52,567 nucleotides of DNA from a virus. Lineage: Duplodnaviria; Caudoviricetes. The position numbers were made by a program, and so were the translations under genes. A model generated the notes under the pieces. It was not told where the DNA came from, did not search any database, and worked only from the letters and a program-made list of their open reading frames with translations. The stretch is taken from positions 1-52,567 of IMG/VR virus record IMGVR_UViG_3300034104_007004. The stretch is one strand, 5' to 3'. This document shows positions 1 to 52,567 of this stretch, one piece after another (position 1 is the first letter of the stretch; each line of letters starts with the position of its first letter).

Positions 1-918
1 TACACTTTGACCTGTAAATTGAGAGAAGTAACTTTCCCTATCTATACCGTTAGAATCAATTGAATTGAAGTATATTCCTCTGCCATTTATAGTCAATTCA
101 TTAGGGTTGGTAGTTCCTGTTTGGACTGCACCTTGGTTCATAATTGTATTACCTGTAGCTGGGAAGTTGTAAGGTAATACAATTAAATTAAATCCATAAC
201 CCGTCACAGGTATTGGACTTGTTGATGGTGTTGGGGTTAATGTTGGAGTTGGTTGAGGTTCTGATGTTGATGAAGGTGTTGGCGTTACTGGAACTTCAGT
301 TGAAGTTGCTGTTGGAGTTGGTTGAGGTTCTGATGTTGATGAAGGTGTTGGCGTTACTGGAACTTCAGTTGAAGTTGCTGTTGGAGTTGGTTGAGGTTCT
401 GATGTTGATGAAGGTGTTGGCGTTACTGGAACTTCAGTTGAAGTTGCTGTTGGAGTTGGTTGAGGTTCTGATGGTGTGGGTGTTAAGGTGGAGGTTAGTG
501 TTGGGGTAAGTGTTGGTAAAGCGGTTACAGATGGTGTTGGCGTTGGTGTTGGAGTTATTGACACCCAAGAATTCCAATAACCATTACTTGTTAACCATGT
601 TGACGCATCATTACCAGTTGCAAATGTTTGACCACTTGAGACATATTCCGCAATTTCAATAAAAGATGATTCGGTCAAAAACTCTGACCTGAAAAACCCT
701 ACCCCAGCAATTGGTCCATCAGGGCTTGGGTGGTTTTGTTCGGGAACTGAATAACATATTACATAACCTAAATCTTCATCAGGACCGTTCCACCATCTTA
801 CTCCTCCATATCCACCTGAATAATTTTGAGGTGTTATACCAATAGCAATTTGACCAACTTGTTCAGTTTCAGCAATTGGTGCTCCGGAGTTAAAGGCAAA
901 AGGACGAGCTGTGGGCAT
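1..918 (-). CDS. Pro/Thr-rich putative virion surface protein (runs off left end; absent from ORF track)
   Basis: ATG at 918 gives MPTARPFAFNSGAPIAETEQVGQIAIG...WWNGPDEDLGY..., then a TPTPTPS tract with 23-aa repeats; frame open to position 1; TATTTAT motif 16 nt upstream. Confidence 0.85.
   Translation of the reverse strand, partial: MPTARPFAFNSGAPIAETEQVGQIAIGITPQNYSGGYGGVRWWNGPDEDLGYVICYSVPEQNHPSPDGPIAGVGFFRSEFLTESSFIEIAEYVSSGQTFATGNDASTWLTSNGYWNSWVSITPTPTPTPSVTALPTLTPTLTSTLTPTPSEPQPTPTATSTEVPVTPTPSSTSEPQPTPTATSTEVPVTPTPSSTSEPQPTPTATSTEVPVTPTPSSTSEPQPTPTLTPTPSTSPIPVTGYGFNLIVLPYNFPATGNTIMNQGAVQTGTTNPNELTINGRGIYFNSIDSNGIDRESYFSQFTGQSV
242..473. repeat. 69-bp tandem repeat, about 3.3 copies
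   Basis: Unit gttggagttggttgaggttctgatgttgatgaaggtgttggcgttactggaacttcagttgaagttgct at 242, 311, 380 and partial at 449; encodes ATSTEVPVTPTPSSTSEPQPTPT on the minus strand. Confidence 0.95.
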
Positions 919-944
919 TTTTTTCTTGTTAATTATAAATACTC

Positions 945-976
945 TTTGGTTGTAAGTTTTTTCTTCACTATATTTG
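945..976 (+). promoter_or_regulatory. Bacteroidota primary-sigma promoter (-33 TTTG / -7 TAnnTTTG)
   Basis: TTTG 945-948, 20-nt spacer, TATATTTG 969-976, ORF starts at 996. Confidence 0.7.
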
Positions 977-995
977 TATTAAATTATTTTTTCAA

Positions 996-1910
996 ATGGC
1001 AAAGATTAAAGAAATCATTGAAATGGCCCCCGCTTCGTTCAAGATAAGTTTGTTGGATGTATTAATGGCGATGGATATGTCAAAAACAAAAAAATATGTT
1101 CCGTTAATGCTCAAGGTCATTCAAAACAAAAATGATGAAAATAACTCTAATAGAGTAGATGAAGATTTTAATGCTGAGATACAAGATTACTATGGAGTTT
1201 CGAATTTACCGGAAACTATTGACCCAAAAGTTGCTTACATGTTGTTGCAAATGATAGGTTCTGATACAACAAGAGATTTGATGAATTTTATGGATTCTTT
1301 TGAAAAGGGTTATTTTAAAGGTGTTGATATTACAACCATCACAACTAAAAAAGAATTAAGTCGGTTGAACGGTCTCACTGCTTTCAACAAAATTGGAAAA
1401 GAACTGGCAAAACAAGTTCAAAAAGATTTTGAGGATGAAGAATGGTTGGTTGTTCGACCTTTTACCTATGAATCATCAGTTAAGTACGGTTACGGTTCAA
1501 AATGGTGCACCTCAATGGAACAATCCGCTGAACAGTTTTTCCGTTATTCAAATAATGGCACACTGATTTATTGCCTAAACAAAAAAACAGGAGATAAAGT
1601 TGCGGCTTACTATGAAATAGGGGAAGGGATTTCTTTTTGGAGTGCTGAAGACAATAGAATAGATTCTATGTTTTCTAACTTACCAAATTACATTATGGGT
1701 GTCATTCGTGGAATTATTACTGAGAATCCTGTTACCAATGCCTCATTAAGTGTTAAAGTTTGGCAAAATTCGAAAAGTTTGTGGGACAAAAGTTGGAAAA
1801 AAGAACGCGTCTTGGAATCCCTCGATGAAACACAATTAGTAAATGTTAATGTTGAAGTTTTTACCCCCCAAGTTAATGATGGTACCGAGGTGTCTGAAAT
1901 CGAATGGTAA
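996..1910 (+). CDS. Conserved large-phage hypothetical protein (PcfJ-like KWCT motif)
   Basis: 304 aa ORF; WLVVRPFTYESSVKYGYGSKWCTS resembles a motif common in jumbo-phage proteins. Confidence 0.6.
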   Translation: MAKIKEIIEMAPASFKISLLDVLMAMDMSKTKKYVPLMLKVIQNKNDENNSNRVDEDFNAEIQDYYGVSNLPETIDPKVAYMLLQMIGSDTTRDLMNFMDSFEKGYFKGVDITTITTKKELSRLNGLTAFNKIGKELAKQVQKDFEDEEWLVVRPFTYESSVKYGYGSKWCTSMEQSAEQFFRYSNNGTLIYCLNKKTGDKVAAYYEIGEGISFWSAEDNRIDSMFSNLPNYIMGVIRGIITENPVTNASLSVKVWQNSKSLWDKSWKKERVLESLDETQLVNVNVEVFTPQVNDGTEVSEIEW

Positions 1911-1957
1911 ATTCCTGTAATTTACATTTTTAACAGAGTAGTTACCTTAAAGGTATT

Positions 1958-2749
1958 ATGTTTAACAAAACTTGTTTGCTCATTTATATTGGTAACGGAT
2001 ATTCTGAAAATAGCCCCTCCTATGATGATGCTTATACCTATTCCGTAGATATGCGAGATAACCGAGACAATCATAATAAGATGATTGTGGAACCTCTAAA
2101 GGAGGCTGGTTACAACGTAGATACTATGATTGTGACGAACAAACACAAGTATTACGATAAGTTTGTTGAAGAATATGGTGCAATCCCAATTGAATACGAC
2201 GAGGTTTCTCAAAGTGATTTGAAACTCATGACCAAAATGTATGAGTTTAAAGTTCCTGAAAAGTGGGGACCTGGTAACTTCAGAAGTGGCGGTAGATTTT
2301 TAAAACTTCACCGACCATTTCCTGACCATTATGACCAATATGTTTTTGTAAGGGCAGACGCTCATCTCAAAATGAGACTTGATGAGTTTAAGATTGACGA
2401 TAATAAAATGAATTATTTATGGGGTGAAACTGATTTCAGATATTTCACTGACATGAGACAAAAGTTTCTTGATAACTTGGGACCCGAAAGTTGGTTTTGG
2501 GATAACTATAATCGAGTAGCTGGGAATGTCTTGAGTGTTGTACCCAAGAAATATATCAAAGTTTTTTTATCTTACTATTGGCTCGAACATCTATCACTAC
2601 ATGGTATGATTCGGGATTTATCACCATTGATTACGGTTGAAAATGACGTAAACATCATGATGGGATTGGATAACTTTTATGTTACCGATATCAGATTTAC
2701 GGAAAACCCCGTCTATACATTCAATAAGAAAGATAAAAAACCATCATAG
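1958..2749 (+). CDS. Hypothetical protein, possibly glycosyltransferase-like
   Basis: 263 aa; YDQYVFVRAD resembles YDLVLLTRYD in 51826-52567. Confidence 0.5.
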   Translation: MFNKTCLLIYIGNGYSENSPSYDDAYTYSVDMRDNRDNHNKMIVEPLKEAGYNVDTMIVTNKHKYYDKFVEEYGAIPIEYDEVSQSDLKLMTKMYEFKVPEKWGPGNFRSGGRFLKLHRPFPDHYDQYVFVRADAHLKMRLDEFKIDDNKMNYLWGETDFRYFTDMRQKFLDNLGPESWFWDNYNRVAGNVLSVVPKKYIKVFLSYYWLEHLSLHGMIRDLSPLITVENDVNIMMGLDNFYVTDIRFTENPVYTFNKKDKKPS

Positions 2750-2780
2750 TTTGGTGTTTTGAGTTTTTATTGTATATTTG
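2750..2780 (+). promoter_or_regulatory. Bacteroidota primary-sigma promoter for tRNA-Ala
   Basis: TTTG 2750-2753, 19-nt spacer, TATATTTG 2773-2780, tRNA starts at 2793. Confidence 0.75.
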
Positions 2781-2792
2781 TAAAAGAATTAA

Positions 2793-2866
2793 GGGCTATT
2801 AGCTCAGTTGGCTAGAGCATCTGCTTTGCACGCAGAGGGTCGGGGGTTCGAGTCCCTCATGGTCCA
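2793..2866 (+). tRNA. tRNA-Ala(TGC)
   Basis: GGGCTAT/ATGGTCC acceptor with G3:U70, anticodon arm TCTGC-TTTGCAC-GCAGA, TTCGAGT T-loop; CCA not encoded. Confidence 0.95.
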
Positions 2867-2894
2867 CATAATATGATTTTAAAAAACTAACAAT

Positions 2895-3053
2895 ATGTCA
2901 AAAAAGTATAGTGATAAACGGAAAGAATCTTGGAATCCTGAGGATTGGCAAGGTCGAAAAAAAGAACAGGTTGAATTTAATTATTTGATGGTAGGTGTTT
3001 CATTGACTATCTTTTTGTTATCAATTGTAGCATCTTTATTATTTATTCTTTAA
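2895..3053 (+). CDS. Small membrane protein, 52 aa (below ORF-track cutoff)
   Basis: MSKKYSDKRKESWNPEDWQGRKKEQVEFNYLMVGVSLTIFLLSIVASLLFIL; C-terminal hydrophobic helix; fills the gap before 3057. Confidence 0.7.
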   Translation: MSKKYSDKRKESWNPEDWQGRKKEQVEFNYLMVGVSLTIFLLSIVASLLFIL

Positions 3054-3056
3054 TTT

Positions 3057-3689
3057 ATGTCAGTTCTTAATTCAAATATTCCAAGTTTCAAAGGGTTTGT
3101 AAGAAAATCTTTTTTTACAAAAAATGAACTTGACAAAGATGATTTTTTCAATGTTTACGTCTTTGCAATTCAATCTATTTCAGGGAAAATACTTACATTT
3201 CATGTCATGACAGATGATGGGATGGTTAGAAATAGAATACCATTATCTGAAGTATACACAAAAATTCCAACAAACGATATCCCCTTCAATTATAAACAAC
3301 TTTGGGATTGTTTTAGCGAGAATGTTTCTGTTATTGACTACGACTTTTTATCGTTTCACCGAGCACAAATTGTGTTAAGAGACGGTTCAAAAGTTTGGGG
3401 AACTTATATTTTTACTGTTGATTGGTATAATAACCCCTACAGTGATGAACCATCAGATTACAAGTGTGGGCATATTTTCAAATCAGACGAGGGATATCTA
3501 CTTTGTCAACCAAACAACAGAATTTTTTGGAGGGACTCCAATTGGGTAACCAAAAAACTACCTGATGATTTAAAACAATTCAAAGTGGATACCGATTTAC
3601 CCTCAGTTGAAAACCAATCTGACCGATGGGTCACCGAAGATTCTAACAATTTTTATTACGACATTAGAGAAAATGATACGACGACCTGA
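3057..3689 (+). CDS. Conserved phage hypothetical protein
   Basis: 210 aa; motifs QLWDCFS, YIFTVDW, YKCGH, QPNNRI. Confidence 0.7.
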   Translation: MSVLNSNIPSFKGFVRKSFFTKNELDKDDFFNVYVFAIQSISGKILTFHVMTDDGMVRNRIPLSEVYTKIPTNDIPFNYKQLWDCFSENVSVIDYDFLSFHRAQIVLRDGSKVWGTYIFTVDWYNNPYSDEPSDYKCGHIFKSDEGYLLCQPNNRIFWRDSNWVTKKLPDDLKQFKVDTDLPSVENQSDRWVTEDSNNFYYDIRENDTTT

Positions 3690-3873
3690 TTTACGAAATG
3701 AAAGTCCTTGGATTAAAGTAGATAAACAAACTTACCAAATTCTTCAAATTGGTAGTTGGGAAGAAATTAACGAATCCGAAATTAATGGACACACAATGAC
3801 ACTTTCAATTTATGATTTGATTTGTGAGGACCGTTACGACAAAAAACTTATCGACGGGGTAGAAAATTCCTGA
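3673..3873 (+). CDS. Hypothetical protein (likely start ATG 3673)
   Basis: MIRRPDLRNE...; short overlap with the upstream gene. Confidence 0.55.
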   Translation: MIRRPDLRNESPWIKVDKQTYQILQIGSWEEINESEINGHTMTLSIYDLICEDRYDKKLIDGVENS

Positions 3874-3874
3874 T

Positions 3875-3905
3875 TTTGAATATTCAGTTTTTCTTCGTAT
3901 ATTTG
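3875..3905 (+). promoter_or_regulatory. Bacteroidota primary-sigma promoter
   Basis: TTTG 3875-3878, 19-nt spacer, TATATTTG 3898-3905, ATG at 3910 (nearly leaderless). Confidence 0.65.
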
Positions 3906-3909
3906 TTGG

Positions 3910-4509
3910 ATGAAAGTTTTATTCTTAGATAACGATGGGGTAATTTGTCTCTCCAATAATTGGGGTGGACGAACCAAGAAATGGGCTAAATACCGTTCTA
4001 AGAACCCTTCTTCTCCTGAGTCAAAGTCCGAAGCTCCCGTTGATGTTAGATTCGATAATTTCGATGAAAAATCAGTTAGAATTCTGAATGAGATTTTGAA
4101 AAAGACAGGTTCTGAAATTGTTGTCAGTTCTGATTGGAGATTCCACGCTACTTTGAACGAGTTGGGTGAATATTACCTATCACAAGGTGTCTGCAAAAAA
4201 CCTATCGCAACGACCGATATGTTTAAAGATATATTTCCATCTGAATGGGCAAAACTGAGATTCAGGGCTGACTTAGAATTAGAAAGAAGTATGGAAATTC
4301 AACATTGGTTGGATAATCATTCAGAAGTGACTCATTGGGTTGCGGTTGATGATTTGAACATGTCAATTGAGTTCTTAAGTAGTTATTTTGACTCTAAGGA
4401 TGGTTCAGAGAACAAACCAGGTCTCACGAATTTTGTTTTGACACCCAACTCAAACGAAGGAATAAAACAATCAGGTGTAAAAGAAAAAATCCTTAATTTT
4501 TTGTTATGA
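3910..4509 (+). CDS. HAD-superfamily hydrolase, HAD_SAK_2 (Swiss-army-knife RNA repair) type
   Basis: KVLFLDNDGVI motif I, IVVSSDWR motif II, WVAVDD motif IV. Confidence 0.8.
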   Translation: MKVLFLDNDGVICLSNNWGGRTKKWAKYRSKNPSSPESKSEAPVDVRFDNFDEKSVRILNEILKKTGSEIVVSSDWRFHATLNELGEYYLSQGVCKKPIATTDMFKDIFPSEWAKLRFRADLELERSMEIQHWLDNHSEVTHWVAVDDLNMSIEFLSSYFDSKDGSENKPGLTNFVLTPNSNEGIKQSGVKEKILNFLL

Positions 4510-4694
4510 AGTACTTAACTTATTTGATAATAACTCTCGCTTTCTTATCTTTGATAGCGTACGTCATTTGGCTCACGGATAATCCAATGTGGATTCTTAT
4601 GGTGTTTTTCGCACCATTGTTCAAGGACCTCCTGAAAGATTCAGATGACGACAATGACGATGAACCAAATAAAAACACTCAATTAAATGGCTAA
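4506..4694 (+). CDS. Small two-TM membrane protein
   Basis: Two hydrophobic segments then an acidic tail; overlaps both neighbours. Confidence 0.65.
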   Translation: MKYLTYLIITLAFLSLIAYVIWLTDNPMWILMVFFAPLFKDLLKDSDDDNDDEPNKNTQLNG

Positions 4695-5337
4695 ATATAA
4701 ACTCCTTGTGAACGGATACGGATTAGACGGTTCCGCCCACACACTTACTGATGAAGAAGTTCAAACCATCCTATCTTTCAAAGAAAAAGAAGGTTATCAA
4801 AATTTGAGTGAGATGTACATGGACCTCCCTGAAATCTTGGAGGATTATGACCACTACACGACAAACTATTGGGTTACTACAACAACAATTGCAACTGAAA
4901 GTTTACACTTTGTGTTACTGAGTGAAAATGGCGAGGTTGTTTGGGATGTAAAACTTGATGAGTTAGACCGTCTCATGGATAAATTTGAGTATCCTGAAAA
5001 TGCCGAGGACCATGATAAGGATATTAATGGTGTTCCCTACGAAGGAAAAGAAAATATCTTACTTGTTTACGAAACCACCAAAGGCACAATGTTCGGGTTT
5101 GATATTGAGTCCGAAGAGGAACCAAAAGCAACTGATTTTGCTGTAACCATACAATCTATGGAAACACCGAAATACGAAGAGGAGTTGGTCTCAAAGGTAT
5201 TCTTCAAGGGTCAGGAGATGGAACGTAACTACGATGAGGAAAACTACCGTGGTAAGAGTCTGACTGTGGAACTCTTCACAATGGACGACCTTGACAACGA
5301 AGATGATTGGGATGATGATGACGATTCGGAAGAATAG
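4687..5337 (+). CDS. Acidic hypothetical protein
   Basis: 216 aa ORF, D/E-rich. Confidence 0.7.
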   Translation: MAKYKLLVNGYGLDGSAHTLTDEEVQTILSFKEKEGYQNLSEMYMDLPEILEDYDHYTTNYWVTTTTIATESLHFVLLSENGEVVWDVKLDELDRLMDKFEYPENAEDHDKDINGVPYEGKENILLVYETTKGTMFGFDIESEEEPKATDFAVTIQSMETPKYEEELVSKVFFKGQEMERNYDEENYRGKSLTVELFTMDDLDNEDDWDDDDDSEE

Positions 5338-5346
5338 TTGTCTTTA

Positions 5347-5431
5347 GGAAGGTTGGCAGAGTGGTAATGCAGCGGTTTGCTAAACCGTACATCAATAAAA
5401 TGATGCGTGGGTTCGAGTCCCTCACTTTCCG
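5347..5431 (+). tRNA. tRNA-Ser(GCT)
   Basis: GGAAGGT acceptor, anticodon arm GCGGT-TTGCTAA-ACCGT, long variable arm, TTCGAGT T-loop, G73. Confidence 0.92.
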
Positions 5432-5437
5432 CAAAAG

Positions 5438-5464
5438 AAAAGGGACCAATTGGTCCCTTTTTTT
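5438..5464. terminator. Bidirectional intrinsic terminator
   Basis: aaaagggacc-aatt-ggtccctttttt between convergent genes. Confidence 0.85.
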
Positions 5465-6191
5465 ATTCTTCAGTATTTTGTTCTTTTCTAAGAGGTCGAT
5501 AGAAGGTAATTAAATCGTAGAGTTTTTCCCTTGGTTGTTCGACGGATTCTCCTAATCCCAACATCCTTCCTGCTTTACCAAAAAATTTACCTAAACCCTG
5601 TTTTTTGGCAAAATTAAGAATTTTACCAATATTTTCAGATGGTTCTTTTTCACCAAAGACATTATATCCGTCTTCTTCTGAAGTCTTACTCCCTTCGGAT
5701 TTTTCTCCTGTGTTAGAAATATGGAGATGGTTGAAGTGATTACCACCAGTATTGGTTTGCCAAAAAATTACTTTTGGATGAGCGTTTTCATCATCTGGGT
5801 TCCACACATAACCCATCTTAACAAGGGCGTCTTTTAACTTGTTTCCCTTCTCTCTGAATTGAGAGTTTCCAGTGGTGGAACTATTTGCTCCTCCCGAATT
5901 TCTACCGTCTATCACGGATACATCCACGGCTTGGTTACTTTTGTGTCTACTACCTTTACCTGTCTGAGCAGAAGGGTGGTCAGTTTTTACTGTGGTGATT
6001 TTTGGTTTCAGACCTACAGTTTGGGCAGCTTGTTCCAAATCATCCAAAAGAGCTCTATTGATGAGGTCTCCTGAAATATCGTCGTCGATTTCAATATATT
6101 CATAGTCACCATCTGATAACTTAATTAAATCCTCATTGAGCTTCATTAAAGAACGCATCTTGGTTAACTCCTCACGTAAAAGTTCTTTCAT
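5463..6191 (-). CDS. M15-like (Hedgehog/DD-peptidase fold) zinc peptidoglycan peptidase
   Basis: SRHKSNQAVDV (SxHxxxxAxD) and HFNHLHIS zinc-ligand motifs; N-terminal LLREELTKMRSLM leader. Confidence 0.7.
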   Translation of the reverse strand: MKELLREELTKMRSLMKLNEDLIKLSDGDYEYIEIDDDISGDLINRALLDDLEQAAQTVGLKPKITTVKTDHPSAQTGKGSRHKSNQAVDVSVIDGRNSGGANSSTTGNSQFREKGNKLKDALVKMGYVWNPDDENAHPKVIFWQTNTGGNHFNHLHISNTGEKSEGSKTSEEDGYNVFGEKEPSENIGKILNFAKKQGLGKFFGKAGRMLGLGESVEQPREKLYDLITFYRPLRKEQNTEE

Positions 6192-6217
6192 AACTATAAA
6201 TACTCCGAAAAGAGGAA

Positions 6218-6294
6218 TGGAGCGAAAGAGGGGATTCGAACCCCCGACCCTCGGCGTGACAGGCCGATATTCTAACCAACTGAACTACCGCACC
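6218..6294 (-). tRNA. Chimeric tRNA-Asp(GTC) with a Gly-type 3' acceptor strand (possible pseudogene)
   Basis: 5' GGTGCGG, D arm, anticodon TCGGC-CTGTCAC-GCCGA and T arm are intact; 3' strand CTTTCGC-T-CCA does not pair with the 5' strand in register. Confidence 0.75.
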
Positions 6295-6300
6295 AAAAAT

Positions 6301-6380
6301 AAAGAGTCGAGGCAGGAATCGAACCTATCGCATCACATCGCAAAAAAGGACTGCTCTACCACTGAGCTACTCGACTCTTT
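6301..6380 (-). pseudogene. tRNA-like element lacking an anticodon stem
   Basis: 11-bp terminal stem aaagagtcgag/ctcgactcttt, canonical TAGCTCAGTGGTAGAGCA D arm, AGG-TTCGATT-CCT T arm; middle GTCCTTTTTTGCGATGTGATGCG cannot form a standard anticodon stem. Confidence 0.7.
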
Positions 6381-6401
6381 AAAAAAAGATACAACAAAAT
6401 T

Positions 6402-6788
6402 TCAAAAAACAAAATTTTCAGATAAATGTATTTTGTTTTGTTGATTATTCTTTGTTTTTTCAAGTCTGAGATAAAGACTTGTTGTAGTTTCATCAAATTT
6501 AGATGGTTCTACTTTATAACATATTTCTGTAATCGAATCAACTAAAATAATCCAATCAACAGTTTCCTTATAAGACACACCAGTTTCAGAGTAAAGTTTA
6601 CACCTAATAGTACCATTTTTTGGTGTAACAAACTTTACTTGAACTCTTTTTATCACACCAAATTTATCATCACAAATAATGTCATATGGACAATCATCAC
6701 CAAATGGTTTAGACACCCAATACCCTTTTTTTAGAAGGTGGGTCATAACCAATAACTCACCGATATCACCTTTTATATTAGTTCTCAT
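6402..6788 (-). CDS. PD-(D/E)XK endonuclease (PDDEXK_5 / intron-associated homing type)
   Basis: KGDIGELLV...KKGYWVSKPFGDDCPYDII...KRVQVK. Confidence 0.8.
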   Translation of the reverse strand: MRTNIKGDIGELLVMTHLLKKGYWVSKPFGDDCPYDIICDDKFGVIKRVQVKFVTPKNGTIRCKLYSETGVSYKETVDWIILVDSITEICYKVEPSKFDETTTSLYLRLEKTKNNQQNKIHLSENFVF

Positions 6789-6842
6789 ATTTTATAAATA
6801 TCGTAGAGTATAACAAAGGGTATGTAATGGTTTGATAAAAAG

Positions 6843-6915
6843 AGCGAAAGACCGGATTCGAACCGGCGACCCTGAGTTTGGTAAACTCATGCTCTACCAA
6901 CTGAGCTACTTTCGC
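6843..6915 (-). tRNA. tRNA-Gly with ACC anticodon
   Basis: GCGAAAG/CTTTCGC acceptor, U73, anticodon arm TGAGT-TTACCAA-ACTCA, T arm GCCGG-TTCGAAT-CCGGT. Confidence 0.9.
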
Positions 6916-6923
6916 AAAAAAGA

Positions 6924-6975
6924 AGACCCGGGCCCAACAAGCCGTGAAAACACGGAAGGGCCCTTTTGAAGGTCT
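6924..6975. other. GC-rich nested hairpin between the two tRNA-Gly genes
   Basis: agacc/ggtct encloses gggccc/gggccc, which encloses ccgtg-aaaa-cacgg. Confidence 0.55.
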
Positions 6976-6981
6976 AATTTG

Positions 6982-7054
6982 AGCGGTAAACAGGATTCGA
7001 ACCTGCGACCCCGTACTTGGAAGGAACGTGCTCTACCAACTGAGCTATTACCGC
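6982..7054 (-). tRNA. tRNA-Gly(TCC)
   Basis: GCGGTAA/TTACCGC acceptor, U73, anticodon loop CTTCCAA, T arm GCAGG-TTCGAAT-CCTGT. Confidence 0.92.
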
Positions 7055-7192
7055 TTATCTGAAATATGTTGTGTCACCATGGATATTGTCCCATTCACAA
7101 ACGAAGGTTGTCTCAGGTTTTTCTACCTTTTCGACTACTTCGTCCAACGTAAACATATAATCCAAGTGGTCCTCGGGTGATTTTGTATTCAT
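7055..7192 (-). CDS. Small hypothetical protein, 45 aa
   Basis: MNTKSPEDHLDYMFTLDEVVEKVEKPETTFVCEWDNIHGDTTYFR fills the spacer between tRNAs. Confidence 0.55.
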   Translation of the reverse strand: MNTKSPEDHLDYMFTLDEVVEKVEKPETTFVCEWDNIHGDTTYFR

Positions 7193-7209
7193 TTAGTTTA
7201 ATAATGTTG

Positions 7210-7281
7210 AGCCGGCGGAGGGATTTGAACCCCCGACCAGCGGTTTACAAAACCGCTGCTCTACCACTGAGCTACGCTGGC
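7210..7281 (-). tRNA. tRNA-Thr(TGT)
   Basis: GCCAGCG/CGCCGGC acceptor (one A-C mismatch), anticodon arm GCGGT-TTTGTAA-ACCGC, TTCAAAT T-loop. Confidence 0.92.
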
Positions 7282-7313
7282 TTATAAATTTAAATATATT
7301 TAGTCAAAGAACT

Positions 7314-7490
7314 TTATTCAGAAATGTCGCTTTTGTCAAGGTCTGAGAGGGAAATTTCTTGATTTTTCCACGCTTTCCAAACATCAAAGTCTTTAAGTTC
7401 CTCCAATACCTCTTCACGAAGGAGAATGTATCCTTCAGGAGCCACGGTTGAGAACCTGACTTTTTTTATTTGGTCACGTGTTGGTTTCAT
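7314..7490 (-). CDS. Small hypothetical protein, 58 aa
   Basis: MKPTRDQIKKVRFSTVAPEGYILLREEVLEELKDFDVWKAWKNQEISLSDLDKSDISE. Confidence 0.6.
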   Translation of the reverse strand: MKPTRDQIKKVRFSTVAPEGYILLREEVLEELKDFDVWKAWKNQEISLSDLDKSDISE

Positions 7491-7498
7491 AAATTTAG

Positions 7499-7572
7499 TA
7501 CCCCGAAAAGGATTCGAACCTTTGACCTACGCATTAGAAGTGCGTTGCTCTATCCAGCTGAGCTACCGAGGC
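7499..7572 (-). tRNA. tRNA-Arg(TCT)
   Basis: GCCTCGG/TCGGGGT acceptor, anticodon arm ACGCA-CTTCTAA-TGCGT, T arm AAAGG-TTCGAAT-CCTTT; TATATTTG promoter element at 7585-7592. Confidence 0.95.
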
Positions 7573-7604
7573 GTTTTACTTGTACAAATATAAGAACAAA
7601 TTCT

Positions 7605-7955
7605 TTATTTCCAAAACAATTGTACACAAAGAATCAAAAAACATAAAAACAAAGAAACTCCTGTTTTTAAAGTAATTGGTTCCTTCAAAATATACCAAGC
7701 CATTATGGAAAATACAGTAACCCCCAAGATAAATCCGATAATTCGGTTCGGCCATGTCTCACCGTCGTGTAAATCCACCATTTTTCTCGATGCCAAGATA
7801 ATGAGGTATCCCAAAGGGACACCCAAGATAGACATCAAAAAAGGGTGTTCCTTTATCCATTTATTCCACAGATGTCCTTGGAGTTGGTAGAAGGTAAACA
7901 CCTGTCCTAACACATAGACTATTAGGATAAATGCAATATCAAATAATTTTGTCAT
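7605..7955 (-). CDS. Four-TM membrane protein (SMR/DMT-like size and topology)
   Basis: 116 aa, four hydrophobic helices, ILKEPITLKTGVSL resembles DMT C-terminal motif. Confidence 0.6.
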   Translation of the reverse strand: MTKLFDIAFILIVYVLGQVFTFYQLQGHLWNKWIKEHPFLMSILGVPLGYLIILASRKMVDLHDGETWPNRIIGFILGVTVFSIMAWYILKEPITLKTGVSLFLCFLILCVQLFWK

Positions 7956-8515
7956 TTCAATTCATATTTTTGTATTTGAACCCATTTGGATTTGTAGTTC
8001 AAATTATTGGATGTGTAACGGGCGTAGTGGTTGACCATAGGATGTCCTGTGTTGTAGAATCCAAGAGCCAAATCCCACCTATTGTACATTCTTTTGAGTT
8101 TTGTGAGCATTTTACAAGAGATGGTTACATTGAGTTCCAAATCCTCTCTGAGCTCCTTAGAGGAGAGTCTACGACCCGCATATTTGTGAGACCATCGGGT
8201 GATAATCTGCATGGGTCCTTGAGCTCCAGCTACGGAGGTTCGGTATGGGTTGTAGTTCCAATGGAACGGACCTCTGTAACCTGTTTCAAGATATGCCACG
8301 TTGTACAAGATATGTTTTGGTATATCGTACTCCTTTGATTTTTTTTCTAAGAGATGGTACATAAAAATTGAGGTGGGGGAGTTTGAATCACTCCCCATCT
8401 GATACAACTCATCTTCAAAAGTTTTATTAACTTGTTGATAGAGGAAATAACCCAAACCTAAGATTCCGAAAACAATCAAAAAGATAATCGTTTTGAATGT
8501 TTGTCGTGAACTCAT
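7952..8515 (-). CDS. Membrane-anchored lytic transglycosylase (SLT domain); likely start 8515
   Basis: AYLETGY catalytic Glu, AGAQGPMQI, WDLALGFYNTG motifs; N-terminal TM helix. Confidence 0.85.
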   Translation of the reverse strand: MSSRQTFKTIIFLIVFGILGLGYFLYQQVNKTFEDELYQMGSDSNSPTSIFMYHLLEKKSKEYDIPKHILYNVAYLETGYRGPFHWNYNPYRTSVAGAQGPMQIITRWSHKYAGRRLSSKELREDLELNVTISCKMLTKLKRMYNRWDLALGFYNTGHPMVNHYARYTSNNLNYKSKWVQIQKYELK

Positions 8516-8832
8516 TTTTCGGGGGCGTTGTGTTGACCCCAAAGGTTCTTAGCGTACACATTGAAGATAACCGTACCAATTCGGTCTTCCAAGATGATGT
8601 AGGTTCCTTTGGTTTTATCGATAATCATAAAATTATTATTTTCATCGATTGCCACGGTCACTTCATTCCGTGTGATAAACTCAGGCTTTCCGAGTTTGCT
8701 TAGTTCTTTTAGGGTGTTGTAGTAGTAACCCAAGGTAAAGAAGACCCCCATTCCCAAAATGATATAAAGGTAGTTTAGTAATACCTTGATACCACTTTTG
8801 AGTTTGTTCCAAAATTCAAGTAATAGTTCCAT
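8512..8832 (-). CDS. Single-TM membrane protein
   Basis: 106 aa with N-terminal hydrophobic helix; ATGA overlap with the SLT gene. Confidence 0.7.
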   Translation of the reverse strand: MELLLEFWNKLKSGIKVLLNYLYIILGMGVFFTLGYYYNTLKELSKLGKPEFITRNEVTVAIDENNNFMIIDKTKGTYIILEDRIGTVIFNVYAKNLWGQHNAPEK

Positions 8833-8835
8833 TTT

Positions 8836-9486
8836 TTAGTTTGTTTGGTTTATTAATTTATCATAAATTTCTGACAGTCGTTTTGTTTTTCCTTCGATAA
8901 CCGTGGTAAATTGATTAAGACCGTTGGTCCCACTGTTACCTCTTTCGTTATTGTGGGCGAAAAAAACTCCATTATTGTAAAGTTTATTCGGAGTGGAGTA
9001 TAGTTTACCCTCGAACTCCAAAAACCCATCACTTGTAAGTTTGACATCGTACTCTGTTTTTTTGTACACACGTTTTAGTTCAAGGTTTGGATATTTCTCT
9101 GAAAGTAAAAGAAGACGCTCGTCACGGGAATCCTGTTTTTCGGGTATAAGAACATTCAAATCCCCAATAGAAAAACCTTTTTTAGACATGTAGTTACTCA
9201 CAAACGATTCAATAGTTTTTTTATCGTCAATAAAAAACTCAGTAATGAAATCCGTGGTTCTGATTCTGATATCTTTTAAAAGGGTGTGGAGTTCTTTTTC
9301 GATTTCACTCATTTCATCAACCCACCATATTTTGAAAATCTTGACTTGGTAACTGGTATTGGTCCGACCCAAAGAACTCTGTCTTTCTGCGGGATTTATT
9401 GTTTTTCCAATTTTTATTTCAGATAAATCAACATCCTTGTTTAGGTGAGTATATTTTGCCAAATAAATGTATCCTGATTTTTCCAT
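8836..9486 (-). CDS. GIY-YIG (T5orf172/MUG113-like) nuclease with a RAMA-like C-terminal domain
   Basis: GYIYLA...IKIGKTINPAERQSSL...IEKELH...EFF; C-terminal GFLEFEGKLYSTPNKL...NG. Confidence 0.7.
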   Translation of the reverse strand: MEKSGYIYLAKYTHLNKDVDLSEIKIGKTINPAERQSSLGRTNTSYQVKIFKIWWVDEMSEIEKELHTLLKDIRIRTTDFITEFFIDDKKTIESFVSNYMSKKGFSIGDLNVLIPEKQDSRDERLLLLSEKYPNLELKRVYKKTEYDVKLTSDGFLEFEGKLYSTPNKLYNNGVFFAHNNERGNSGTNGLNQFTTVIEGKTKRLSEIYDKLINQTN

Positions 9487-9490
9487 ATCT

Positions 9491-9522
9491 CAAATATAGG
9501 GGAAAGATTCGGTGTGGTCAAA
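9491..9522 (-). promoter_or_regulatory. Bacteroidota primary-sigma promoter
   Basis: Minus strand TTTG (9522-9519), 20-nt spacer, TATATTTG (9498-9491), ATG at 9486. Confidence 0.65.
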
Positions 9523-9548
9523 AAAAATCCCGACCTAGCTCGGGAAAA
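9520..9548 (-). terminator. Intrinsic terminator after tRNA-Ser(TGA)
   Basis: Minus strand tcccga-gctagg-tcggga followed by a T run. Confidence 0.7.
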
Positions 9549-9559
9549 CACATCGGATG

Positions 9560-9646
9560 TGGAGGCTCAGGGATTCGAACCCCGGGTACCCTCTCAAGTA
9601 CGCTTGTTTTCAAGACAAGTCCAATCAACCACTCTGGCAAACCTCC
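9560..9646 (-). tRNA. tRNA-Ser(TGA)
   Basis: GGAGGTT/AGCCTCC acceptor, anticodon arm CTTGT-CTTGAAA-ACAAG, long variable arm GTACTTGAGAGGGTAC. Confidence 0.92.
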
Positions 9647-10035
9647 TATTGTTCTAATACTTTTGATAAGTAGTCACAATAATAGTTCCTACAGGTCTCA
9701 GGTCGGATATCGTAAACCGAACAACTACGGGTCGCCGTGTTGTACATCACACAGGGTTTACGAATCTTTTCCATGTCGACTTTGAATGCGGGAAAGTTAC
9801 CAGGTAACTGCCACACACTTCTGTCAGGGAACAATTTTGAGCCTTCTTCAAAATTAAAGAACACTTCTTTGAATTCCACTTCCCTACCGAGTTTTTTTGA
9901 GAGGTCGTCCAAGAAGACATCCCAATCGTTGATAGGTCCCATAATCCAATCTCTACCTTCGACATGACAACAACTTCCATCGTATCCATCAATTCCGTAG
10001 CATTTAAAACTACAGGTATCACAGTGAGAACTCAT
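9646..10035 (-). CDS. YkgJ-family (CxxCxxCC) Zn/Fe-chelating protein
   Basis: CDTC...C...GSCC at the N-terminus and PCVMY...CSVYDIRPETCRNYYC at the C-terminus. Confidence 0.85.
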   Translation of the reverse strand: MSSHCDTCSFKCYGIDGYDGSCCHVEGRDWIMGPINDWDVFLDDLSKKLGREVEFKEVFFNFEEGSKLFPDRSVWQLPGNFPAFKVDMEKIRKPCVMYNTATRSCSVYDIRPETCRNYYCDYLSKVLEQ

Positions 10036-10063
10036 GGGGTAAAATTACGAAATTAGAATCAAT

Positions 10064-10091
10064 AAAAAAAGGGTTCCGAAAAACCCTTTTT
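10064..10091 (-). terminator. Intrinsic terminator
   Basis: aaaaaaagggtt-ccgaaa-aaccctttt. Confidence 0.65.
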
Positions 10092-10111
10092 GAATTTGTG
10101 TAAAATATAAA

Positions 10112-10297
10112 TTATTCTACTTCGGGTTTTACTACCTCTGATGTTCCGTCAATTACTCCATCTTCCAAGACAGTCGAATCGAGTTCAACCACGACAGTGG
10201 TGTCAACAACGGTTTCTTCAACTACTTCAGTTGATTTAGTGGTGCAAGAAGCCAATAGGGCTACAGAGAGAAGTGAAAGCAAAAATCCTTTTTTCAT
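10112..10297 (-). CDS. Small acidic lipoprotein
   Basis: MKKGFLLSLLSVALLASC lipobox signal followed by a T/V/E/D-rich tail. Confidence 0.8.
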   Translation of the reverse strand: MKKGFLLSLLSVALLASCTTKSTEVVEETVVDTTVVVELDSTVLEDGVIDGTSEVVKPEVE

Positions 10298-10374
10298 TTT
10301 GATATAAATTAAATTGTTAGAGAATTATAACATCATATAATTATTAGTCAAGGGGGGTAAAGTATTTATTATCA

Positions 10375-11802
10375 ATGAACGTTAGAATAAAACAATCTCA
10401 ACTCAAGAATTTGGTTGAGCAATCAATGGGTGGAGGATTTTCCCCACAGTACCAATCAGGTGAGATATCAAAGATTGCCAAGGATGGATTGGACCATAAC
10501 ATTTCAGCCGTCTTACAAATTGTAACAGCGTTTGTCCCAATGGTTGGACCATTTGTTTCTGCAGGTATTGGGTTGATGGATGCCGCTCAATACGCTAAAG
10601 AAGGGGACAGTACCAGTGCGGGGATTGTAGGTACCTTATCTATGTTACCATTTATTGGTCCTGTTGTTGCTAAAATTCCTGGTGTAAAAACTTTAGGTTC
10701 AAAAGGAATGGCGGCTTTGGGAAAAAAGTTGTCCTCGGGACAGAAGAATTTTACCAAACAAGAACAAGAAGTTCTGAAAGGTTTGTCTCAGAATCAAAGT
10801 TTGGTGAAAAGCGAACTAAGAAGACAAACTTTAAAAATGGATGGAGTTGCTCGTGAGGTTGCCAAACTCAAAGAAGCATACATTTCCAGATTGGGGCAAG
10901 ATTCTTACGAGAAGTTGTTAAAAAACTTTTTCAGAGGTGTCATTGACAAAGATACTTTTTTAAAGTCACTCAGAGCGGGTGGTAAAGCCCAACCAAATTT
11001 AGCAAACTTCATGGTAATCAAAGGTGTACGGTACTTTCAAAAAGAAGTTGCTGAGATAGAAAGGATTGCTTCCGAATTAACTCAGAAAAATTATGTCCCG
11101 AAAAAAATCACCATTTACAAATATGATAAATCTAAACTTCCATCAATACCCGTCACTATTACTATGGAACCGATGAATTTGTCTACAGTTCAAAAACTCT
11201 TCCCTAACATACCTACTTCAGCTCAAGCTTTTGTTTCTAAAGATAAAATGTATTTTGTCCCACAAAATATCAAAAATGTTGAAATAGACGATATGGTAAG
11301 TTTGATTACTCACGAGATGGGGCACATAAAAGACCCAGCAAGGGCAAGGAGCCTTAAGTTAAATAAAACTTATAAAGAGGGTCTACCAAAAACGGGGGAT
11401 GCTTATAAAATTCTGAAAAACACAACAAAAGGTACACCAGAATATGAACAAGCACTTAAAGAGTTTAACAAATATTATAAATTCCATCCTTTTGAGTTGG
11501 TTGCCAATAACGCAATGGTTTTAAACAACCTCACAACTCAAACTATGAGGATGATGAAGACAGAACGAAAAGGTGTTGTTCTCCAAGGACTACAAGAGGT
11601 GATTAATTTCTTTACCAAAAACAAAACCAAGATGTCATATGTCGGTAAAAAGATGTTAGTTGGACCTGAGATTCAAGAAAGTAAACTGAGCGCTCACATA
11701 GAAACTTTAGGAAAATATAATCAGAAAGAGTATAAAAAGTTGGCAGAAAAAATGGTAAGACAAGCCGAATACCTGAAATCTCAGGTAAATATGGCAAAAT
11801 AA
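10375..11802 (+). CDS. Putative virion protein with a pre-toxin-like hydrophobic hairpin and a HExxH zincin motif
   Basis: FVPMVGPFVSAGIGLMDAAQYAKEGD...LSMLPFIG; LITHEMGH; downstream YKFHPFELVA. Confidence 0.65.
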   Translation: MNVRIKQSQLKNLVEQSMGGGFSPQYQSGEISKIAKDGLDHNISAVLQIVTAFVPMVGPFVSAGIGLMDAAQYAKEGDSTSAGIVGTLSMLPFIGPVVAKIPGVKTLGSKGMAALGKKLSSGQKNFTKQEQEVLKGLSQNQSLVKSELRRQTLKMDGVAREVAKLKEAYISRLGQDSYEKLLKNFFRGVIDKDTFLKSLRAGGKAQPNLANFMVIKGVRYFQKEVAEIERIASELTQKNYVPKKITIYKYDKSKLPSIPVTITMEPMNLSTVQKLFPNIPTSAQAFVSKDKMYFVPQNIKNVEIDDMVSLITHEMGHIKDPARARSLKLNKTYKEGLPKTGDAYKILKNTTKGTPEYEQALKEFNKYYKFHPFELVANNAMVLNNLTTQTMRMMKTERKGVVLQGLQEVINFFTKNKTKMSYVGKKMLVGPEIQESKLSAHIETLGKYNQKEYKKLAEKMVRQAEYLKSQVNMAK

Positions 11803-11846
11803 ACCCCCCAACGTTCACGAGTATCTTTAATTACCTATAGCGACAG

Positions 11847-12254
11847 TGGAGGTGGCGGGAATCGAACCCGCGTCTTGCTCAGTTTACCCATAAAGGACTA
11901 CATGCTTAGGTCAGGGTTTGTTTAACCCTCCGAAATATTTGGTTCCTTTTTTTCCATCGTTACCAACAACTGTGGAGGATTCACTTAAATCGGTAGAACC
12001 CTAAACGAGACCTTTATTCCTTTTAGGGTAGAAACCACACCGTGGGGACTTCTGTTTCTAGGTTATATGTCCATCGACCCATTGTTGCTGAAGCCTTAGG
12101 CTACAGTAACTTCCTCAGCAGAGAGAAGACCCACTGCCTCGAGTTTTGCGAAAGTATCGCCTTTTGATTGTTGCTTCCGTAGATTAAGGTGATAGGAAAC
12201 ATCTCACCGCATGCCCCGTATGACTAACCCTGCCAATCAATACCGGTCACCCCC
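11847..12254 (-). ncRNA. ssrA: tmRNA
   Basis: 5' GGGGGTGACCGGTATTGA; 3' GACGCGGGTTCGATTCCCGCCACCTCCA; acceptor with G3:U70 and A73; internal tag ORF 12161-12096. Confidence 0.93.
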
Positions 12255-12273
12255 ATTATTTTCAAAGAACAAT

Positions 12274-12360
12274 AAGAAATCACTTTCGCCCCCTGTATAG
12301 ACATTACGTCAGATGCTTAAGGTCAGCCTTAACTATTAAGGGAGCCACCTGTGATTTCTT
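12274..12360 (-). ncRNA. Candidate 87-nt structured ncRNA (possibly 6S-like)
   Basis: Closing stem aagaaatcac/gtgatttctt, inner stem gctccct/agggggc, hairpins ttaagg-ctga-ccttaa and gcat-ctgacgta-atgt; TATCTTTG -7 element just upstream (12371-12364). Confidence 0.6.
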
Positions 12361-12377
12361 ATACAAAGATAAGTATT

Positions 12378-13112
12378 TTATTCCAAACTATCCAACTCAT
12401 TTTTCCAAATTGCACGTGTAACTAATTCAAATTTTGGTTTTTGATTGTTATAATAATACAAGGCTAAACTTTTACGTGTTATACTTTCAGGACATTTAAG
12501 TGAATGGGGATGTCCATGAGGTGCTTTATCGATACTAAACATTACAACCCTATTGGAAATTGGCGATATTTTTTTACAAGGACCTGACATGTCTTTCCAC
12601 CAAAGTTCTAAATCACCATCCCATTGTTCATCCCAATAAGAGTTGAGATACACAAGTAAGTTGATATGTCTGAAAAGGTTTTCATTTATGTGACTATCAT
12701 TGAAATCGTGGTGTATTTCTAATCTCCCATCTCTACCTGTTTGGTGATACGCAGCATTTGTGTATTCATTTGATTCATGTGTAAGATTTTGAAATCCTGT
12801 TATCTCAGATACGAGGTCCAAAAAATATTTTGAATTCAAAAATTCAATAATCTCTTTCATTGTTGGAAGTAAGTTATTGAAATTATAGATTTGTTTTTTG
12901 TTCACTTGACTCTCATGTTGGTCATAGTCACCTCCCCCGACAAATCTCCAATTTTCAGATGGGTTTGATGAAATGAATTCAACTTCATCGAGAAGACGAT
13001 TGATGACATCTTCACGGAAAAAATCATCCATGACAATATGGTTGAAAGGAATATCTGTTTTGTATGCCCGAGAATATTCCGATATGTTTCTGAGAGTTTT
13101 ATTGCTTAACAT
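12378..13112 (-). CDS. 2OG-Fe(II) oxygenase (prolyl-4-hydroxylase-like)
   Basis: PFNHIVMDDFF, HHDF (HxD), NLLVYLN..W..QWDGDLELW, PHGHP, RKSLA. Confidence 0.88.
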   Translation of the reverse strand: MLSNKTLRNISEYSRAYKTDIPFNHIVMDDFFREDVINRLLDEVEFISSNPSENWRFVGGGDYDQHESQVNKKQIYNFNNLLPTMKEIIEFLNSKYFLDLVSEITGFQNLTHESNEYTNAAYHQTGRDGRLEIHHDFNDSHINENLFRHINLLVYLNSYWDEQWDGDLELWWKDMSGPCKKISPISNRVVMFSIDKAPHGHPHSLKCPESITRKSLALYYYNNQKPKFELVTRAIWKNELDSLE

Positions 13113-13225
13113 AGTTTCAAGATAAGTATTTATTGTGATATGTCAAAACCAATACAGACAATAATTTAAGATTCAGACTATTTTATCAAAAGAAACTATT
13201 GTCAGATTCATTGAACAAATCTTAA

Positions 13226-13257
13226 CTTGTAATTGTTGATAATTTTCATTATATTTG
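13226..13257 (+). promoter_or_regulatory. Bacteroidota primary-sigma promoter
   Basis: CTTG 13226-13229, 20-nt spacer, TATATTTG 13250-13257, ATG at 13273. Confidence 0.6.
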
Positions 13258-13272
13258 TGAAAAGATTATATC

Positions 13273-14103
13273 ATGACTCCTGAAAAATTTGAACTTCTTA
13301 AGAAAGTTCTATCGGTTCCAACCAAAACCTACAAAGAAGGTTTGATGGTTGAATTCATTACCAATTGGCTTTCTGAAAAAGGGATTCCACATTATGTTGA
13401 CGAACACTTGAATGTATACGCAACAAAACAATCAGAGCAGAATGTTGAATGGTTTCCTTGTGTCATTTCTCACACCGATACGGTTCATCACTTGGAAGAA
13501 ATCAATGTCAAGGAGGAGTATCTTCCGAACGCACAAGGAGATGTTAAGTTATCCCTGAAAGCATATAACGACCACGGAAAACCTACGGGAATCGGTGGTG
13601 ATGACAAAGCTGGCGTGTTTGCCTGTCTAACCCTATTGGAGGAACTCCCCGATTTAAAGGCGGCATTCTTTGTATCAGAAGAAACAGGTTGTCACGGTTC
13701 GATGAAAGCCGACCCCAAGTTTTTCAAAAATGTTGGTTATGGTATTCAGTTCGACGCCCCCGAGAATTGGATGGTCACCGAATATTGTTTCGGTCAACAA
13801 CTCTTCGAACGTGAATCCAAATTTTTTGAGGTCTGTGACCATATCCTAACCGAAGGTACAGGTGGTAATCAAAAATATATGGTTCACCCCTATACTGATG
13901 TCTACTCTCTACGAGGAATGTTTGACTTCCAATGTATCAATTTCTCAATCGGTTACTACGATTACCACACCGCAAACGAATATGTTGTTGTGGATGACGT
14001 TGAAAACGGAATCGATATGGGTAGGAAAATGATTGATTCTCTTGGTTGTAATCTTCACTTCAAAGAGAAAGAAAAACCAAAATACAGAAATCACGTTTGG
14101 TAA
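13273..14103 (+). CDS. M28/M20-family zinc peptidase
   Basis: SHTDTVH, GGDDKAG, EETG, YHTANE metal-ligand motifs. Confidence 0.85.
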   Translation: MTPEKFELLKKVLSVPTKTYKEGLMVEFITNWLSEKGIPHYVDEHLNVYATKQSEQNVEWFPCVISHTDTVHHLEEINVKEEYLPNAQGDVKLSLKAYNDHGKPTGIGGDDKAGVFACLTLLEELPDLKAAFFVSEETGCHGSMKADPKFFKNVGYGIQFDAPENWMVTEYCFGQQLFERESKFFEVCDHILTEGTGGNQKYMVHPYTDVYSLRGMFDFQCINFSIGYYDYHTANEYVVVDDVENGIDMGRKMIDSLGCNLHFKEKEKPKYRNHVW

Positions 14104-14104
14104 T

Positions 14105-14135
14105 AAAAAAGGGGGATTTTCGTCCCCCTTTTCTT
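14105..14135. terminator. Bidirectional intrinsic terminator
   Basis: aaaaaaggggga-ttttcg-tccccctttt between convergent genes. Confidence 0.8.
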
Positions 14136-16133
14136 TTACTTACCGAGTTTTATTTCCTCATTCTCAACTTTGAGTTTGTACTTCTTTCCTTCCTTGATTT
14201 TCTCGGTGAGAACCAATTCTGAAATATAGTCTTCAATCTTGTCTTGGATTGCCCGTTTGATAGGACGTGCTCCGTAGACCTCATCGAAACCGATTTTGGA
14301 AATGTAATCAACCAAGGTTTGGTCGTAACTGAATTCGTACTTCAACTCCTTCATACGTCCCATCAGTTTGTTGAGTTCCAAACTAACGATTTGGTTGATG
14401 TTCTCCTTATTCAAGGTCTTGAACACGATAGTGTCATCGATACGATTCAAGAATTCAGGGGAAAAGAAATGTTTCATTTCCTTCATCAGGATTTGTTTCT
14501 TAGCCTCCTCGTTGGAGTACTTGTTGGATGAGAAACCAATACCCGAACCAAAGTCTTGAAGTTTCCTAACACCAAGGTTTGTGGTCATGATAATAAGGGT
14601 GTTCTTGAAGTTGATTTTACGACCGAGTGAATCCGTGACATGACCATCATCAAGAACCTGAAGAAGGATTGAAAAAATGTCTTTATGGGCTTTTTCAACC
14701 TCATCAAACAAGATTACACAGTAGGGTTTGTTTTTAACTTGTTCGGTAAGTTGTCCACCCTCTTCATAACCTACATACCCTGGGGGTGCTCCAACCAAAC
14801 GAGATACGGTGTGTTTCTCTTGGTATTCACTCATGTCCATTCGGATAAGGGCGTCTTCAGAACCAAACATCTCTTTGGCAATTTGTTTAGCCAAGTGTGT
14901 TTTACCCACCCCAGTTGAACCCAAGAAGATAAACGAACCAATCGGTCGGTTGGGGTCTTTGATTCCAATACGATTACGACGAATAGACTTGACGATTTTC
15001 TCGATTGCCTCGTCCTGTCCGATAACCTTTCCTTGAATGGACTTATCCATGTTGATAAGTGCTTTGGTGTCGTCAATGGACATCTTATTCACTGGAATTT
15101 TGGTCATCGAGGAAACCACATCATAGACTTGTTCTGCTGAGATGGGATTACGAGTAGAAGCAAACTGTTCCTCGTACTTCTTTTTTTCAGCATCGAGTCG
15201 TCCCAAGACTTTACGTTCTTTGTCACGGAGTTCTGCTGCTTGTTCGTAATTCTGACGTCTTACAACATCCATCTTCTGTTGTTTCACATCAGCAGCTTCC
15301 TTCTTGAGTTTCTCGATGGACTCAGGAACCTTTTGGTCGGTTTGGGAACGGGCACCAACCTCATCCAAGATATCGAATGCTTTGTCAGGGAACTCACGGT
15401 CTGTGATGTAACGGTCAGCTAGTTTGACACAGAGTTCAACAATCTCATCCGAGTAAGAAACCTTATGATAGGATTCGTACTTATCACGGATATTCTTGAG
15501 AATCTCGATGGTTTCAGAAACCGTTGATGGGTCAACGATAACCTTTTGGAATCGACGTTCAAGAGCGCCATCCTTTTCAAAAGATTTGCGGTATTCATCC
15601 AAGGTGGTAGCACCGATACATTGAAGTTCACCCCGAGCAAGTGCTGGTTTGAAAATGTTGGAACCATCCAAAGAACCGGATGAATTACCTGAACCAATCA
15701 AGGTGTGAATCTCATCGATAAAGATGATAATATTGGGATTGTTTTGAAGTTCTTCCAAGATAACCTTGAGTCGCTCCTCAAACTGCCCACGATACTTTGT
15801 ACCGGCAACCACAGCGGTTAGGTCCAAGTTAACAATTCGTTTGTCTAACAAATTTTTGGGACACTCCCCTTCGACAATCTTCATCGCCAAACCCTCAACG
15901 ATAGCGGTTTTACCACTACCAGGTTCACCCAAGATAATTGGATTGTTCTTCTTTCGACGTGAAAGAATCTGAGCAATACGGAGGATTTCCCTCTCCCTGC
16001 CAATGACAGGGTCAAGTTTTCCTTCGGTCGCCAACTTGTTCAAATCCCGTGAGAAATTATCCAACACAGGGGTTCCCGATTCAGATTTCTTTCTGCTGGT
16101 GGTTTTGTCGTCGTCGTCCATTGTTTCGTTCAT
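14136..16133 (-). CDS. clpC: ClpC-type Hsp100 ATPase lacking the N-terminal Clp-repeat domain
   Basis: Two AAA+ modules ([14 protein letters not shown] and [15 protein letters not shown]), UVR-like M-domain [11 protein letters not shown], ClpP-docking IGF loop (GSGIGFS); AAA1 ([11 protein letters not shown]) begins at about residue 21. Confidence 0.92.
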
Positions 16134-16187
16134 AGTATTTGATTTTTTTACAAAGGTTAATCAAAATTTGGACAATTCCAAATCTTT

Positions 16188-16231
16188 TGACAATCTGTCA
16201 TATGAAAATAAATTTTCCTGACATTTTGTCA
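16188..16231. promoter_or_regulatory. Two TGACA-N3-TGTCA palindromic operator/enhancer sites
   Basis: TGACAatcTGTCA at 16188-16200 and TGACAtttTGTCA at 16219-16231, 31 bp apart. Confidence 0.7.
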
Positions 16232-16242
16232 GTAATTTGATT

Positions 16243-16258
16243 TTGGTACGTAACTTGA
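16243..16258 (+). promoter_or_regulatory. Sigma54-like -24/-12 promoter
   Basis: TTGGTACG-TAAC-TTGA, i.e. GG-N10-GA versus consensus TTGGCACG-N4-TTGC; ATG at 16298. Confidence 0.5.
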
Positions 16259-16297
16259 CTATCATACCACAAAGATAAACAAAAAATATTTATCATT

Positions 16298-16756
16298 ATG
16301 AAAAACAGAAAAAACTTTTTTAACGCATGGGAAGACTTCGATGAAATCTTCCGTCAATTTTTTGGTCACGAATCAATGATTCGTGGAGATAGAGAAGTTG
16401 AAAAGGGTAAAGACAAAAACGGTGAATGGACTAAAAATACATACACCTCAGAAGACGGTCAAATCCAAATCCACAACTTTGTTAGAACTTCAACCTTCCC
16501 TGAGGAATTTATTAACATGTTTGCGAAACCAAGTAAGAAAACTAACACAATCGAAAACCTCAAACGTGAATTAGATAGAGCAGTGGAGAATGAAGATTTC
16601 CTCTTGGCAATCAAAATCCGTGACATGATTAAGGAAAAAGAAAGTAATAAAGATATTGTTGAAAAACTCGAGAAAGACCTAAAGAACTCGATTGAAAAAC
16701 AAGATTTTGAAACTTCGATAAAAATTAGAGAAGAACTCAAAAAATACCAAAACTAA
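16298..16756 (+). CDS. Double UVR (UvrB/UvrC coiled-coil) motif protein, candidate ClpC adaptor
   Basis: LDRAVENEDFLLAIKIRDMI and LKNSIEKQDFETSIKIREEL. Confidence 0.8.
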   Translation: MKNRKNFFNAWEDFDEIFRQFFGHESMIRGDREVEKGKDKNGEWTKNTYTSEDGQIQIHNFVRTSTFPEEFINMFAKPSKKTNTIENLKRELDRAVENEDFLLAIKIRDMIKEKESNKDIVEKLEKDLKNSIEKQDFETSIKIREELKKYQN

Positions 16757-16759
16757 TAG

Positions 16760-16786
16760 AAACCCTCACATAAAGTGGGGGTTTTT
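16760..16786 (+). terminator. Intrinsic terminator
   Basis: aaaccctcac-ataaa-gtgggggttttt. Confidence 0.7.
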
Positions 16787-16799
16787 AATATTTATTGGT

Positions 16800-17147
16800 A
16801 TGTACGAAAAACTTTTAGATAAATACCTCCAAAATTCGGTCACATGGCAAAATGTCAAGGAGGCTTACATCGCCATACGTTCAGAACTTAAAAGACTCGG
16901 ATATTCCGAAGAAACACTTGAGCGTGTCGACCATATATCAGCCGAGTTAGTTAAACAACAAATGATTTTTGGACACGAATTAAAGCAACTAAGAAAAGAG
17001 TTCAAAAGTATCTTTGGACTTGACGACCACGAACGGGTGTCTGTTTACTTAGAGAACAAAATAAAACCAATAAATGACTTATTCCCTCTGAACGATGTCG
17101 ATAACGAAAGAAGAAATACAAGGGACAAAAATCCTGAACGAGATTAA
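16800..17147 (+). CDS. Hypothetical protein
   Basis: 115 aa ORF preceded by TATTTAT. Confidence 0.65.
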   Translation: MYEKLLDKYLQNSVTWQNVKEAYIAIRSELKRLGYSEETLERVDHISAELVKQQMIFGHELKQLRKEFKSIFGLDDHERVSVYLENKIKPINDLFPLNDVDNERRNTRDKNPERD

Positions 17148-17337
17148 ATCCTCAAATATGGTTCGTAGTGAGTACGACACCTCAACAAAAAAAATGATTG
17201 TTGAATTCAGCAATGGAAGTAAATATGAGTATTTGGAAGTACCACACAAGGTGTACACTCAATTTAGAATGTCGGAATCACAAGGTAAATTTTTTACCAT
17301 CAATATTTCCAAAAAATTCCAATACAACAAACTCTAA
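17095..17337 (+). CDS. KTSC-domain protein
   Basis: IKSSNMVRSEYD....MIVEFSNGSKYEYLEVP..VY..F..SESQGKFF. Confidence 0.88.
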   Translation: MSITKEEIQGTKILNEIKSSNMVRSEYDTSTKKMIVEFSNGSKYEYLEVPHKVYTQFRMSESQGKFFTINISKKFQYNKL

Positions 17338-17357
17338 ACCATTCGTATTTATTAAGG

Positions 17358-18110
17358 ATGAGTGACGAGACGAACATCCTTGGCAGTTTTGGTTTACAAG
17401 ATACACTTAATCCCAAAATTTGGGAAAACGCTGATAGCGCCAAAGACTCACGTATGAAACCAAAAGTACGTGAAGCCCTTATGAAAATTGCGGAAAAATT
17501 TCAAGGGGATTTATCTGAAGACTTAAAAGTGGATGATGTAATATTGACAGGTTCATTGGCAAACTTTAATTGGTCAAGATACTCAGATTTTGATTTACAC
17601 TTGGTTATTGATTATAAAGAATTCAAAAATCAGTCGGAATTATATGAAGAACTTTTTCAACTGAAAAAACAACTCTTCAATAACAAACATGACATCAAAA
17701 TTTTCGGATATGAAGTTGAGTTGTATCCACAAGACGCTGAAGAACAACATTTCAGTAGTGGAGTATATTCAGTACAGAATGACAAATGGGTTAAGACACC
17801 CTCTAAGAAAACGGAAGAAATTGATAGGGAGACTTTGAGGAGTAAGGCCAATTCTTGGAAACAAAAAATTGAGACTTTAATTTCCGACATAAAAAAAAAT
17901 GGATTAGAAAAATCTGAGACCAAACTAAAAACTTTTAAAGATAAATTAAAAGAGTATAGAACCGCTGGTTTGGAAAAGGGCGGTGAGTTTTCTTACGAAA
18001 ATTTGGTCTTCAAATACCTCCGTAGGTCAGGTCTTATAGAAAAACTTTATGACACAGTCAACAAACAATCTGATAAAGAACTATCAGTTGAGGTAAGAAA
18101 AGTAGATTAA
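17358..18110 (+). CDS. Pol-beta-superfamily nucleotidyltransferase
   Basis: LTGSLANFNWSRYSDFDLHLVID (GS...DxD) plus VELY third carboxylate. Confidence 0.8.
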   Translation: MSDETNILGSFGLQDTLNPKIWENADSAKDSRMKPKVREALMKIAEKFQGDLSEDLKVDDVILTGSLANFNWSRYSDFDLHLVIDYKEFKNQSELYEELFQLKKQLFNNKHDIKIFGYEVELYPQDAEEQHFSSGVYSVQNDKWVKTPSKKTEEIDRETLRSKANSWKQKIETLISDIKKNGLEKSETKLKTFKDKLKEYRTAGLEKGGEFSYENLVFKYLRRSGLIEKLYDTVNKQSDKELSVEVRKVD

Positions 18111-18177
18111 GGGATAATTGGAATATTTATAAGTTAAATAATTCCCTTTTTAAGGTATATTTATAGGAAAAAAATAG

Positions 18178-19026
18178 ATGGCAACCATAACATATCTAAT
18201 AGCCCCTTGTGCCGGTGGGTCGGCAGTAACCGTTGAGTTTAGTGCGAGCACATTACCCGTAGTTGGAGGAAACTATTATTTGAACTTTACGGGTGATACA
18301 ACACCAGGTTGTTATGAGGTTGCTGATACCGCCGAACCAGGTACAGGAACTGATGAGGTTACAGGTGCTTTAGGAACTAATTATGGTGATTGTGTAACGT
18401 GTTTAGAAGCAAACGTAACTCCAACTCCTACCCCGACATCCACAGTCACCCCCACCCCAACAGTAACATCTACGAGAACTCCAACACCAACACCAACGAG
18501 AACGGTTACTCCAACAGTCACGAGTTCGATTACACCAACACCTTCGGTTACAAGTAGTGTGACACCTACAGTTACGAGAACTTCCTCGCCAACTCCTACT
18601 CCTTCAGTTACAACAACCGTTACACCATCAATAACTCCAACTCGAACTGTTACTCCATCTGTAACATCTTCACTAACACCAACACCATCAGTAACTTCAA
18701 GTGTTACCCCAACCCCATCTGTGACCCCAACGAGAACAGTCACACCTACGGTGTCTCCAACAAGCACTGTTACCCCAACTGTGACTAGTACTTCTACTCC
18801 CACCCCAACACCAACAATGACACCAACACCATCAAACTTTGGTATTTTTGAGGTTGATGTTCAATATACCTATTATGATTGTTACACTTGTTCGGGTGAT
18901 ACAATTTCAAGACCAGTTCCACACCCTGTGGATTGGGTACCTGTTGGCCCTAACGGACAACGCCAAGGCACGGTAATCGATATGAGTGCTGTTGCTCTTG
19001 GTGGATTTAACGGATTAAATAACTAA
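18178..19026 (+). CDS. Pro/Thr/Ser-rich (mucin-like) putative virion protein
   Basis: About 140 aa TPTPSVT low-complexity tract flanked by Cys-containing domains (YGDCVTCL, YDCYTC). Confidence 0.85.
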   Translation: MATITYLIAPCAGGSAVTVEFSASTLPVVGGNYYLNFTGDTTPGCYEVADTAEPGTGTDEVTGALGTNYGDCVTCLEANVTPTPTPTSTVTPTPTVTSTRTPTPTPTRTVTPTVTSSITPTPSVTSSVTPTVTRTSSPTPTPSVTTTVTPSITPTRTVTPSVTSSLTPTPSVTSSVTPTPSVTPTRTVTPTVSPTSTVTPTVTSTSTPTPTPTMTPTPSNFGIFEVDVQYTYYDCYTCSGDTISRPVPHPVDWVPVGPNGQRQGTVIDMSAVALGGFNGLNN

Positions 19027-19042
19027 TAACAAAAACAAGACC

Positions 19043-20236
19043 ATGGCAAAACTAAAACCTATCGGTAGTGAAAAACTACAAGGTGAGGACAAACTCAAAA
19101 GAATTATGGAAATTGCAACATTCCGAATGCCAAATTCCACAATTTCTGAAAGCTCCTCTGATTACTCAATCGGTTTGGTTGACGGAAATACCTATCATAT
19201 TGTAAAAGAAAAAAACGGTTACATTATTAAGAAGGGTGTTAACGAATCAACATCTGATTATATTGAGCCAATCGAAAATAGAAAACATTATAACTCTTAT
19301 TCACAAGCGTTGAAGAGACTTAACTTAATAATTAAAGAAGTTAATACCTTGAATGGACATGAAGAGGAGGTAACTCTTTTTGGGGAACAAAAAAAGTTTG
19401 TTCTTAAGTCTCCAAGACCAATGGAGCCTGTCGCACCTGTGGCAGATGAACCAGCAGTTCCTGCTGAACCACCTGTGGTACCTGAACCAGAATTACCACA
19501 AGATAACGCTGGTGAAGAAATAGATGTAACTACAAGTGACGAGATGGATATGACGGACGTACCTTTGGATTCAGAGGAAGGTAATATCGGCGGAATGGAA
19601 GTTGACGACAAAGTTTCTTGGAAGGTTATTCAAAAACTCACAGGTAAACTTACTCAGAAATTGAGATTGTTTGCCGATGATGAAGAAATGACTTCTGAAA
19701 ACATCAAGTATGTTATCAACATGGTGTTATCGTCATTAGATTTAGCTAAGTTATCGACTGAAGATACTGAAGATATCATGACTAAGTTTGAGGACATCGA
19801 AGCTGGTGATGAAATGGATATGGGTTCAGAAATGCCAATGGGTGAACCTGAAGTTGACATGAGTGATGAAGAAATGGACATTTCGATGGAAGGTCCAACA
19901 GACGAATCTTATGGAAAAACACAAATTTACGATTCTTTGTATAAGGAAAGTAAAGTTGACAAAGTATTGAGTAAGTACTTTGAAATCACTGAATCTGAGA
20001 AAAAGTTCAACAAGGAAGTTAATAAAGAACGAAAGTCTTTAACTGAGAGTCAAATCAATTTCATGATTGACAAAATTGAAGAACTTTCTCAAACAATTGA
20101 ACAAGAATTGGCGGGAAAAGAATTTGTAAAAGAAAATTCGGATTTTCGTTTGGTTGGAAAAACTAACTTGAACAATTTGGTTTTTGAAAACAAGACTAAA
20201 CAGGTAAAAGTATCTCCTGAAGGAATCGTATTATGA
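19043..20236 (+). CDS. Putative head-associated acidic protein
   Basis: 397 aa, acidic linkers, multiple (L/I/V)xE sites, located in the head module. Confidence 0.65.
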   Translation: MAKLKPIGSEKLQGEDKLKRIMEIATFRMPNSTISESSSDYSIGLVDGNTYHIVKEKNGYIIKKGVNESTSDYIEPIENRKHYNSYSQALKRLNLIIKEVNTLNGHEEEVTLFGEQKKFVLKSPRPMEPVAPVADEPAVPAEPPVVPEPELPQDNAGEEIDVTTSDEMDMTDVPLDSEEGNIGGMEVDDKVSWKVIQKLTGKLTQKLRLFADDEEMTSENIKYVINMVLSSLDLAKLSTEDTEDIMTKFEDIEAGDEMDMGSEMPMGEPEVDMSDEEMDISMEGPTDESYGKTQIYDSLYKESKVDKVLSKYFEITESEKKFNKEVNKERKSLTESQINFMIDKIEELSQTIEQELAGKEFVKENSDFRLVGKTNLNNLVFENKTKQVKVSPEGIVL

Positions 20237-20628
20237 GTTACCTTATCTATGTAAACGGACTTGGTCCTGACTACAAGGGTAACAATTTATACGAGTTTAT
20301 CTTTTCGGATGAGTTGGACGTTTGGGGTGAGGCATGGGAATCAAATCCATCTAATGGATACCCTTCTCCTCCTGAGCTCAAACACATTAGGAAAGTAGGT
20401 ACACTCAGAAATACCGATATAAAATTTGAGTTAATTCAAAATTCCGATTTTTTCAACATGTCAGATGCCATGGATGATGTTGTTGCGTTGGGTTGGGAAG
20501 TAAACGAAGAGAATGTTGGTAAACGAATGGTGTTCCGTTTCGGAGAAGAGGAAAAGACCGTTAAAAATAAACTTTACGAAAGAGATTTGATTCTCGAATT
20601 TGAAAAAACTGTGGTTTATGAGAACTAA
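20233..20628 (+). CDS. Hypothetical protein
   Basis: 131 aa; ATGA overlap with upstream gene. Confidence 0.75.
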   Translation: MSYLIYVNGLGPDYKGNNLYEFIFSDELDVWGEAWESNPSNGYPSPPELKHIRKVGTLRNTDIKFELIQNSDFFNMSDAMDDVVALGWEVNEENVGKRMVFRFGEEEKTVKNKLYERDLILEFEKTVVYEN

Positions 20629-21502
20629 TAACAAAACAAAAGCTCTTATGGGAATGGGACTGAGTCTCAATGTGATTTCCAAATTGAATGAAAATCAAAT
20701 CAATACTCTTTTTGAAAAGTTTGGTCTTTTAGAACAAGGCGCTGTAATGATAAGTGCGGATAAGGCAAGTCGTGACCCACAAAAGTTGAAGGATTTGACC
20801 GCAAGAGGTATTAATATAAGAATCGAAGGGGATGTAACTGAAGATAATGTCGACGTGACGGGTTCTGCTATGGGAGGAGCTACGACACAAGCTCCACACC
20901 AAATTATGTCTCCTGATGGAATGGGAGATGACAGTGACAAGGAAATTGACAAATATGAGGACATGACAGAACAAAAGTCAAAAGAACTCAAAAAGAAAGA
21001 GTCAAATCCATTTGCTATATGCCACGCTCAACTTGGTCCTGAAAGAGATGACAAGTTTGAGAGATGTGTTAAAAAGGTTAAGAAAAGTTTAAAGGAGGGA
21101 GAATCACCCTATGCTTTTTTCATTGAAGAAAAAATCGTATCTTTGGTCGAGAGTTACATCCAACCAAGAATGACAAAAAAAGATTTAATGAAAATGATTG
21201 AGGAAACACCTATGATACGTAAACCCCTATACCGTCCCAAGACTAAGGGACTTGTTGGGAATATGAAAATGAACAAACCAATTGGTAAACTTATGTCTTT
21301 AGGTAAGACGATGGCTACCGAGGACGCACCAACAACTGCTCCACCAAAAACAAGACCTACCACTAAGCCAAGACCAGGTGTTAGACCATCTCATCCAGGT
21401 AAAAACCCGAAACCGGGTGTTAATCCTGAACCAAAGGCTATGGCAGAAAAGGCTAAAAAAGATGTGTTGAAAATTATTAAGGACATTCTCAATGGCAAGT
21501 AA
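20618..21502 (+). CDS. Putative head-associated protein (likely start 20618)
   Basis: NPFAIC...FERCV motif and Pro-rich C-terminus. Confidence 0.65.
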   Translation: MRTNNKTKALMGMGLSLNVISKLNENQINTLFEKFGLLEQGAVMISADKASRDPQKLKDLTARGINIRIEGDVTEDNVDVTGSAMGGATTQAPHQIMSPDGMGDDSDKEIDKYEDMTEQKSKELKKKESNPFAICHAQLGPERDDKFERCVKKVKKSLKEGESPYAFFIEEKIVSLVESYIQPRMTKKDLMKMIEETPMIRKPLYRPKTKGLVGNMKMNKPIGKLMSLGKTMATEDAPTTAPPKTRPTTKPRPGVRPSHPGKNPKPGVNPEPKAMAEKAKKDVLKIIKDILNGK

Positions 21503-22706
21503 AAGAATTAAAGAACAAATCGATTACGGGGACACTCCCGAAAGAATGAGTCGTTCCTTGGAGAGAAAAATTTCTGACCCTCAATCTCCGTTTGCCGTCA
21601 ATCCGGCGTTTGAAAAAAAAGAAGAAGACGTACAGAGACTAATAACTAATAGATTTAAAAAAGTTGCTGAAAAGTTGAGAAGTTCGACTGGATTTCCTGT
21701 GACTGACCAACAAGTACAAATGATGCTTAATATGGAATTAATTAGAGCAGTCAACATAACAATGCGGATTGAAAGCCAACACAATGAAGAACTCGTGGAT
21801 TTGGCTATTGAAGCTTCATTAGAAGAAATTCAAATGCCTGAGGATTGGTTTGAAATTGATGCTCATTTAGGTTTCGACCGAGCACCTGAATTACCCATGG
21901 GAGGAGGAAAACCTCCGAAGGTATCTATGGGCAAAGAGTATGATGTTACTTTAGAAATGCACAAGAGGAATATCATCAATGCTATAATTCAAGGTACCTC
22001 AAAAAAAGGACACTATGTTTTTCAAAAACCTGAAATACGTGAACGACTTGATGATATAAGTCCACTTTTATACGATAACTATCTGAAAATTATGGCTCTT
22101 AATGACTTCTTGTATTTCACTCAGGACCAAGCGATAGAAAATTGGTCTCAAACTCAAACTGGAGTTGGTGGATACGTAAAATTAGAAGATTCAGATAGTT
22201 CTGATGAAGACGGAGATGGCGCTCCTGACACACGAATAAAAGCTTCGGGTATGATTTTCCCGATTTTATGTCACGAGATTATCAAAGGTTTGGAAGAAGC
22301 TAAAGGTAGATACGGTTTTCCTGAGGATGAAGAAATTAGACAAGTAGTTTTACAAAAGACTGATACTTTACCTATGGAGTCGTGGACACTGAGAATCGGA
22401 CCTGAAATCGTTGAAAAACTCAGATTTGCGTTACCTGATGAGGTCTACGAAGATGAAAATAAAGGAATAATAAACTGGTTCCAAATGGAACTCTATAAAC
22501 TTCCTGCTGAGGAATTTCTAAAAATTATTGGGAATATCATTTCCGAGGACCGGTCAAAGAACAGGAAAGGGGAAGAAAGTTTCAAAGAAATTCTACAAAT
22601 TGCCAAAAAGAAAAAAGAAGAATTCGAAGGATTTGAGCCAAATGACTCAGATGACCAAGATGGTTTAGATTTCTTAGCAGGATTGGGTATTTCCCGACCT
22701 GACTAA
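21492..22706 (+). CDS. Hypothetical protein upstream of terminase
   Basis: 404 aa ORF overlapping the previous gene. Confidence 0.75.
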   Translation: MASKRIKEQIDYGDTPERMSRSLERKISDPQSPFAVNPAFEKKEEDVQRLITNRFKKVAEKLRSSTGFPVTDQQVQMMLNMELIRAVNITMRIESQHNEELVDLAIEASLEEIQMPEDWFEIDAHLGFDRAPELPMGGGKPPKVSMGKEYDVTLEMHKRNIINAIIQGTSKKGHYVFQKPEIRERLDDISPLLYDNYLKIMALNDFLYFTQDQAIENWSQTQTGVGGYVKLEDSDSSDEDGDGAPDTRIKASGMIFPILCHEIIKGLEEAKGRYGFPEDEEIRQVVLQKTDTLPMESWTLRIGPEIVEKLRFALPDEVYEDENKGIINWFQMELYKLPAEEFLKIIGNIISEDRSKNRKGEESFKEILQIAKKKKEEFEGFEPNDSDDQDGLDFLAGLGISRPD

Positions 22707-22714
22707 GAAAGTCT

Positions 22715-24478
22715 ATGACTAAAGAACAACTAATTATTGAGTATAAAAAATGTCTTAAGAGTACCCCCTATGCTCTTAGGACTTATTTACAAACCTACGA
22801 TAACACAATTTCTAGGTATGTTCCTTTGGAGTTGTTTTCTGACCAATTTGAGTTGGTAAATGACTATGAAAATTTTAATGAAAATATTGCCCTGAAATAC
22901 AGACAAGCAGGTGTTTCTACCGTGACAGCCGCTTGGGCTAGTAAAAGACTTGCTTTTGCTCGTAAAGAAAAACCTGAAAAAGTTTTGATTATTGCAAACA
23001 AACTTGACACCTCTGTTGAATTTGCAAATAAAATTAGGGCATTTATCGAACAATGGCCCAGTTGGGTTGGTATTGGATTTTCTGGCGAAAAAAATGCCGC
23101 AAAACACTATAAATTGAATAATGGTTGTGAGGTCAAGGCGGTTGCCACTTCTAAGGACGCCCTACGTGGATACACACCTACGATTCTTATATTTGACGAA
23201 GCGGCTTTTATCGAAGCCGACAGTGATTTTTGGCCGGCTTGTATGGCGTCACTATCTACGGGTGGTAAAGTTATCGTTATTTCAACCCCTAACGGATTCG
23301 ACCCTATCTACTACGAAATCTACGACCAAACACTTCGTGGAATGAATGATTTCAAAATTACTGAAATGTATTGGTTCCGTGACCCACGTTATACAAAAGA
23401 TTTGTATATGGTAAAGTGTAACGACATTGTTCACTATCTTCTTAACAAAGAGGAATATCCAAAAGACGTCGTTGTGGATTTATCCCATGAGAATCACCGC
23501 GAAAGAACTCTGACCGATTTACAAGCATTCATTGCCGACGGATACAAACCATGTTCTTCTTGGTTTGAGAGTATGGTAAAAAAATTCAAATACGACAAAC
23601 GTAAGGTTGCGCAGGAATTGGAGTGTAACTTTTTAGGTTCTGGCGACAACGTATTTGACTCTCAGTTGGTTCAGACAATCATGAAAAATGATGTTAGGGA
23701 ACCGGCAGCCAAACTTATTGGTGGACAACTTTGGATTTGGAAAGAACCTGAGAACGGACACAAATATGTCATGGGAATTGACGTTTCCCGTGGTGATTCC
23801 GAGGATTTTTCATGTATTGAAATTATTGATTTTGACAGTAGAGAACAGGTATTGGAATTTGTTGGAAAAGTCCCACCTGATATTTTAGCGGAGATTGGTT
23901 ACAAGTGGGGTAATATGTACAACGCACTTTGTGTTACGGATTTGACTGGAGGAATGGGTGTCGCTACTTCAAGAAAATTACAAGAACTTGGGTACGAGTT
24001 GTTCTACTATGATGGGGTGGATATGACAAATTTGTGGAAGTTTGACCCAAGAGTCAAAGACAAAATACCTGGAATTAATTTCAATAGTAAAAGAGTCCAA
24101 ATTATTGCGGCATTCGAAGAAAACATTCGACATGAGTTTAAAGTTAGGAGTAGTCGTTTGATTAATGAAATGGGTACATTTGTTTACATCAATGGAAGAC
24201 CTGACCACCAAAGAGGTCATCATGATGATTGTATCATGTCTATCGCCATCGCTCTTTATGCCGCGGAGGCGGCTTTTCCATCTTTGGTAAAGGTTACCAA
24301 CCATACCAAAGCGATGATTAATTCATGGGCGACCCATGTGAATGAAAATACTGAAAGGTCTGATTTTTTTAATCCAATGATTCCACAATTCCCGAATCAA
24401 AATGGAATGGGTAGACCAAACCAACAAGTATCTCGTGAGGATTATCAGAAATACGGATGGTTATTTGGTATCCGTTAG
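22715..24478 (+). CDS. terL: Terminase large subunit (T4 gp17-like)
   Basis: KYRQAGVST Walker A, LIFDEAAF Walker B, ISTPNG motif III, GIDVSRG...D nuclease acid residues, HHDDCIM. Confidence 0.95.
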   Translation: MTKEQLIIEYKKCLKSTPYALRTYLQTYDNTISRYVPLELFSDQFELVNDYENFNENIALKYRQAGVSTVTAAWASKRLAFARKEKPEKVLIIANKLDTSVEFANKIRAFIEQWPSWVGIGFSGEKNAAKHYKLNNGCEVKAVATSKDALRGYTPTILIFDEAAFIEADSDFWPACMASLSTGGKVIVISTPNGFDPIYYEIYDQTLRGMNDFKITEMYWFRDPRYTKDLYMVKCNDIVHYLLNKEEYPKDVVVDLSHENHRERTLTDLQAFIADGYKPCSSWFESMVKKFKYDKRKVAQELECNFLGSGDNVFDSQLVQTIMKNDVREPAAKLIGGQLWIWKEPENGHKYVMGIDVSRGDSEDFSCIEIIDFDSREQVLEFVGKVPPDILAEIGYKWGNMYNALCVTDLTGGMGVATSRKLQELGYELFYYDGVDMTNLWKFDPRVKDKIPGINFNSKRVQIIAAFEENIRHEFKVRSSRLINEMGTFVYINGRPDHQRGHHDDCIMSIAIALYAAEAAFPSLVKVTNHTKAMINSWATHVNENTERSDFFNPMIPQFPNQNGMGRPNQQVSREDYQKYGWLFGIR

Positions 24479-24517
24479 TATTTATTATGTACTACACTAA
24501 GTTAAGTTTATCCTAAT

Positions 24518-26380
24518 ATGGACCAAAAGAATATGACAGTATGGCAAAGGTTATCGAGGGCTCTCGGTCCTGATGCTTTACTGAGTCAAGATTTCCCAAC
24601 TTACAAGTTCGACAAAAAAGAACTTCTGAGAACTACAGACAAAGCCACTTACGAGAAAGAAAAATTACAGGGTCAACAAAGTGTTTATTTGGCAAACCAA
24701 TTTGCTAAAGTTGAGAGTAATCTTTACACACAAGCAATCTACTACGAACCAAACAGATTGGCTTCGTACTACGATTTCGAGTCCATGGAATATACCCCTG
24801 AAATTTCAGCCGCTTTAGACATTTACGCCGAAGAATCTACCACACCAAATGAAGATGGGTATATTCTACAGATTTATTCTGAATCAAAAAGAATCAAATC
24901 AGTGTTAGCCGACTTGTTCAATAATAACTTGGACATCAACACCAACTTACCTATGTGGACAAGAAATACATGTAAGTATGGTGATGATTTTGTATACCTA
25001 CGTTTGGACCCCGAAAAAGGGGTAATTGGTTGTCAACAACTTCCAAACATCGAAATCGAAAGATTTGAAACAGGTATGATGGAAAGAAATATTACATCTG
25101 ATGTCAAACCTTCAAAAGAAAACAAGGGTCTTACTTTCCAATGGAAAACAAGAAACATGGAATTTCAACCATGGGAAATTGCTCACTTCAGATTATTAGG
25201 TGATGACAGAAAACTTCCTTATGGTACTTCCATGTTAGAAAAGTCACGTAGAATTTGGAAACAATTGTTGTTGTCAGAAGATGCAATGTTGATTTATCGT
25301 ACCTCGAGAGCGCCTGAAAGACGTATCTTCAAAGTTTATGTTGGAAACATGAACGATGACGATGTTGAAGCATATGTAAACCGTGTTGCCAATAAGTTTA
25401 AGAGACAACAAATTGTTGATTCGAAAACAGGGCAAGTTGATATGAGATTCAACCAAATGGCGGTAGACCAAGATTACTTTATACCTGTTCGTGACCCATC
25501 GACACCTTCACCAATTGAAACTTTGGCGGGAGCTCAGAACTTGTCTGAAATTGCGGATATTGAATACATTCAAAAAAAGTTGGTGACAGCTCTTCGTATT
25601 CCTAAGGCTTTTCTCGGATTCGAAGAAACGGTTGGAGATGGTAAAACTTTAGCGTTGATGGATATTCGTTTCGCACGTACCATCAATAGAATTCAAAAGT
25701 CCATGATTCAGGAGTTGAACAAAATTGCAATTGTTCACCTTTTCTTGTTAGGATTTGAGGAAGAAATTTCGAATTTCACTTTAGGACTGACCAACCCATC
25801 AACTCAAGCTGATTTGTTGAAGGTAGACATTTGGAAAGAAAAAGTTCTTCTTTATCGTGACATGGTTTCAGACCCTGGTAATGGAATTCAACCAACTTCC
25901 TCTACTTGGGCAAAAAAACATATCTTTAATTTCTCTGATGAGGAAATTCGTTTGGACTTGTTACAACAACGTCTTGAAAGAGCTATTGGTGAGGAATTGA
26001 AACAGACTCCTGTCGTTATCAGTAAGACAGGATTGTTTGATACTATTGACAAACTTTATGGAACAAAAGGTGGTGGTGAAACCACCGCTCAAGCAACCGC
26101 TGCGGGAGAAGAAACTGTTCCACCACCAAGTATGCCGGGTGGTTTATCTGATTTAGGGGGAGAAACAGGAGAACCTGACTTGGGTGGTGAAATTCCGCCA
26201 GCAGGTGAAGAAGCTGCCGCTGCTACCGCAGGTGGAGAAATTACTCCCGAGTCAAAAAAGAGGGACATGAATATATTGATTGAAAGTGATATGTGGAGTA
26301 GTAAATTTTTGGATTTGGGTGTGGGGCAACAATCTTTAGGAGAAATTGGGGATGAATTAGACAAGTTGTTGAATTCGTAA
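24518..26380 (+). CDS. Portal protein (T4 gp20-like)
   Basis: EDAMLIYRTSRAPERRIFKVYVGNM, DYFIPVR, IETLAGAQNL, DIEYIQKKL..ALRIP. Confidence 0.95.
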   Translation: MDQKNMTVWQRLSRALGPDALLSQDFPTYKFDKKELLRTTDKATYEKEKLQGQQSVYLANQFAKVESNLYTQAIYYEPNRLASYYDFESMEYTPEISAALDIYAEESTTPNEDGYILQIYSESKRIKSVLADLFNNNLDINTNLPMWTRNTCKYGDDFVYLRLDPEKGVIGCQQLPNIEIERFETGMMERNITSDVKPSKENKGLTFQWKTRNMEFQPWEIAHFRLLGDDRKLPYGTSMLEKSRRIWKQLLLSEDAMLIYRTSRAPERRIFKVYVGNMNDDDVEAYVNRVANKFKRQQIVDSKTGQVDMRFNQMAVDQDYFIPVRDPSTPSPIETLAGAQNLSEIADIEYIQKKLVTALRIPKAFLGFEETVGDGKTLALMDIRFARTINRIQKSMIQELNKIAIVHLFLLGFEEEISNFTLGLTNPSTQADLLKVDIWKEKVLLYRDMVSDPGNGIQPTSSTWAKKHIFNFSDEEIRLDLLQQRLERAIGEELKQTPVVISKTGLFDTIDKLYGTKGGGETTAQATAAGEETVPPPSMPGGLSDLGGETGEPDLGGEIPPAGEEAAAATAGGEITPESKKRDMNILIESDMWSSKFLDLGVGQQSLGEIGDELDKLLNS

Positions 26381-26408
26381 TATTTATTGTTGATAAAATA
26401 CAACCCCA

Positions 26409-27116
26409 ATGACCTTCGGACAGATAAAATCCATAATTGAAAAAAACTTAGTTGAATCATACAACAAGCCTACTTCCTTTAAACAAACTTTAAGGGAATT
26501 CAAACATAACGTTTTAGAAAATAAAAATTTTGCCAAACTATACTCTTTGTATGATGATTTATTGTCACCTAAAGGTTTGAAAGAAACGGAGGCAAGAGAA
26601 TACCTTGACGAAGGTATTGAAGTGATTAGACATATTCTCAAGACTACTCAACTCCCCAAGAAAGGTGGTGATGTGGTTAATGTTTACGAAGATTTGGACA
26701 ATTTGGTTTATTACACCAAAATCAACATCCAAGAAAGATTAGAGTCAAGAAAAAATATTCTCAAAGCTTTGATGACTGAAACTTCAAAGAAAAGAGAATC
26801 TGTTAATATACCAATCAAATCGATGGTAAACATAGCTAATCAAACTATTCAAAATTATTTGACAAGTTTGGATGAAACAACAAAAAAAGAAGTGTTTCAC
26901 ATCTTGGCATCTAAGTCGGATGACTTGGAAAAAGAATATACAAACCTGAAAGATTCCACAATTTCAAAATTAAATTCTTTATACGAGGAACAATCTGAAT
27001 CTGAAATGAAAACAAGAATTTCAGAAACAATTGAAAAAATTCAGTTGGAAGATTTTGACCAAGTTAATTATATTAGACTAAAACAACTCGAAGAGTCACT
27101 TAGTCAAGAGAATTAA
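26409..27116 (+). CDS. Hypothetical head-module protein
   Basis: 235 aa helical ORF between portal and protease. Confidence 0.7.
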   Translation: MTFGQIKSIIEKNLVESYNKPTSFKQTLREFKHNVLENKNFAKLYSLYDDLLSPKGLKETEAREYLDEGIEVIRHILKTTQLPKKGGDVVNVYEDLDNLVYYTKINIQERLESRKNILKALMTETSKKRESVNIPIKSMVNIANQTIQNYLTSLDETTKKEVFHILASKSDDLEKEYTNLKDSTISKLNSLYEEQSESEMKTRISETIEKIQLEDFDQVNYIRLKQLEESLSQEN

Positions 27117-27282
27117 GTTTCTGTTTGTAAATTGCAGACAATTTTTGTTTTCGTCTAACTACTGATTTTTTCGTAAACTCTTTTCTCCCATTCAAAATTT
27201 GGGACTGTTTGGTTTTGATTACTTTGGATTTCAAAGTCTTTAAAGCTTTTTCTATGTTTGAGTTAACAATTACAATTAGCAT
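27100..27282 (-). CDS. rpsU: Ribosomal protein bS21
   Basis: NIEKALKTLKSKVIKTK....L..RKEFTKKSVVRR...AIYKQ matches the bS21 pattern; 60 aa, basic. Confidence 0.88.
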   Translation of the reverse strand: MLIVIVNSNIEKALKTLKSKVIKTKQSQILNGRKEFTKKSVVRRKQKLSAIYKQKLNSLD

Positions 27283-27360
27283 ATTTAAGAAATATTTTGG
27301 AAATCCGAAAAAGACTCCTATAATTAAAGAAAATAAACGGAAAGAAATATTTCAACCCAC

Positions 27361-27831
27361 GTGAAAAAAGGGAAAACAGTAAAGATTAACCAATACGATT
27401 CATTAAAAACTTTGTACGGTACAGTTGATTCAAAAAATCTTAAATCATTATACATAAACATTCAAACGTGGGTAATTCCCGTTCAAGATTCCGAAAATTG
27501 GACCCGTGTGGTAGGTAATTTATCTCGTGATGTGAAACATTCTGTATACGAGAGTTTAGACCGAAATTTGTTCAAAGAAAATTTTATTGTGGATTTAGAC
27601 TTAAGGACAAGTGGTATTCGATTAGAAAAACATTCTTTCATGAATTTAGAGATTAATTTATTTACTAAAGAAAAATTGGATTTCAAAGGAAATAAATTAA
27701 AAGATTCAATCAAGAAAATTTTGAGGGAAGTCTACAAAGATTGTGTTATGAAAAATGATTATTTTGTCTTTTCCAACTCTAAAGAAACGGGTGAAAAGAA
27801 AACTAACCTATATCCTAATATTTATCTCTAA
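27361..27831 (+). CDS. Hypothetical protein
   Basis: 156 aa ORF with GTG start, divergent from bS21. Confidence 0.7.
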   Translation: MKKGKTVKINQYDSLKTLYGTVDSKNLKSLYINIQTWVIPVQDSENWTRVVGNLSRDVKHSVYESLDRNLFKENFIVDLDLRTSGIRLEKHSFMNLEINLFTKEKLDFKGNKLKDSIKKILREVYKDCVMKNDYFVFSNSKETGEKKTNLYPNIYL

Positions 27832-27839
27832 AAGAGATA

Positions 27840-28556
27840 ATGAAAGATTTAAAAATTTTGGGTCCTCGTGATACGGGTAAGGGTATCCTTATTGAAATGG
27901 ACGCGGGATATGTGTCACCCAAAGATATACTAAATGAAGATTTTTTAAAAGAACAAAAAGATTTAGATTATAGAAACCCTTTTGAATTCTACGCCGTTCT
28001 ACAGAAGTATGGTGTACCTAATCGTAATGGTAGGGTATACCCTGAAAGAATTCTCAAAAGAGAAGCTGACAAGTACAAAAACATTATTAAGAAAGGACTT
28101 TCAACTTCAGAGTTGAATCACCCTGAATCTTCATTAATTGACCTCGATAGAGTATCCCACATAATCACTGATATTTGGTGGGATGGAAATATCTTGATGG
28201 GAAAACTCAAACTTCTCACTTCACCAGGTTTTCACGAAAAGGGGATTGTATCCACAAAGGGAGACATAGCAGCTAACTTAATGAGACAAGGTGTTACGAT
28301 GGGAGTTTCTTCAAGAGGTGTAGGTTCTTTGGCTAAAAAGGGTGAACAAAATGAAGTACAAGATGATTTCGAGTTAATTTGTTTCGATTTGGTATCCTCA
28401 CCTTCAACACCTGGCGCTTATCTATTCAGTGATGTTGATGACAGGACTCAATACGAAGAAAATCTTGATGAAGAAAAAAAACAACTCGCTCAGAGTCACG
28501 GAATGGAAAAATCTGTTGATTTAATGAAAAAATTATCCGATTTTTTAACAAGATAA
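27840..28556 (+). CDS. Prohead core protease (T4 gp21-like)
   Basis: NRNGRVYP, ELNHP, GVSSRGVGS, FDLVSSPSTPGAY. Confidence 0.95.
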   Translation: MKDLKILGPRDTGKGILIEMDAGYVSPKDILNEDFLKEQKDLDYRNPFEFYAVLQKYGVPNRNGRVYPERILKREADKYKNIIKKGLSTSELNHPESSLIDLDRVSHIITDIWWDGNILMGKLKLLTSPGFHEKGIVSTKGDIAANLMRQGVTMGVSSRGVGSLAKKGEQNEVQDDFELICFDLVSSPSTPGAYLFSDVDDRTQYEENLDEEKKQLAQSHGMEKSVDLMKKLSDFLTR

Positions 28557-28569
28557 AAAAATCAAAAAC

Positions 28570-28779
28570 ATGGATGAGAAATTTTTTGTAGCGAAAGTTG
28601 TTTACGATATGCCTGATGAAAACTCAGGTAGAATTAAAAAAATCCGAGAGGAGAAGTTGGTAAAGGGTTATTCCGTTACTGACGTTGAGGCTAAAGTTAC
28701 TGAGAAGTATACAGGGTTTCAACACGATTGGAGAATTTTTTCAGTAAGCGAAAGTAAGATTGATGAAGTAATCGATTAA
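28570..28779 (+). CDS. DUF4494-like small protein
   Basis: FVAKVVYD...G..KK..E..LV...S.TDVEAKV......IFSVSESKIDEV. Confidence 0.7.
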   Translation: MDEKFFVAKVVYDMPDENSGRIKKIREEKLVKGYSVTDVEAKVTEKYTGFQHDWRIFSVSESKIDEVID

Positions 28780-28783
28780 TTAG

Positions 28784-28808
28784 AAGTGGGGTAACCCACT
28801 TTTTTTTT
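28784..28808 (+). terminator. Intrinsic terminator
   Basis: aagtggg-gtaa-cccactt followed by a T run. Confidence 0.85.
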
Positions 28809-28811
28809 GTT

Positions 28812-28862
28812 GTTCATTTCTGTCATTTCATCCGTTTGGATGTGACAGAAATGAACTTTTTT
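28812..28862 (+). other. Long hairpin upstream of the scaffold gene
   Basis: gttcatttctgtca/tgacagaaatgaac 14-bp perfect stem plus catcc/ggatg, followed by T6. Confidence 0.7.
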
Positions 28863-28903
28863 ATTTACTACACTATTTATAAGGTAAATAATAACATTTT
28901 TTT

Positions 28904-30430
28904 ATGCAAGAAACTAAAAATTTAGTTGAAGAGGCTCTGATTCAAATGAAAAACGTTGAAGATGTTATAGCCGAAAACGCAAAAGGAATACTTGCTTCTA
29001 CAATGAAGGAAGAAATCAGTCAGTTAGTAAAAGAATCTCTTACCGAACAAGATGTCGAAGATGAGATTGAAGTCGATACCAAATTGGAATTACCTATGGA
29101 TACTATGGGTGATGAAGATGAAGTTGATTTTGACATGGGTAATTCTGAGGATGACGACGAGTCGGAAGACGAACTCGAAATGGATTTTTCAGATGATACT
29201 ATCGATTTAAGAGACGCATCAGACGAGGAAATTTTGAAAATTTTCAAAGCTATGGGTGAAGAAGACGGAATTATTGTTTCTAAAGATGACGACGAAGTTC
29301 ATATTAAGGACAATAATGAAGATGTGGAATACATCGTTAAAATGAACGAATCGGAAGAAATGGACGAAGAGTTAGAAGAAGGTGACATGGAGTTCGAAGA
29401 ACTTGATGAGGCTGACCCTGACTTGGAAGCTGTATTATCTGCTTTGTATAATTCTAACTCTAAAGAAATGGAAGAAGAAATGGACGACGAAGTAGTCTAT
29501 GAAATCGAAATGTCAGAAGACGACGAGATGGAAGAATCTATGGAAATGGATGAAGAGGAAATGGAAGGGTCTATGGAAATGGACGAAGAAATGTATGACT
29601 CTGAAATGGAAGAAGGTTCTGAAGAATACAATCTCGAAGAAGCTAAGATGACTGTAAAACCAAAAGGCGTTGGTATAGGAAGTCCCAAATTTAAGTATGA
29701 TAAGTCATTACCTAAAAAGGGCTTCGATGAAGATAAAAAAGAGGGTCCCAAAACTATGGGAACTGGCAAAGCTAAATTCGAATTTAAAGAAGGTGAAACA
29801 GAAGGTGAAATGGAAGAGGACTATGGTTCTAAGAAACACGAATACAGACGTAAGAAAGTAGACGGTGTTGAAAAGAAATCTGGCGAAAAGAAAGGACATT
29901 ACAAAGATTACGAAAAAGAAGAAACGAAAGAGGCTGCTAGAACTTATGGAATGGGCTCTAAAGAGGGTAGAGGTTTGAGAAAAGGAATCACTAACAACCG
30001 TAATTACGTATATGGTAATAATGGTGTGAAGGTTGAATCTGTAGAAATTGAATTAAAAGTTCTCAGAGAGAAAAATGAGGAGTACAGACAAGCACTCAAC
30101 ATTTTCAGAGAGAAACTTAATGAAGTTGCTGTATTTAACTCAAACTTGGCATACGCGACCCGTTTGTTCACTGAACATTCGACTACCAAAAAAGAAAAAA
30201 TCAATATCTTAAGAAGATTTGATTCTGTAGAAAATCTTAAAGAATCAAAATCTCTCTATAAGACAATCAAAGAAGAATTGGGTAAAACCACAACACAGAG
30301 TGTCAATGAGAACGTTGAAAGAAAACTCAACAATCAAATGACTTCAGGTTCCTCAGCTTCATTGATTGAATCTAAGACATACGAAAATCCTCAGTTCATG
30401 AGAATTAAGGATTTGATGTCAAAAATTTAA
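28904..30430 (+). CDS. Prohead core/scaffolding protein (gp22-like)
   Basis: Very acidic and coiled-coil; sits between protease and capsid; many LxE sites. Confidence 0.8.
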   Translation: MQETKNLVEEALIQMKNVEDVIAENAKGILASTMKEEISQLVKESLTEQDVEDEIEVDTKLELPMDTMGDEDEVDFDMGNSEDDDESEDELEMDFSDDTIDLRDASDEEILKIFKAMGEEDGIIVSKDDDEVHIKDNNEDVEYIVKMNESEEMDEELEEGDMEFEELDEADPDLEAVLSALYNSNSKEMEEEMDDEVVYEIEMSEDDEMEESMEMDEEEMEGSMEMDEEMYDSEMEEGSEEYNLEEAKMTVKPKGVGIGSPKFKYDKSLPKKGFDEDKKEGPKTMGTGKAKFEFKEGETEGEMEEDYGSKKHEYRRKKVDGVEKKSGEKKGHYKDYEKEETKEAARTYGMGSKEGRGLRKGITNNRNYVYGNNGVKVESVEIELKVLREKNEEYRQALNIFREKLNEVAVFNSNLAYATRLFTEHSTTKKEKINILRRFDSVENLKESKSLYKTIKEELGKTTTQSVNENVERKLNNQMTSGSSASLIESKTYENPQFMRIKDLMSKI

Positions 30431-30462
30431 AAAAATAAAATTCCTTAAAAAAAATTAAAAAA

Positions 30463-32256
30463 ATGGGAGCATTACTTGAATCAGGTCTTGTTGGTAACAT
30501 CGGTCTTAAGCACCTTAAAGTTATCAAAGAAGACACAATCAACAAATGGGAAAAATTAGGTTTCCTCGATGGACTTAAGGGTCACCTTAAGGAGAACGTA
30601 GCTCAGTTGTATGAAAACCAAGCTTCACACTTAATCAATGAAGCATCTTCAACGGCTGACTCAGGTTCTTTCGAAACTGTAGTTTTCCCAATCGTTAGAA
30701 GAGTTTTCTCTAAACTTTTGGCTAACGATATCGTATCAGTACAAGCTATGAACCTACCTATCGGTAAGTTGTTCTACTTCGTACCTAACATTCAATCATA
30801 CGAGAATGCACAGAATCAACACTGGGCACCTTACGGTTCTCCTAACGCAGCTGCAGACCAAACACCTAACAGCGGTTATGACTACCAAAACACTAAAGAC
30901 CTTTACGATAGATTCTACGAAGGTAACGAACCAGCTCTTGACCCACCAGGTCTTTACGACTACTCAAGAGGTCAGTTCTCGGCAATCACAGGTGACTGTT
31001 CTACAGTAGCTTGGGCTGGTGACCAATTGATTCTAACAGCGTATGGACTTGATAACTATAGAAAAGTTCTTCTTGTTATGTCAGGTTTTGCAAACGCAGG
31101 TGCTGGTCAATTGATTGGTCCTGATGGTAACCCAATGGACACTGAAACTTTCCTTGCAGGTTTGGAAATCAGAGGAGTACTTGGAAACGTTTACACGTCA
31201 GCAAACACTCAGAACAACTATCTCTTTAGAGTTGTTACTCAAAGATATGGTGATGGTATCGTTCAATACGGTCAAGATGTAACATTAGGGTTCCCCAACT
31301 CTAAGACTGATGGTGGAACTTACTATAACGTCTGTGATGCTTACGGTAAAATCTACTTGGAAGTTGACCTTCAGACACCAGTTTGTGTTACATGTGGTCC
31401 TTCTATGGATGGTTACACAGGTTCATCGTTCTCTTCGAACTCACTTGTGAACACTTCATTCATCACTACTTACAGAATTTACAAGAACTTGGAATTCGAA
31501 GACAGATTAGGTGAAGTTTCTTTCGACCTTGAGTCTGTAACAGTTTCTGTTACTGAAAGAAAGTTGAGAGCACAATGGTCACCTGAAATGGCTCAAGACG
31601 TAGCTGCGTTCCACAACATTGACGCTGAGGCTGAATTGACAGCGTTATTGTCTGAACAAGTAGCTGCTGAAATTGACCGTGAAATCTTGAGAGACTTGAG
31701 AAAAGCTGCGGCTTGGAACTTGAGATGGGATTACAACGGTTGGAAGAGACTTGGAAATGGAAATGGTTCAAACCCTTACACTCAGAAGGACTGGAACCAA
31801 ACCCTTATCACAGCAATCAACCAAATCTCAGCACAAATCCACAAATCTACTTTGAGAGGTGGAGCTAACTGGATTGTTGTATCTTCTGAGGTATCGGCTA
31901 TCTTTGACGACTTGGAGTACTTCCACGTATCAAACGCAGCTCCTGAGCAAGACCAATACAACATGGGTATTGAGAGAGTTGGAACATTGGCAGGTAGATA
32001 TCAAGTTTACCGTGACCCTTACTTCCCAGCAAACCAAGTATTGTTGGGTCACAAAGGTACATCGTTACTTGACACAGGTTACATCTACGCACCGTATGTA
32101 CCTCTACAACTCACTCCTACAATGTACAACCCATTCAACTTTACACCAATCAAGGGTATCATGACCAGATACGCTAAGAAGGTGGTGAACAACCGTTTCT
32201 ACGGACGTATCACAGTTGATGGTGTAAGAACATTCGACTTGAGAGAATTGAGATAA
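30463..32256 (+). CDS. Major capsid protein (T4 gp23-like)
   Basis: PIVRRVF..LLANDIVSVQAM..P.G, RKLRAQWSPEMAQD..AFH.IDAEAEL..LLSEQVAAEIDREIL, YAPYVPL, GIMTRYA. Confidence 0.97.
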   Translation: MGALLESGLVGNIGLKHLKVIKEDTINKWEKLGFLDGLKGHLKENVAQLYENQASHLINEASSTADSGSFETVVFPIVRRVFSKLLANDIVSVQAMNLPIGKLFYFVPNIQSYENAQNQHWAPYGSPNAAADQTPNSGYDYQNTKDLYDRFYEGNEPALDPPGLYDYSRGQFSAITGDCSTVAWAGDQLILTAYGLDNYRKVLLVMSGFANAGAGQLIGPDGNPMDTETFLAGLEIRGVLGNVYTSANTQNNYLFRVVTQRYGDGIVQYGQDVTLGFPNSKTDGGTYYNVCDAYGKIYLEVDLQTPVCVTCGPSMDGYTGSSFSSNSLVNTSFITTYRIYKNLEFEDRLGEVSFDLESVTVSVTERKLRAQWSPEMAQDVAAFHNIDAEAELTALLSEQVAAEIDREILRDLRKAAAWNLRWDYNGWKRLGNGNGSNPYTQKDWNQTLITAINQISAQIHKSTLRGGANWIVVSSEVSAIFDDLEYFHVSNAAPEQDQYNMGIERVGTLAGRYQVYRDPYFPANQVLLGHKGTSLLDTGYIYAPYVPLQLTPTMYNPFNFTPIKGIMTRYAKKVVNNRFYGRITVDGVRTFDLRELR

Positions 32257-32276
32257 TCTATCTCAATATACAAACT

Positions 32277-32302
32277 AAAGGGGACCTCGGTCCCCTTTTT
32301 TT
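32277..32302. terminator. Intrinsic terminator after the capsid gene
   Basis: aaaggggac-ctcg-gtccccttttttt. Confidence 0.88.
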
Positions 32303-32480
32303 ATTTCCCGTGTTTACAAAATTTAGAATCGTAACCAAAATACAAACACCTGAAAATTTCTACTTCAGTTCTTAAGGGTTGATATTTGTCACCAATGTAT
32401 GGTTTATGACCATTTCTAACTGCCATGGTTAATTTGAGTTCTCCCTCTACAATTTTTTTGATAATATCTTTTTCAGTCAT
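32301..32480 (-). CDS. Small hypothetical protein, 59 aa
   Basis: MTEKDIIKKIVEGELKLTMAVRNGHKPYIGDKYQPLRTEVEIFRCLYFGYDSKFCKHGK. Confidence 0.55.
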   Translation of the reverse strand: MTEKDIIKKIVEGELKLTMAVRNGHKPYIGDKYQPLRTEVEIFRCLYFGYDSKFCKHGK

Positions 32481-32515
32481 AACTAAGCAAAAAAAAAGTC
32501 CTTAACGGACTTATT

Positions 32516-32743
32516 TTAAATTTCTTTTTCTATGGATGGTTTATTTAACATTCTTAAAGATTTGGACAATATTTCTGCCTCTTGTAATGTAAATATGCCG
32601 GAGTGGTAAGATTTCTCTAAAGCAACCTGTAAAACATAAAATGCTTGAGGTTCTGATAAATCTAAAACTAATTTTTCAAAATCCTCGGGTCCTGTATATT
32701 GGATTTTATCAAACAAAACACCTATTGAATTAAATTCTTCCAT
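32516..32743 (-). CDS. Hypothetical protein
   Basis: 75 aa ORF. Confidence 0.65.
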   Translation of the reverse strand: MEEFNSIGVLFDKIQYTGPEDFEKLVLDLSEPQAFYVLQVALEKSYHSGIFTLQEAEILSKSLRMLNKPSIEKEI

Positions 32744-32776
32744 TTTTTTATTTCAAACTATTTATGTTAATATACT

Positions 32777-33505
32777 ATGGAAAAGAAAAATTTAAAGGAA
32801 TCCACAGGAGCGGTTAATGCTGGTAGTTTCAAAGTACCTTTGAATTTAGCTCCACACATTTGGGATAAACATACTGTCGCCCCTTTTGATATTCCTGCTT
32901 CAGAATATGTGTCGAACGCCAATGCCTATGATTCATACGACGGTCAGATGCAAACAAACAAGAAACAAATTTCTAAGAACGAAAGAATTGCCCTTAAAAA
33001 GGCAAAAATTGCCAAGAAAAATTTCACACAAAATGATGCTGGAGGTAATCCAATTAATGGATACGACCCAAGTGCCGTTAAACAACCTGGTACACCTGAC
33101 TATATTAAAAAAATTGCCAATCTACCTAAATCAGATTACGAACCAATTATGATAAAAGAAGATTTAGCGGTATGGTTTGGTACAAAGAAAAAACCAAAAG
33201 GGTCCAAACAACCCAAAGGTCCTTGGGTAAACATTTGTAGAAAAAAAGAAGGTGGCGGACATCCACCCTGTGGTAGACCTGAAGGGGAGTCAAAGGGATA
33301 TCCTAAGTGTAGAGCCGCGGGTGTGGCGTCAAAAATGACTGATGCACAGAAAAAAGCTGCTTGTGCTCAAAAAAGAGCCGCCGAAAAAAAAGACCCCAAA
33401 GTTGGTAAGGGTAACAAACCAACTATGACGTCTTACAAACCAAAGAAAAAAAATGAGGGACTGAGAGACCTAATACAGAAAGTTCTTAAGGAGTCTTTTT
33501 TATAG
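32777..33505 (+). CDS. Basic putative head-internal protein with a Cys-motif domain
   Basis: WFG...GPWVNICRK..GGHPPCGR...YPKCR; LKES termini; TATTTAT upstream. Confidence 0.7.
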   Translation: MEKKNLKESTGAVNAGSFKVPLNLAPHIWDKHTVAPFDIPASEYVSNANAYDSYDGQMQTNKKQISKNERIALKKAKIAKKNFTQNDAGGNPINGYDPSAVKQPGTPDYIKKIANLPKSDYEPIMIKEDLAVWFGTKKKPKGSKQPKGPWVNICRKKEGGGHPPCGRPEGESKGYPKCRAAGVASKMTDAQKKAACAQKRAAEKKDPKVGKGNKPTMTSYKPKKKNEGLRDLIQKVLKESFL

Positions 33506-33531
33506 TTGTATCCTTTTTATCAGGTGAAGGA

Positions 33532-33852
33532 CTATGGTTTACAGGTATCTTGAGGTATTTCAGATGTTTTATTGGTATCGCCCAAATTTGTTTGAGTTGG
33601 TAATTCCCCCTTTTTTTCTGTTTTTTTTGGTACCACTACTTTCTCTATAGGTTTTATTTGAGGTGTTGGTCCACTCAAAATTTCAATAGGTATTGCGACA
33701 ATTGGGTCTTGATTAACAACTCGTAATTCACTTTTACCGAGAGTTGAAGGAAGGATGTCTTTGAGGTTAATAACTAAAAGAGTCAAAAATGTCCCAACAA
33801 AGAGCATAGTTAAAAAACCAATGTAAAATAAGGTATGGAAGGGATGTTTCAT
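33532..33852 (-). CDS. Membrane-anchored hypothetical protein
   Basis: N-terminal TM helix. Confidence 0.6.
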   Translation of the reverse strand: MKHPFHTLFYIGFLTMLFVGTFLTLLVINLKDILPSTLGKSELRVVNQDPIVAIPIEILSGPTPQIKPIEKVVVPKKTEKKGELPTQTNLGDTNKTSEIPQDTCKP

Positions 33853-34253
33853 TTAACTTCGTGTAAAATCTTTTTTAGTGAACTTTGAATGTTAGAGGTA
33901 ATTTGTTTTTCAAATTCATCTCTTCTTTTTTCAACCTCTGTATCAAAGTAGTCTAACAACTTTGTCCAAGGTTTATCTGTAACATAGATATCGTAGGCAT
34001 AGACGTGATTAATGATTTTGATTCTATGACTGTCAAGAATAATAAAAACATCCGAAGTTTCACTTTTAATATATCTTTTCCCACTTCTTGGTGTAAGTAA
34101 CAATGTTGATTCTTTATGATTAATCAACGTCTTACAAATTGAAATAGAGTCGTTTTCGTAAATTGATTTTTCATAATCCGTTTCAATGTAACGGAAAACA
34201 CGGATGGTTTGTCTTTGAACAAACCGACGGAACTTGTGGTAGAGGTTATACAT
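33849..34253 (-). CDS. Hypothetical protein
   Basis: 134 aa; TTTG-19-TATATTTG promoter at 34301-34271. Confidence 0.7.
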   Translation of the reverse strand: MYNLYHKFRRFVQRQTIRVFRYIETDYEKSIYENDSISICKTLINHKESTLLLTPRSGKRYIKSETSDVFIILDSHRIKIINHVYAYDIYVTDKPWTKLLDYFDTEVEKRRDEFEKQITSNIQSSLKKILHEVK

Positions 34254-34302
34254 ATGTAGATATTTGACTACAAATATACAACATCAAATTCAAACTACAA
34301 AG

Positions 34303-34782
34303 TTAACAATATACTCCCGAGCATCTTTTTTTTCCATCGAGACCTGGCATTCTACCTTTACAAACTTGAACGGCGTATCCGTTTGCGTAAGCACTTGGGT
34401 ACACATCGAATTTTGATTTTGCGGCTGCTTTACCTCTTGCACACAACTTAGTACCTGTTTTCTTTCTTCCCTCTATTATGGTAACATCATCCATCATAGA
34501 CATATCCATTTCAGAATCTTGAGTTTCGTTCATAAGAAAATCAAAAACTTGGTCCATGTTTTCTTTTGCAACGGTAATGTGGTCGTCAGCCCAATCGTGA
34601 CCGTTTTCCAAAATATGATTGATTACCTCATCATCTAACTCCAATAAAAGTTCTGCTTGTCTTTTGATTTGTTCAAGATTACTGAAGAACATATAACGAC
34701 TATGTTCATGTTCTGATTCCTTAATAACTTTATTGACTAATTTTTGTAAGTCTGTTGCTGTGAGTTTGATTACCTTTTTCAT
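34303..34782 (-). CDS. Putative head-internal protein
   Basis: MKKVIKLTATDLQKLVNKVIKE leader; C-terminal KLCARGKAAAKSKFDVYPSAYANGYAVQVCKG domain. Confidence 0.7.
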   Translation of the reverse strand: MKKVIKLTATDLQKLVNKVIKESEHEHSRYMFFSNLEQIKRQAELLLELDDEVINHILENGHDWADDHITVAKENMDQVFDFLMNETQDSEMDMSMMDDVTIIEGRKKTGTKLCARGKAAAKSKFDVYPSAYANGYAVQVCKGRMPGLDGKKRCSGVYC

Positions 34783-36293
34783 TTTTTATTAACAATTTGG
34801 AATTGTAATGTGTTTTTATAAATATCTTTTTCCCCGCTTGTATCCACTTTGATGTCCACAAAGTATTCGTTAGGTATTTTATCTCTCATATCAAAGATAA
34901 AATAGTATTCGTTGGGTGTACGATTTACAGGTGTCCAATCTTGAACCTGAACTTCTGTAGTACCTTCTCTAACATAAATTCTGTAATAAACGTCAACGTT
35001 TTCTAACATGACATTTGCCGACCATTCTTGTTTTACAACAACCCCAATCTTTCGTGTCTCGGTGTTAAGAATTTTTTCGTTTTGTAAAATACCGTAAAAA
35101 CTGAATCCATATTTTTTGGGTTCTTGAGATAATGACCCAATTTGAATTCCAGCTTGATAGGCTTGTAGAATAAACTGATTTTCGACCGTTGGAATATTTT
35201 GTCCGTTAATCTTCAAGTTAGTCCAATTATCGTAAAATACACACGGCGTTGGTGAACCTGTAAATACATTCGGAATTGTAACTTCATATACACCTTTAGT
35301 CACGGTACATGCTGTTAGTCCTTCAGCCCCCACGACAGGGTCACCTGATTGGTCTAACACATCAACAACAGGAAGTTCATCCAAGTTTTTAAAATCACCA
35401 TTCTGATAAATGTATAAATACAATTTATTTGTTTGGTTTTTTAGGAACAGATTTCTGTCATCCTGAATAAGGTCGTTGTATGTTGTCTGTAGAAATGGTT
35501 GGTAGAAAGTTTGAGTTAACCTTCCAAAAAAACCAACACTATAAGACTCTGTAAGTCCTGTTAGTCTTTCGAGGTCTGGTTTGTAGGCGATTCCCCACCC
35601 AGTAACACCTGTTAATGAACCATCAAGTATTGAATTGATTTCGTTGGTCATATCAAAATTTGCATCTTCATTACCAAACTCGAAGTGTTGTTCATCAATT
35701 ATTGTGATGGCTGAATAATTTAGTCCTGTCAAACCTGTAAGACTATTGGAGTTGTCGTAGAGACCAGGTTGAGACCAATTGTTCACGGTAGTTCTTTGGT
35801 ACCAGTTGGCTGGTCTTGTTGAGAACATAATGTCATTGTTCTGTTGTATCGCGGTGATTGAACCTGAAACTCCATTTTTTGTTAGTGCTTGAGTATAGTC
35901 ATACCCAACACCTTCGTCCCATAGTTGGGGGGTTCCTGTAGTACCTGAAAACTTTGGTATTCTAAAAAGAATCAAATCAAATGACGTTGCTCTTTTTCTT
36001 CCGTTAGACATATTGGTATTGAGCAAATCATCATCGAATGACGATGTGTTGGTCATTGTTAGGGTATGGGTCATTGCTGAGGTACAACCTGTTGAGATTT
36101 CTCCTGTGGCAAGTTTTTCTTGAAGAAGGTCTAAGTCTAAATCAAAGATAAAACGAGTAAAACCAAAGTTCGGTACAACCAAGTCGGATGAACCAAAATT
36201 TAACTCTACTACAGGGTTTCTACCCGTGTTTGTATAGGTGTTTGAAAGTAGTGTATCGTTACGACCAAAATACGACCTTAAAATTGACATCAA
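34779..36293 (-). CDS. Putative virion structural protein
   Basis: 504 aa, beta-rich, next to the gp5-like gene; TATTTAT upstream. Confidence 0.65.
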   Translation of the reverse strand: MMSILRSYFGRNDTLLSNTYTNTGRNPVVELNFGSSDLVVPNFGFTRFIFDLDLDLLQEKLATGEISTGCTSAMTHTLTMTNTSSFDDDLLNTNMSNGRKRATSFDLILFRIPKFSGTTGTPQLWDEGVGYDYTQALTKNGVSGSITAIQQNNDIMFSTRPANWYQRTTVNNWSQPGLYDNSNSLTGLTGLNYSAITIIDEQHFEFGNEDANFDMTNEINSILDGSLTGVTGWGIAYKPDLERLTGLTESYSVGFFGRLTQTFYQPFLQTTYNDLIQDDRNLFLKNQTNKLYLYIYQNGDFKNLDELPVVDVLDQSGDPVVGAEGLTACTVTKGVYEVTIPNVFTGSPTPCVFYDNWTNLKINGQNIPTVENQFILQAYQAGIQIGSLSQEPKKYGFSFYGILQNEKILNTETRKIGVVVKQEWSANVMLENVDVYYRIYVREGTTEVQVQDWTPVNRTPNEYYFIFDMRDKIPNEYFVDIKVDTSGEKDIYKNTLQFQIVNKK

Positions 36294-36312
36294 TTAGTTT
36301 TTCTAATAAATA

Positions 36313-37821
36313 TCAATTCAAACGAATATATTGATTAAGTACCTTTTGGTTGGCGTCATTAAGTGCGGTTAATACCTGAGCTACGGTAATACCGTCTTCT
36401 GTAACGGGGACGGGAGCTTCACCAGGGAACGCGTGGGTATGGGAAATAACGAATCTAACAATGAAATTAAGTAGTTCCAATAGTTCTTCCCCTCTGACCA
36501 TAGAAGATGTATTAGGACGAATATTAAAACCTATTTGTTCTTCATTGAACCCATATAATGAATTGTCAAAATTAATTTTTTCTTTGCCTGGTATTGATGA
36601 GAATTGTGATAGAAGATAAAGGTAGTTTGCCCCCATCAATCCATACGTTTCAGGAACCGCCGAATTAATTCTATCACGAAAAGATTGGATTACAAGTTGT
36701 AGGGGTTGACCTGTTTTGTTTTGTTCGATGATTAATCCCCACCCTCCTCGTTTATCGTTTGTGTTTAATTTAATACTTTGATATATGGCGGATAAATTAC
36801 TTTTTGTGAAAGAATCCGTGGATGTTTTCATCAAATTATAATTCAGTGGAGTTGGTCTGAAGAAAATTGGGAACCTGTCTTCCAACACATTAAACAACAC
36901 TACTCCAGTCTTGGTTTTTAATTTTGAATTACAAGTATCAATAAATCCATTAATAAAATTTATTGTGGAAACTTGGTCTAAATTACTAAAGTTCTCTTGA
37001 GCAACAATCAGTTTCAAATTCTCCACATTTGAATCCACTTTAAGATTGTCTGAGGTTGTGAGTGGAGATGGAAGTAATCTGTATAATCTTACCGAACCAT
37101 TAAAGACGGGGGGAGAAAGTTGTGTTTCAGGATTGGTAAGGTCATATTCAATCAAGAATTTTACCTGTACGTTTTTGACACTAACTTGACCTTGTTTTTG
37201 AAGGGCACCAAAACTGACTTTTTGTTGTAGTTTTGAGAGTTGAAGGAATGCTCGATTGGGGTTGGCAATGGGGGATACACCGTTTCTAAGTTGTCCTTGA
37301 AATCTTGACGCTCTCAAGAGAACCTCATCCTCTTTTACAATCATATCCGCACTTCCACGACCCATGATTGCTTTATCACTGGGTTCAGGAAACACTCCCC
37401 TACTTCGAGTATCTTTGTAACTTCCGTCTAAGTTTCTAATAAAGGTCGCCCCCGAAATTTGCAGACCATTAATATCGGTATATTTTTGTTCTTGATTGTA
37501 ATCTTCTTGACCAATATTTTGTATCCTTGAAAATGGGGCTTGAACGTAATATCTGTTAAGAAATGGCGCATCCGAATTGTGATAGTAAACCTGTACTAAT
37601 TCATCAATTTGAGGTACGGAGTAAACAAAGATTGGAAGTAGCGAGTTGAAAACAAATGGGTCGTTGTCTTGCCATTTATCAAGAAGTTGATTGAAACCAT
37701 TACCAGCACCTAACTGGATTGCGGCAATCCTATCTGTGATGACTTGGATTCGACATCTTCCTAAATTAAGAGGGTCTTGGTTATCTACAACCTTACCATA
37801 AAACCAATTACGCTCCGCCAT
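36313..37821 (-). CDS. Baseplate hub/central spike protein (gp5/gpV-like OB fold)
   Basis: N-terminal GKVVDNQDPLNLGRCRI...PQIDELV; C-terminal VRGEEL...HTHAF. Confidence 0.75.
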   Translation of the reverse strand: MAERNWFYGKVVDNQDPLNLGRCRIQVITDRIAAIQLGAGNGFNQLLDKWQDNDPFVFNSLLPIFVYSVPQIDELVQVYYHNSDAPFLNRYYVQAPFSRIQNIGQEDYNQEQKYTDINGLQISGATFIRNLDGSYKDTRSRGVFPEPSDKAIMGRGSADMIVKEDEVLLRASRFQGQLRNGVSPIANPNRAFLQLSKLQQKVSFGALQKQGQVSVKNVQVKFLIEYDLTNPETQLSPPVFNGSVRLYRLLPSPLTTSDNLKVDSNVENLKLIVAQENFSNLDQVSTINFINGFIDTCNSKLKTKTGVVLFNVLEDRFPIFFRPTPLNYNLMKTSTDSFTKSNLSAIYQSIKLNTNDKRGGWGLIIEQNKTGQPLQLVIQSFRDRINSAVPETYGLMGANYLYLLSQFSSIPGKEKINFDNSLYGFNEEQIGFNIRPNTSSMVRGEELLELLNFIVRFVISHTHAFPGEAPVPVTEDGITVAQVLTALNDANQKVLNQYIRLN

Positions 37822-38020
37822 TTCGATTTTGATATTCTTTCAATATCCTATTGTAAAGTTCTTCAATTTTATCCAAATAAAAACTCATCCCAATGATTGA
37901 GTTTTTAATTTCTTCAAACTCTTGAGAAAGTTTATCCATACTCTCCTCAAGTTTGGTGTTTGGTATCTTGTCTACGTTGACGGCGTTTTCCTGTATTACT
38001 TTAAATTCTTCTTGTGTCAT
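37808..38020 (-). CDS. Small coiled-coil hypothetical protein (likely start 38020)
   Basis: MTQEEFKVIQE...; overlaps the downstream gene. Confidence 0.65.
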   Translation of the reverse strand: MTQEEFKVIQENAVNVDKIPNTKLEESMDKLSQEFEEIKNSIIGMSFYLDKIEELYNRILKEYQNRNGGA

Positions 38021-38021
38021 A

Positions 38022-40166
38022 TTATGTCGCTTTACCAAATATTTCAACATAGCCACCAGCAACAGGGGGTGTTATACCAAAGGCTTGAAGTTTTCCGTTA
38101 GCCAAGAACTCATCGTATGTTCCACCGGTCTGTGCTATTAGGAATTGTACCATTTTATTGGGTGAACCATCGGGTAGAGGTCCCGTCGGAATTCCGTATT
38201 TTTGCATGATTTGAATTGACCTTAAAACCGCTCGTTCTGAAGATATACCTGGTAATCCCTTGGATAGAAAAAGAAGTTCTCGACTTATGCCTGGACTAAG
38301 TGGGATGTTTCTTGAAATAAGTTTTAAAATCTTTTGTATTTGAGCAACCAAAGACCTACACTCTCGATAACTCGTGAAAGTATCTATCACAAATTCACCA
38401 ACTTCTAAAAGAGAGCTCACCATTAAAACATACTTGTTTCTTGTAGATTTGTATATGTCTCTTAGAATTGTTTTGATTAATCTTAGTAGTTCCTTTTTCA
38501 AAATCTCAAAAAGAATTTCTAAAAATAATTCCAAAATTCTTCCTACAACACCAAACACAAACTTTTTAAATTTCTTAACAAAATCAACTCCGCTTAAAAC
38601 TTGTTGGTTTATTTGACTATTCAAATTATTTGCCTGACCAATTTGTGTATTAGTTTGTTGTACAACTTGGTTCCCCTGAACTACGATATTGTTGGCAAAC
38701 CCCAAAACTTGGTTTTGTATAACTTGTTGAAAAGTTAAAATCGGTAATAGATGTTTAGGTGTTAGAACAGAGGTAATGATGGCGTTTTGAAATTTGTCCA
38801 ATAAATCTTGGTTAAATGGGTTTTGTAAATCTATCGTTGGTCTTAAAGTATCTTGAGCCCATTTTTCCGGAATAGAATCCAATATTCTTTCCATTTCAGA
38901 AACTTGTTCCTCAATAGTAAGATTTTCTAAACGGTCCCCCAAATCAATCAATTGGTCCTGAAGTGAATCATTATCAACAGGTAGTTTGATATTATCACAC
39001 TCCACGTATTCTACAACGTTGTTTTTAAAGTTGTTTGCGGTTTGATTAATAAATCGTTCATCTTGTTCTGTAAATTCGAAAAATTGGTCATCAACCACAT
39101 CAAGTTCGGATAGTTTTGCAGTACCTGCGACATCTATTTCTGACTCTCCACCCTCACATCTTCCTAAGATTCTATTGATTATAAGATTTAGTCTTGTTTG
39201 ACCTTCAATTTGATTGATTGAAAGAGAATTATTCAAAGTACAAACAGTTAAATTTAACAAATTACCCAATAATGTTTTTGCATCAAACATTTTTAGGGTT
39301 TTATAATAATCAATTAAAGATTGTCCAATAGTATTGGCTGAGTAGATTAAAGGACTACCAGGGGGAGGTGTTATAGGAGAACCACTTCTGTCTAATAAGA
39401 ATACTCTAAAGTAGTCCCCTTGTACTTGATTCTCGTTTGTTGGGGAGTACTTGATATCAAAAATGTTTTGTTGTGAAACTCCGTCGTATGGAACACCAAA
39501 TTGGTCTTTAAAAGATGTATTGTTGTTTTCAATACGTTCCCTAAGTTCAAAATTCATTGGAAACTTTTCGGGTTGACCTCCGTAGTTAATATACTGAGTT
39601 AGACTTCCAATCTGTTTTTTCTCGTAATAGATTTTTCCGAGTTTTGATGTTGTCTTTAACTTTAAAGACCCGCTCCAATCTATGTCTTGAATGCGAACAT
39701 AAACCCCTTCTTGTGGGCCTAAATCACCCAAGGATGGTATGGTTTGTAATGTTATTTGACTAATCGCTTTGTATGTTTGTTCTTGTGAACACCCTAAGAC
39801 TTTAAAGGCTTCTTCAGCAACTATTTGACCAACTTTAGGTTCAAGTTTCAATGCTGACTCTAAAAAAATTTTCCTAATTTCTTTCAAAGACTCGGGTCCT
39901 TTACCTTTAGTCGCTCCAATCAGTTTAATTAACTCGTTATATGATGTTGGAGTATTCCTTTGAAATCGTTTTTGTTGTTCGGCAATCTTATTGAGTTGTG
40001 TCGCGTAGATTCCCGTATATTGAGCTTGTGAATTTCCTTGTAGTTTTTGAGTATCAACCTCACTTTGTGAAACGGCGTTATAAGCTTGGAGAGCTGATAT
40101 TTGACTATCAATATCTTTGTAGCTCTGAGCAATGTCGGTTGATTGAAGAAAATCTTTTAAAGGCAT
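38022..40166 (-). CDS. Large hypothetical, probably structural, protein
   Basis: 714 aa ORF in the baseplate operon. Confidence 0.7.
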   Translation of the reverse strand: MPLKDFLQSTDIAQSYKDIDSQISALQAYNAVSQSEVDTQKLQGNSQAQYTGIYATQLNKIAEQQKRFQRNTPTSYNELIKLIGATKGKGPESLKEIRKIFLESALKLEPKVGQIVAEEAFKVLGCSQEQTYKAISQITLQTIPSLGDLGPQEGVYVRIQDIDWSGSLKLKTTSKLGKIYYEKKQIGSLTQYINYGGQPEKFPMNFELRERIENNNTSFKDQFGVPYDGVSQQNIFDIKYSPTNENQVQGDYFRVFLLDRSGSPITPPPGSPLIYSANTIGQSLIDYYKTLKMFDAKTLLGNLLNLTVCTLNNSLSINQIEGQTRLNLIINRILGRCEGGESEIDVAGTAKLSELDVVDDQFFEFTEQDERFINQTANNFKNNVVEYVECDNIKLPVDNDSLQDQLIDLGDRLENLTIEEQVSEMERILDSIPEKWAQDTLRPTIDLQNPFNQDLLDKFQNAIITSVLTPKHLLPILTFQQVIQNQVLGFANNIVVQGNQVVQQTNTQIGQANNLNSQINQQVLSGVDFVKKFKKFVFGVVGRILELFLEILFEILKKELLRLIKTILRDIYKSTRNKYVLMVSSLLEVGEFVIDTFTSYRECRSLVAQIQKILKLISRNIPLSPGISRELLFLSKGLPGISSERAVLRSIQIMQKYGIPTGPLPDGSPNKMVQFLIAQTGGTYDEFLANGKLQAFGITPPVAGGYVEIFGKAT

Positions 40167-40167
40167 T

Positions 40168-40536
40168 TTACTTCATTTTGTATGTGGGTTCATCATCCAC
40201 ATTTGAGTCTTTGTCAATGAGTGAATTTATCAAGTCGTCGTCTAAATCTGACAAACTAAAATTATCTTGTTTGCTGTTTGATTTTTCCCAAATACTTGAC
40301 TGAAGTTTTGAAAGGGTTAATTTTTTTTCGACACAATCATTGATTACTCTTTGTTGTTTTTCGATAACAGGACCAATCGACTTCATGTCTTCAGGTTCCT
40401 TCATCATTGAAATCATCTTGTTTTGAATCCTTATTGCAGTATTTCTTTGTTCTACAAGTTCATTATAGATTTCCTGCATCAAGGATAAGATGGAATCCTT
40501 CGTGAAATTAATTTCTTTTTTTTGCGGTCTTGGCAT
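40168..40536 (-). CDS. Hypothetical coiled-coil protein
   Basis: 122 aa; TATTTAT at 40547-40541. Confidence 0.7.
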   Translation of the reverse strand: MPRPQKKEINFTKDSILSLMQEIYNELVEQRNTAIRIQNKMISMMKEPEDMKSIGPVIEKQQRVINDCVEKKLTLSKLQSSIWEKSNSKQDNFSLSDLDDDLINSLIDKDSNVDDEPTYKMK

Positions 40537-40573
40537 ATTAATAAATATTTTGAACCACGAAACCCAAAATTTT

Positions 40574-41320
40574 TTAGTCCTTCATTTTAGTTTGGACTAA
40601 AAGATAAAGTTTTTTGAACTTTTTCATGGAGTTTCGTATTTCTTTTGTTGTTAAGTTTGTCATCTCTCTCAATGACAAAAGAATGATGTTTTTATTGAAT
40701 TTGTTATTGTCAGTACCAGCAAAAATTGAATCGTAATTTTCAAATAGGTCAATTAGAGCATATCCAAGTTTCTTTTCACTTTCTGAAAGATTTTCGTTTG
40801 CAATAAAATTTTTCAAATCGGAAAGATATGTGTTAATTAATAAATCGGTCTCAACAACGTCAATATCAATTTCATATGTCAGGTCAGGTCTTTCCTCAAG
40901 ACTTGAAGAAATATCTTCGTAGGAAATTTTACGATTAGTTTCTTTTTGGTCTTTAATGATTTGACCCATCAAATAATTTTTACAAATTGTACCAAAGTAT
41001 GAATACGCCTTTTTATTTTTGTCGGGTTTAAACTTATCTACTTTGGTCATCAGGAAAGAATGTGTATCCACATTAATTTCTCTAAAATCCATATCTTTCC
41101 TATACAACTTGTACCTCCGAATAATCGAAGATATCATCTTATCTAAAGGACCTCGTAAAAATTGGTTGTAAATTTTATTTTTTTCTTCGTAGGATTCGGC
41201 GATAAGAAAGGCTCTTACAGCCTCCTCCTCACGCACATCAAAATAATTAGTTGTAGTTGCTTTCCTACCCCTTTTTTTTGATGTGACATCTTCGGTTTGT
41301 GCCGTTAAAGCCTCAATCAT
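40574..41320 (-). CDS. Phage late sigma factor (T4 gp55-like)
   Basis: NYFD at the N-terminus and KVDKFKPDKNKKAYSYFGTICKNYL resemble sigma region 2 of gp55-like proteins. Confidence 0.7.
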   Translation of the reverse strand: MIEALTAQTEDVTSKKRGRKATTTNYFDVREEEAVRAFLIAESYEEKNKIYNQFLRGPLDKMISSIIRRYKLYRKDMDFREINVDTHSFLMTKVDKFKPDKNKKAYSYFGTICKNYLMGQIIKDQKETNRKISYEDISSSLEERPDLTYEIDIDVVETDLLINTYLSDLKNFIANENLSESEKKLGYALIDLFENYDSIFAGTDNNKFNKNIILLSLREMTNLTTKEIRNSMKKFKKLYLLVQTKMKD

Positions 41321-42126
41321 TAAACATTTTCTGAAGTATAATTTATGGTTCTATCGTCTCTAAAAAAGTATTCTTTTTTTGCCGTTTGTACCCAAAACTT
41401 TACTTCGTCATCGACCATTCTTTCTCCACCAAACTTATAGTTCCAAAACACCGAGCCTTCTCTCATATTCGTATGTTTATATCCCAAACGAGGGATAGTC
41501 ATGATGTTTACTGAATTATATGTAAGTCTCAGTAGAAACTCGTAGACAAAGGTAAGTTTGATACTTGATTTAAAACCACCAAAATCATCATAAACAGTTT
41601 TTTGAAAGACCATACCTGATGTTTGGAAGTTTTGATAATCTTGTAAAACATCATTTGTTAAAATACCCATTTCTTGTGAGAAGTTAGCGGCAAATACTGC
41701 TTCATTGGTGAAACCAGCAAAAACTCCTTTTTCATCGGTGTCCACTACTACTGGTAAAAACGCCTGAACTTCAGGAAAAAACTCGATATATTTTTGGACG
41801 TTATCAAACCAAATATTGGCATATTCATCATCAAATTCAAACAACGAGACCCATTTTGTGGTTGATTGTTCAATACCAAAATTAACTTGAGTACTGTAAC
41901 TTGGTTCTTTATTCCAAACAACAGTTCTAACATTTAATTCACCAAAATCATAAGATTCCAAATATGAATTTAGTTGTTCTTCTACAGTTGCTACAATCAA
42001 CAACTCTTGTACTTGAACTTTTTGGTTTTTGATTGACCCAATTGCTTTAGTAAAATACTCATCAAAATCTTTCGCTAAAGAAGATTTGATTGGTAGGATA
42101 ATTGTTAAGTCTAATTTGTTACTCAT
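41320..42126 (-). CDS. GT-A (GT2-like) glycosyltransferase
   Basis: LTIILPI, VNFGIEQSTTKWVSLFEFDDEY. Confidence 0.75.
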   Translation of the reverse strand: MSNKLDLTIILPIKSSLAKDFDEYFTKAIGSIKNQKVQVQELLIVATVEEQLNSYLESYDFGELNVRTVVWNKEPSYSTQVNFGIEQSTTKWVSLFEFDDEYANIWFDNVQKYIEFFPEVQAFLPVVVDTDEKGVFAGFTNEAVFAANFSQEMGILTNDVLQDYQNFQTSGMVFQKTVYDDFGGFKSSIKLTFVYEFLLRLTYNSVNIMTIPRLGYKHTNMREGSVFWNYKFGGERMVDDEVKFWVQTAKKEYFFRDDRTINYTSENV

Positions 42127-42129
42127 AAC

Positions 42130-43185
42130 TTATTCAGAAAATTTAGATATTTGTTCTTCCATAGAAGACGCTCTATTGTTTAGGTAGGATTCAAAAAGTT
42201 CGATAACTTTTGCTTCGTATTGTTCACGAGTTTGAAGCGAATCCGCGGTGTTTTTGATATTTGTGTAAACCTCTTCAGAGATGTTGTCCTCTAACCAATT
42301 CTGTGACCAATCTGCTAAAAGTTCAGGAAGAATAATTTCATCTTTGACCCAAATACCATTGTTTTCATTCATCCAAGAAGGAACTAATTCAGGCTGAATA
42401 CCAATTACAGGTACGCCAACTTTCATTGATTCCAATGGGAATGTACCATAGGCACTTTTCCTATCAATCCAAACCGAAACAAAACACTCTTTAAGCGCAT
42501 CCGCGAATTGTTCTTCAGTCAAACCTCTCATGTCTCTAAATGTAAACCAACGATATTGTGGGAAACGAAGGTAGAATGTTTTGATTAAGTTGACAGTGTC
42601 TTCTTGTTCTCTCGAATGAACTCCAATTATTGGCATTGGAGGTAAAGTTCTTTTTTGAAACTTGTCAGAAATGTAGGGTTCAATGACATCATATGAAATG
42701 TTTCTAAAAACACGAGTAATGTATTCTTTTTGTTTTTCAGATGTGGTAATACATTTTAAAAACCCATATTGATTCCAAGTTTGACCTGGTTGGAGAGTCT
42801 CTAACATGTGAGCATATTGTTGTGTCAATACGATTTTAGCACAAGGGAGGGACTTTACTTGGTCCATCATAAACGCAAAAATCTCAGGTACAACTAAAAA
42901 ATCATCAGGAGTTACTTCAATTTTTTGACCTTCGATGGATTGATGTGGAAGTTCAGTCATATACTCTTGACCCATCCAACTACCAACACCGTTGTAATCT
43001 TTTTTTTCGTGTAAAACTACAACGTTGAATCCATTTTTATGAAGTGTTAATGCCATGTCGTATATGTATCTGATAGAGGCTTTGGCGTTACCTTTGGTAT
43101 CATGAATAAAAAAGAGAAATTTAGATTTTTTCTCCCTCAAATTTTGAATAGAATTTTTTACTTTTGAAATTTGTTCAGAATCCAT
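42130..43185 (-). CDS. GT-B (GT4-like) glycosyltransferase
   Basis: DFLVVPE, SAYGTFPLESMKVGVPVIG (E-x7-E-like region). Confidence 0.75.
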   Translation of the reverse strand: MDSEQISKVKNSIQNLREKKSKFLFFIHDTKGNAKASIRYIYDMALTLHKNGFNVVVLHEKKDYNGVGSWMGQEYMTELPHQSIEGQKIEVTPDDFLVVPEIFAFMMDQVKSLPCAKIVLTQQYAHMLETLQPGQTWNQYGFLKCITTSEKQKEYITRVFRNISYDVIEPYISDKFQKRTLPPMPIIGVHSREQEDTVNLIKTFYLRFPQYRWFTFRDMRGLTEEQFADALKECFVSVWIDRKSAYGTFPLESMKVGVPVIGIQPELVPSWMNENNGIWVKDEIILPELLADWSQNWLEDNISEEVYTNIKNTADSLQTREQYEAKVIELFESYLNNRASSMEEQISKFSE

Positions 43186-43186
43186 T

Positions 43187-43462
43187 TCAATAATGATTAA
43201 TTAAGTTTTTATTTAGTAGTGAGTTGAAAGCAAGTTTAAAAGGTATTGAAGCATCAAAATTTTTCAAGCCCAATTTTTCGTCGTTCACTTCATTTTCCAT
43301 CATTACGACGTCTAACATAAGTTTGACAAGTTCAAATTTGATTACGTTGATTTTTTGTTCTGAAGAACCTGAAAACTCAGTTTCTGTCAAATCTTTCATA
43401 TCTATGTACTTTTCGATGGCATCAAAATCGATAAAGTAAGTTTCATTAAAAACTTGTAACAT
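43187..43462 (-). CDS. Hypothetical protein
   Basis: 91 aa ORF in operon. Confidence 0.7.
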   Translation of the reverse strand: MLQVFNETYFIDFDAIEKYIDMKDLTETEFSGSSEQKINVIKFELVKLMLDVVMMENEVNDEKLGLKNFDASIPFKLAFNSLLNKNLINHY

Positions 43463-44054
43463 TCAATTTTTTTATTGTTTCGTTTAAATCCTTAAACTCT
43501 TTTATTGTAAATTCTTTTTGAATTTCTGTATTGTATGCAGATTCGAATTTTATTACTTTTTTGTTTTCAGGATGGTTTAATAATAAGTCGGGACTTGCCG
43601 TAAGTAAAACATCTACCTCATCCCACATAGAATCTATAGTAATTTTACTATAAAATTTTACCTTTTCTACTTGGCAACCAAACTTTGATAGAAAAAATAA
43701 AGTTGCAGGTTTAGATTTTCCAATCTCATCCGATACGATTAGTATTTCATGTTGGTCACGATTTTTAACATAAAATTCATTAAAGTCGACAAATGTACTC
43801 ATTTCAACCGATGGTGAGTGTGCAAAAATCTCCATACAATGTTCAGTGTATAAAAAATCGTAAACTTCATCCTCGTTTTGAAATTTCAAATGTTGGGAAA
43901 GATTTAAAGAGGTAATATCGGAAATAATACCATATTCGAAGTCACCCTCTTTTTTCTCAATCAAAGGGTTGTCAATATACCATTTTTCATACACCTGTAA
44001 AATTTTGGTGATGGTATCTCGTAGTACCCCGTTAATTTCAATTCCTACCTTCAT
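43446..44054 (-). CDS. HAD 5'(3')-nucleotidase-like protein with degenerate catalytic motif
   Basis: KVGIEINGVLRD in place of IxIDIDGVLxD; ILIVS; AYN. Confidence 0.6.
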   Translation of the reverse strand: MKVGIEINGVLRDTITKILQVYEKWYIDNPLIEKKEGDFEYGIISDITSLNLSQHLKFQNEDEVYDFLYTEHCMEIFAHSPSVEMSTFVDFNEFYVKNRDQHEILIVSDEIGKSKPATLFFLSKFGCQVEKVKFYSKITIDSMWDEVDVLLTASPDLLLNHPENKKVIKFESAYNTEIQKEFTIKEFKDLNETIKKLNVTSF

Positions 44055-44784
44055 TTGTATTGATGTATCTTTGTAAAATTTTTGTGATTAAAGGATTACG
44101 AACAATATCGGCATCTTTAAATTCATGAACCCCAATTTGTTCCATGTTACCAAACCTTTTAATTGCGTCAAAAAGTCCTGATTGTGTTTTGTCCTTATAT
44201 CTATCGGTTTGGTCAATATCACCTGAAATAAAAAATTTTGAGTTGAACCCGATACGAGTTAATAAAAGTTTCATTTGATTGGGAGATGAATTTTGTGCTT
44301 CTTCGAAAAGAAGGATAGAATTATCAATATTCATACCTCTCATGTACGCAAGTGCGAAAACCTCAATGACCTCCAAATCTTTTAGTCGTTCCCGTACATC
44401 CTTACCAATAATTTTATTAAGAAGATAATATGTGGGGAAAATATATGGGTCCAATTTTTCTTCAACATTACCAGGTAGTGAACCAAGTTTTTCTTCAGCT
44501 TCAACTGCGGGTCTTACGATGATAATTTTTTCATAGGGTGTATTAGGGTCTGCAATCAAATCAATTGCACACTTCATTGCAATATAACTTTTACCGACTC
44601 CCGCGGGACCTGAACAAATTGTTATTTGAGAATTATGAAGTTTTTCATAATATTCTTTTTGACTTACTGATAAAAATTTTTCTTTGGTTTTTCTTTTGAT
44701 AATCGAACTAATAATTTCTTTTTTAGAACGATATTGTTCGTCTCCGTTATTGGAGCTTCCGCTTTGGATGGGTCTCTTCTTCAT
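44038..44784 (-). CDS. phoH: PhoH-like ATPase
   Basis: GPAGVGKS, IIIVRPAVEAEEKLGSLPG, YMRG, EEAQN, LLTRIG, GDIDQTD, DIVRNPLI. Confidence 0.95.
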   Translation of the reverse strand: MKKRPIQSGSSNNGDEQYRSKKEIISSIIKRKTKEKFLSVSQKEYYEKLHNSQITICSGPAGVGKSYIAMKCAIDLIADPNTPYEKIIIVRPAVEAEEKLGSLPGNVEEKLDPYIFPTYYLLNKIIGKDVRERLKDLEVIEVFALAYMRGMNIDNSILLFEEAQNSSPNQMKLLLTRIGFNSKFFISGDIDQTDRYKDKTQSGLFDAIKRFGNMEQIGVHEFKDADIVRNPLITKILQRYINTNEGRN

Positions 44785-44790
44785 TTAATA

Positions 44791-45285
44791 TTATTTAGTA
44801 CGTTCCCGAGTTTCATGGGGTGCTCCGAACTCTCTTTTGTATACGGTCTTCCCTCCGTCAGGACTTTCATAGATATAAATTTTTTCTGTTTTTGAAGTTT
44901 GAGTTTTATAATCCTCATAACTTTTTTGTTCCTTCAATTCCGAATTTGTCATTTGGTTTATTTTGTTTTTTAGTGAGAACCTCTCATCATTAGTATAGTA
45001 AACTAATCGCGCTAATTCTATAAATTCTGAGTCAAATCTTTGATTTTTTTCAAAAATCCTCAATTTATCTTCAACATCCCAAAGTTTAGAATTGACCTCA
45101 ATTAAAGAATCGTAAAGTTTTTTAATTTCAATATTCTCGAAATATACCTCAGAGATTTTGTTCAATTCATTATACTCTTTTTTTACCTCAAAGAGTTTAT
45201 TTTGGTCCTTAATATTTTTCTTTTTTACTTGGAGGATAGATAATTTATCAATAAGTTCTCCAACACTAACAGGTACTTGTATCAT
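44791..45285 (-). CDS. DUF6165-like protein (likely start 45285)
   Basis: VPVSVGELIDKLSILQVK...VNSKLWDVEDKLR...LARLVYYTNDERF..K..IN. Confidence 0.75.
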   Translation of the reverse strand: MIQVPVSVGELIDKLSILQVKKKNIKDQNKLFEVKKEYNELNKISEVYFENIEIKKLYDSLIEVNSKLWDVEDKLRIFEKNQRFDSEFIELARLVYYTNDERFSLKNKINQMTNSELKEQKSYEDYKTQTSKTEKIYIYESPDGGKTVYKREFGAPHETRERTK

Positions 45286-45286
45286 G

Positions 45287-46042
45287 CTATTTTGTGCAAA
45301 TAAAGGTAATTTTATAATCAGTTGCTTTTGCAATTTCTTGGTCGTCAAATTTGGGTATTATATTCAAAACTTTCATTCCTGAAATCTCAATCAAAGATTT
45401 TAAAATATCTGGTGTCCAAAGTTTGTGTAAAATACCGTATTTGAAATTGTCCACTTTTTCATTTTCAGAAAAAACATCCACATTAGTTTCCACCAAAGAC
45501 CATGAATCAAAAAGATTCGTAGTGGTTTCTGATTGTAGTTCTAAAGTATACCAATCATAGTTAATAAACTTCTTTTGAATTTCAGTTGGTAATTCAATTC
45601 TACAAGCGGTACCATTCCAACAATCAAAAATGAAAGTACCACCCTCGTTTAACTTACATTTTACGTCTTCAAAGAACAAGGATAAATCTTCGAGTGTCTG
45701 AATGTGATTCACCACATTAAACATAGAAATCACAGTATCGAACCTACCTTCAACATCACTTACACTACCATTATGTAATTCAATGTTTGTGATGTTGTTT
45801 TGATTAATTTTTTTCTGAGCTTCGTTTAACATTGGTTCAGACAAATCGACCCCAACAACTTTTCTGAAGTATTCGGAAAGATAAATTGAATGATTGGCAG
45901 TTCCACAACCAATATCTAACAAAGAGTCTTTGTTTTCTGAGTGTCGATATATTAAATTGGATTCAATTTCATAATCTTTATCGATATGAATTGTGTCGTA
46001 GTATTTTGAATATTTGTCAAAATATGTTTCAGACATTTGCAT
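45287..46042 (-). CDS. Class I SAM-dependent methyltransferase
   Basis: LLDIGCGTA, VGVDLSEPML, GGTFIFD. Confidence 0.9.
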   Translation of the reverse strand: MQMSETYFDKYSKYYDTIHIDKDYEIESNLIYRHSENKDSLLDIGCGTANHSIYLSEYFRKVVGVDLSEPMLNEAQKKINQNNITNIELHNGSVSDVEGRFDTVISMFNVVNHIQTLEDLSLFFEDVKCKLNEGGTFIFDCWNGTACRIELPTEIQKKFINYDWYTLELQSETTTNLFDSWSLVETNVDVFSENEKVDNFKYGILHKLWTPDILKSLIEISGMKVLNIIPKFDDQEIAKATDYKITFICTK

Positions 46043-46961
46043 AGGGGTCGTTGTATTTTATAGTTTTTATACCTCTAACAAGTTCATCGATTCCTTCCTC
46101 AAGTGAGATTGTAGTTTCAAATCCGAGACTGTTAATTTTGTCGTAAGAAACTACATAATCTCTTTTATCGGCATCCATTCCGATATCTGCCAAGTGTAGG
46201 TAGTAATCGACTTTACTCTGAATTAGATTACAAACATCACGTTTGCTGTAGTTCATTGAATTTCCACCAACATTATAAATTTCACCTGTCATTTTTTTTT
46301 CGTTTTTGATGGCAAATTGGAATGAACGGGCAATGTCTTTTACGTGTATAAAGGTTCTCATAAAATGAGACTCATAAACTACAATGTATTTTTGATTAAT
46401 TGCTTTATTAACAAAATCATTAATCAATAAGTCCAATCTCAATCGAGGAGATAATCCAAAAGCGGTTGCGAATCTATATGCCGTAGAGTTCGAATTTTCA
46501 ATGAGGTACCTCTCAGCCTCTGTTTTGGTTTCTCCATATAAACTAAGTGGATTGAGTGGGGTTTCCTCTGTACAGATTCCCTCTTTTACCGCTCCGTAAT
46601 TACTACCTGTAGAACCAAACAAAATGTATTGTTCAGGACGTAACATATCAACCAATCTCTTGGTAGATTCCAAATTCACCTCTTTAGCTAAAACTTGATT
46701 TTTTTGACATGCTGGGTAACCAACAATTGCCGCTAAGTGAATTATGACATCATGGGATTGAACGATTGGCTCAAGTTTTTTAGTGTCCCTGATATCACCC
46801 TCAACGAAAGAAAAATTGGGATTTATAAAGTTGGTGAATAAACTATTTCCACCAAACATAAGACTATCGTATACGGTAACTTGGTATCCAGACTTAAGGA
46901 GTTCAGGTACTAAAACACTACCGATATATCCAGCACCTCCTGTAACTAAAATTCTTCTCAT
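46029..46961 (-). CDS. NAD-dependent nucleotide-sugar epimerase/dehydratase (extended SDR)
   Basis: ILVTGGAGYIGS, IHLAAIVG, YGETK (YxxxK). Confidence 0.92.
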   Translation of the reverse strand: MRRILVTGGAGYIGSVLVPELLKSGYQVTVYDSLMFGGNSLFTNFINPNFSFVEGDIRDTKKLEPIVQSHDVIIHLAAIVGYPACQKNQVLAKEVNLESTKRLVDMLRPEQYILFGSTGSNYGAVKEGICTEETPLNPLSLYGETKTEAERYLIENSNSTAYRFATAFGLSPRLRLDLLINDFVNKAINQKYIVVYESHFMRTFIHVKDIARSFQFAIKNEKKMTGEIYNVGGNSMNYSKRDVCNLIQSKVDYYLHLADIGMDADKRDYVVSYDKINSLGFETTISLEEGIDELVRGIKTIKYNDPYANV

Positions 46962-47473
46962 AGGTAATCTACAAATTGGTCTCTTTGTGAGAGAATCGGA
47001 TTATTGATTGGGAAATATGCCCCCACTTTTGGGTCGTCCCACTTTACGGTGAATTGTTTTCCCTGTCCCTCATAAAGGGTTGATTGTTTGTAGTGGAACA
47101 TTGCTGTTTCACTCATAACCAAGTGGGCGTTTCCGAACATTGGTGGGATGAGAATCTGTGTTCTGTTTTTATCGTTTAAGGCGAATGATTCCCACTTAAG
47201 ATAAGTAGGACTATCAGGTCTCATATCAACAATCACTTGATACAAACTTCCATAAAGACAAGAAATCAACTTGTGTGTGTTTTGGTCTCCGTGGAAACCT
47301 CTTAGGGTGTGTCTTACTGAAACACTAATATCATCTTGTTTAAACTCTACACCGAATTGTTGGTAAAGTTCAACATTCCACGTCTCAACATATTCACCAC
47401 GAAAATCTTGGAAGATTTCGGGTTGTATAATTTTTACATCTTCTCCGAAGACTTTACTATAATTAAATTTCAT
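46958..47473 (-). CDS. rmlC: dTDP-4-dehydrorhamnose 3,5-epimerase-like cupin
   Basis: FQDFRG, QDDISVS...LRGFH, VDMRPDSPTYLKW, IPPMFGNAH, WDDP, ILSQRD. Confidence 0.88.
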   Translation of the reverse strand: MKFNYSKVFGEDVKIIQPEIFQDFRGEYVETWNVELYQQFGVEFKQDDISVSVRHTLRGFHGDQNTHKLISCLYGSLYQVIVDMRPDSPTYLKWESFALNDKNRTQILIPPMFGNAHLVMSETAMFHYKQSTLYEGQGKQFTVKWDDPKVGAYFPINNPILSQRDQFVDYL

Positions 47474-48206
47474 TTTTTTCTAAATAAATTGTAAAACTGG
47501 GGTCTATTGGTTTATGAGTTTTGATGACTTTGTAGCCATTCATTTCTGCAAACTTTTTCATGGTTGATTGTGAAAAATAAAATAAATGGTCTCCGTCTTC
47601 GGTAATTTGTTTCCATTCTGATTTCAGAGTGTTATGAGTTTCCGATTCGATATCATGAGTACCAATTACCAAAATCCCGTTCTGTTTTAACCTCTTATAA
47701 CATTCATCCAAAAATTTCTTAGGGTCATCTAAATGTTCGATAACGTTGAAACAAGTTATTACATCAAAATCGGTGTCTTCGAGATTTTCTAAAAGAGTTG
47801 TACTGAGATTTATCGGCTCGTATTTTTTTTGACCATATTCTATACATTCCTTGTTTGGGTCGATTCCTAAAGATTCAAATCCTAACTTGTTTGCGGAATT
47901 TACTAAGAAACCCATAGAACAACCCACATCTAATAATTTACCTTCTTTTTTAAATTCAGTGATAAATTCCATACGTTCATCACTTATAAATTCGAATTCT
48001 TCAATCCTGTCGTAAATGGACTTTTCTCCCTGTAAAATTTGGTAGGTTGTCCAATAATCATTTTCGTAGGCGAAGTCAACGTTTGGTCTATCTTCGATTA
48101 CTGAATAAATAAATTCACAATCACACTTTATAATCTTGTTATTGTATTTTGGGAATTCGTAGATAACCTCACCCCCATGTCCACCACATAATAAACAACT
48201 TACCAT
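47463..48206 (-). CDS. SAM-dependent methyltransferase with N-terminal Cys motif
   Basis: CLLC...CDC; LLDVGCSMG; FNVIEHL. Confidence 0.88.
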   Translation of the reverse strand: MVSCLLCGGHGGEVIYEFPKYNNKIIKCDCEFIYSVIEDRPNVDFAYENDYWTTYQILQGEKSIYDRIEEFEFISDERMEFITEFKKEGKLLDVGCSMGFLVNSANKLGFESLGIDPNKECIEYGQKKYEPINLSTTLLENLEDTDFDVITCFNVIEHLDDPKKFLDECYKRLKQNGILVIGTHDIESETHNTLKSEWKQITEDGDHLFYFSQSTMKKFAEMNGYKVIKTHKPIDPSFTIYLEKNEI

Positions 48207-49312
48207 TTTTTGAAATTATTAATCGATTTACAGATGAATTTTATTTGTTCTGTTGTTATACCCACCCATGATGGGAGACAAACACCTTCATCGTACAACC
48301 TTTCAGAAACGCTAAGGTCTTTTTTGTGTTTGAAAAATCTTAACAATGATGTGTCCTCATAACAAGGTTGTTTATGGAGAGGGTAGAAAAATGTTCTTGG
48401 TTCAACTCCTTGGTCTTGTAAATAAGCCATAAGTTGCGAGCTCCCACCTGGTACTGTAATACAAACTCTAAAAGGAATGTGAGTTGAACCTTCGAGTGGC
48501 TCAATAATGCGAATTGATGGGTCTAAGTATTTTTTGTAGGTTTCGAGGATTTTTTTCTTCTTTTTTACAATCTCGGGAAACTTGGTGAGTTGGACCAATC
48601 CTATTGCGGTTTGTAAGTCAGTCATACGAAAATTGTAACCAATTTCAGGGTGAATAAAACTTCCACGATTAATTCTTCCTTGGTTTCTCATATAAAGAAG
48701 TTGGTTGTAGATTTCTTCGTCGTTTGTAACAACTAATCCCCCTTCTCCTGTGGTCAATGTCTTGTCTGCAAAAAATGAAAAACTACCTACTTCTCCGAAA
48801 GTACCAGCTTGTTTTCCATTCCACTTCACACCAACCGCTTGAGCGGCATCTTCAACAACTTTGAGTTTGTGTTTTTTCGCAAACAACATTACCGCATCCA
48901 TATCACACGCCATCCCATAAATGTGGACTGGCATGATGGCTTTAGTTCTTTTTGTTACAAGTTTTGCGGCTTTCTTTAAATCAATGTGTAAGTCACTTTC
49001 TTGTACGTCACAGAAAACAGGTTTTGCCCCCACCATTTCAATGGCGTTTGCCGAAGCGATAAATGTAAAGTTAGGAACAATAACCTCATCCCCTTTCCCA
49101 ATACCGAGAGACTTGAGAGCCATGTACAAAGACAAGGTCCCGTTTGGTGCTAACACACCATATTTTACTCCCATCATTTTGAGGAGTTTATCAACAAACT
49201 CTTTTGACTTTGGACCTTCAGTAATCCAGTTAAGGTCAAAACAAGATTTTATTGCTTCGTATTCTTGATTATCAAGATAGGGTTGAAATTGGGGGATTTG
49301 ATATTGTGACAT
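48200..49312 (-). CDS. DegT/DnrJ/EryC1/StrS PLP-dependent sugar aminotransferase
   Basis: GDEVIVP.FTFIASANAI, VVEDAAQ, SFFADKTLTTGEGG, GYNFRMTD. Confidence 0.93.
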   Translation of the reverse strand: MSQYQIPQFQPYLDNQEYEAIKSCFDLNWITEGPKSKEFVDKLLKMMGVKYGVLAPNGTLSLYMALKSLGIGKGDEVIVPNFTFIASANAIEMVGAKPVFCDVQESDLHIDLKKAAKLVTKRTKAIMPVHIYGMACDMDAVMLFAKKHKLKVVEDAAQAVGVKWNGKQAGTFGEVGSFSFFADKTLTTGEGGLVVTNDEEIYNQLLYMRNQGRINRGSFIHPEIGYNFRMTDLQTAIGLVQLTKFPEIVKKKKKILETYKKYLDPSIRIIEPLEGSTHIPFRVCITVPGGSSQLMAYLQDQGVEPRTFFYPLHKQPCYEDTSLLRFFKHKKDLSVSERLYDEGVCLPSWVGITTEQIKFICKSINNFKKW

Positions 49313-49320
49313 GTTTAATT

Positions 49321-50694
49321 TTAGTATCTTTTTCTATTAAGGTAAACATTGAGGTCTTCAGGTGTTCCTAAACCCCACATTGTTTGAATTTCATAAGTTC
49401 TAATTTTTTTACCATCTTGGATTGCTTCATTAAAAACGGGACAAACATAAAACTCGTTGTTGACCCGAACATTCTTTTCAATCATTTGTTCGGCGTATTT
49501 TACGTAATCCGAACCTTTAGACCAATAATAAATCCCAACGGTTGCAATGTCAGATATAGGGTTTTTTTCCGCAACTTCTGTAACGTACCCATTCTCATCA
49601 AGTTTGGCGAAAGACCATTTGGGGTGAGTGGCTTTGAAAGTGACAATTCCACCATCAGAATTTGTTTCCGACATCTTATACATAAATTCGTTAGAGTCCC
49701 ACTCAATAAATTGGTCGGAGTTTGCCATAACCAAGGGAGAATCATTGTTGATGTATTCTTTAGCCAATAACGTAGTAACAGCAGCACCTTCAGTGATACC
49801 ATCAACTTCAACAATCTTACAACCAGGTGATACTAAATTAAGGAGGGCATCGAGGTTATACTTTTCACGATGACTTTTTTGTACGATGTAAATGAATGTT
49901 GCATCCATATTTATATTCTCACTCACCAATTTAATCATAGGTTCACCTTCGACATCAATTAGTGGTTTGGGAAAAGTGTATCCCGCTTTTTCAAATCTTG
50001 AACCTGCACCTGCCATAGGAATTAACACATTCAATTTATCATCCTTCCATTTAGGTGTTGTCATCATAACTTGTTTTTCTATTTCTTGTAATTTTTTATA
50101 GACATTTTTTACATTAACGTCTGAGGGATTTGCAACTCTCAAAATATGTGAATTAGTTCGAGATGCCGCTAACAAACCATAAGGGGAGTCTTCAACAATT
50201 AAAGTTTCTTCAGGCAAAACTCCCATTTTTGAAATACACTTCCAATACATTTCGGGGTGAGGTTTTGAATTTGAGACATCTTCGTTGGAAACGATGAAAT
50301 CAAAGAATTCAATAATCTCCAATTTAGACAGAACAGTGAGAACCGTTTTTCTAATTGAATTACTACAACACGCAATTTTATATCCTTTCTCAGAAAGTGA
50401 CGAAAAGAGTTGAATTAATTCGGAATTAGGTTCAAGACTACCGAGAAGGTTTAAAGTAATTCTTTGTTTTTCATCCCATATAGGTTTGTGATAATCTAAA
50501 GATAATCCTTTGTCCCTTGTCAACATATCTAATTTTTGTTGGGTTTTTAGTCCATCGAATTTACTCAGATGTTCGTTCCAATCAATTATACATGATTTAT
50601 CGAATTTTGAAATTGCCAAATTCAAAGCGTCATAATGAATATTCTTAGCCTCAACAAGAACTCCATCCAAATCAAAAATTATAAGTTTTATCAT
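49321..50694 (-). CDS. HAD phosphatase fused to a sugar-phosphate nucleotidyltransferase
   Basis: N-terminal IFDLDGVL...KPHPE...VEDS; C-terminal IPMAGAGSRF...PKPLI...GLGTPEDL. Confidence 0.9.
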   Translation of the reverse strand: MIKLIIFDLDGVLVEAKNIHYDALNLAISKFDKSCIIDWNEHLSKFDGLKTQQKLDMLTRDKGLSLDYHKPIWDEKQRITLNLLGSLEPNSELIQLFSSLSEKGYKIACCSNSIRKTVLTVLSKLEIIEFFDFIVSNEDVSNSKPHPEMYWKCISKMGVLPEETLIVEDSPYGLLAASRTNSHILRVANPSDVNVKNVYKKLQEIEKQVMMTTPKWKDDKLNVLIPMAGAGSRFEKAGYTFPKPLIDVEGEPMIKLVSENINMDATFIYIVQKSHREKYNLDALLNLVSPGCKIVEVDGITEGAAVTTLLAKEYINNDSPLVMANSDQFIEWDSNEFMYKMSETNSDGGIVTFKATHPKWSFAKLDENGYVTEVAEKNPISDIATVGIYYWSKGSDYVKYAEQMIEKNVRVNNEFYVCPVFNEAIQDGKKIRTYEIQTMWGLGTPEDLNVYLNRKRY

Positions 50695-51131
50695 TTGTAG
50701 TGTGAAATGTTATCTGAACATATACCAAGACAATCGAGCTTAATATACTTGTAATTTGTTTTTTCCGGTAAAACCCAAATACTATTTTTCGAGACTTTTT
50801 TACCAGGATAAACCCACGGGATTCCTTTGGAAGTTAATGTATAATCATCTTCTTGATGCCAAAAACAATGTATGTTTGGATTTTCAAGCATTTTAAAAAG
50901 AGAGTCTTCATTTTTTGCGTGACACCAAAACTTTTCATTTTCTAAAAAAGATTCCTCAATTGAATAAAATGGTTCGTCATGACCCAAATAAAATTTTCCG
51001 TCAACAAACCACACATCGATTTCTACTTCAAACCCTTTCTCCAGTGCGTTTAGAACATAATAAGGAGAGTTTTCTGAATTTGCTATTCGTCCATCAACAT
51101 TACCCCGATGTGAAATTAGAATCATAACCAA
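50691..51131 (-). CDS. GDPD/PLC-like phosphodiesterase
   Basis: ISHRGN, EVEIDVW, LGHD, WCHAKN, GICSD. Confidence 0.75.
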   Translation of the reverse strand: MVMILISHRGNVDGRIANSENSPYYVLNALEKGFEVEIDVWFVDGKFYLGHDEPFYSIEESFLENEKFWCHAKNEDSLFKMLENPNIHCFWHQEDDYTLTSKGIPWVYPGKKVSKNSIWVLPEKTNYKYIKLDCLGICSDNISHYK

Positions 51132-51826
51132 GAACGTAATTTTGAAACCTCATCATCAGACAAAACTTTTCTGTCTTTAGATATGAATCTTGGTTTTAAA
51201 AGTTTTATTTTCGAATCAATATTGAGTTCGAACTCATACTTACTTTTTACTTTTTGAGACCACTTAACATCTTCAGCTTGTCCCCACCTCAAACTTTCAT
51301 CGAGTGGAAACTCTATCATCACACTTTTTTTTGCAATCCAAAACCCTCCACTGAAATACATAAATTTCGTTAAATCTCTTACGTCGTATGGTAGTAAAGT
51401 TGTTGCATTAGAAAACATATTAATAATTTCCCAATCATGATATCGATTACCATTAATGTCGGTAATTGGATTCATGAGTAAATGAAAATCATTTCCATAT
51501 TTCAACATGTTTGCATACCACTCTTTATCTAAAGAATAATAGTCATGCATGAAAACAATATTTTCATACTTTGAATTTTCAATTATTAAATTTTTCTTTT
51601 TTGTTATCCAACCAAAATATGTTTGGTCATCGAAAGGAATATGTGTTAAATTGTTATACTCGGAATAAACGTGTTCACCACCAACAATAACAATTTCATA
51701 ATTCGGGATTTTTTGAACTTCAATCGTATTAATTATTTTTTTTATACGCTCATAAATTTTAAAACTTTCAAGGGATTCCCTGTGATTTTTTTCTGCCGCA
51801 GTAACAATTCCAAATGTAAAATCCAT
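51122..51826 (-). CDS. GT-A glycosyltransferase-like protein
   Basis: WITKKKNLI...YENIVFMHDY, AEDVKWS. Confidence 0.72.
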   Translation of the reverse strand: MDFTFGIVTAAEKNHRESLESFKIYERIKKIINTIEVQKIPNYEIVIVGGEHVYSEYNNLTHIPFDDQTYFGWITKKKNLIIENSKYENIVFMHDYYSLDKEWYANMLKYGNDFHLLMNPITDINGNRYHDWEIINMFSNATTLLPYDVRDLTKFMYFSGGFWIAKKSVMIEFPLDESLRWGQAEDVKWSQKVKSKYEFELNIDSKIKLLKPRFISKDRKVLSDDEVSKLRSWL

Positions 51827-52567
51827 TAGTCTAATTTTTTTATTTCAACTGTTTCATTTGACTTCATAACAGTATTATTAAGATATCGTTCCAAAGTCCA
51901 AGTTTCAGGTAAACGACCCACACAATAAATGGATTCAGTAATACCTAATTCAACAGTTCTATATCTAGTGATTGCGTGTCCTGATGGTAAATTAGTCAAA
52001 TCTCCACCATTTTTCTCAAGAAAATTCACGTATTCACTGTCCAAATTAAAATATTCATCGAGTCTGTCGTAAATTAAAGACCAATTTTTTATATTTCCAT
52101 AACCTGAAATAAACCAAGCATCCTGAAATCCTAAACCAAACTGATTATGAAACCAATGACTTACATAAAAATTTTCGGGTGACATAGATTCAAATGGGAA
52201 AGGTTGAAAAAAAATTGTGTCATACCTTGTCAGTAAAACAAGGTCGTAGTCTTCATCGACTAATTCAATCGCCTTCTTTATCGAATAAAACCTTGAATAG
52301 TTATTATTAAGGTAATCTTTTGTATTCCATGGACCATGAGGAACAAAGTCATAGTGTTTGTATGGGTGGTCAAAAGATATTTGTTTTTCTAACAAGTATT
52401 TTTTTGGTTTGTACAACTCCAAGAGTTTTTGACTTTCTTCAAAGTCATCATTCCAACCATGAAGGAAAACATCCACATTTTCTTTTAGTATGTTTTTTTC
52501 TAAAAATTCATAGGATTTTTCAAAAGATTGGATTTCCCCTCTTTTGTTTCTACCTGTAAATTTTCCA
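51826..52567 (-). CDS. Glycosyltransferase-like protein, 5'-truncated by the window end
   Basis: Frame stays open upstream of 52476 to the window end (GKFTGRNKRGEIQSFEKSYEFLEKNILKENVDVFLHGW); YDLVLLTRYD, FQDAWF. Confidence 0.7.
   Translation of the reverse strand, partial: GKFTGRNKRGEIQSFEKSYEFLEKNILKENVDVFLHGWNDDFEESQKLLELYKPKKYLLEKQISFDHPYKHYDFVPHGPWNTKDYLNNNYSRFYSIKKAIELVDEDYDLVLLTRYDTIFFQPFPFESMSPENFYVSHWFHNQFGLGFQDAWFISGYGNIKNWSLIYDRLDEYFNLDSEYVNFLEKNGGDLTNLPSGHAITRYRTVELGITESIYCVGRLPETWTLERYLNNTVMKSNETVEIKKLD

Follow-up and report, generated by a model that had tools for sequence, protein, structure and literature searches.

The closest described counterparts of the unfoldase considered here are the ClpC proteins of Firmicutes such as S. 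aureus and B. subtilis, which work with the adaptors MecA and McsB. In the portions of PMC12583610 that deal with domain function, MecA, phospho-arginine and cyclic peptides bind at the ClpC N-domain, which also stabilises the resting state. S. aureus ClpC deprived of this domain (delta-N) is described there as inactive because its rings pair through their M-domains, and as forming inactive rods with ClpP; with the M-domain tip mutation F436A it is described as matching MecA-activated wild type in the degradation of GFP-SsrA. The SsrA degron is read by the ClpC pore rather than by the N-domain. A phage protein that retunes ClpC-ClpP is also known. SPO1 Gp53, presented in the relevant part of PMC6873191 as an adaptor-like modulator of B. 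subtilis ClpCP, acts on the full-length ClpC of the host, whereas the phage analysed here has a ClpC of its own and its relatives also have their own ClpP.

We analysed a stretch of 52,567 bp from a viral record (IMGVR_UViG_3300034104_007004; hereafter the window), which is ~17% of the genome by the CheckV estimate. In our best explanation, which as a whole has about an even chance of being right, the region 11847-16756 is a proteostasis block of a jumbo phage, and the source would be a ~310-kb T4-related freshwater phage. Its host is probably a member of Bacteroidota. A T4-like terminase-portal-capsid module is located 6 kb from the ClpC/UVR block. By shared traits only, the phage can be likened to the 'Moraphages', which the available part of PMC12619734 describes as large aquatic Bacteroidota phages from freshwater, with genomes of 200-307 kb and T4-like structural genes. 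Their core genes include a 'ClpA' ATPase and a 'putative peptidase', some of them carry DnaK, DnaJ or HSP20, and their DnaK is nearest to Flavobacteriales, in agreement with our analysis. The text of that paper contains 'Clp' twice and 'tmRNA' not at all; in the part available Clp appears only as a row of the core-gene table, and the loss of the N-domain, the UVR partner and the partner slot are not mentioned.

The clpC gene (14136..16133, minus strand) encodes a ClpC-type two-ring AAA+ unfoldase of 665 aa that natively lacks the Clp repeat domain. Pfam detected AAA, AAA_lid_9, AAA_2 and ClpB_D2-small domains in this protein but no Clp_N (PF02861). The protein aligned to residues 152-802 of the 818-aa S. 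aureus ClpC (chain 6em8_A) and to positions 159-754 of the PHROG 4871 profile, which has 764 positions. The sequence-only reading had described both AAA modules, a UVR M-domain, an IGF loop and a missing N-domain, and the Pfam and alignment data confirmed each of them. It had also raised the possibility of an N-domain encoded upstream and hidden by a frameshift. None is present there, since an in-frame TGA lies 10 codons 5' of the clpC ATG and the intergenic region is just 164 bp. Clp_N was likewise not found in any of five related records searched, one of which is 100% complete, and each of these records has a single AAA_2 protein. Clade ClpC lengths range from 598 to 685 aa across the 120 clusters listed. 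Thus, the N-less ClpC is genuine, and its architecture is retained by every aligned clade member. In place of the N-domain there is a conserved, acidic-then-basic tail of ~20 residues.

Both Walker A/B pairs, pore loop 1 and the GIGF loop were conserved among 62 aligned clade members, and pore loop 1 was identical in all of them. The M-domain coiled coil (residues 268-335; 15129..15332, minus strand) carries a UVR motif (20.2 bits), and at its tip Tyr296 occupies the position of S. aureus F436 in the 6em8_A alignment; this Tyr is kept by each of the 8 listed variants that are most frequent among the 62 sequences. The ClpP-docking loop (residues 527-536; 14526..14555, minus strand) aligned with the corresponding loop region of S. 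aureus ClpC. GIGF corresponds to residues 531-534, and each of the 8 commonest clade variants listed has the form G-[IVM]-G-F. A 98% identical ClpC occurs on contigs of 136 and 204 kb among the matches listed.

Over the stretch between the post-N-domain linker and the C-terminus, identity to the Firmicutes proteins is ~52%, and the two AAA rings, the short UVR M-domain with an aromatic tip and the ClpP-docking loop are common to both. The phage protein differs in the missing N-domain and in its charged tail. Its relatives also lack McsB: the kinase (PF00217) was detected in none of five related records, including the complete one, and the B. subtilis control was matched. The engineered delta-N ClpC of S. 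aureus, as far as it is described in the sections of PMC12583610 used here, has the same architecture as the phage ClpC. By analogy, it predicts M-domain ring pairing, ClpP binding and efficient degradation of SsrA substrates once the tip contact is broken. In contrast to this construct, the phage protein is natural, conserved and has Tyr at the tip, and the UVR protein next to it is a candidate releasing factor. Until now, ClpC without its N-domain was an engineered tool for the study of restraint by the N- and M-domains; in this very abundant phage clade the same architecture occurs as a natural gene that is conserved.

Divergent from clpC is a gene for a virus-only protein of 152 aa (16298..16756, plus strand). 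As proposed from the sequence alone, it contains two UVR motifs, which Pfam and AlphaFold2 placed in helical hairpins at residues 83-113 and 119-152. The first motif scored 42.3 bits; the second, when scanned alone, scored 20.5 bits (E 4e-4), slightly below the 21.5 cut-off. In the AlphaFold2 model (mean pLDDT 67.5), an N-terminal helix and 3 predicted strands precede the hairpins. The PHROG search assigned no family to the protein, and its look-alike clusters in the Atlas were viral throughout. Its resemblance to the ClpC M-domain corresponds to the generic Pfam consensus and not to a specific mimic. One source labels a homologue of this protein McsA, and McsA, encoded in the ctsR-mcsA-mcsB-clpC operon, is indeed a small UVR-motif protein beside clpC. 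However, the protein in the window has two UVR motifs rather than one and lacks both the Cys zinc-finger part and an McsB partner. With the McsA equivalog NF053706 it scored 26 bits against a cut-off of 210, the match being confined to the UVR stretch (residues 81-117), and an assignment as McsA was therefore rejected.

The two genes share a divergent control region of 164 bp (16134..16297) with promoter-like hexamers on both strands. It contains two exact copies of the palindrome TGACA-N3-TGTCA, TGACAATCTGTCA (16188..16200) and, 31 bp from it, TGACATTTTGTCA (16219..16231). These were the only exact matches in the 52.5-kb window. The palindromes are conserved in relatives and are common to loci with UVR, sHSP or DnaK genes at this position. 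With up to one mismatch allowed, the element was present in 26/26 intergenic regions of the UVR type, 18/22 of the HSP20 type and 2/2 of the HSP70 type, and in 1/9 of those with an empty slot (background, 2 of 400 windows). A terminator-like hairpin of 13 pairs immediately follows the UVR gene (16757..16787, plus strand). The UVR gene encodes a virus-only protein and occupies a dedicated, apparently co-regulated position beside clpC. Contigs from RNA libraries, which may include DNA carry-over, span the UVR gene, the region between it and clpC, parts of clpC itself, and the tmRNA.

Co-conservation of the UVR gene with clpC, which had been suggested as a check, was observed in part of the clade. 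When loci were selected by the UVR protein, clpC was directly upstream and divergent in 78 of 80. When 80 loci were selected by ClpC, the slot, with occupants verified by Pfam, held UVR in 33, HSP20 in 29, HSP70 (DnaK) in 4 and another gene or none in 11, and 3 loci had no flank; overall, the pairing was therefore not general. As the slot gene was not recognisable in 11 of the 77 loci with enough flank, ClpC is apparently able to do without a partner. The UVR gene was absent from five of five sHSP-type contigs and HSP20 from five of five UVR-type records, so that in these 10 contigs the two genes exclude each other. On a quick ClpC tree the occupant labels need at least 11 changes. Differences in the ClpC M-domain were not enriched between phages with different occupants (0.168 versus 0.172 of all differences), so that adaptation of the M-domain to its partner is not apparent. 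Pairs of sHSP and Hsp100 genes (sHsp20 with ClpG or ClpK) are found on mobile heat-resistance loci, where a small chaperone gene also lies beside an Hsp100 gene; the sister phages correspond to this as sHSP plus ClpC. ClpG and ClpK differ in having extra N-domains and no ClpP loop (for ClpG, according to the section of PMC8129007 on this protein), and in the window the UVR protein replaces the sHSP.

A tmRNA gene (ssrA; 11844..12254, minus strand) was detected with Rfam RF00023 at 80.7 bits, against a gathering score of 47, over the full model (1-374). It is uninterrupted, its acceptor stem includes a G3:U wobble, and homologues occur in related loci. One RNA-library contig of 370 nt, which may include DNA carry-over, was identical to positions 11877-12246 (0 differences). 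The tag frame, fixed by comparison, starts with a GGC resume codon and comprises 21 codons (GDTFAKLEAVGLLSAEEVTVA) followed by TAA (12096..12161, minus strand). The peptide is conserved in each of the 35 distinct relatives, encoded by an open frame of 21-22 codons with Gly first and Ala (33) or Ile (2) last. The tag had been called atypical, and it is unlike those of the likely hosts: 4 of 5 Bacteroidota tags were read as 9-10 residues with an ALAA end. Such host-type ALAA endings are read by host proteases. ARAGORN did not detect the tmRNA of the window and, overall, overlooked 34 of 35 of these tmRNAs; in one related locus (L049) it gave the same tag frame. Surveys based on this program thus probably underestimate the number of such phage tmRNAs. 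In the parts of PMC7162821 on huge-phage tmRNA and SmpB, tmRNAs were searched with ARAGORN; the main text of that paper contains no occurrence of 'Clp', 'chaperone' or 'protease'. The present system resembles those phages in its phage-encoded tmRNA and in the SmpB of a complete relative, and differs from what is described there in that the tag is defined and compared with tags of the host phylum.

The earlier observation that the window lacks ClpP held in our search, which found no match. It had led to the proposal that the phage supplies an unfoldase only, which docks on host ClpP and redirects host proteolysis with the UVR protein as the switch. In addition to the window without ClpP, such a role is consistent with the conservation of the docking loop across the clade, with the absence of a ClpP in two sHSP-type relatives (contigs of 149 and 187 kb with more than 30 kb past clpC) and with a 735-kb huge phage that has an N-less ClpC and no ClpP match. 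However, a search of 10 related contigs of the UVR type detected ClpP in 8 (5/5 and 3/5; 172-195 bits), and the two others end ~5 and ~20 kb past clpC. In the relatives, ClpP is located 16-30 kb past the 3' end of clpC, and 25-28 kb past it in the nearest ones, whereas the window extends only 14.1 kb. Use of host ClpP by this phage is therefore quite improbable. This ClpP family is, moreover, encoded by 315 viral stretches. Judging from relatives whose ClpC is 76-84% identical to that of the window, the phage probably has a ClpP of its own. By the same relatives, it may also have SmpB, which was found in one of five related records, namely the 100% complete one; the other four are 43-56% complete. 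The possibility that the ClpP of the relatives is a head protease was rejected, as it scored 63 bits against a head-maturation cut-off of 120 and a separate T4 gp21-type protease is encoded in the window. The genes and features described in the sequence-only reading are all real, whereas use of host ClpP and co-conservation of the ClpC-UVR pair across the clade were not supported.

It is also conceivable that ClpC, for the most part independently of ClpP, disaggregates or folds the large proteome of the phage or serves virion assembly, while the UVR protein, sHSP or DnaK hold substrates; the UVR protein would then not regulate the M-domain but be a holdase of a derived, sHSP-like type. In favour of this, sHSP and DnaK, both classic partners in refolding, alternate with the UVR protein in the slot, and the structural module is near. 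B. subtilis ClpC with MecA shows disaggregase activity according to a passage of PMC8129007. The UVR protein and the sister-phage sHSPs are weakly alike in their N-terminal parts (hhalign E 0.0013), but over 41 columns and with a probability of only 18.5%, and no alpha-crystallin domain was found in the UVR protein, residues 1-81 of which have no Pfam match. With the ClpP-docking loop kept in the listed variants and ClpP encoded by relatives, we regard this account as improbable. Finally, the UVR gene might be unrelated cargo in a variable insertion spot, so that its position would reflect collinearity and imply no function. The entire block (peptidase, clpC, UVR, KTSC, nucleotidyltransferase and a 397-aa gene) is collinear, which makes adjacency alone weak evidence; the slot is variable and sometimes empty, and the M-domain does not covary with its occupant. 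On the other hand, all three recognisable occupants are chaperone-related or bear ClpC's own motif, one palindromic element is common to them, near-absent in empty slots and absent elsewhere, and the UVR and sHSP genes exclude each other in the contigs checked. Cargo thus has a small chance of being the right answer, and the balance tilts slightly towards a functional tie between the double-UVR protein and ClpC.

In the reading we prefer, the phage would encode a self-contained ClpC-ClpP machine beyond the control of host N-domain adaptors, and the double-UVR protein would be its co-chaperone or regulator in this lineage. The N-less rings might pair head-to-head via the M-domain tips and thereby block themselves; the UVR hairpins, with the same tip aromatic, might cap these tips and free active hexamers, and substrates recognised by the pore, such as phage-tagged proteins, could then be degraded by phage ClpP. 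The published S. aureus work makes both UVR gating of the M-domain and SsrA-type substrates plausible by analogy. For this phage, that tagged proteins are ClpC substrates is doubtful, and capping by the UVR protein is somewhat less probable still. Anti-phage proteins, which the sequence-only reading had named as alternative substrates, are likewise no more than candidates. A stronger form may be envisaged, in which the tmRNA writes a 21-residue, phage-specific degron without the host-type ALAA end, this degron is read through the pore by the N-less ClpC with phage ClpP only, the UVR protein gates by capping the tips that lock the rings, and an sHSP or DnaK under the same operator answers the same gating or delivery problem in sister phages. 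That all these parts hold jointly, as an orthogonal degradation channel, is quite unlikely. An N-less ClpC beside a candidate releasing factor, with ClpP, tmRNA and SmpB in the lineage, is a natural test bed for M-domain control in Hsp100 proteins, and it allows a test of the idea that viruses build protein-degradation channels of their own. With UVR, sHSP or DnaK under one palindromic element, the swappable slot lends itself to comparing what a ClpC without adaptors requires.

A peptidase encoded next to clpC may complete the breakdown of peptides released by such a machine. Its gene (13273..14103, plus strand) encodes a metallopeptidase of 276 aa, which had been read as M28/M20 and proved to be M20-type (MH clan): it matched Peptidase_M20 (PF01546) at 26.6 bits against a cut-off of 24.6, with the metal ligands read by eye, and PHROG 4191 'peptidase' with an E value of 6e-33. 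Of 80 related loci, 64 have a homologue close to clpC, and the sequence of the other 16 stops at clpC or within it. A terminator-like hairpin (14107..14132), readable on both strands, separates the peptidase gene from clpC.

The ORF at 14136-16133 (-) encodes a ClpC of 665 residues with matches to AAA, AAA_lid_9, AAA_2 and ClpB_D2-small, in which a domain search did not find Clp_N. Its best solved relative was S. aureus ClpC, and since the alignment extends over residues 152-802 of the 818 of that protein, the phage ClpC starts right after the N-domain; in the PHROG family profile of 764 positions, the match likewise began only at position 159. The remainder of the protein was as the sequence-only reading had described it, with both AAA modules, the M-domain and the IGF loop. 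Pore loop 1 was identical in all 62 aligned ClpC sequences, and Walker motifs, the G-[IVM]-G-F docking loop and Tyr296 at the M-domain tip (aligned with F436 of S. aureus ClpC) were conserved across this set. An N-domain hidden upstream by a frameshift, an alternative raised at the outset, was excluded because an in-frame stop codon (TGA) precedes the clpC ATG by ten codons and the intergenic region is just 164 bp. In addition, Clp_N was found in none of five related records searched, a complete relative among them, and each record had one AAA_2 protein. The N-domain is also lacking from the ClpC (~700 residues) of more distant huge phages (L001-L004). Among the best 150 clusters at 50% identity, 11 had proteins of at most 740 residues with the match starting within the first 80 residues, and the remainder had an N-domain-sized extension. 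Residues 1-22, in the place of the N-domain, form a conserved tail that reads M-N-[DE]-x-M-D-D-[DNE]-[DE]-K and continues in a Lys-rich stretch. This tail is present regardless of the gene opposite clpC, and the ClpC homologs of huge phages (L001, L002) have a similar one, first acidic and then basic.

Divergent from clpC is a gene (16298-16756) for a 152-residue protein, which indeed has two UVR motifs (42.3 bits for the first; 20.5 bits, E 4e-4, for the second when scanned alone). A set based on this UVR protein comprised 106 viral stretches with relatives, of which 80 were kept; clpC was directly upstream and divergent in 78 of these, and the other two were cut by the contig end. Alone, this adjacency is weak evidence, as the whole neighborhood is collinear in UVR loci. 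A set based on ClpC (best 80 of 251 viral stretches) had a UVR gene in the same slot in 33 loci, HSP20 in 29, DnaK in 4 and nothing recognizable in 11, with identities confirmed by Pfam; three loci lacked the flank. Thus, the expected clpC-UVR synteny applies to only a part of the clade. In a quickly built tree of 61 distinct ClpC sequences, the slot occupant changed at least 11 times. The UVR family was not detected in five contigs with HSP20 in the slot, nor was HSP20 detected in five UVR-type records, including the complete relative. Differences in the ClpC M-domain between phages with different occupants showed no enrichment (0.168 vs 0.172). Both this result and the empty slot in some phages count against a partner function of the occupant.

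A paired palindrome, TGACA-N3-TGTCA, is present in the clpC-UVR intergenic region (16188-16200 and 16219-16231), and no other exact copy exists in the window. With at most one mismatch, it occurred in 26/26 UVR-type, 18/22 HSP20-type, 2/2 HSP70-type and 1/9 empty-slot intergenic regions, and in 2 of 400 background windows; it was not seen close to the ClpP and SmpB genes in the loci examined. Terminator-like hairpins follow both clpC and the UVR gene. Both genes lack a Shine-Dalgarno sequence and have A-rich leaders (16134-16160 and 16270-16297), and many relatives have a conserved CCTTTGTAAAAA-like motif ~20 nt upstream of the clpC ATG. We take these leaders and this motif to be compatible with Bacteroidota-type expression signals.

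The UVR protein had no PHROG family, and its look-alikes in the Atlas were all viral. It was rejected as McsA (26 bits vs a cut-off of 210 bits; no McsB in five related records). Its structural model, of moderate confidence (mean pLDDT 67.5), consists of a helix, three strands and a three-helix hairpin array. Foldseek gave no PDB match at E <= 0.001, and a wide VIA-align search with this model yielded nothing more specific than helical-hairpin matches (best Z 8.1), with McsA (8wtb_B, Z 5.9) and the ClpB M-domain region (4hse_A, Z 5.8) amid many unrelated bundles. As to a possible descent from sHSPs, its N-terminus resembled them weakly and below significance (hhalign probability 18.5%, E 0.0013). 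Prediction of a complex with ClpC residues 1-352, based on alignments of 27 rows, gave a score of 0.15 and a mark of 0.32, uninformative for or against binding. Small UVR-motif ORFs also occur in four huge phages with N-less ClpC. All five such ORFs inspected have one, C-terminal UVR motif and none adjoins clpC in the huge-phage stretches W01 and W02; they were rejected as counterparts on these grounds. Three of the five presumably resemble nuclease-plus-single-UVR proteins of Bacteroidota.

The window is part of a jumbo-phage genome of ~310 kb, as its complete relative has 309,177 bases (rated 100% complete), and represents an estimated 17% of this genome. The search confirmed that this fraction contains no ClpP, an absence from which the use of host ClpP had been proposed. 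However, all five large related contigs encode a bona fide ClpP (172-191 bits), as do three of the five contigs whose ClpC comes closest to that of the window (83-84% identity). In these three it lies 25-28 kb past the clpC 3' end, beyond the 14.1 kb that the window covers on this side; the two contigs without it end ~5 and 20 kb past clpC. This phage ClpP family was present in 315 viral stretches, with ClpP-model scores far above head-maturation-model scores, and 3 of the 4 distant huge phages (L001-L004) had ClpP matches. A caveat is that ClpP was not found in two sHSP-type relatives, contigs of 149 and 187 kb extending >30 kb past clpC. Nucleotide matching of the left end of the window to ClpP loci gave tRNA matches only, and protein synteny in the tmRNA-to-ClpP interval was poor, so that ClpP could not be placed in the window's own phage. 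A ClpC 98% identical to that of the window is encoded on contigs of 136 and 204 kb. The phage ClpP of relatives (L085, L086, L089) has a conserved N-terminal extension of ~50 residues (MNIGQEFQNYY...MTPYILEE...), and an HNH-type protein adjoins ClpP in some relatives.

The tmRNA proved real, with a full-length Rfam match at 11844-12254 (-) (80.7 bits vs a gathering score of 47), and SmpB was found in the complete relative. ARAGORN did not detect this tmRNA and, of the 35 distinct tmRNAs of the clade, recognized a single one, while Rfam and nhmmer detected all 35; therefore, ARAGORN-based counts of phage tmRNAs are likely too low for such lineages. The tag frame, set by aligning the 35 tmRNAs, is GGC GAT ACT ... 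GTA GCC TAA in the window (GDTFAKLEAVGLLSAEEVTVA) and agrees with the ARAGORN frame in the single tmRNA that program detected. An open frame of 21-22 codons with an initial Gly was present in all 35, although nucleotides vary; the C-terminal residue was Ala in 33 and Ile in two. DnaK of sister phages was closest to Bacteroidota, mostly Flavobacteriales (78 of the best 80 loci, by record title), and in five such genomes ARAGORN tags were DNNNSYALAA, GENNFALAA, GEVDYALAA, GENNYALAA and one doubtful. The phage tag shares with these the start position and Gly, but has twice their length and does not end in ALAA, so the tag is atypical as claimed. Contigs of three freshwater RNA libraries covered the tmRNA (one, of 370 nt, was identical over 11877-12246), and in one RNA run contigs covered parts of clpC, the intergenic region and the UVR gene, although DNA carry-over is possible in all cases; parts of the stretch, such as 12468-13302, had no cover. 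The window tmRNA is uninterrupted. In L048 (4451-4667 (-)), L039, L015 and probably L006, the T-loop is interrupted by an insert of ~200 nt, with the 3' remainder 177-208 nt downstream; the L048 insert is a group I intron (RF00028, 75.1 bits).

According to a study of S. aureus ClpC (PMC12583610), deletion of the N-domain destabilizes the resting state and makes ClpP binding possible, N-less rings pair head-to-head via M-domains into inactive rods, the additional tip mutation F436A allows GFP-SsrA degradation equal to that of MecA-activated wild type, and the SsrA degron is read by the ClpC pore and not by the N-domain. The phage ClpC is a natural version of this construct with the tip aromatic kept, and the block may therefore be read as a self-contained phage ClpC-ClpP system. 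Such a machine would be beyond the reach of host N-domain adaptors, and the divergent partner (UVR protein, sHSP or DnaK) might either release M-domain self-inhibition or deliver substrate. The gene identities, the pattern of slot occupants, the common palindrome and the tag are direct observations; we infer binding and gating of this kind, as well as the substrates, among which phage-tagged products are plausible. Overall, the features noted at the outset are confirmed and the earlier interpretation is partly supported: the unfoldase-plus-partner idea gained comparative and literature support, whereas the use of host ClpP did not.

tmRNA and SmpB were already reported in huge phages, in a paper whose main text is without "Clp", "chaperone" or "protease" (PMC7162821). 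In its traits, the window fits the moraphages, described in 2025 as phages from freshwater, 200-307 kb in size, that infect Bacteroidota and have a ClpA-like ATPase and a peptidase among their core genes; some also carry DnaK, DnaJ or HSP20. The text of that paper has "tmRNA" 0 times and "Clp" twice (PMC12619734). A literature search limited to main texts did not find any phage ClpC described as lacking the N-domain and having a UVR partner.

The structural module is T4-type, with terminase large subunit (22715-24478), portal (24518-26380), gp21-type prohead protease (27840-28556) and gp23-type capsid protein (30463-32256). Nine tRNA genes (Ala, Ser x2, Asp, Lys, Gly x2, Thr, Arg) are clustered at 2793-9646, between the left end and the tmRNA, and a HAD_SAK_2 domain protein of RNA-repair type lies within the cluster (3910-4509). 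The nearby peptidase was verified by a profile match as M20-type (13273-14103). Between it and the tmRNA is a 2OG-Fe(II) oxygenase (12378-13112), variable cargo outside the conserved block, as L006, the closest relative, was the only one in which a homolog was seen. Downstream of the UVR gene, three genes (16800-18110) are kept in nearly all relatives: a 115-residue protein, an overlapping KTSC-domain protein (17095-17337) and a nucleotidyltransferase-fold protein (17358-18110; PHROG 36119, unknown function). They are followed by a partly conserved 282-residue protein (18178-19026) consisting mostly of Thr-Pro-rich repeats (TPTPT, TVTPS and similar); a 140-residue ORF opposite this gene is spurious.
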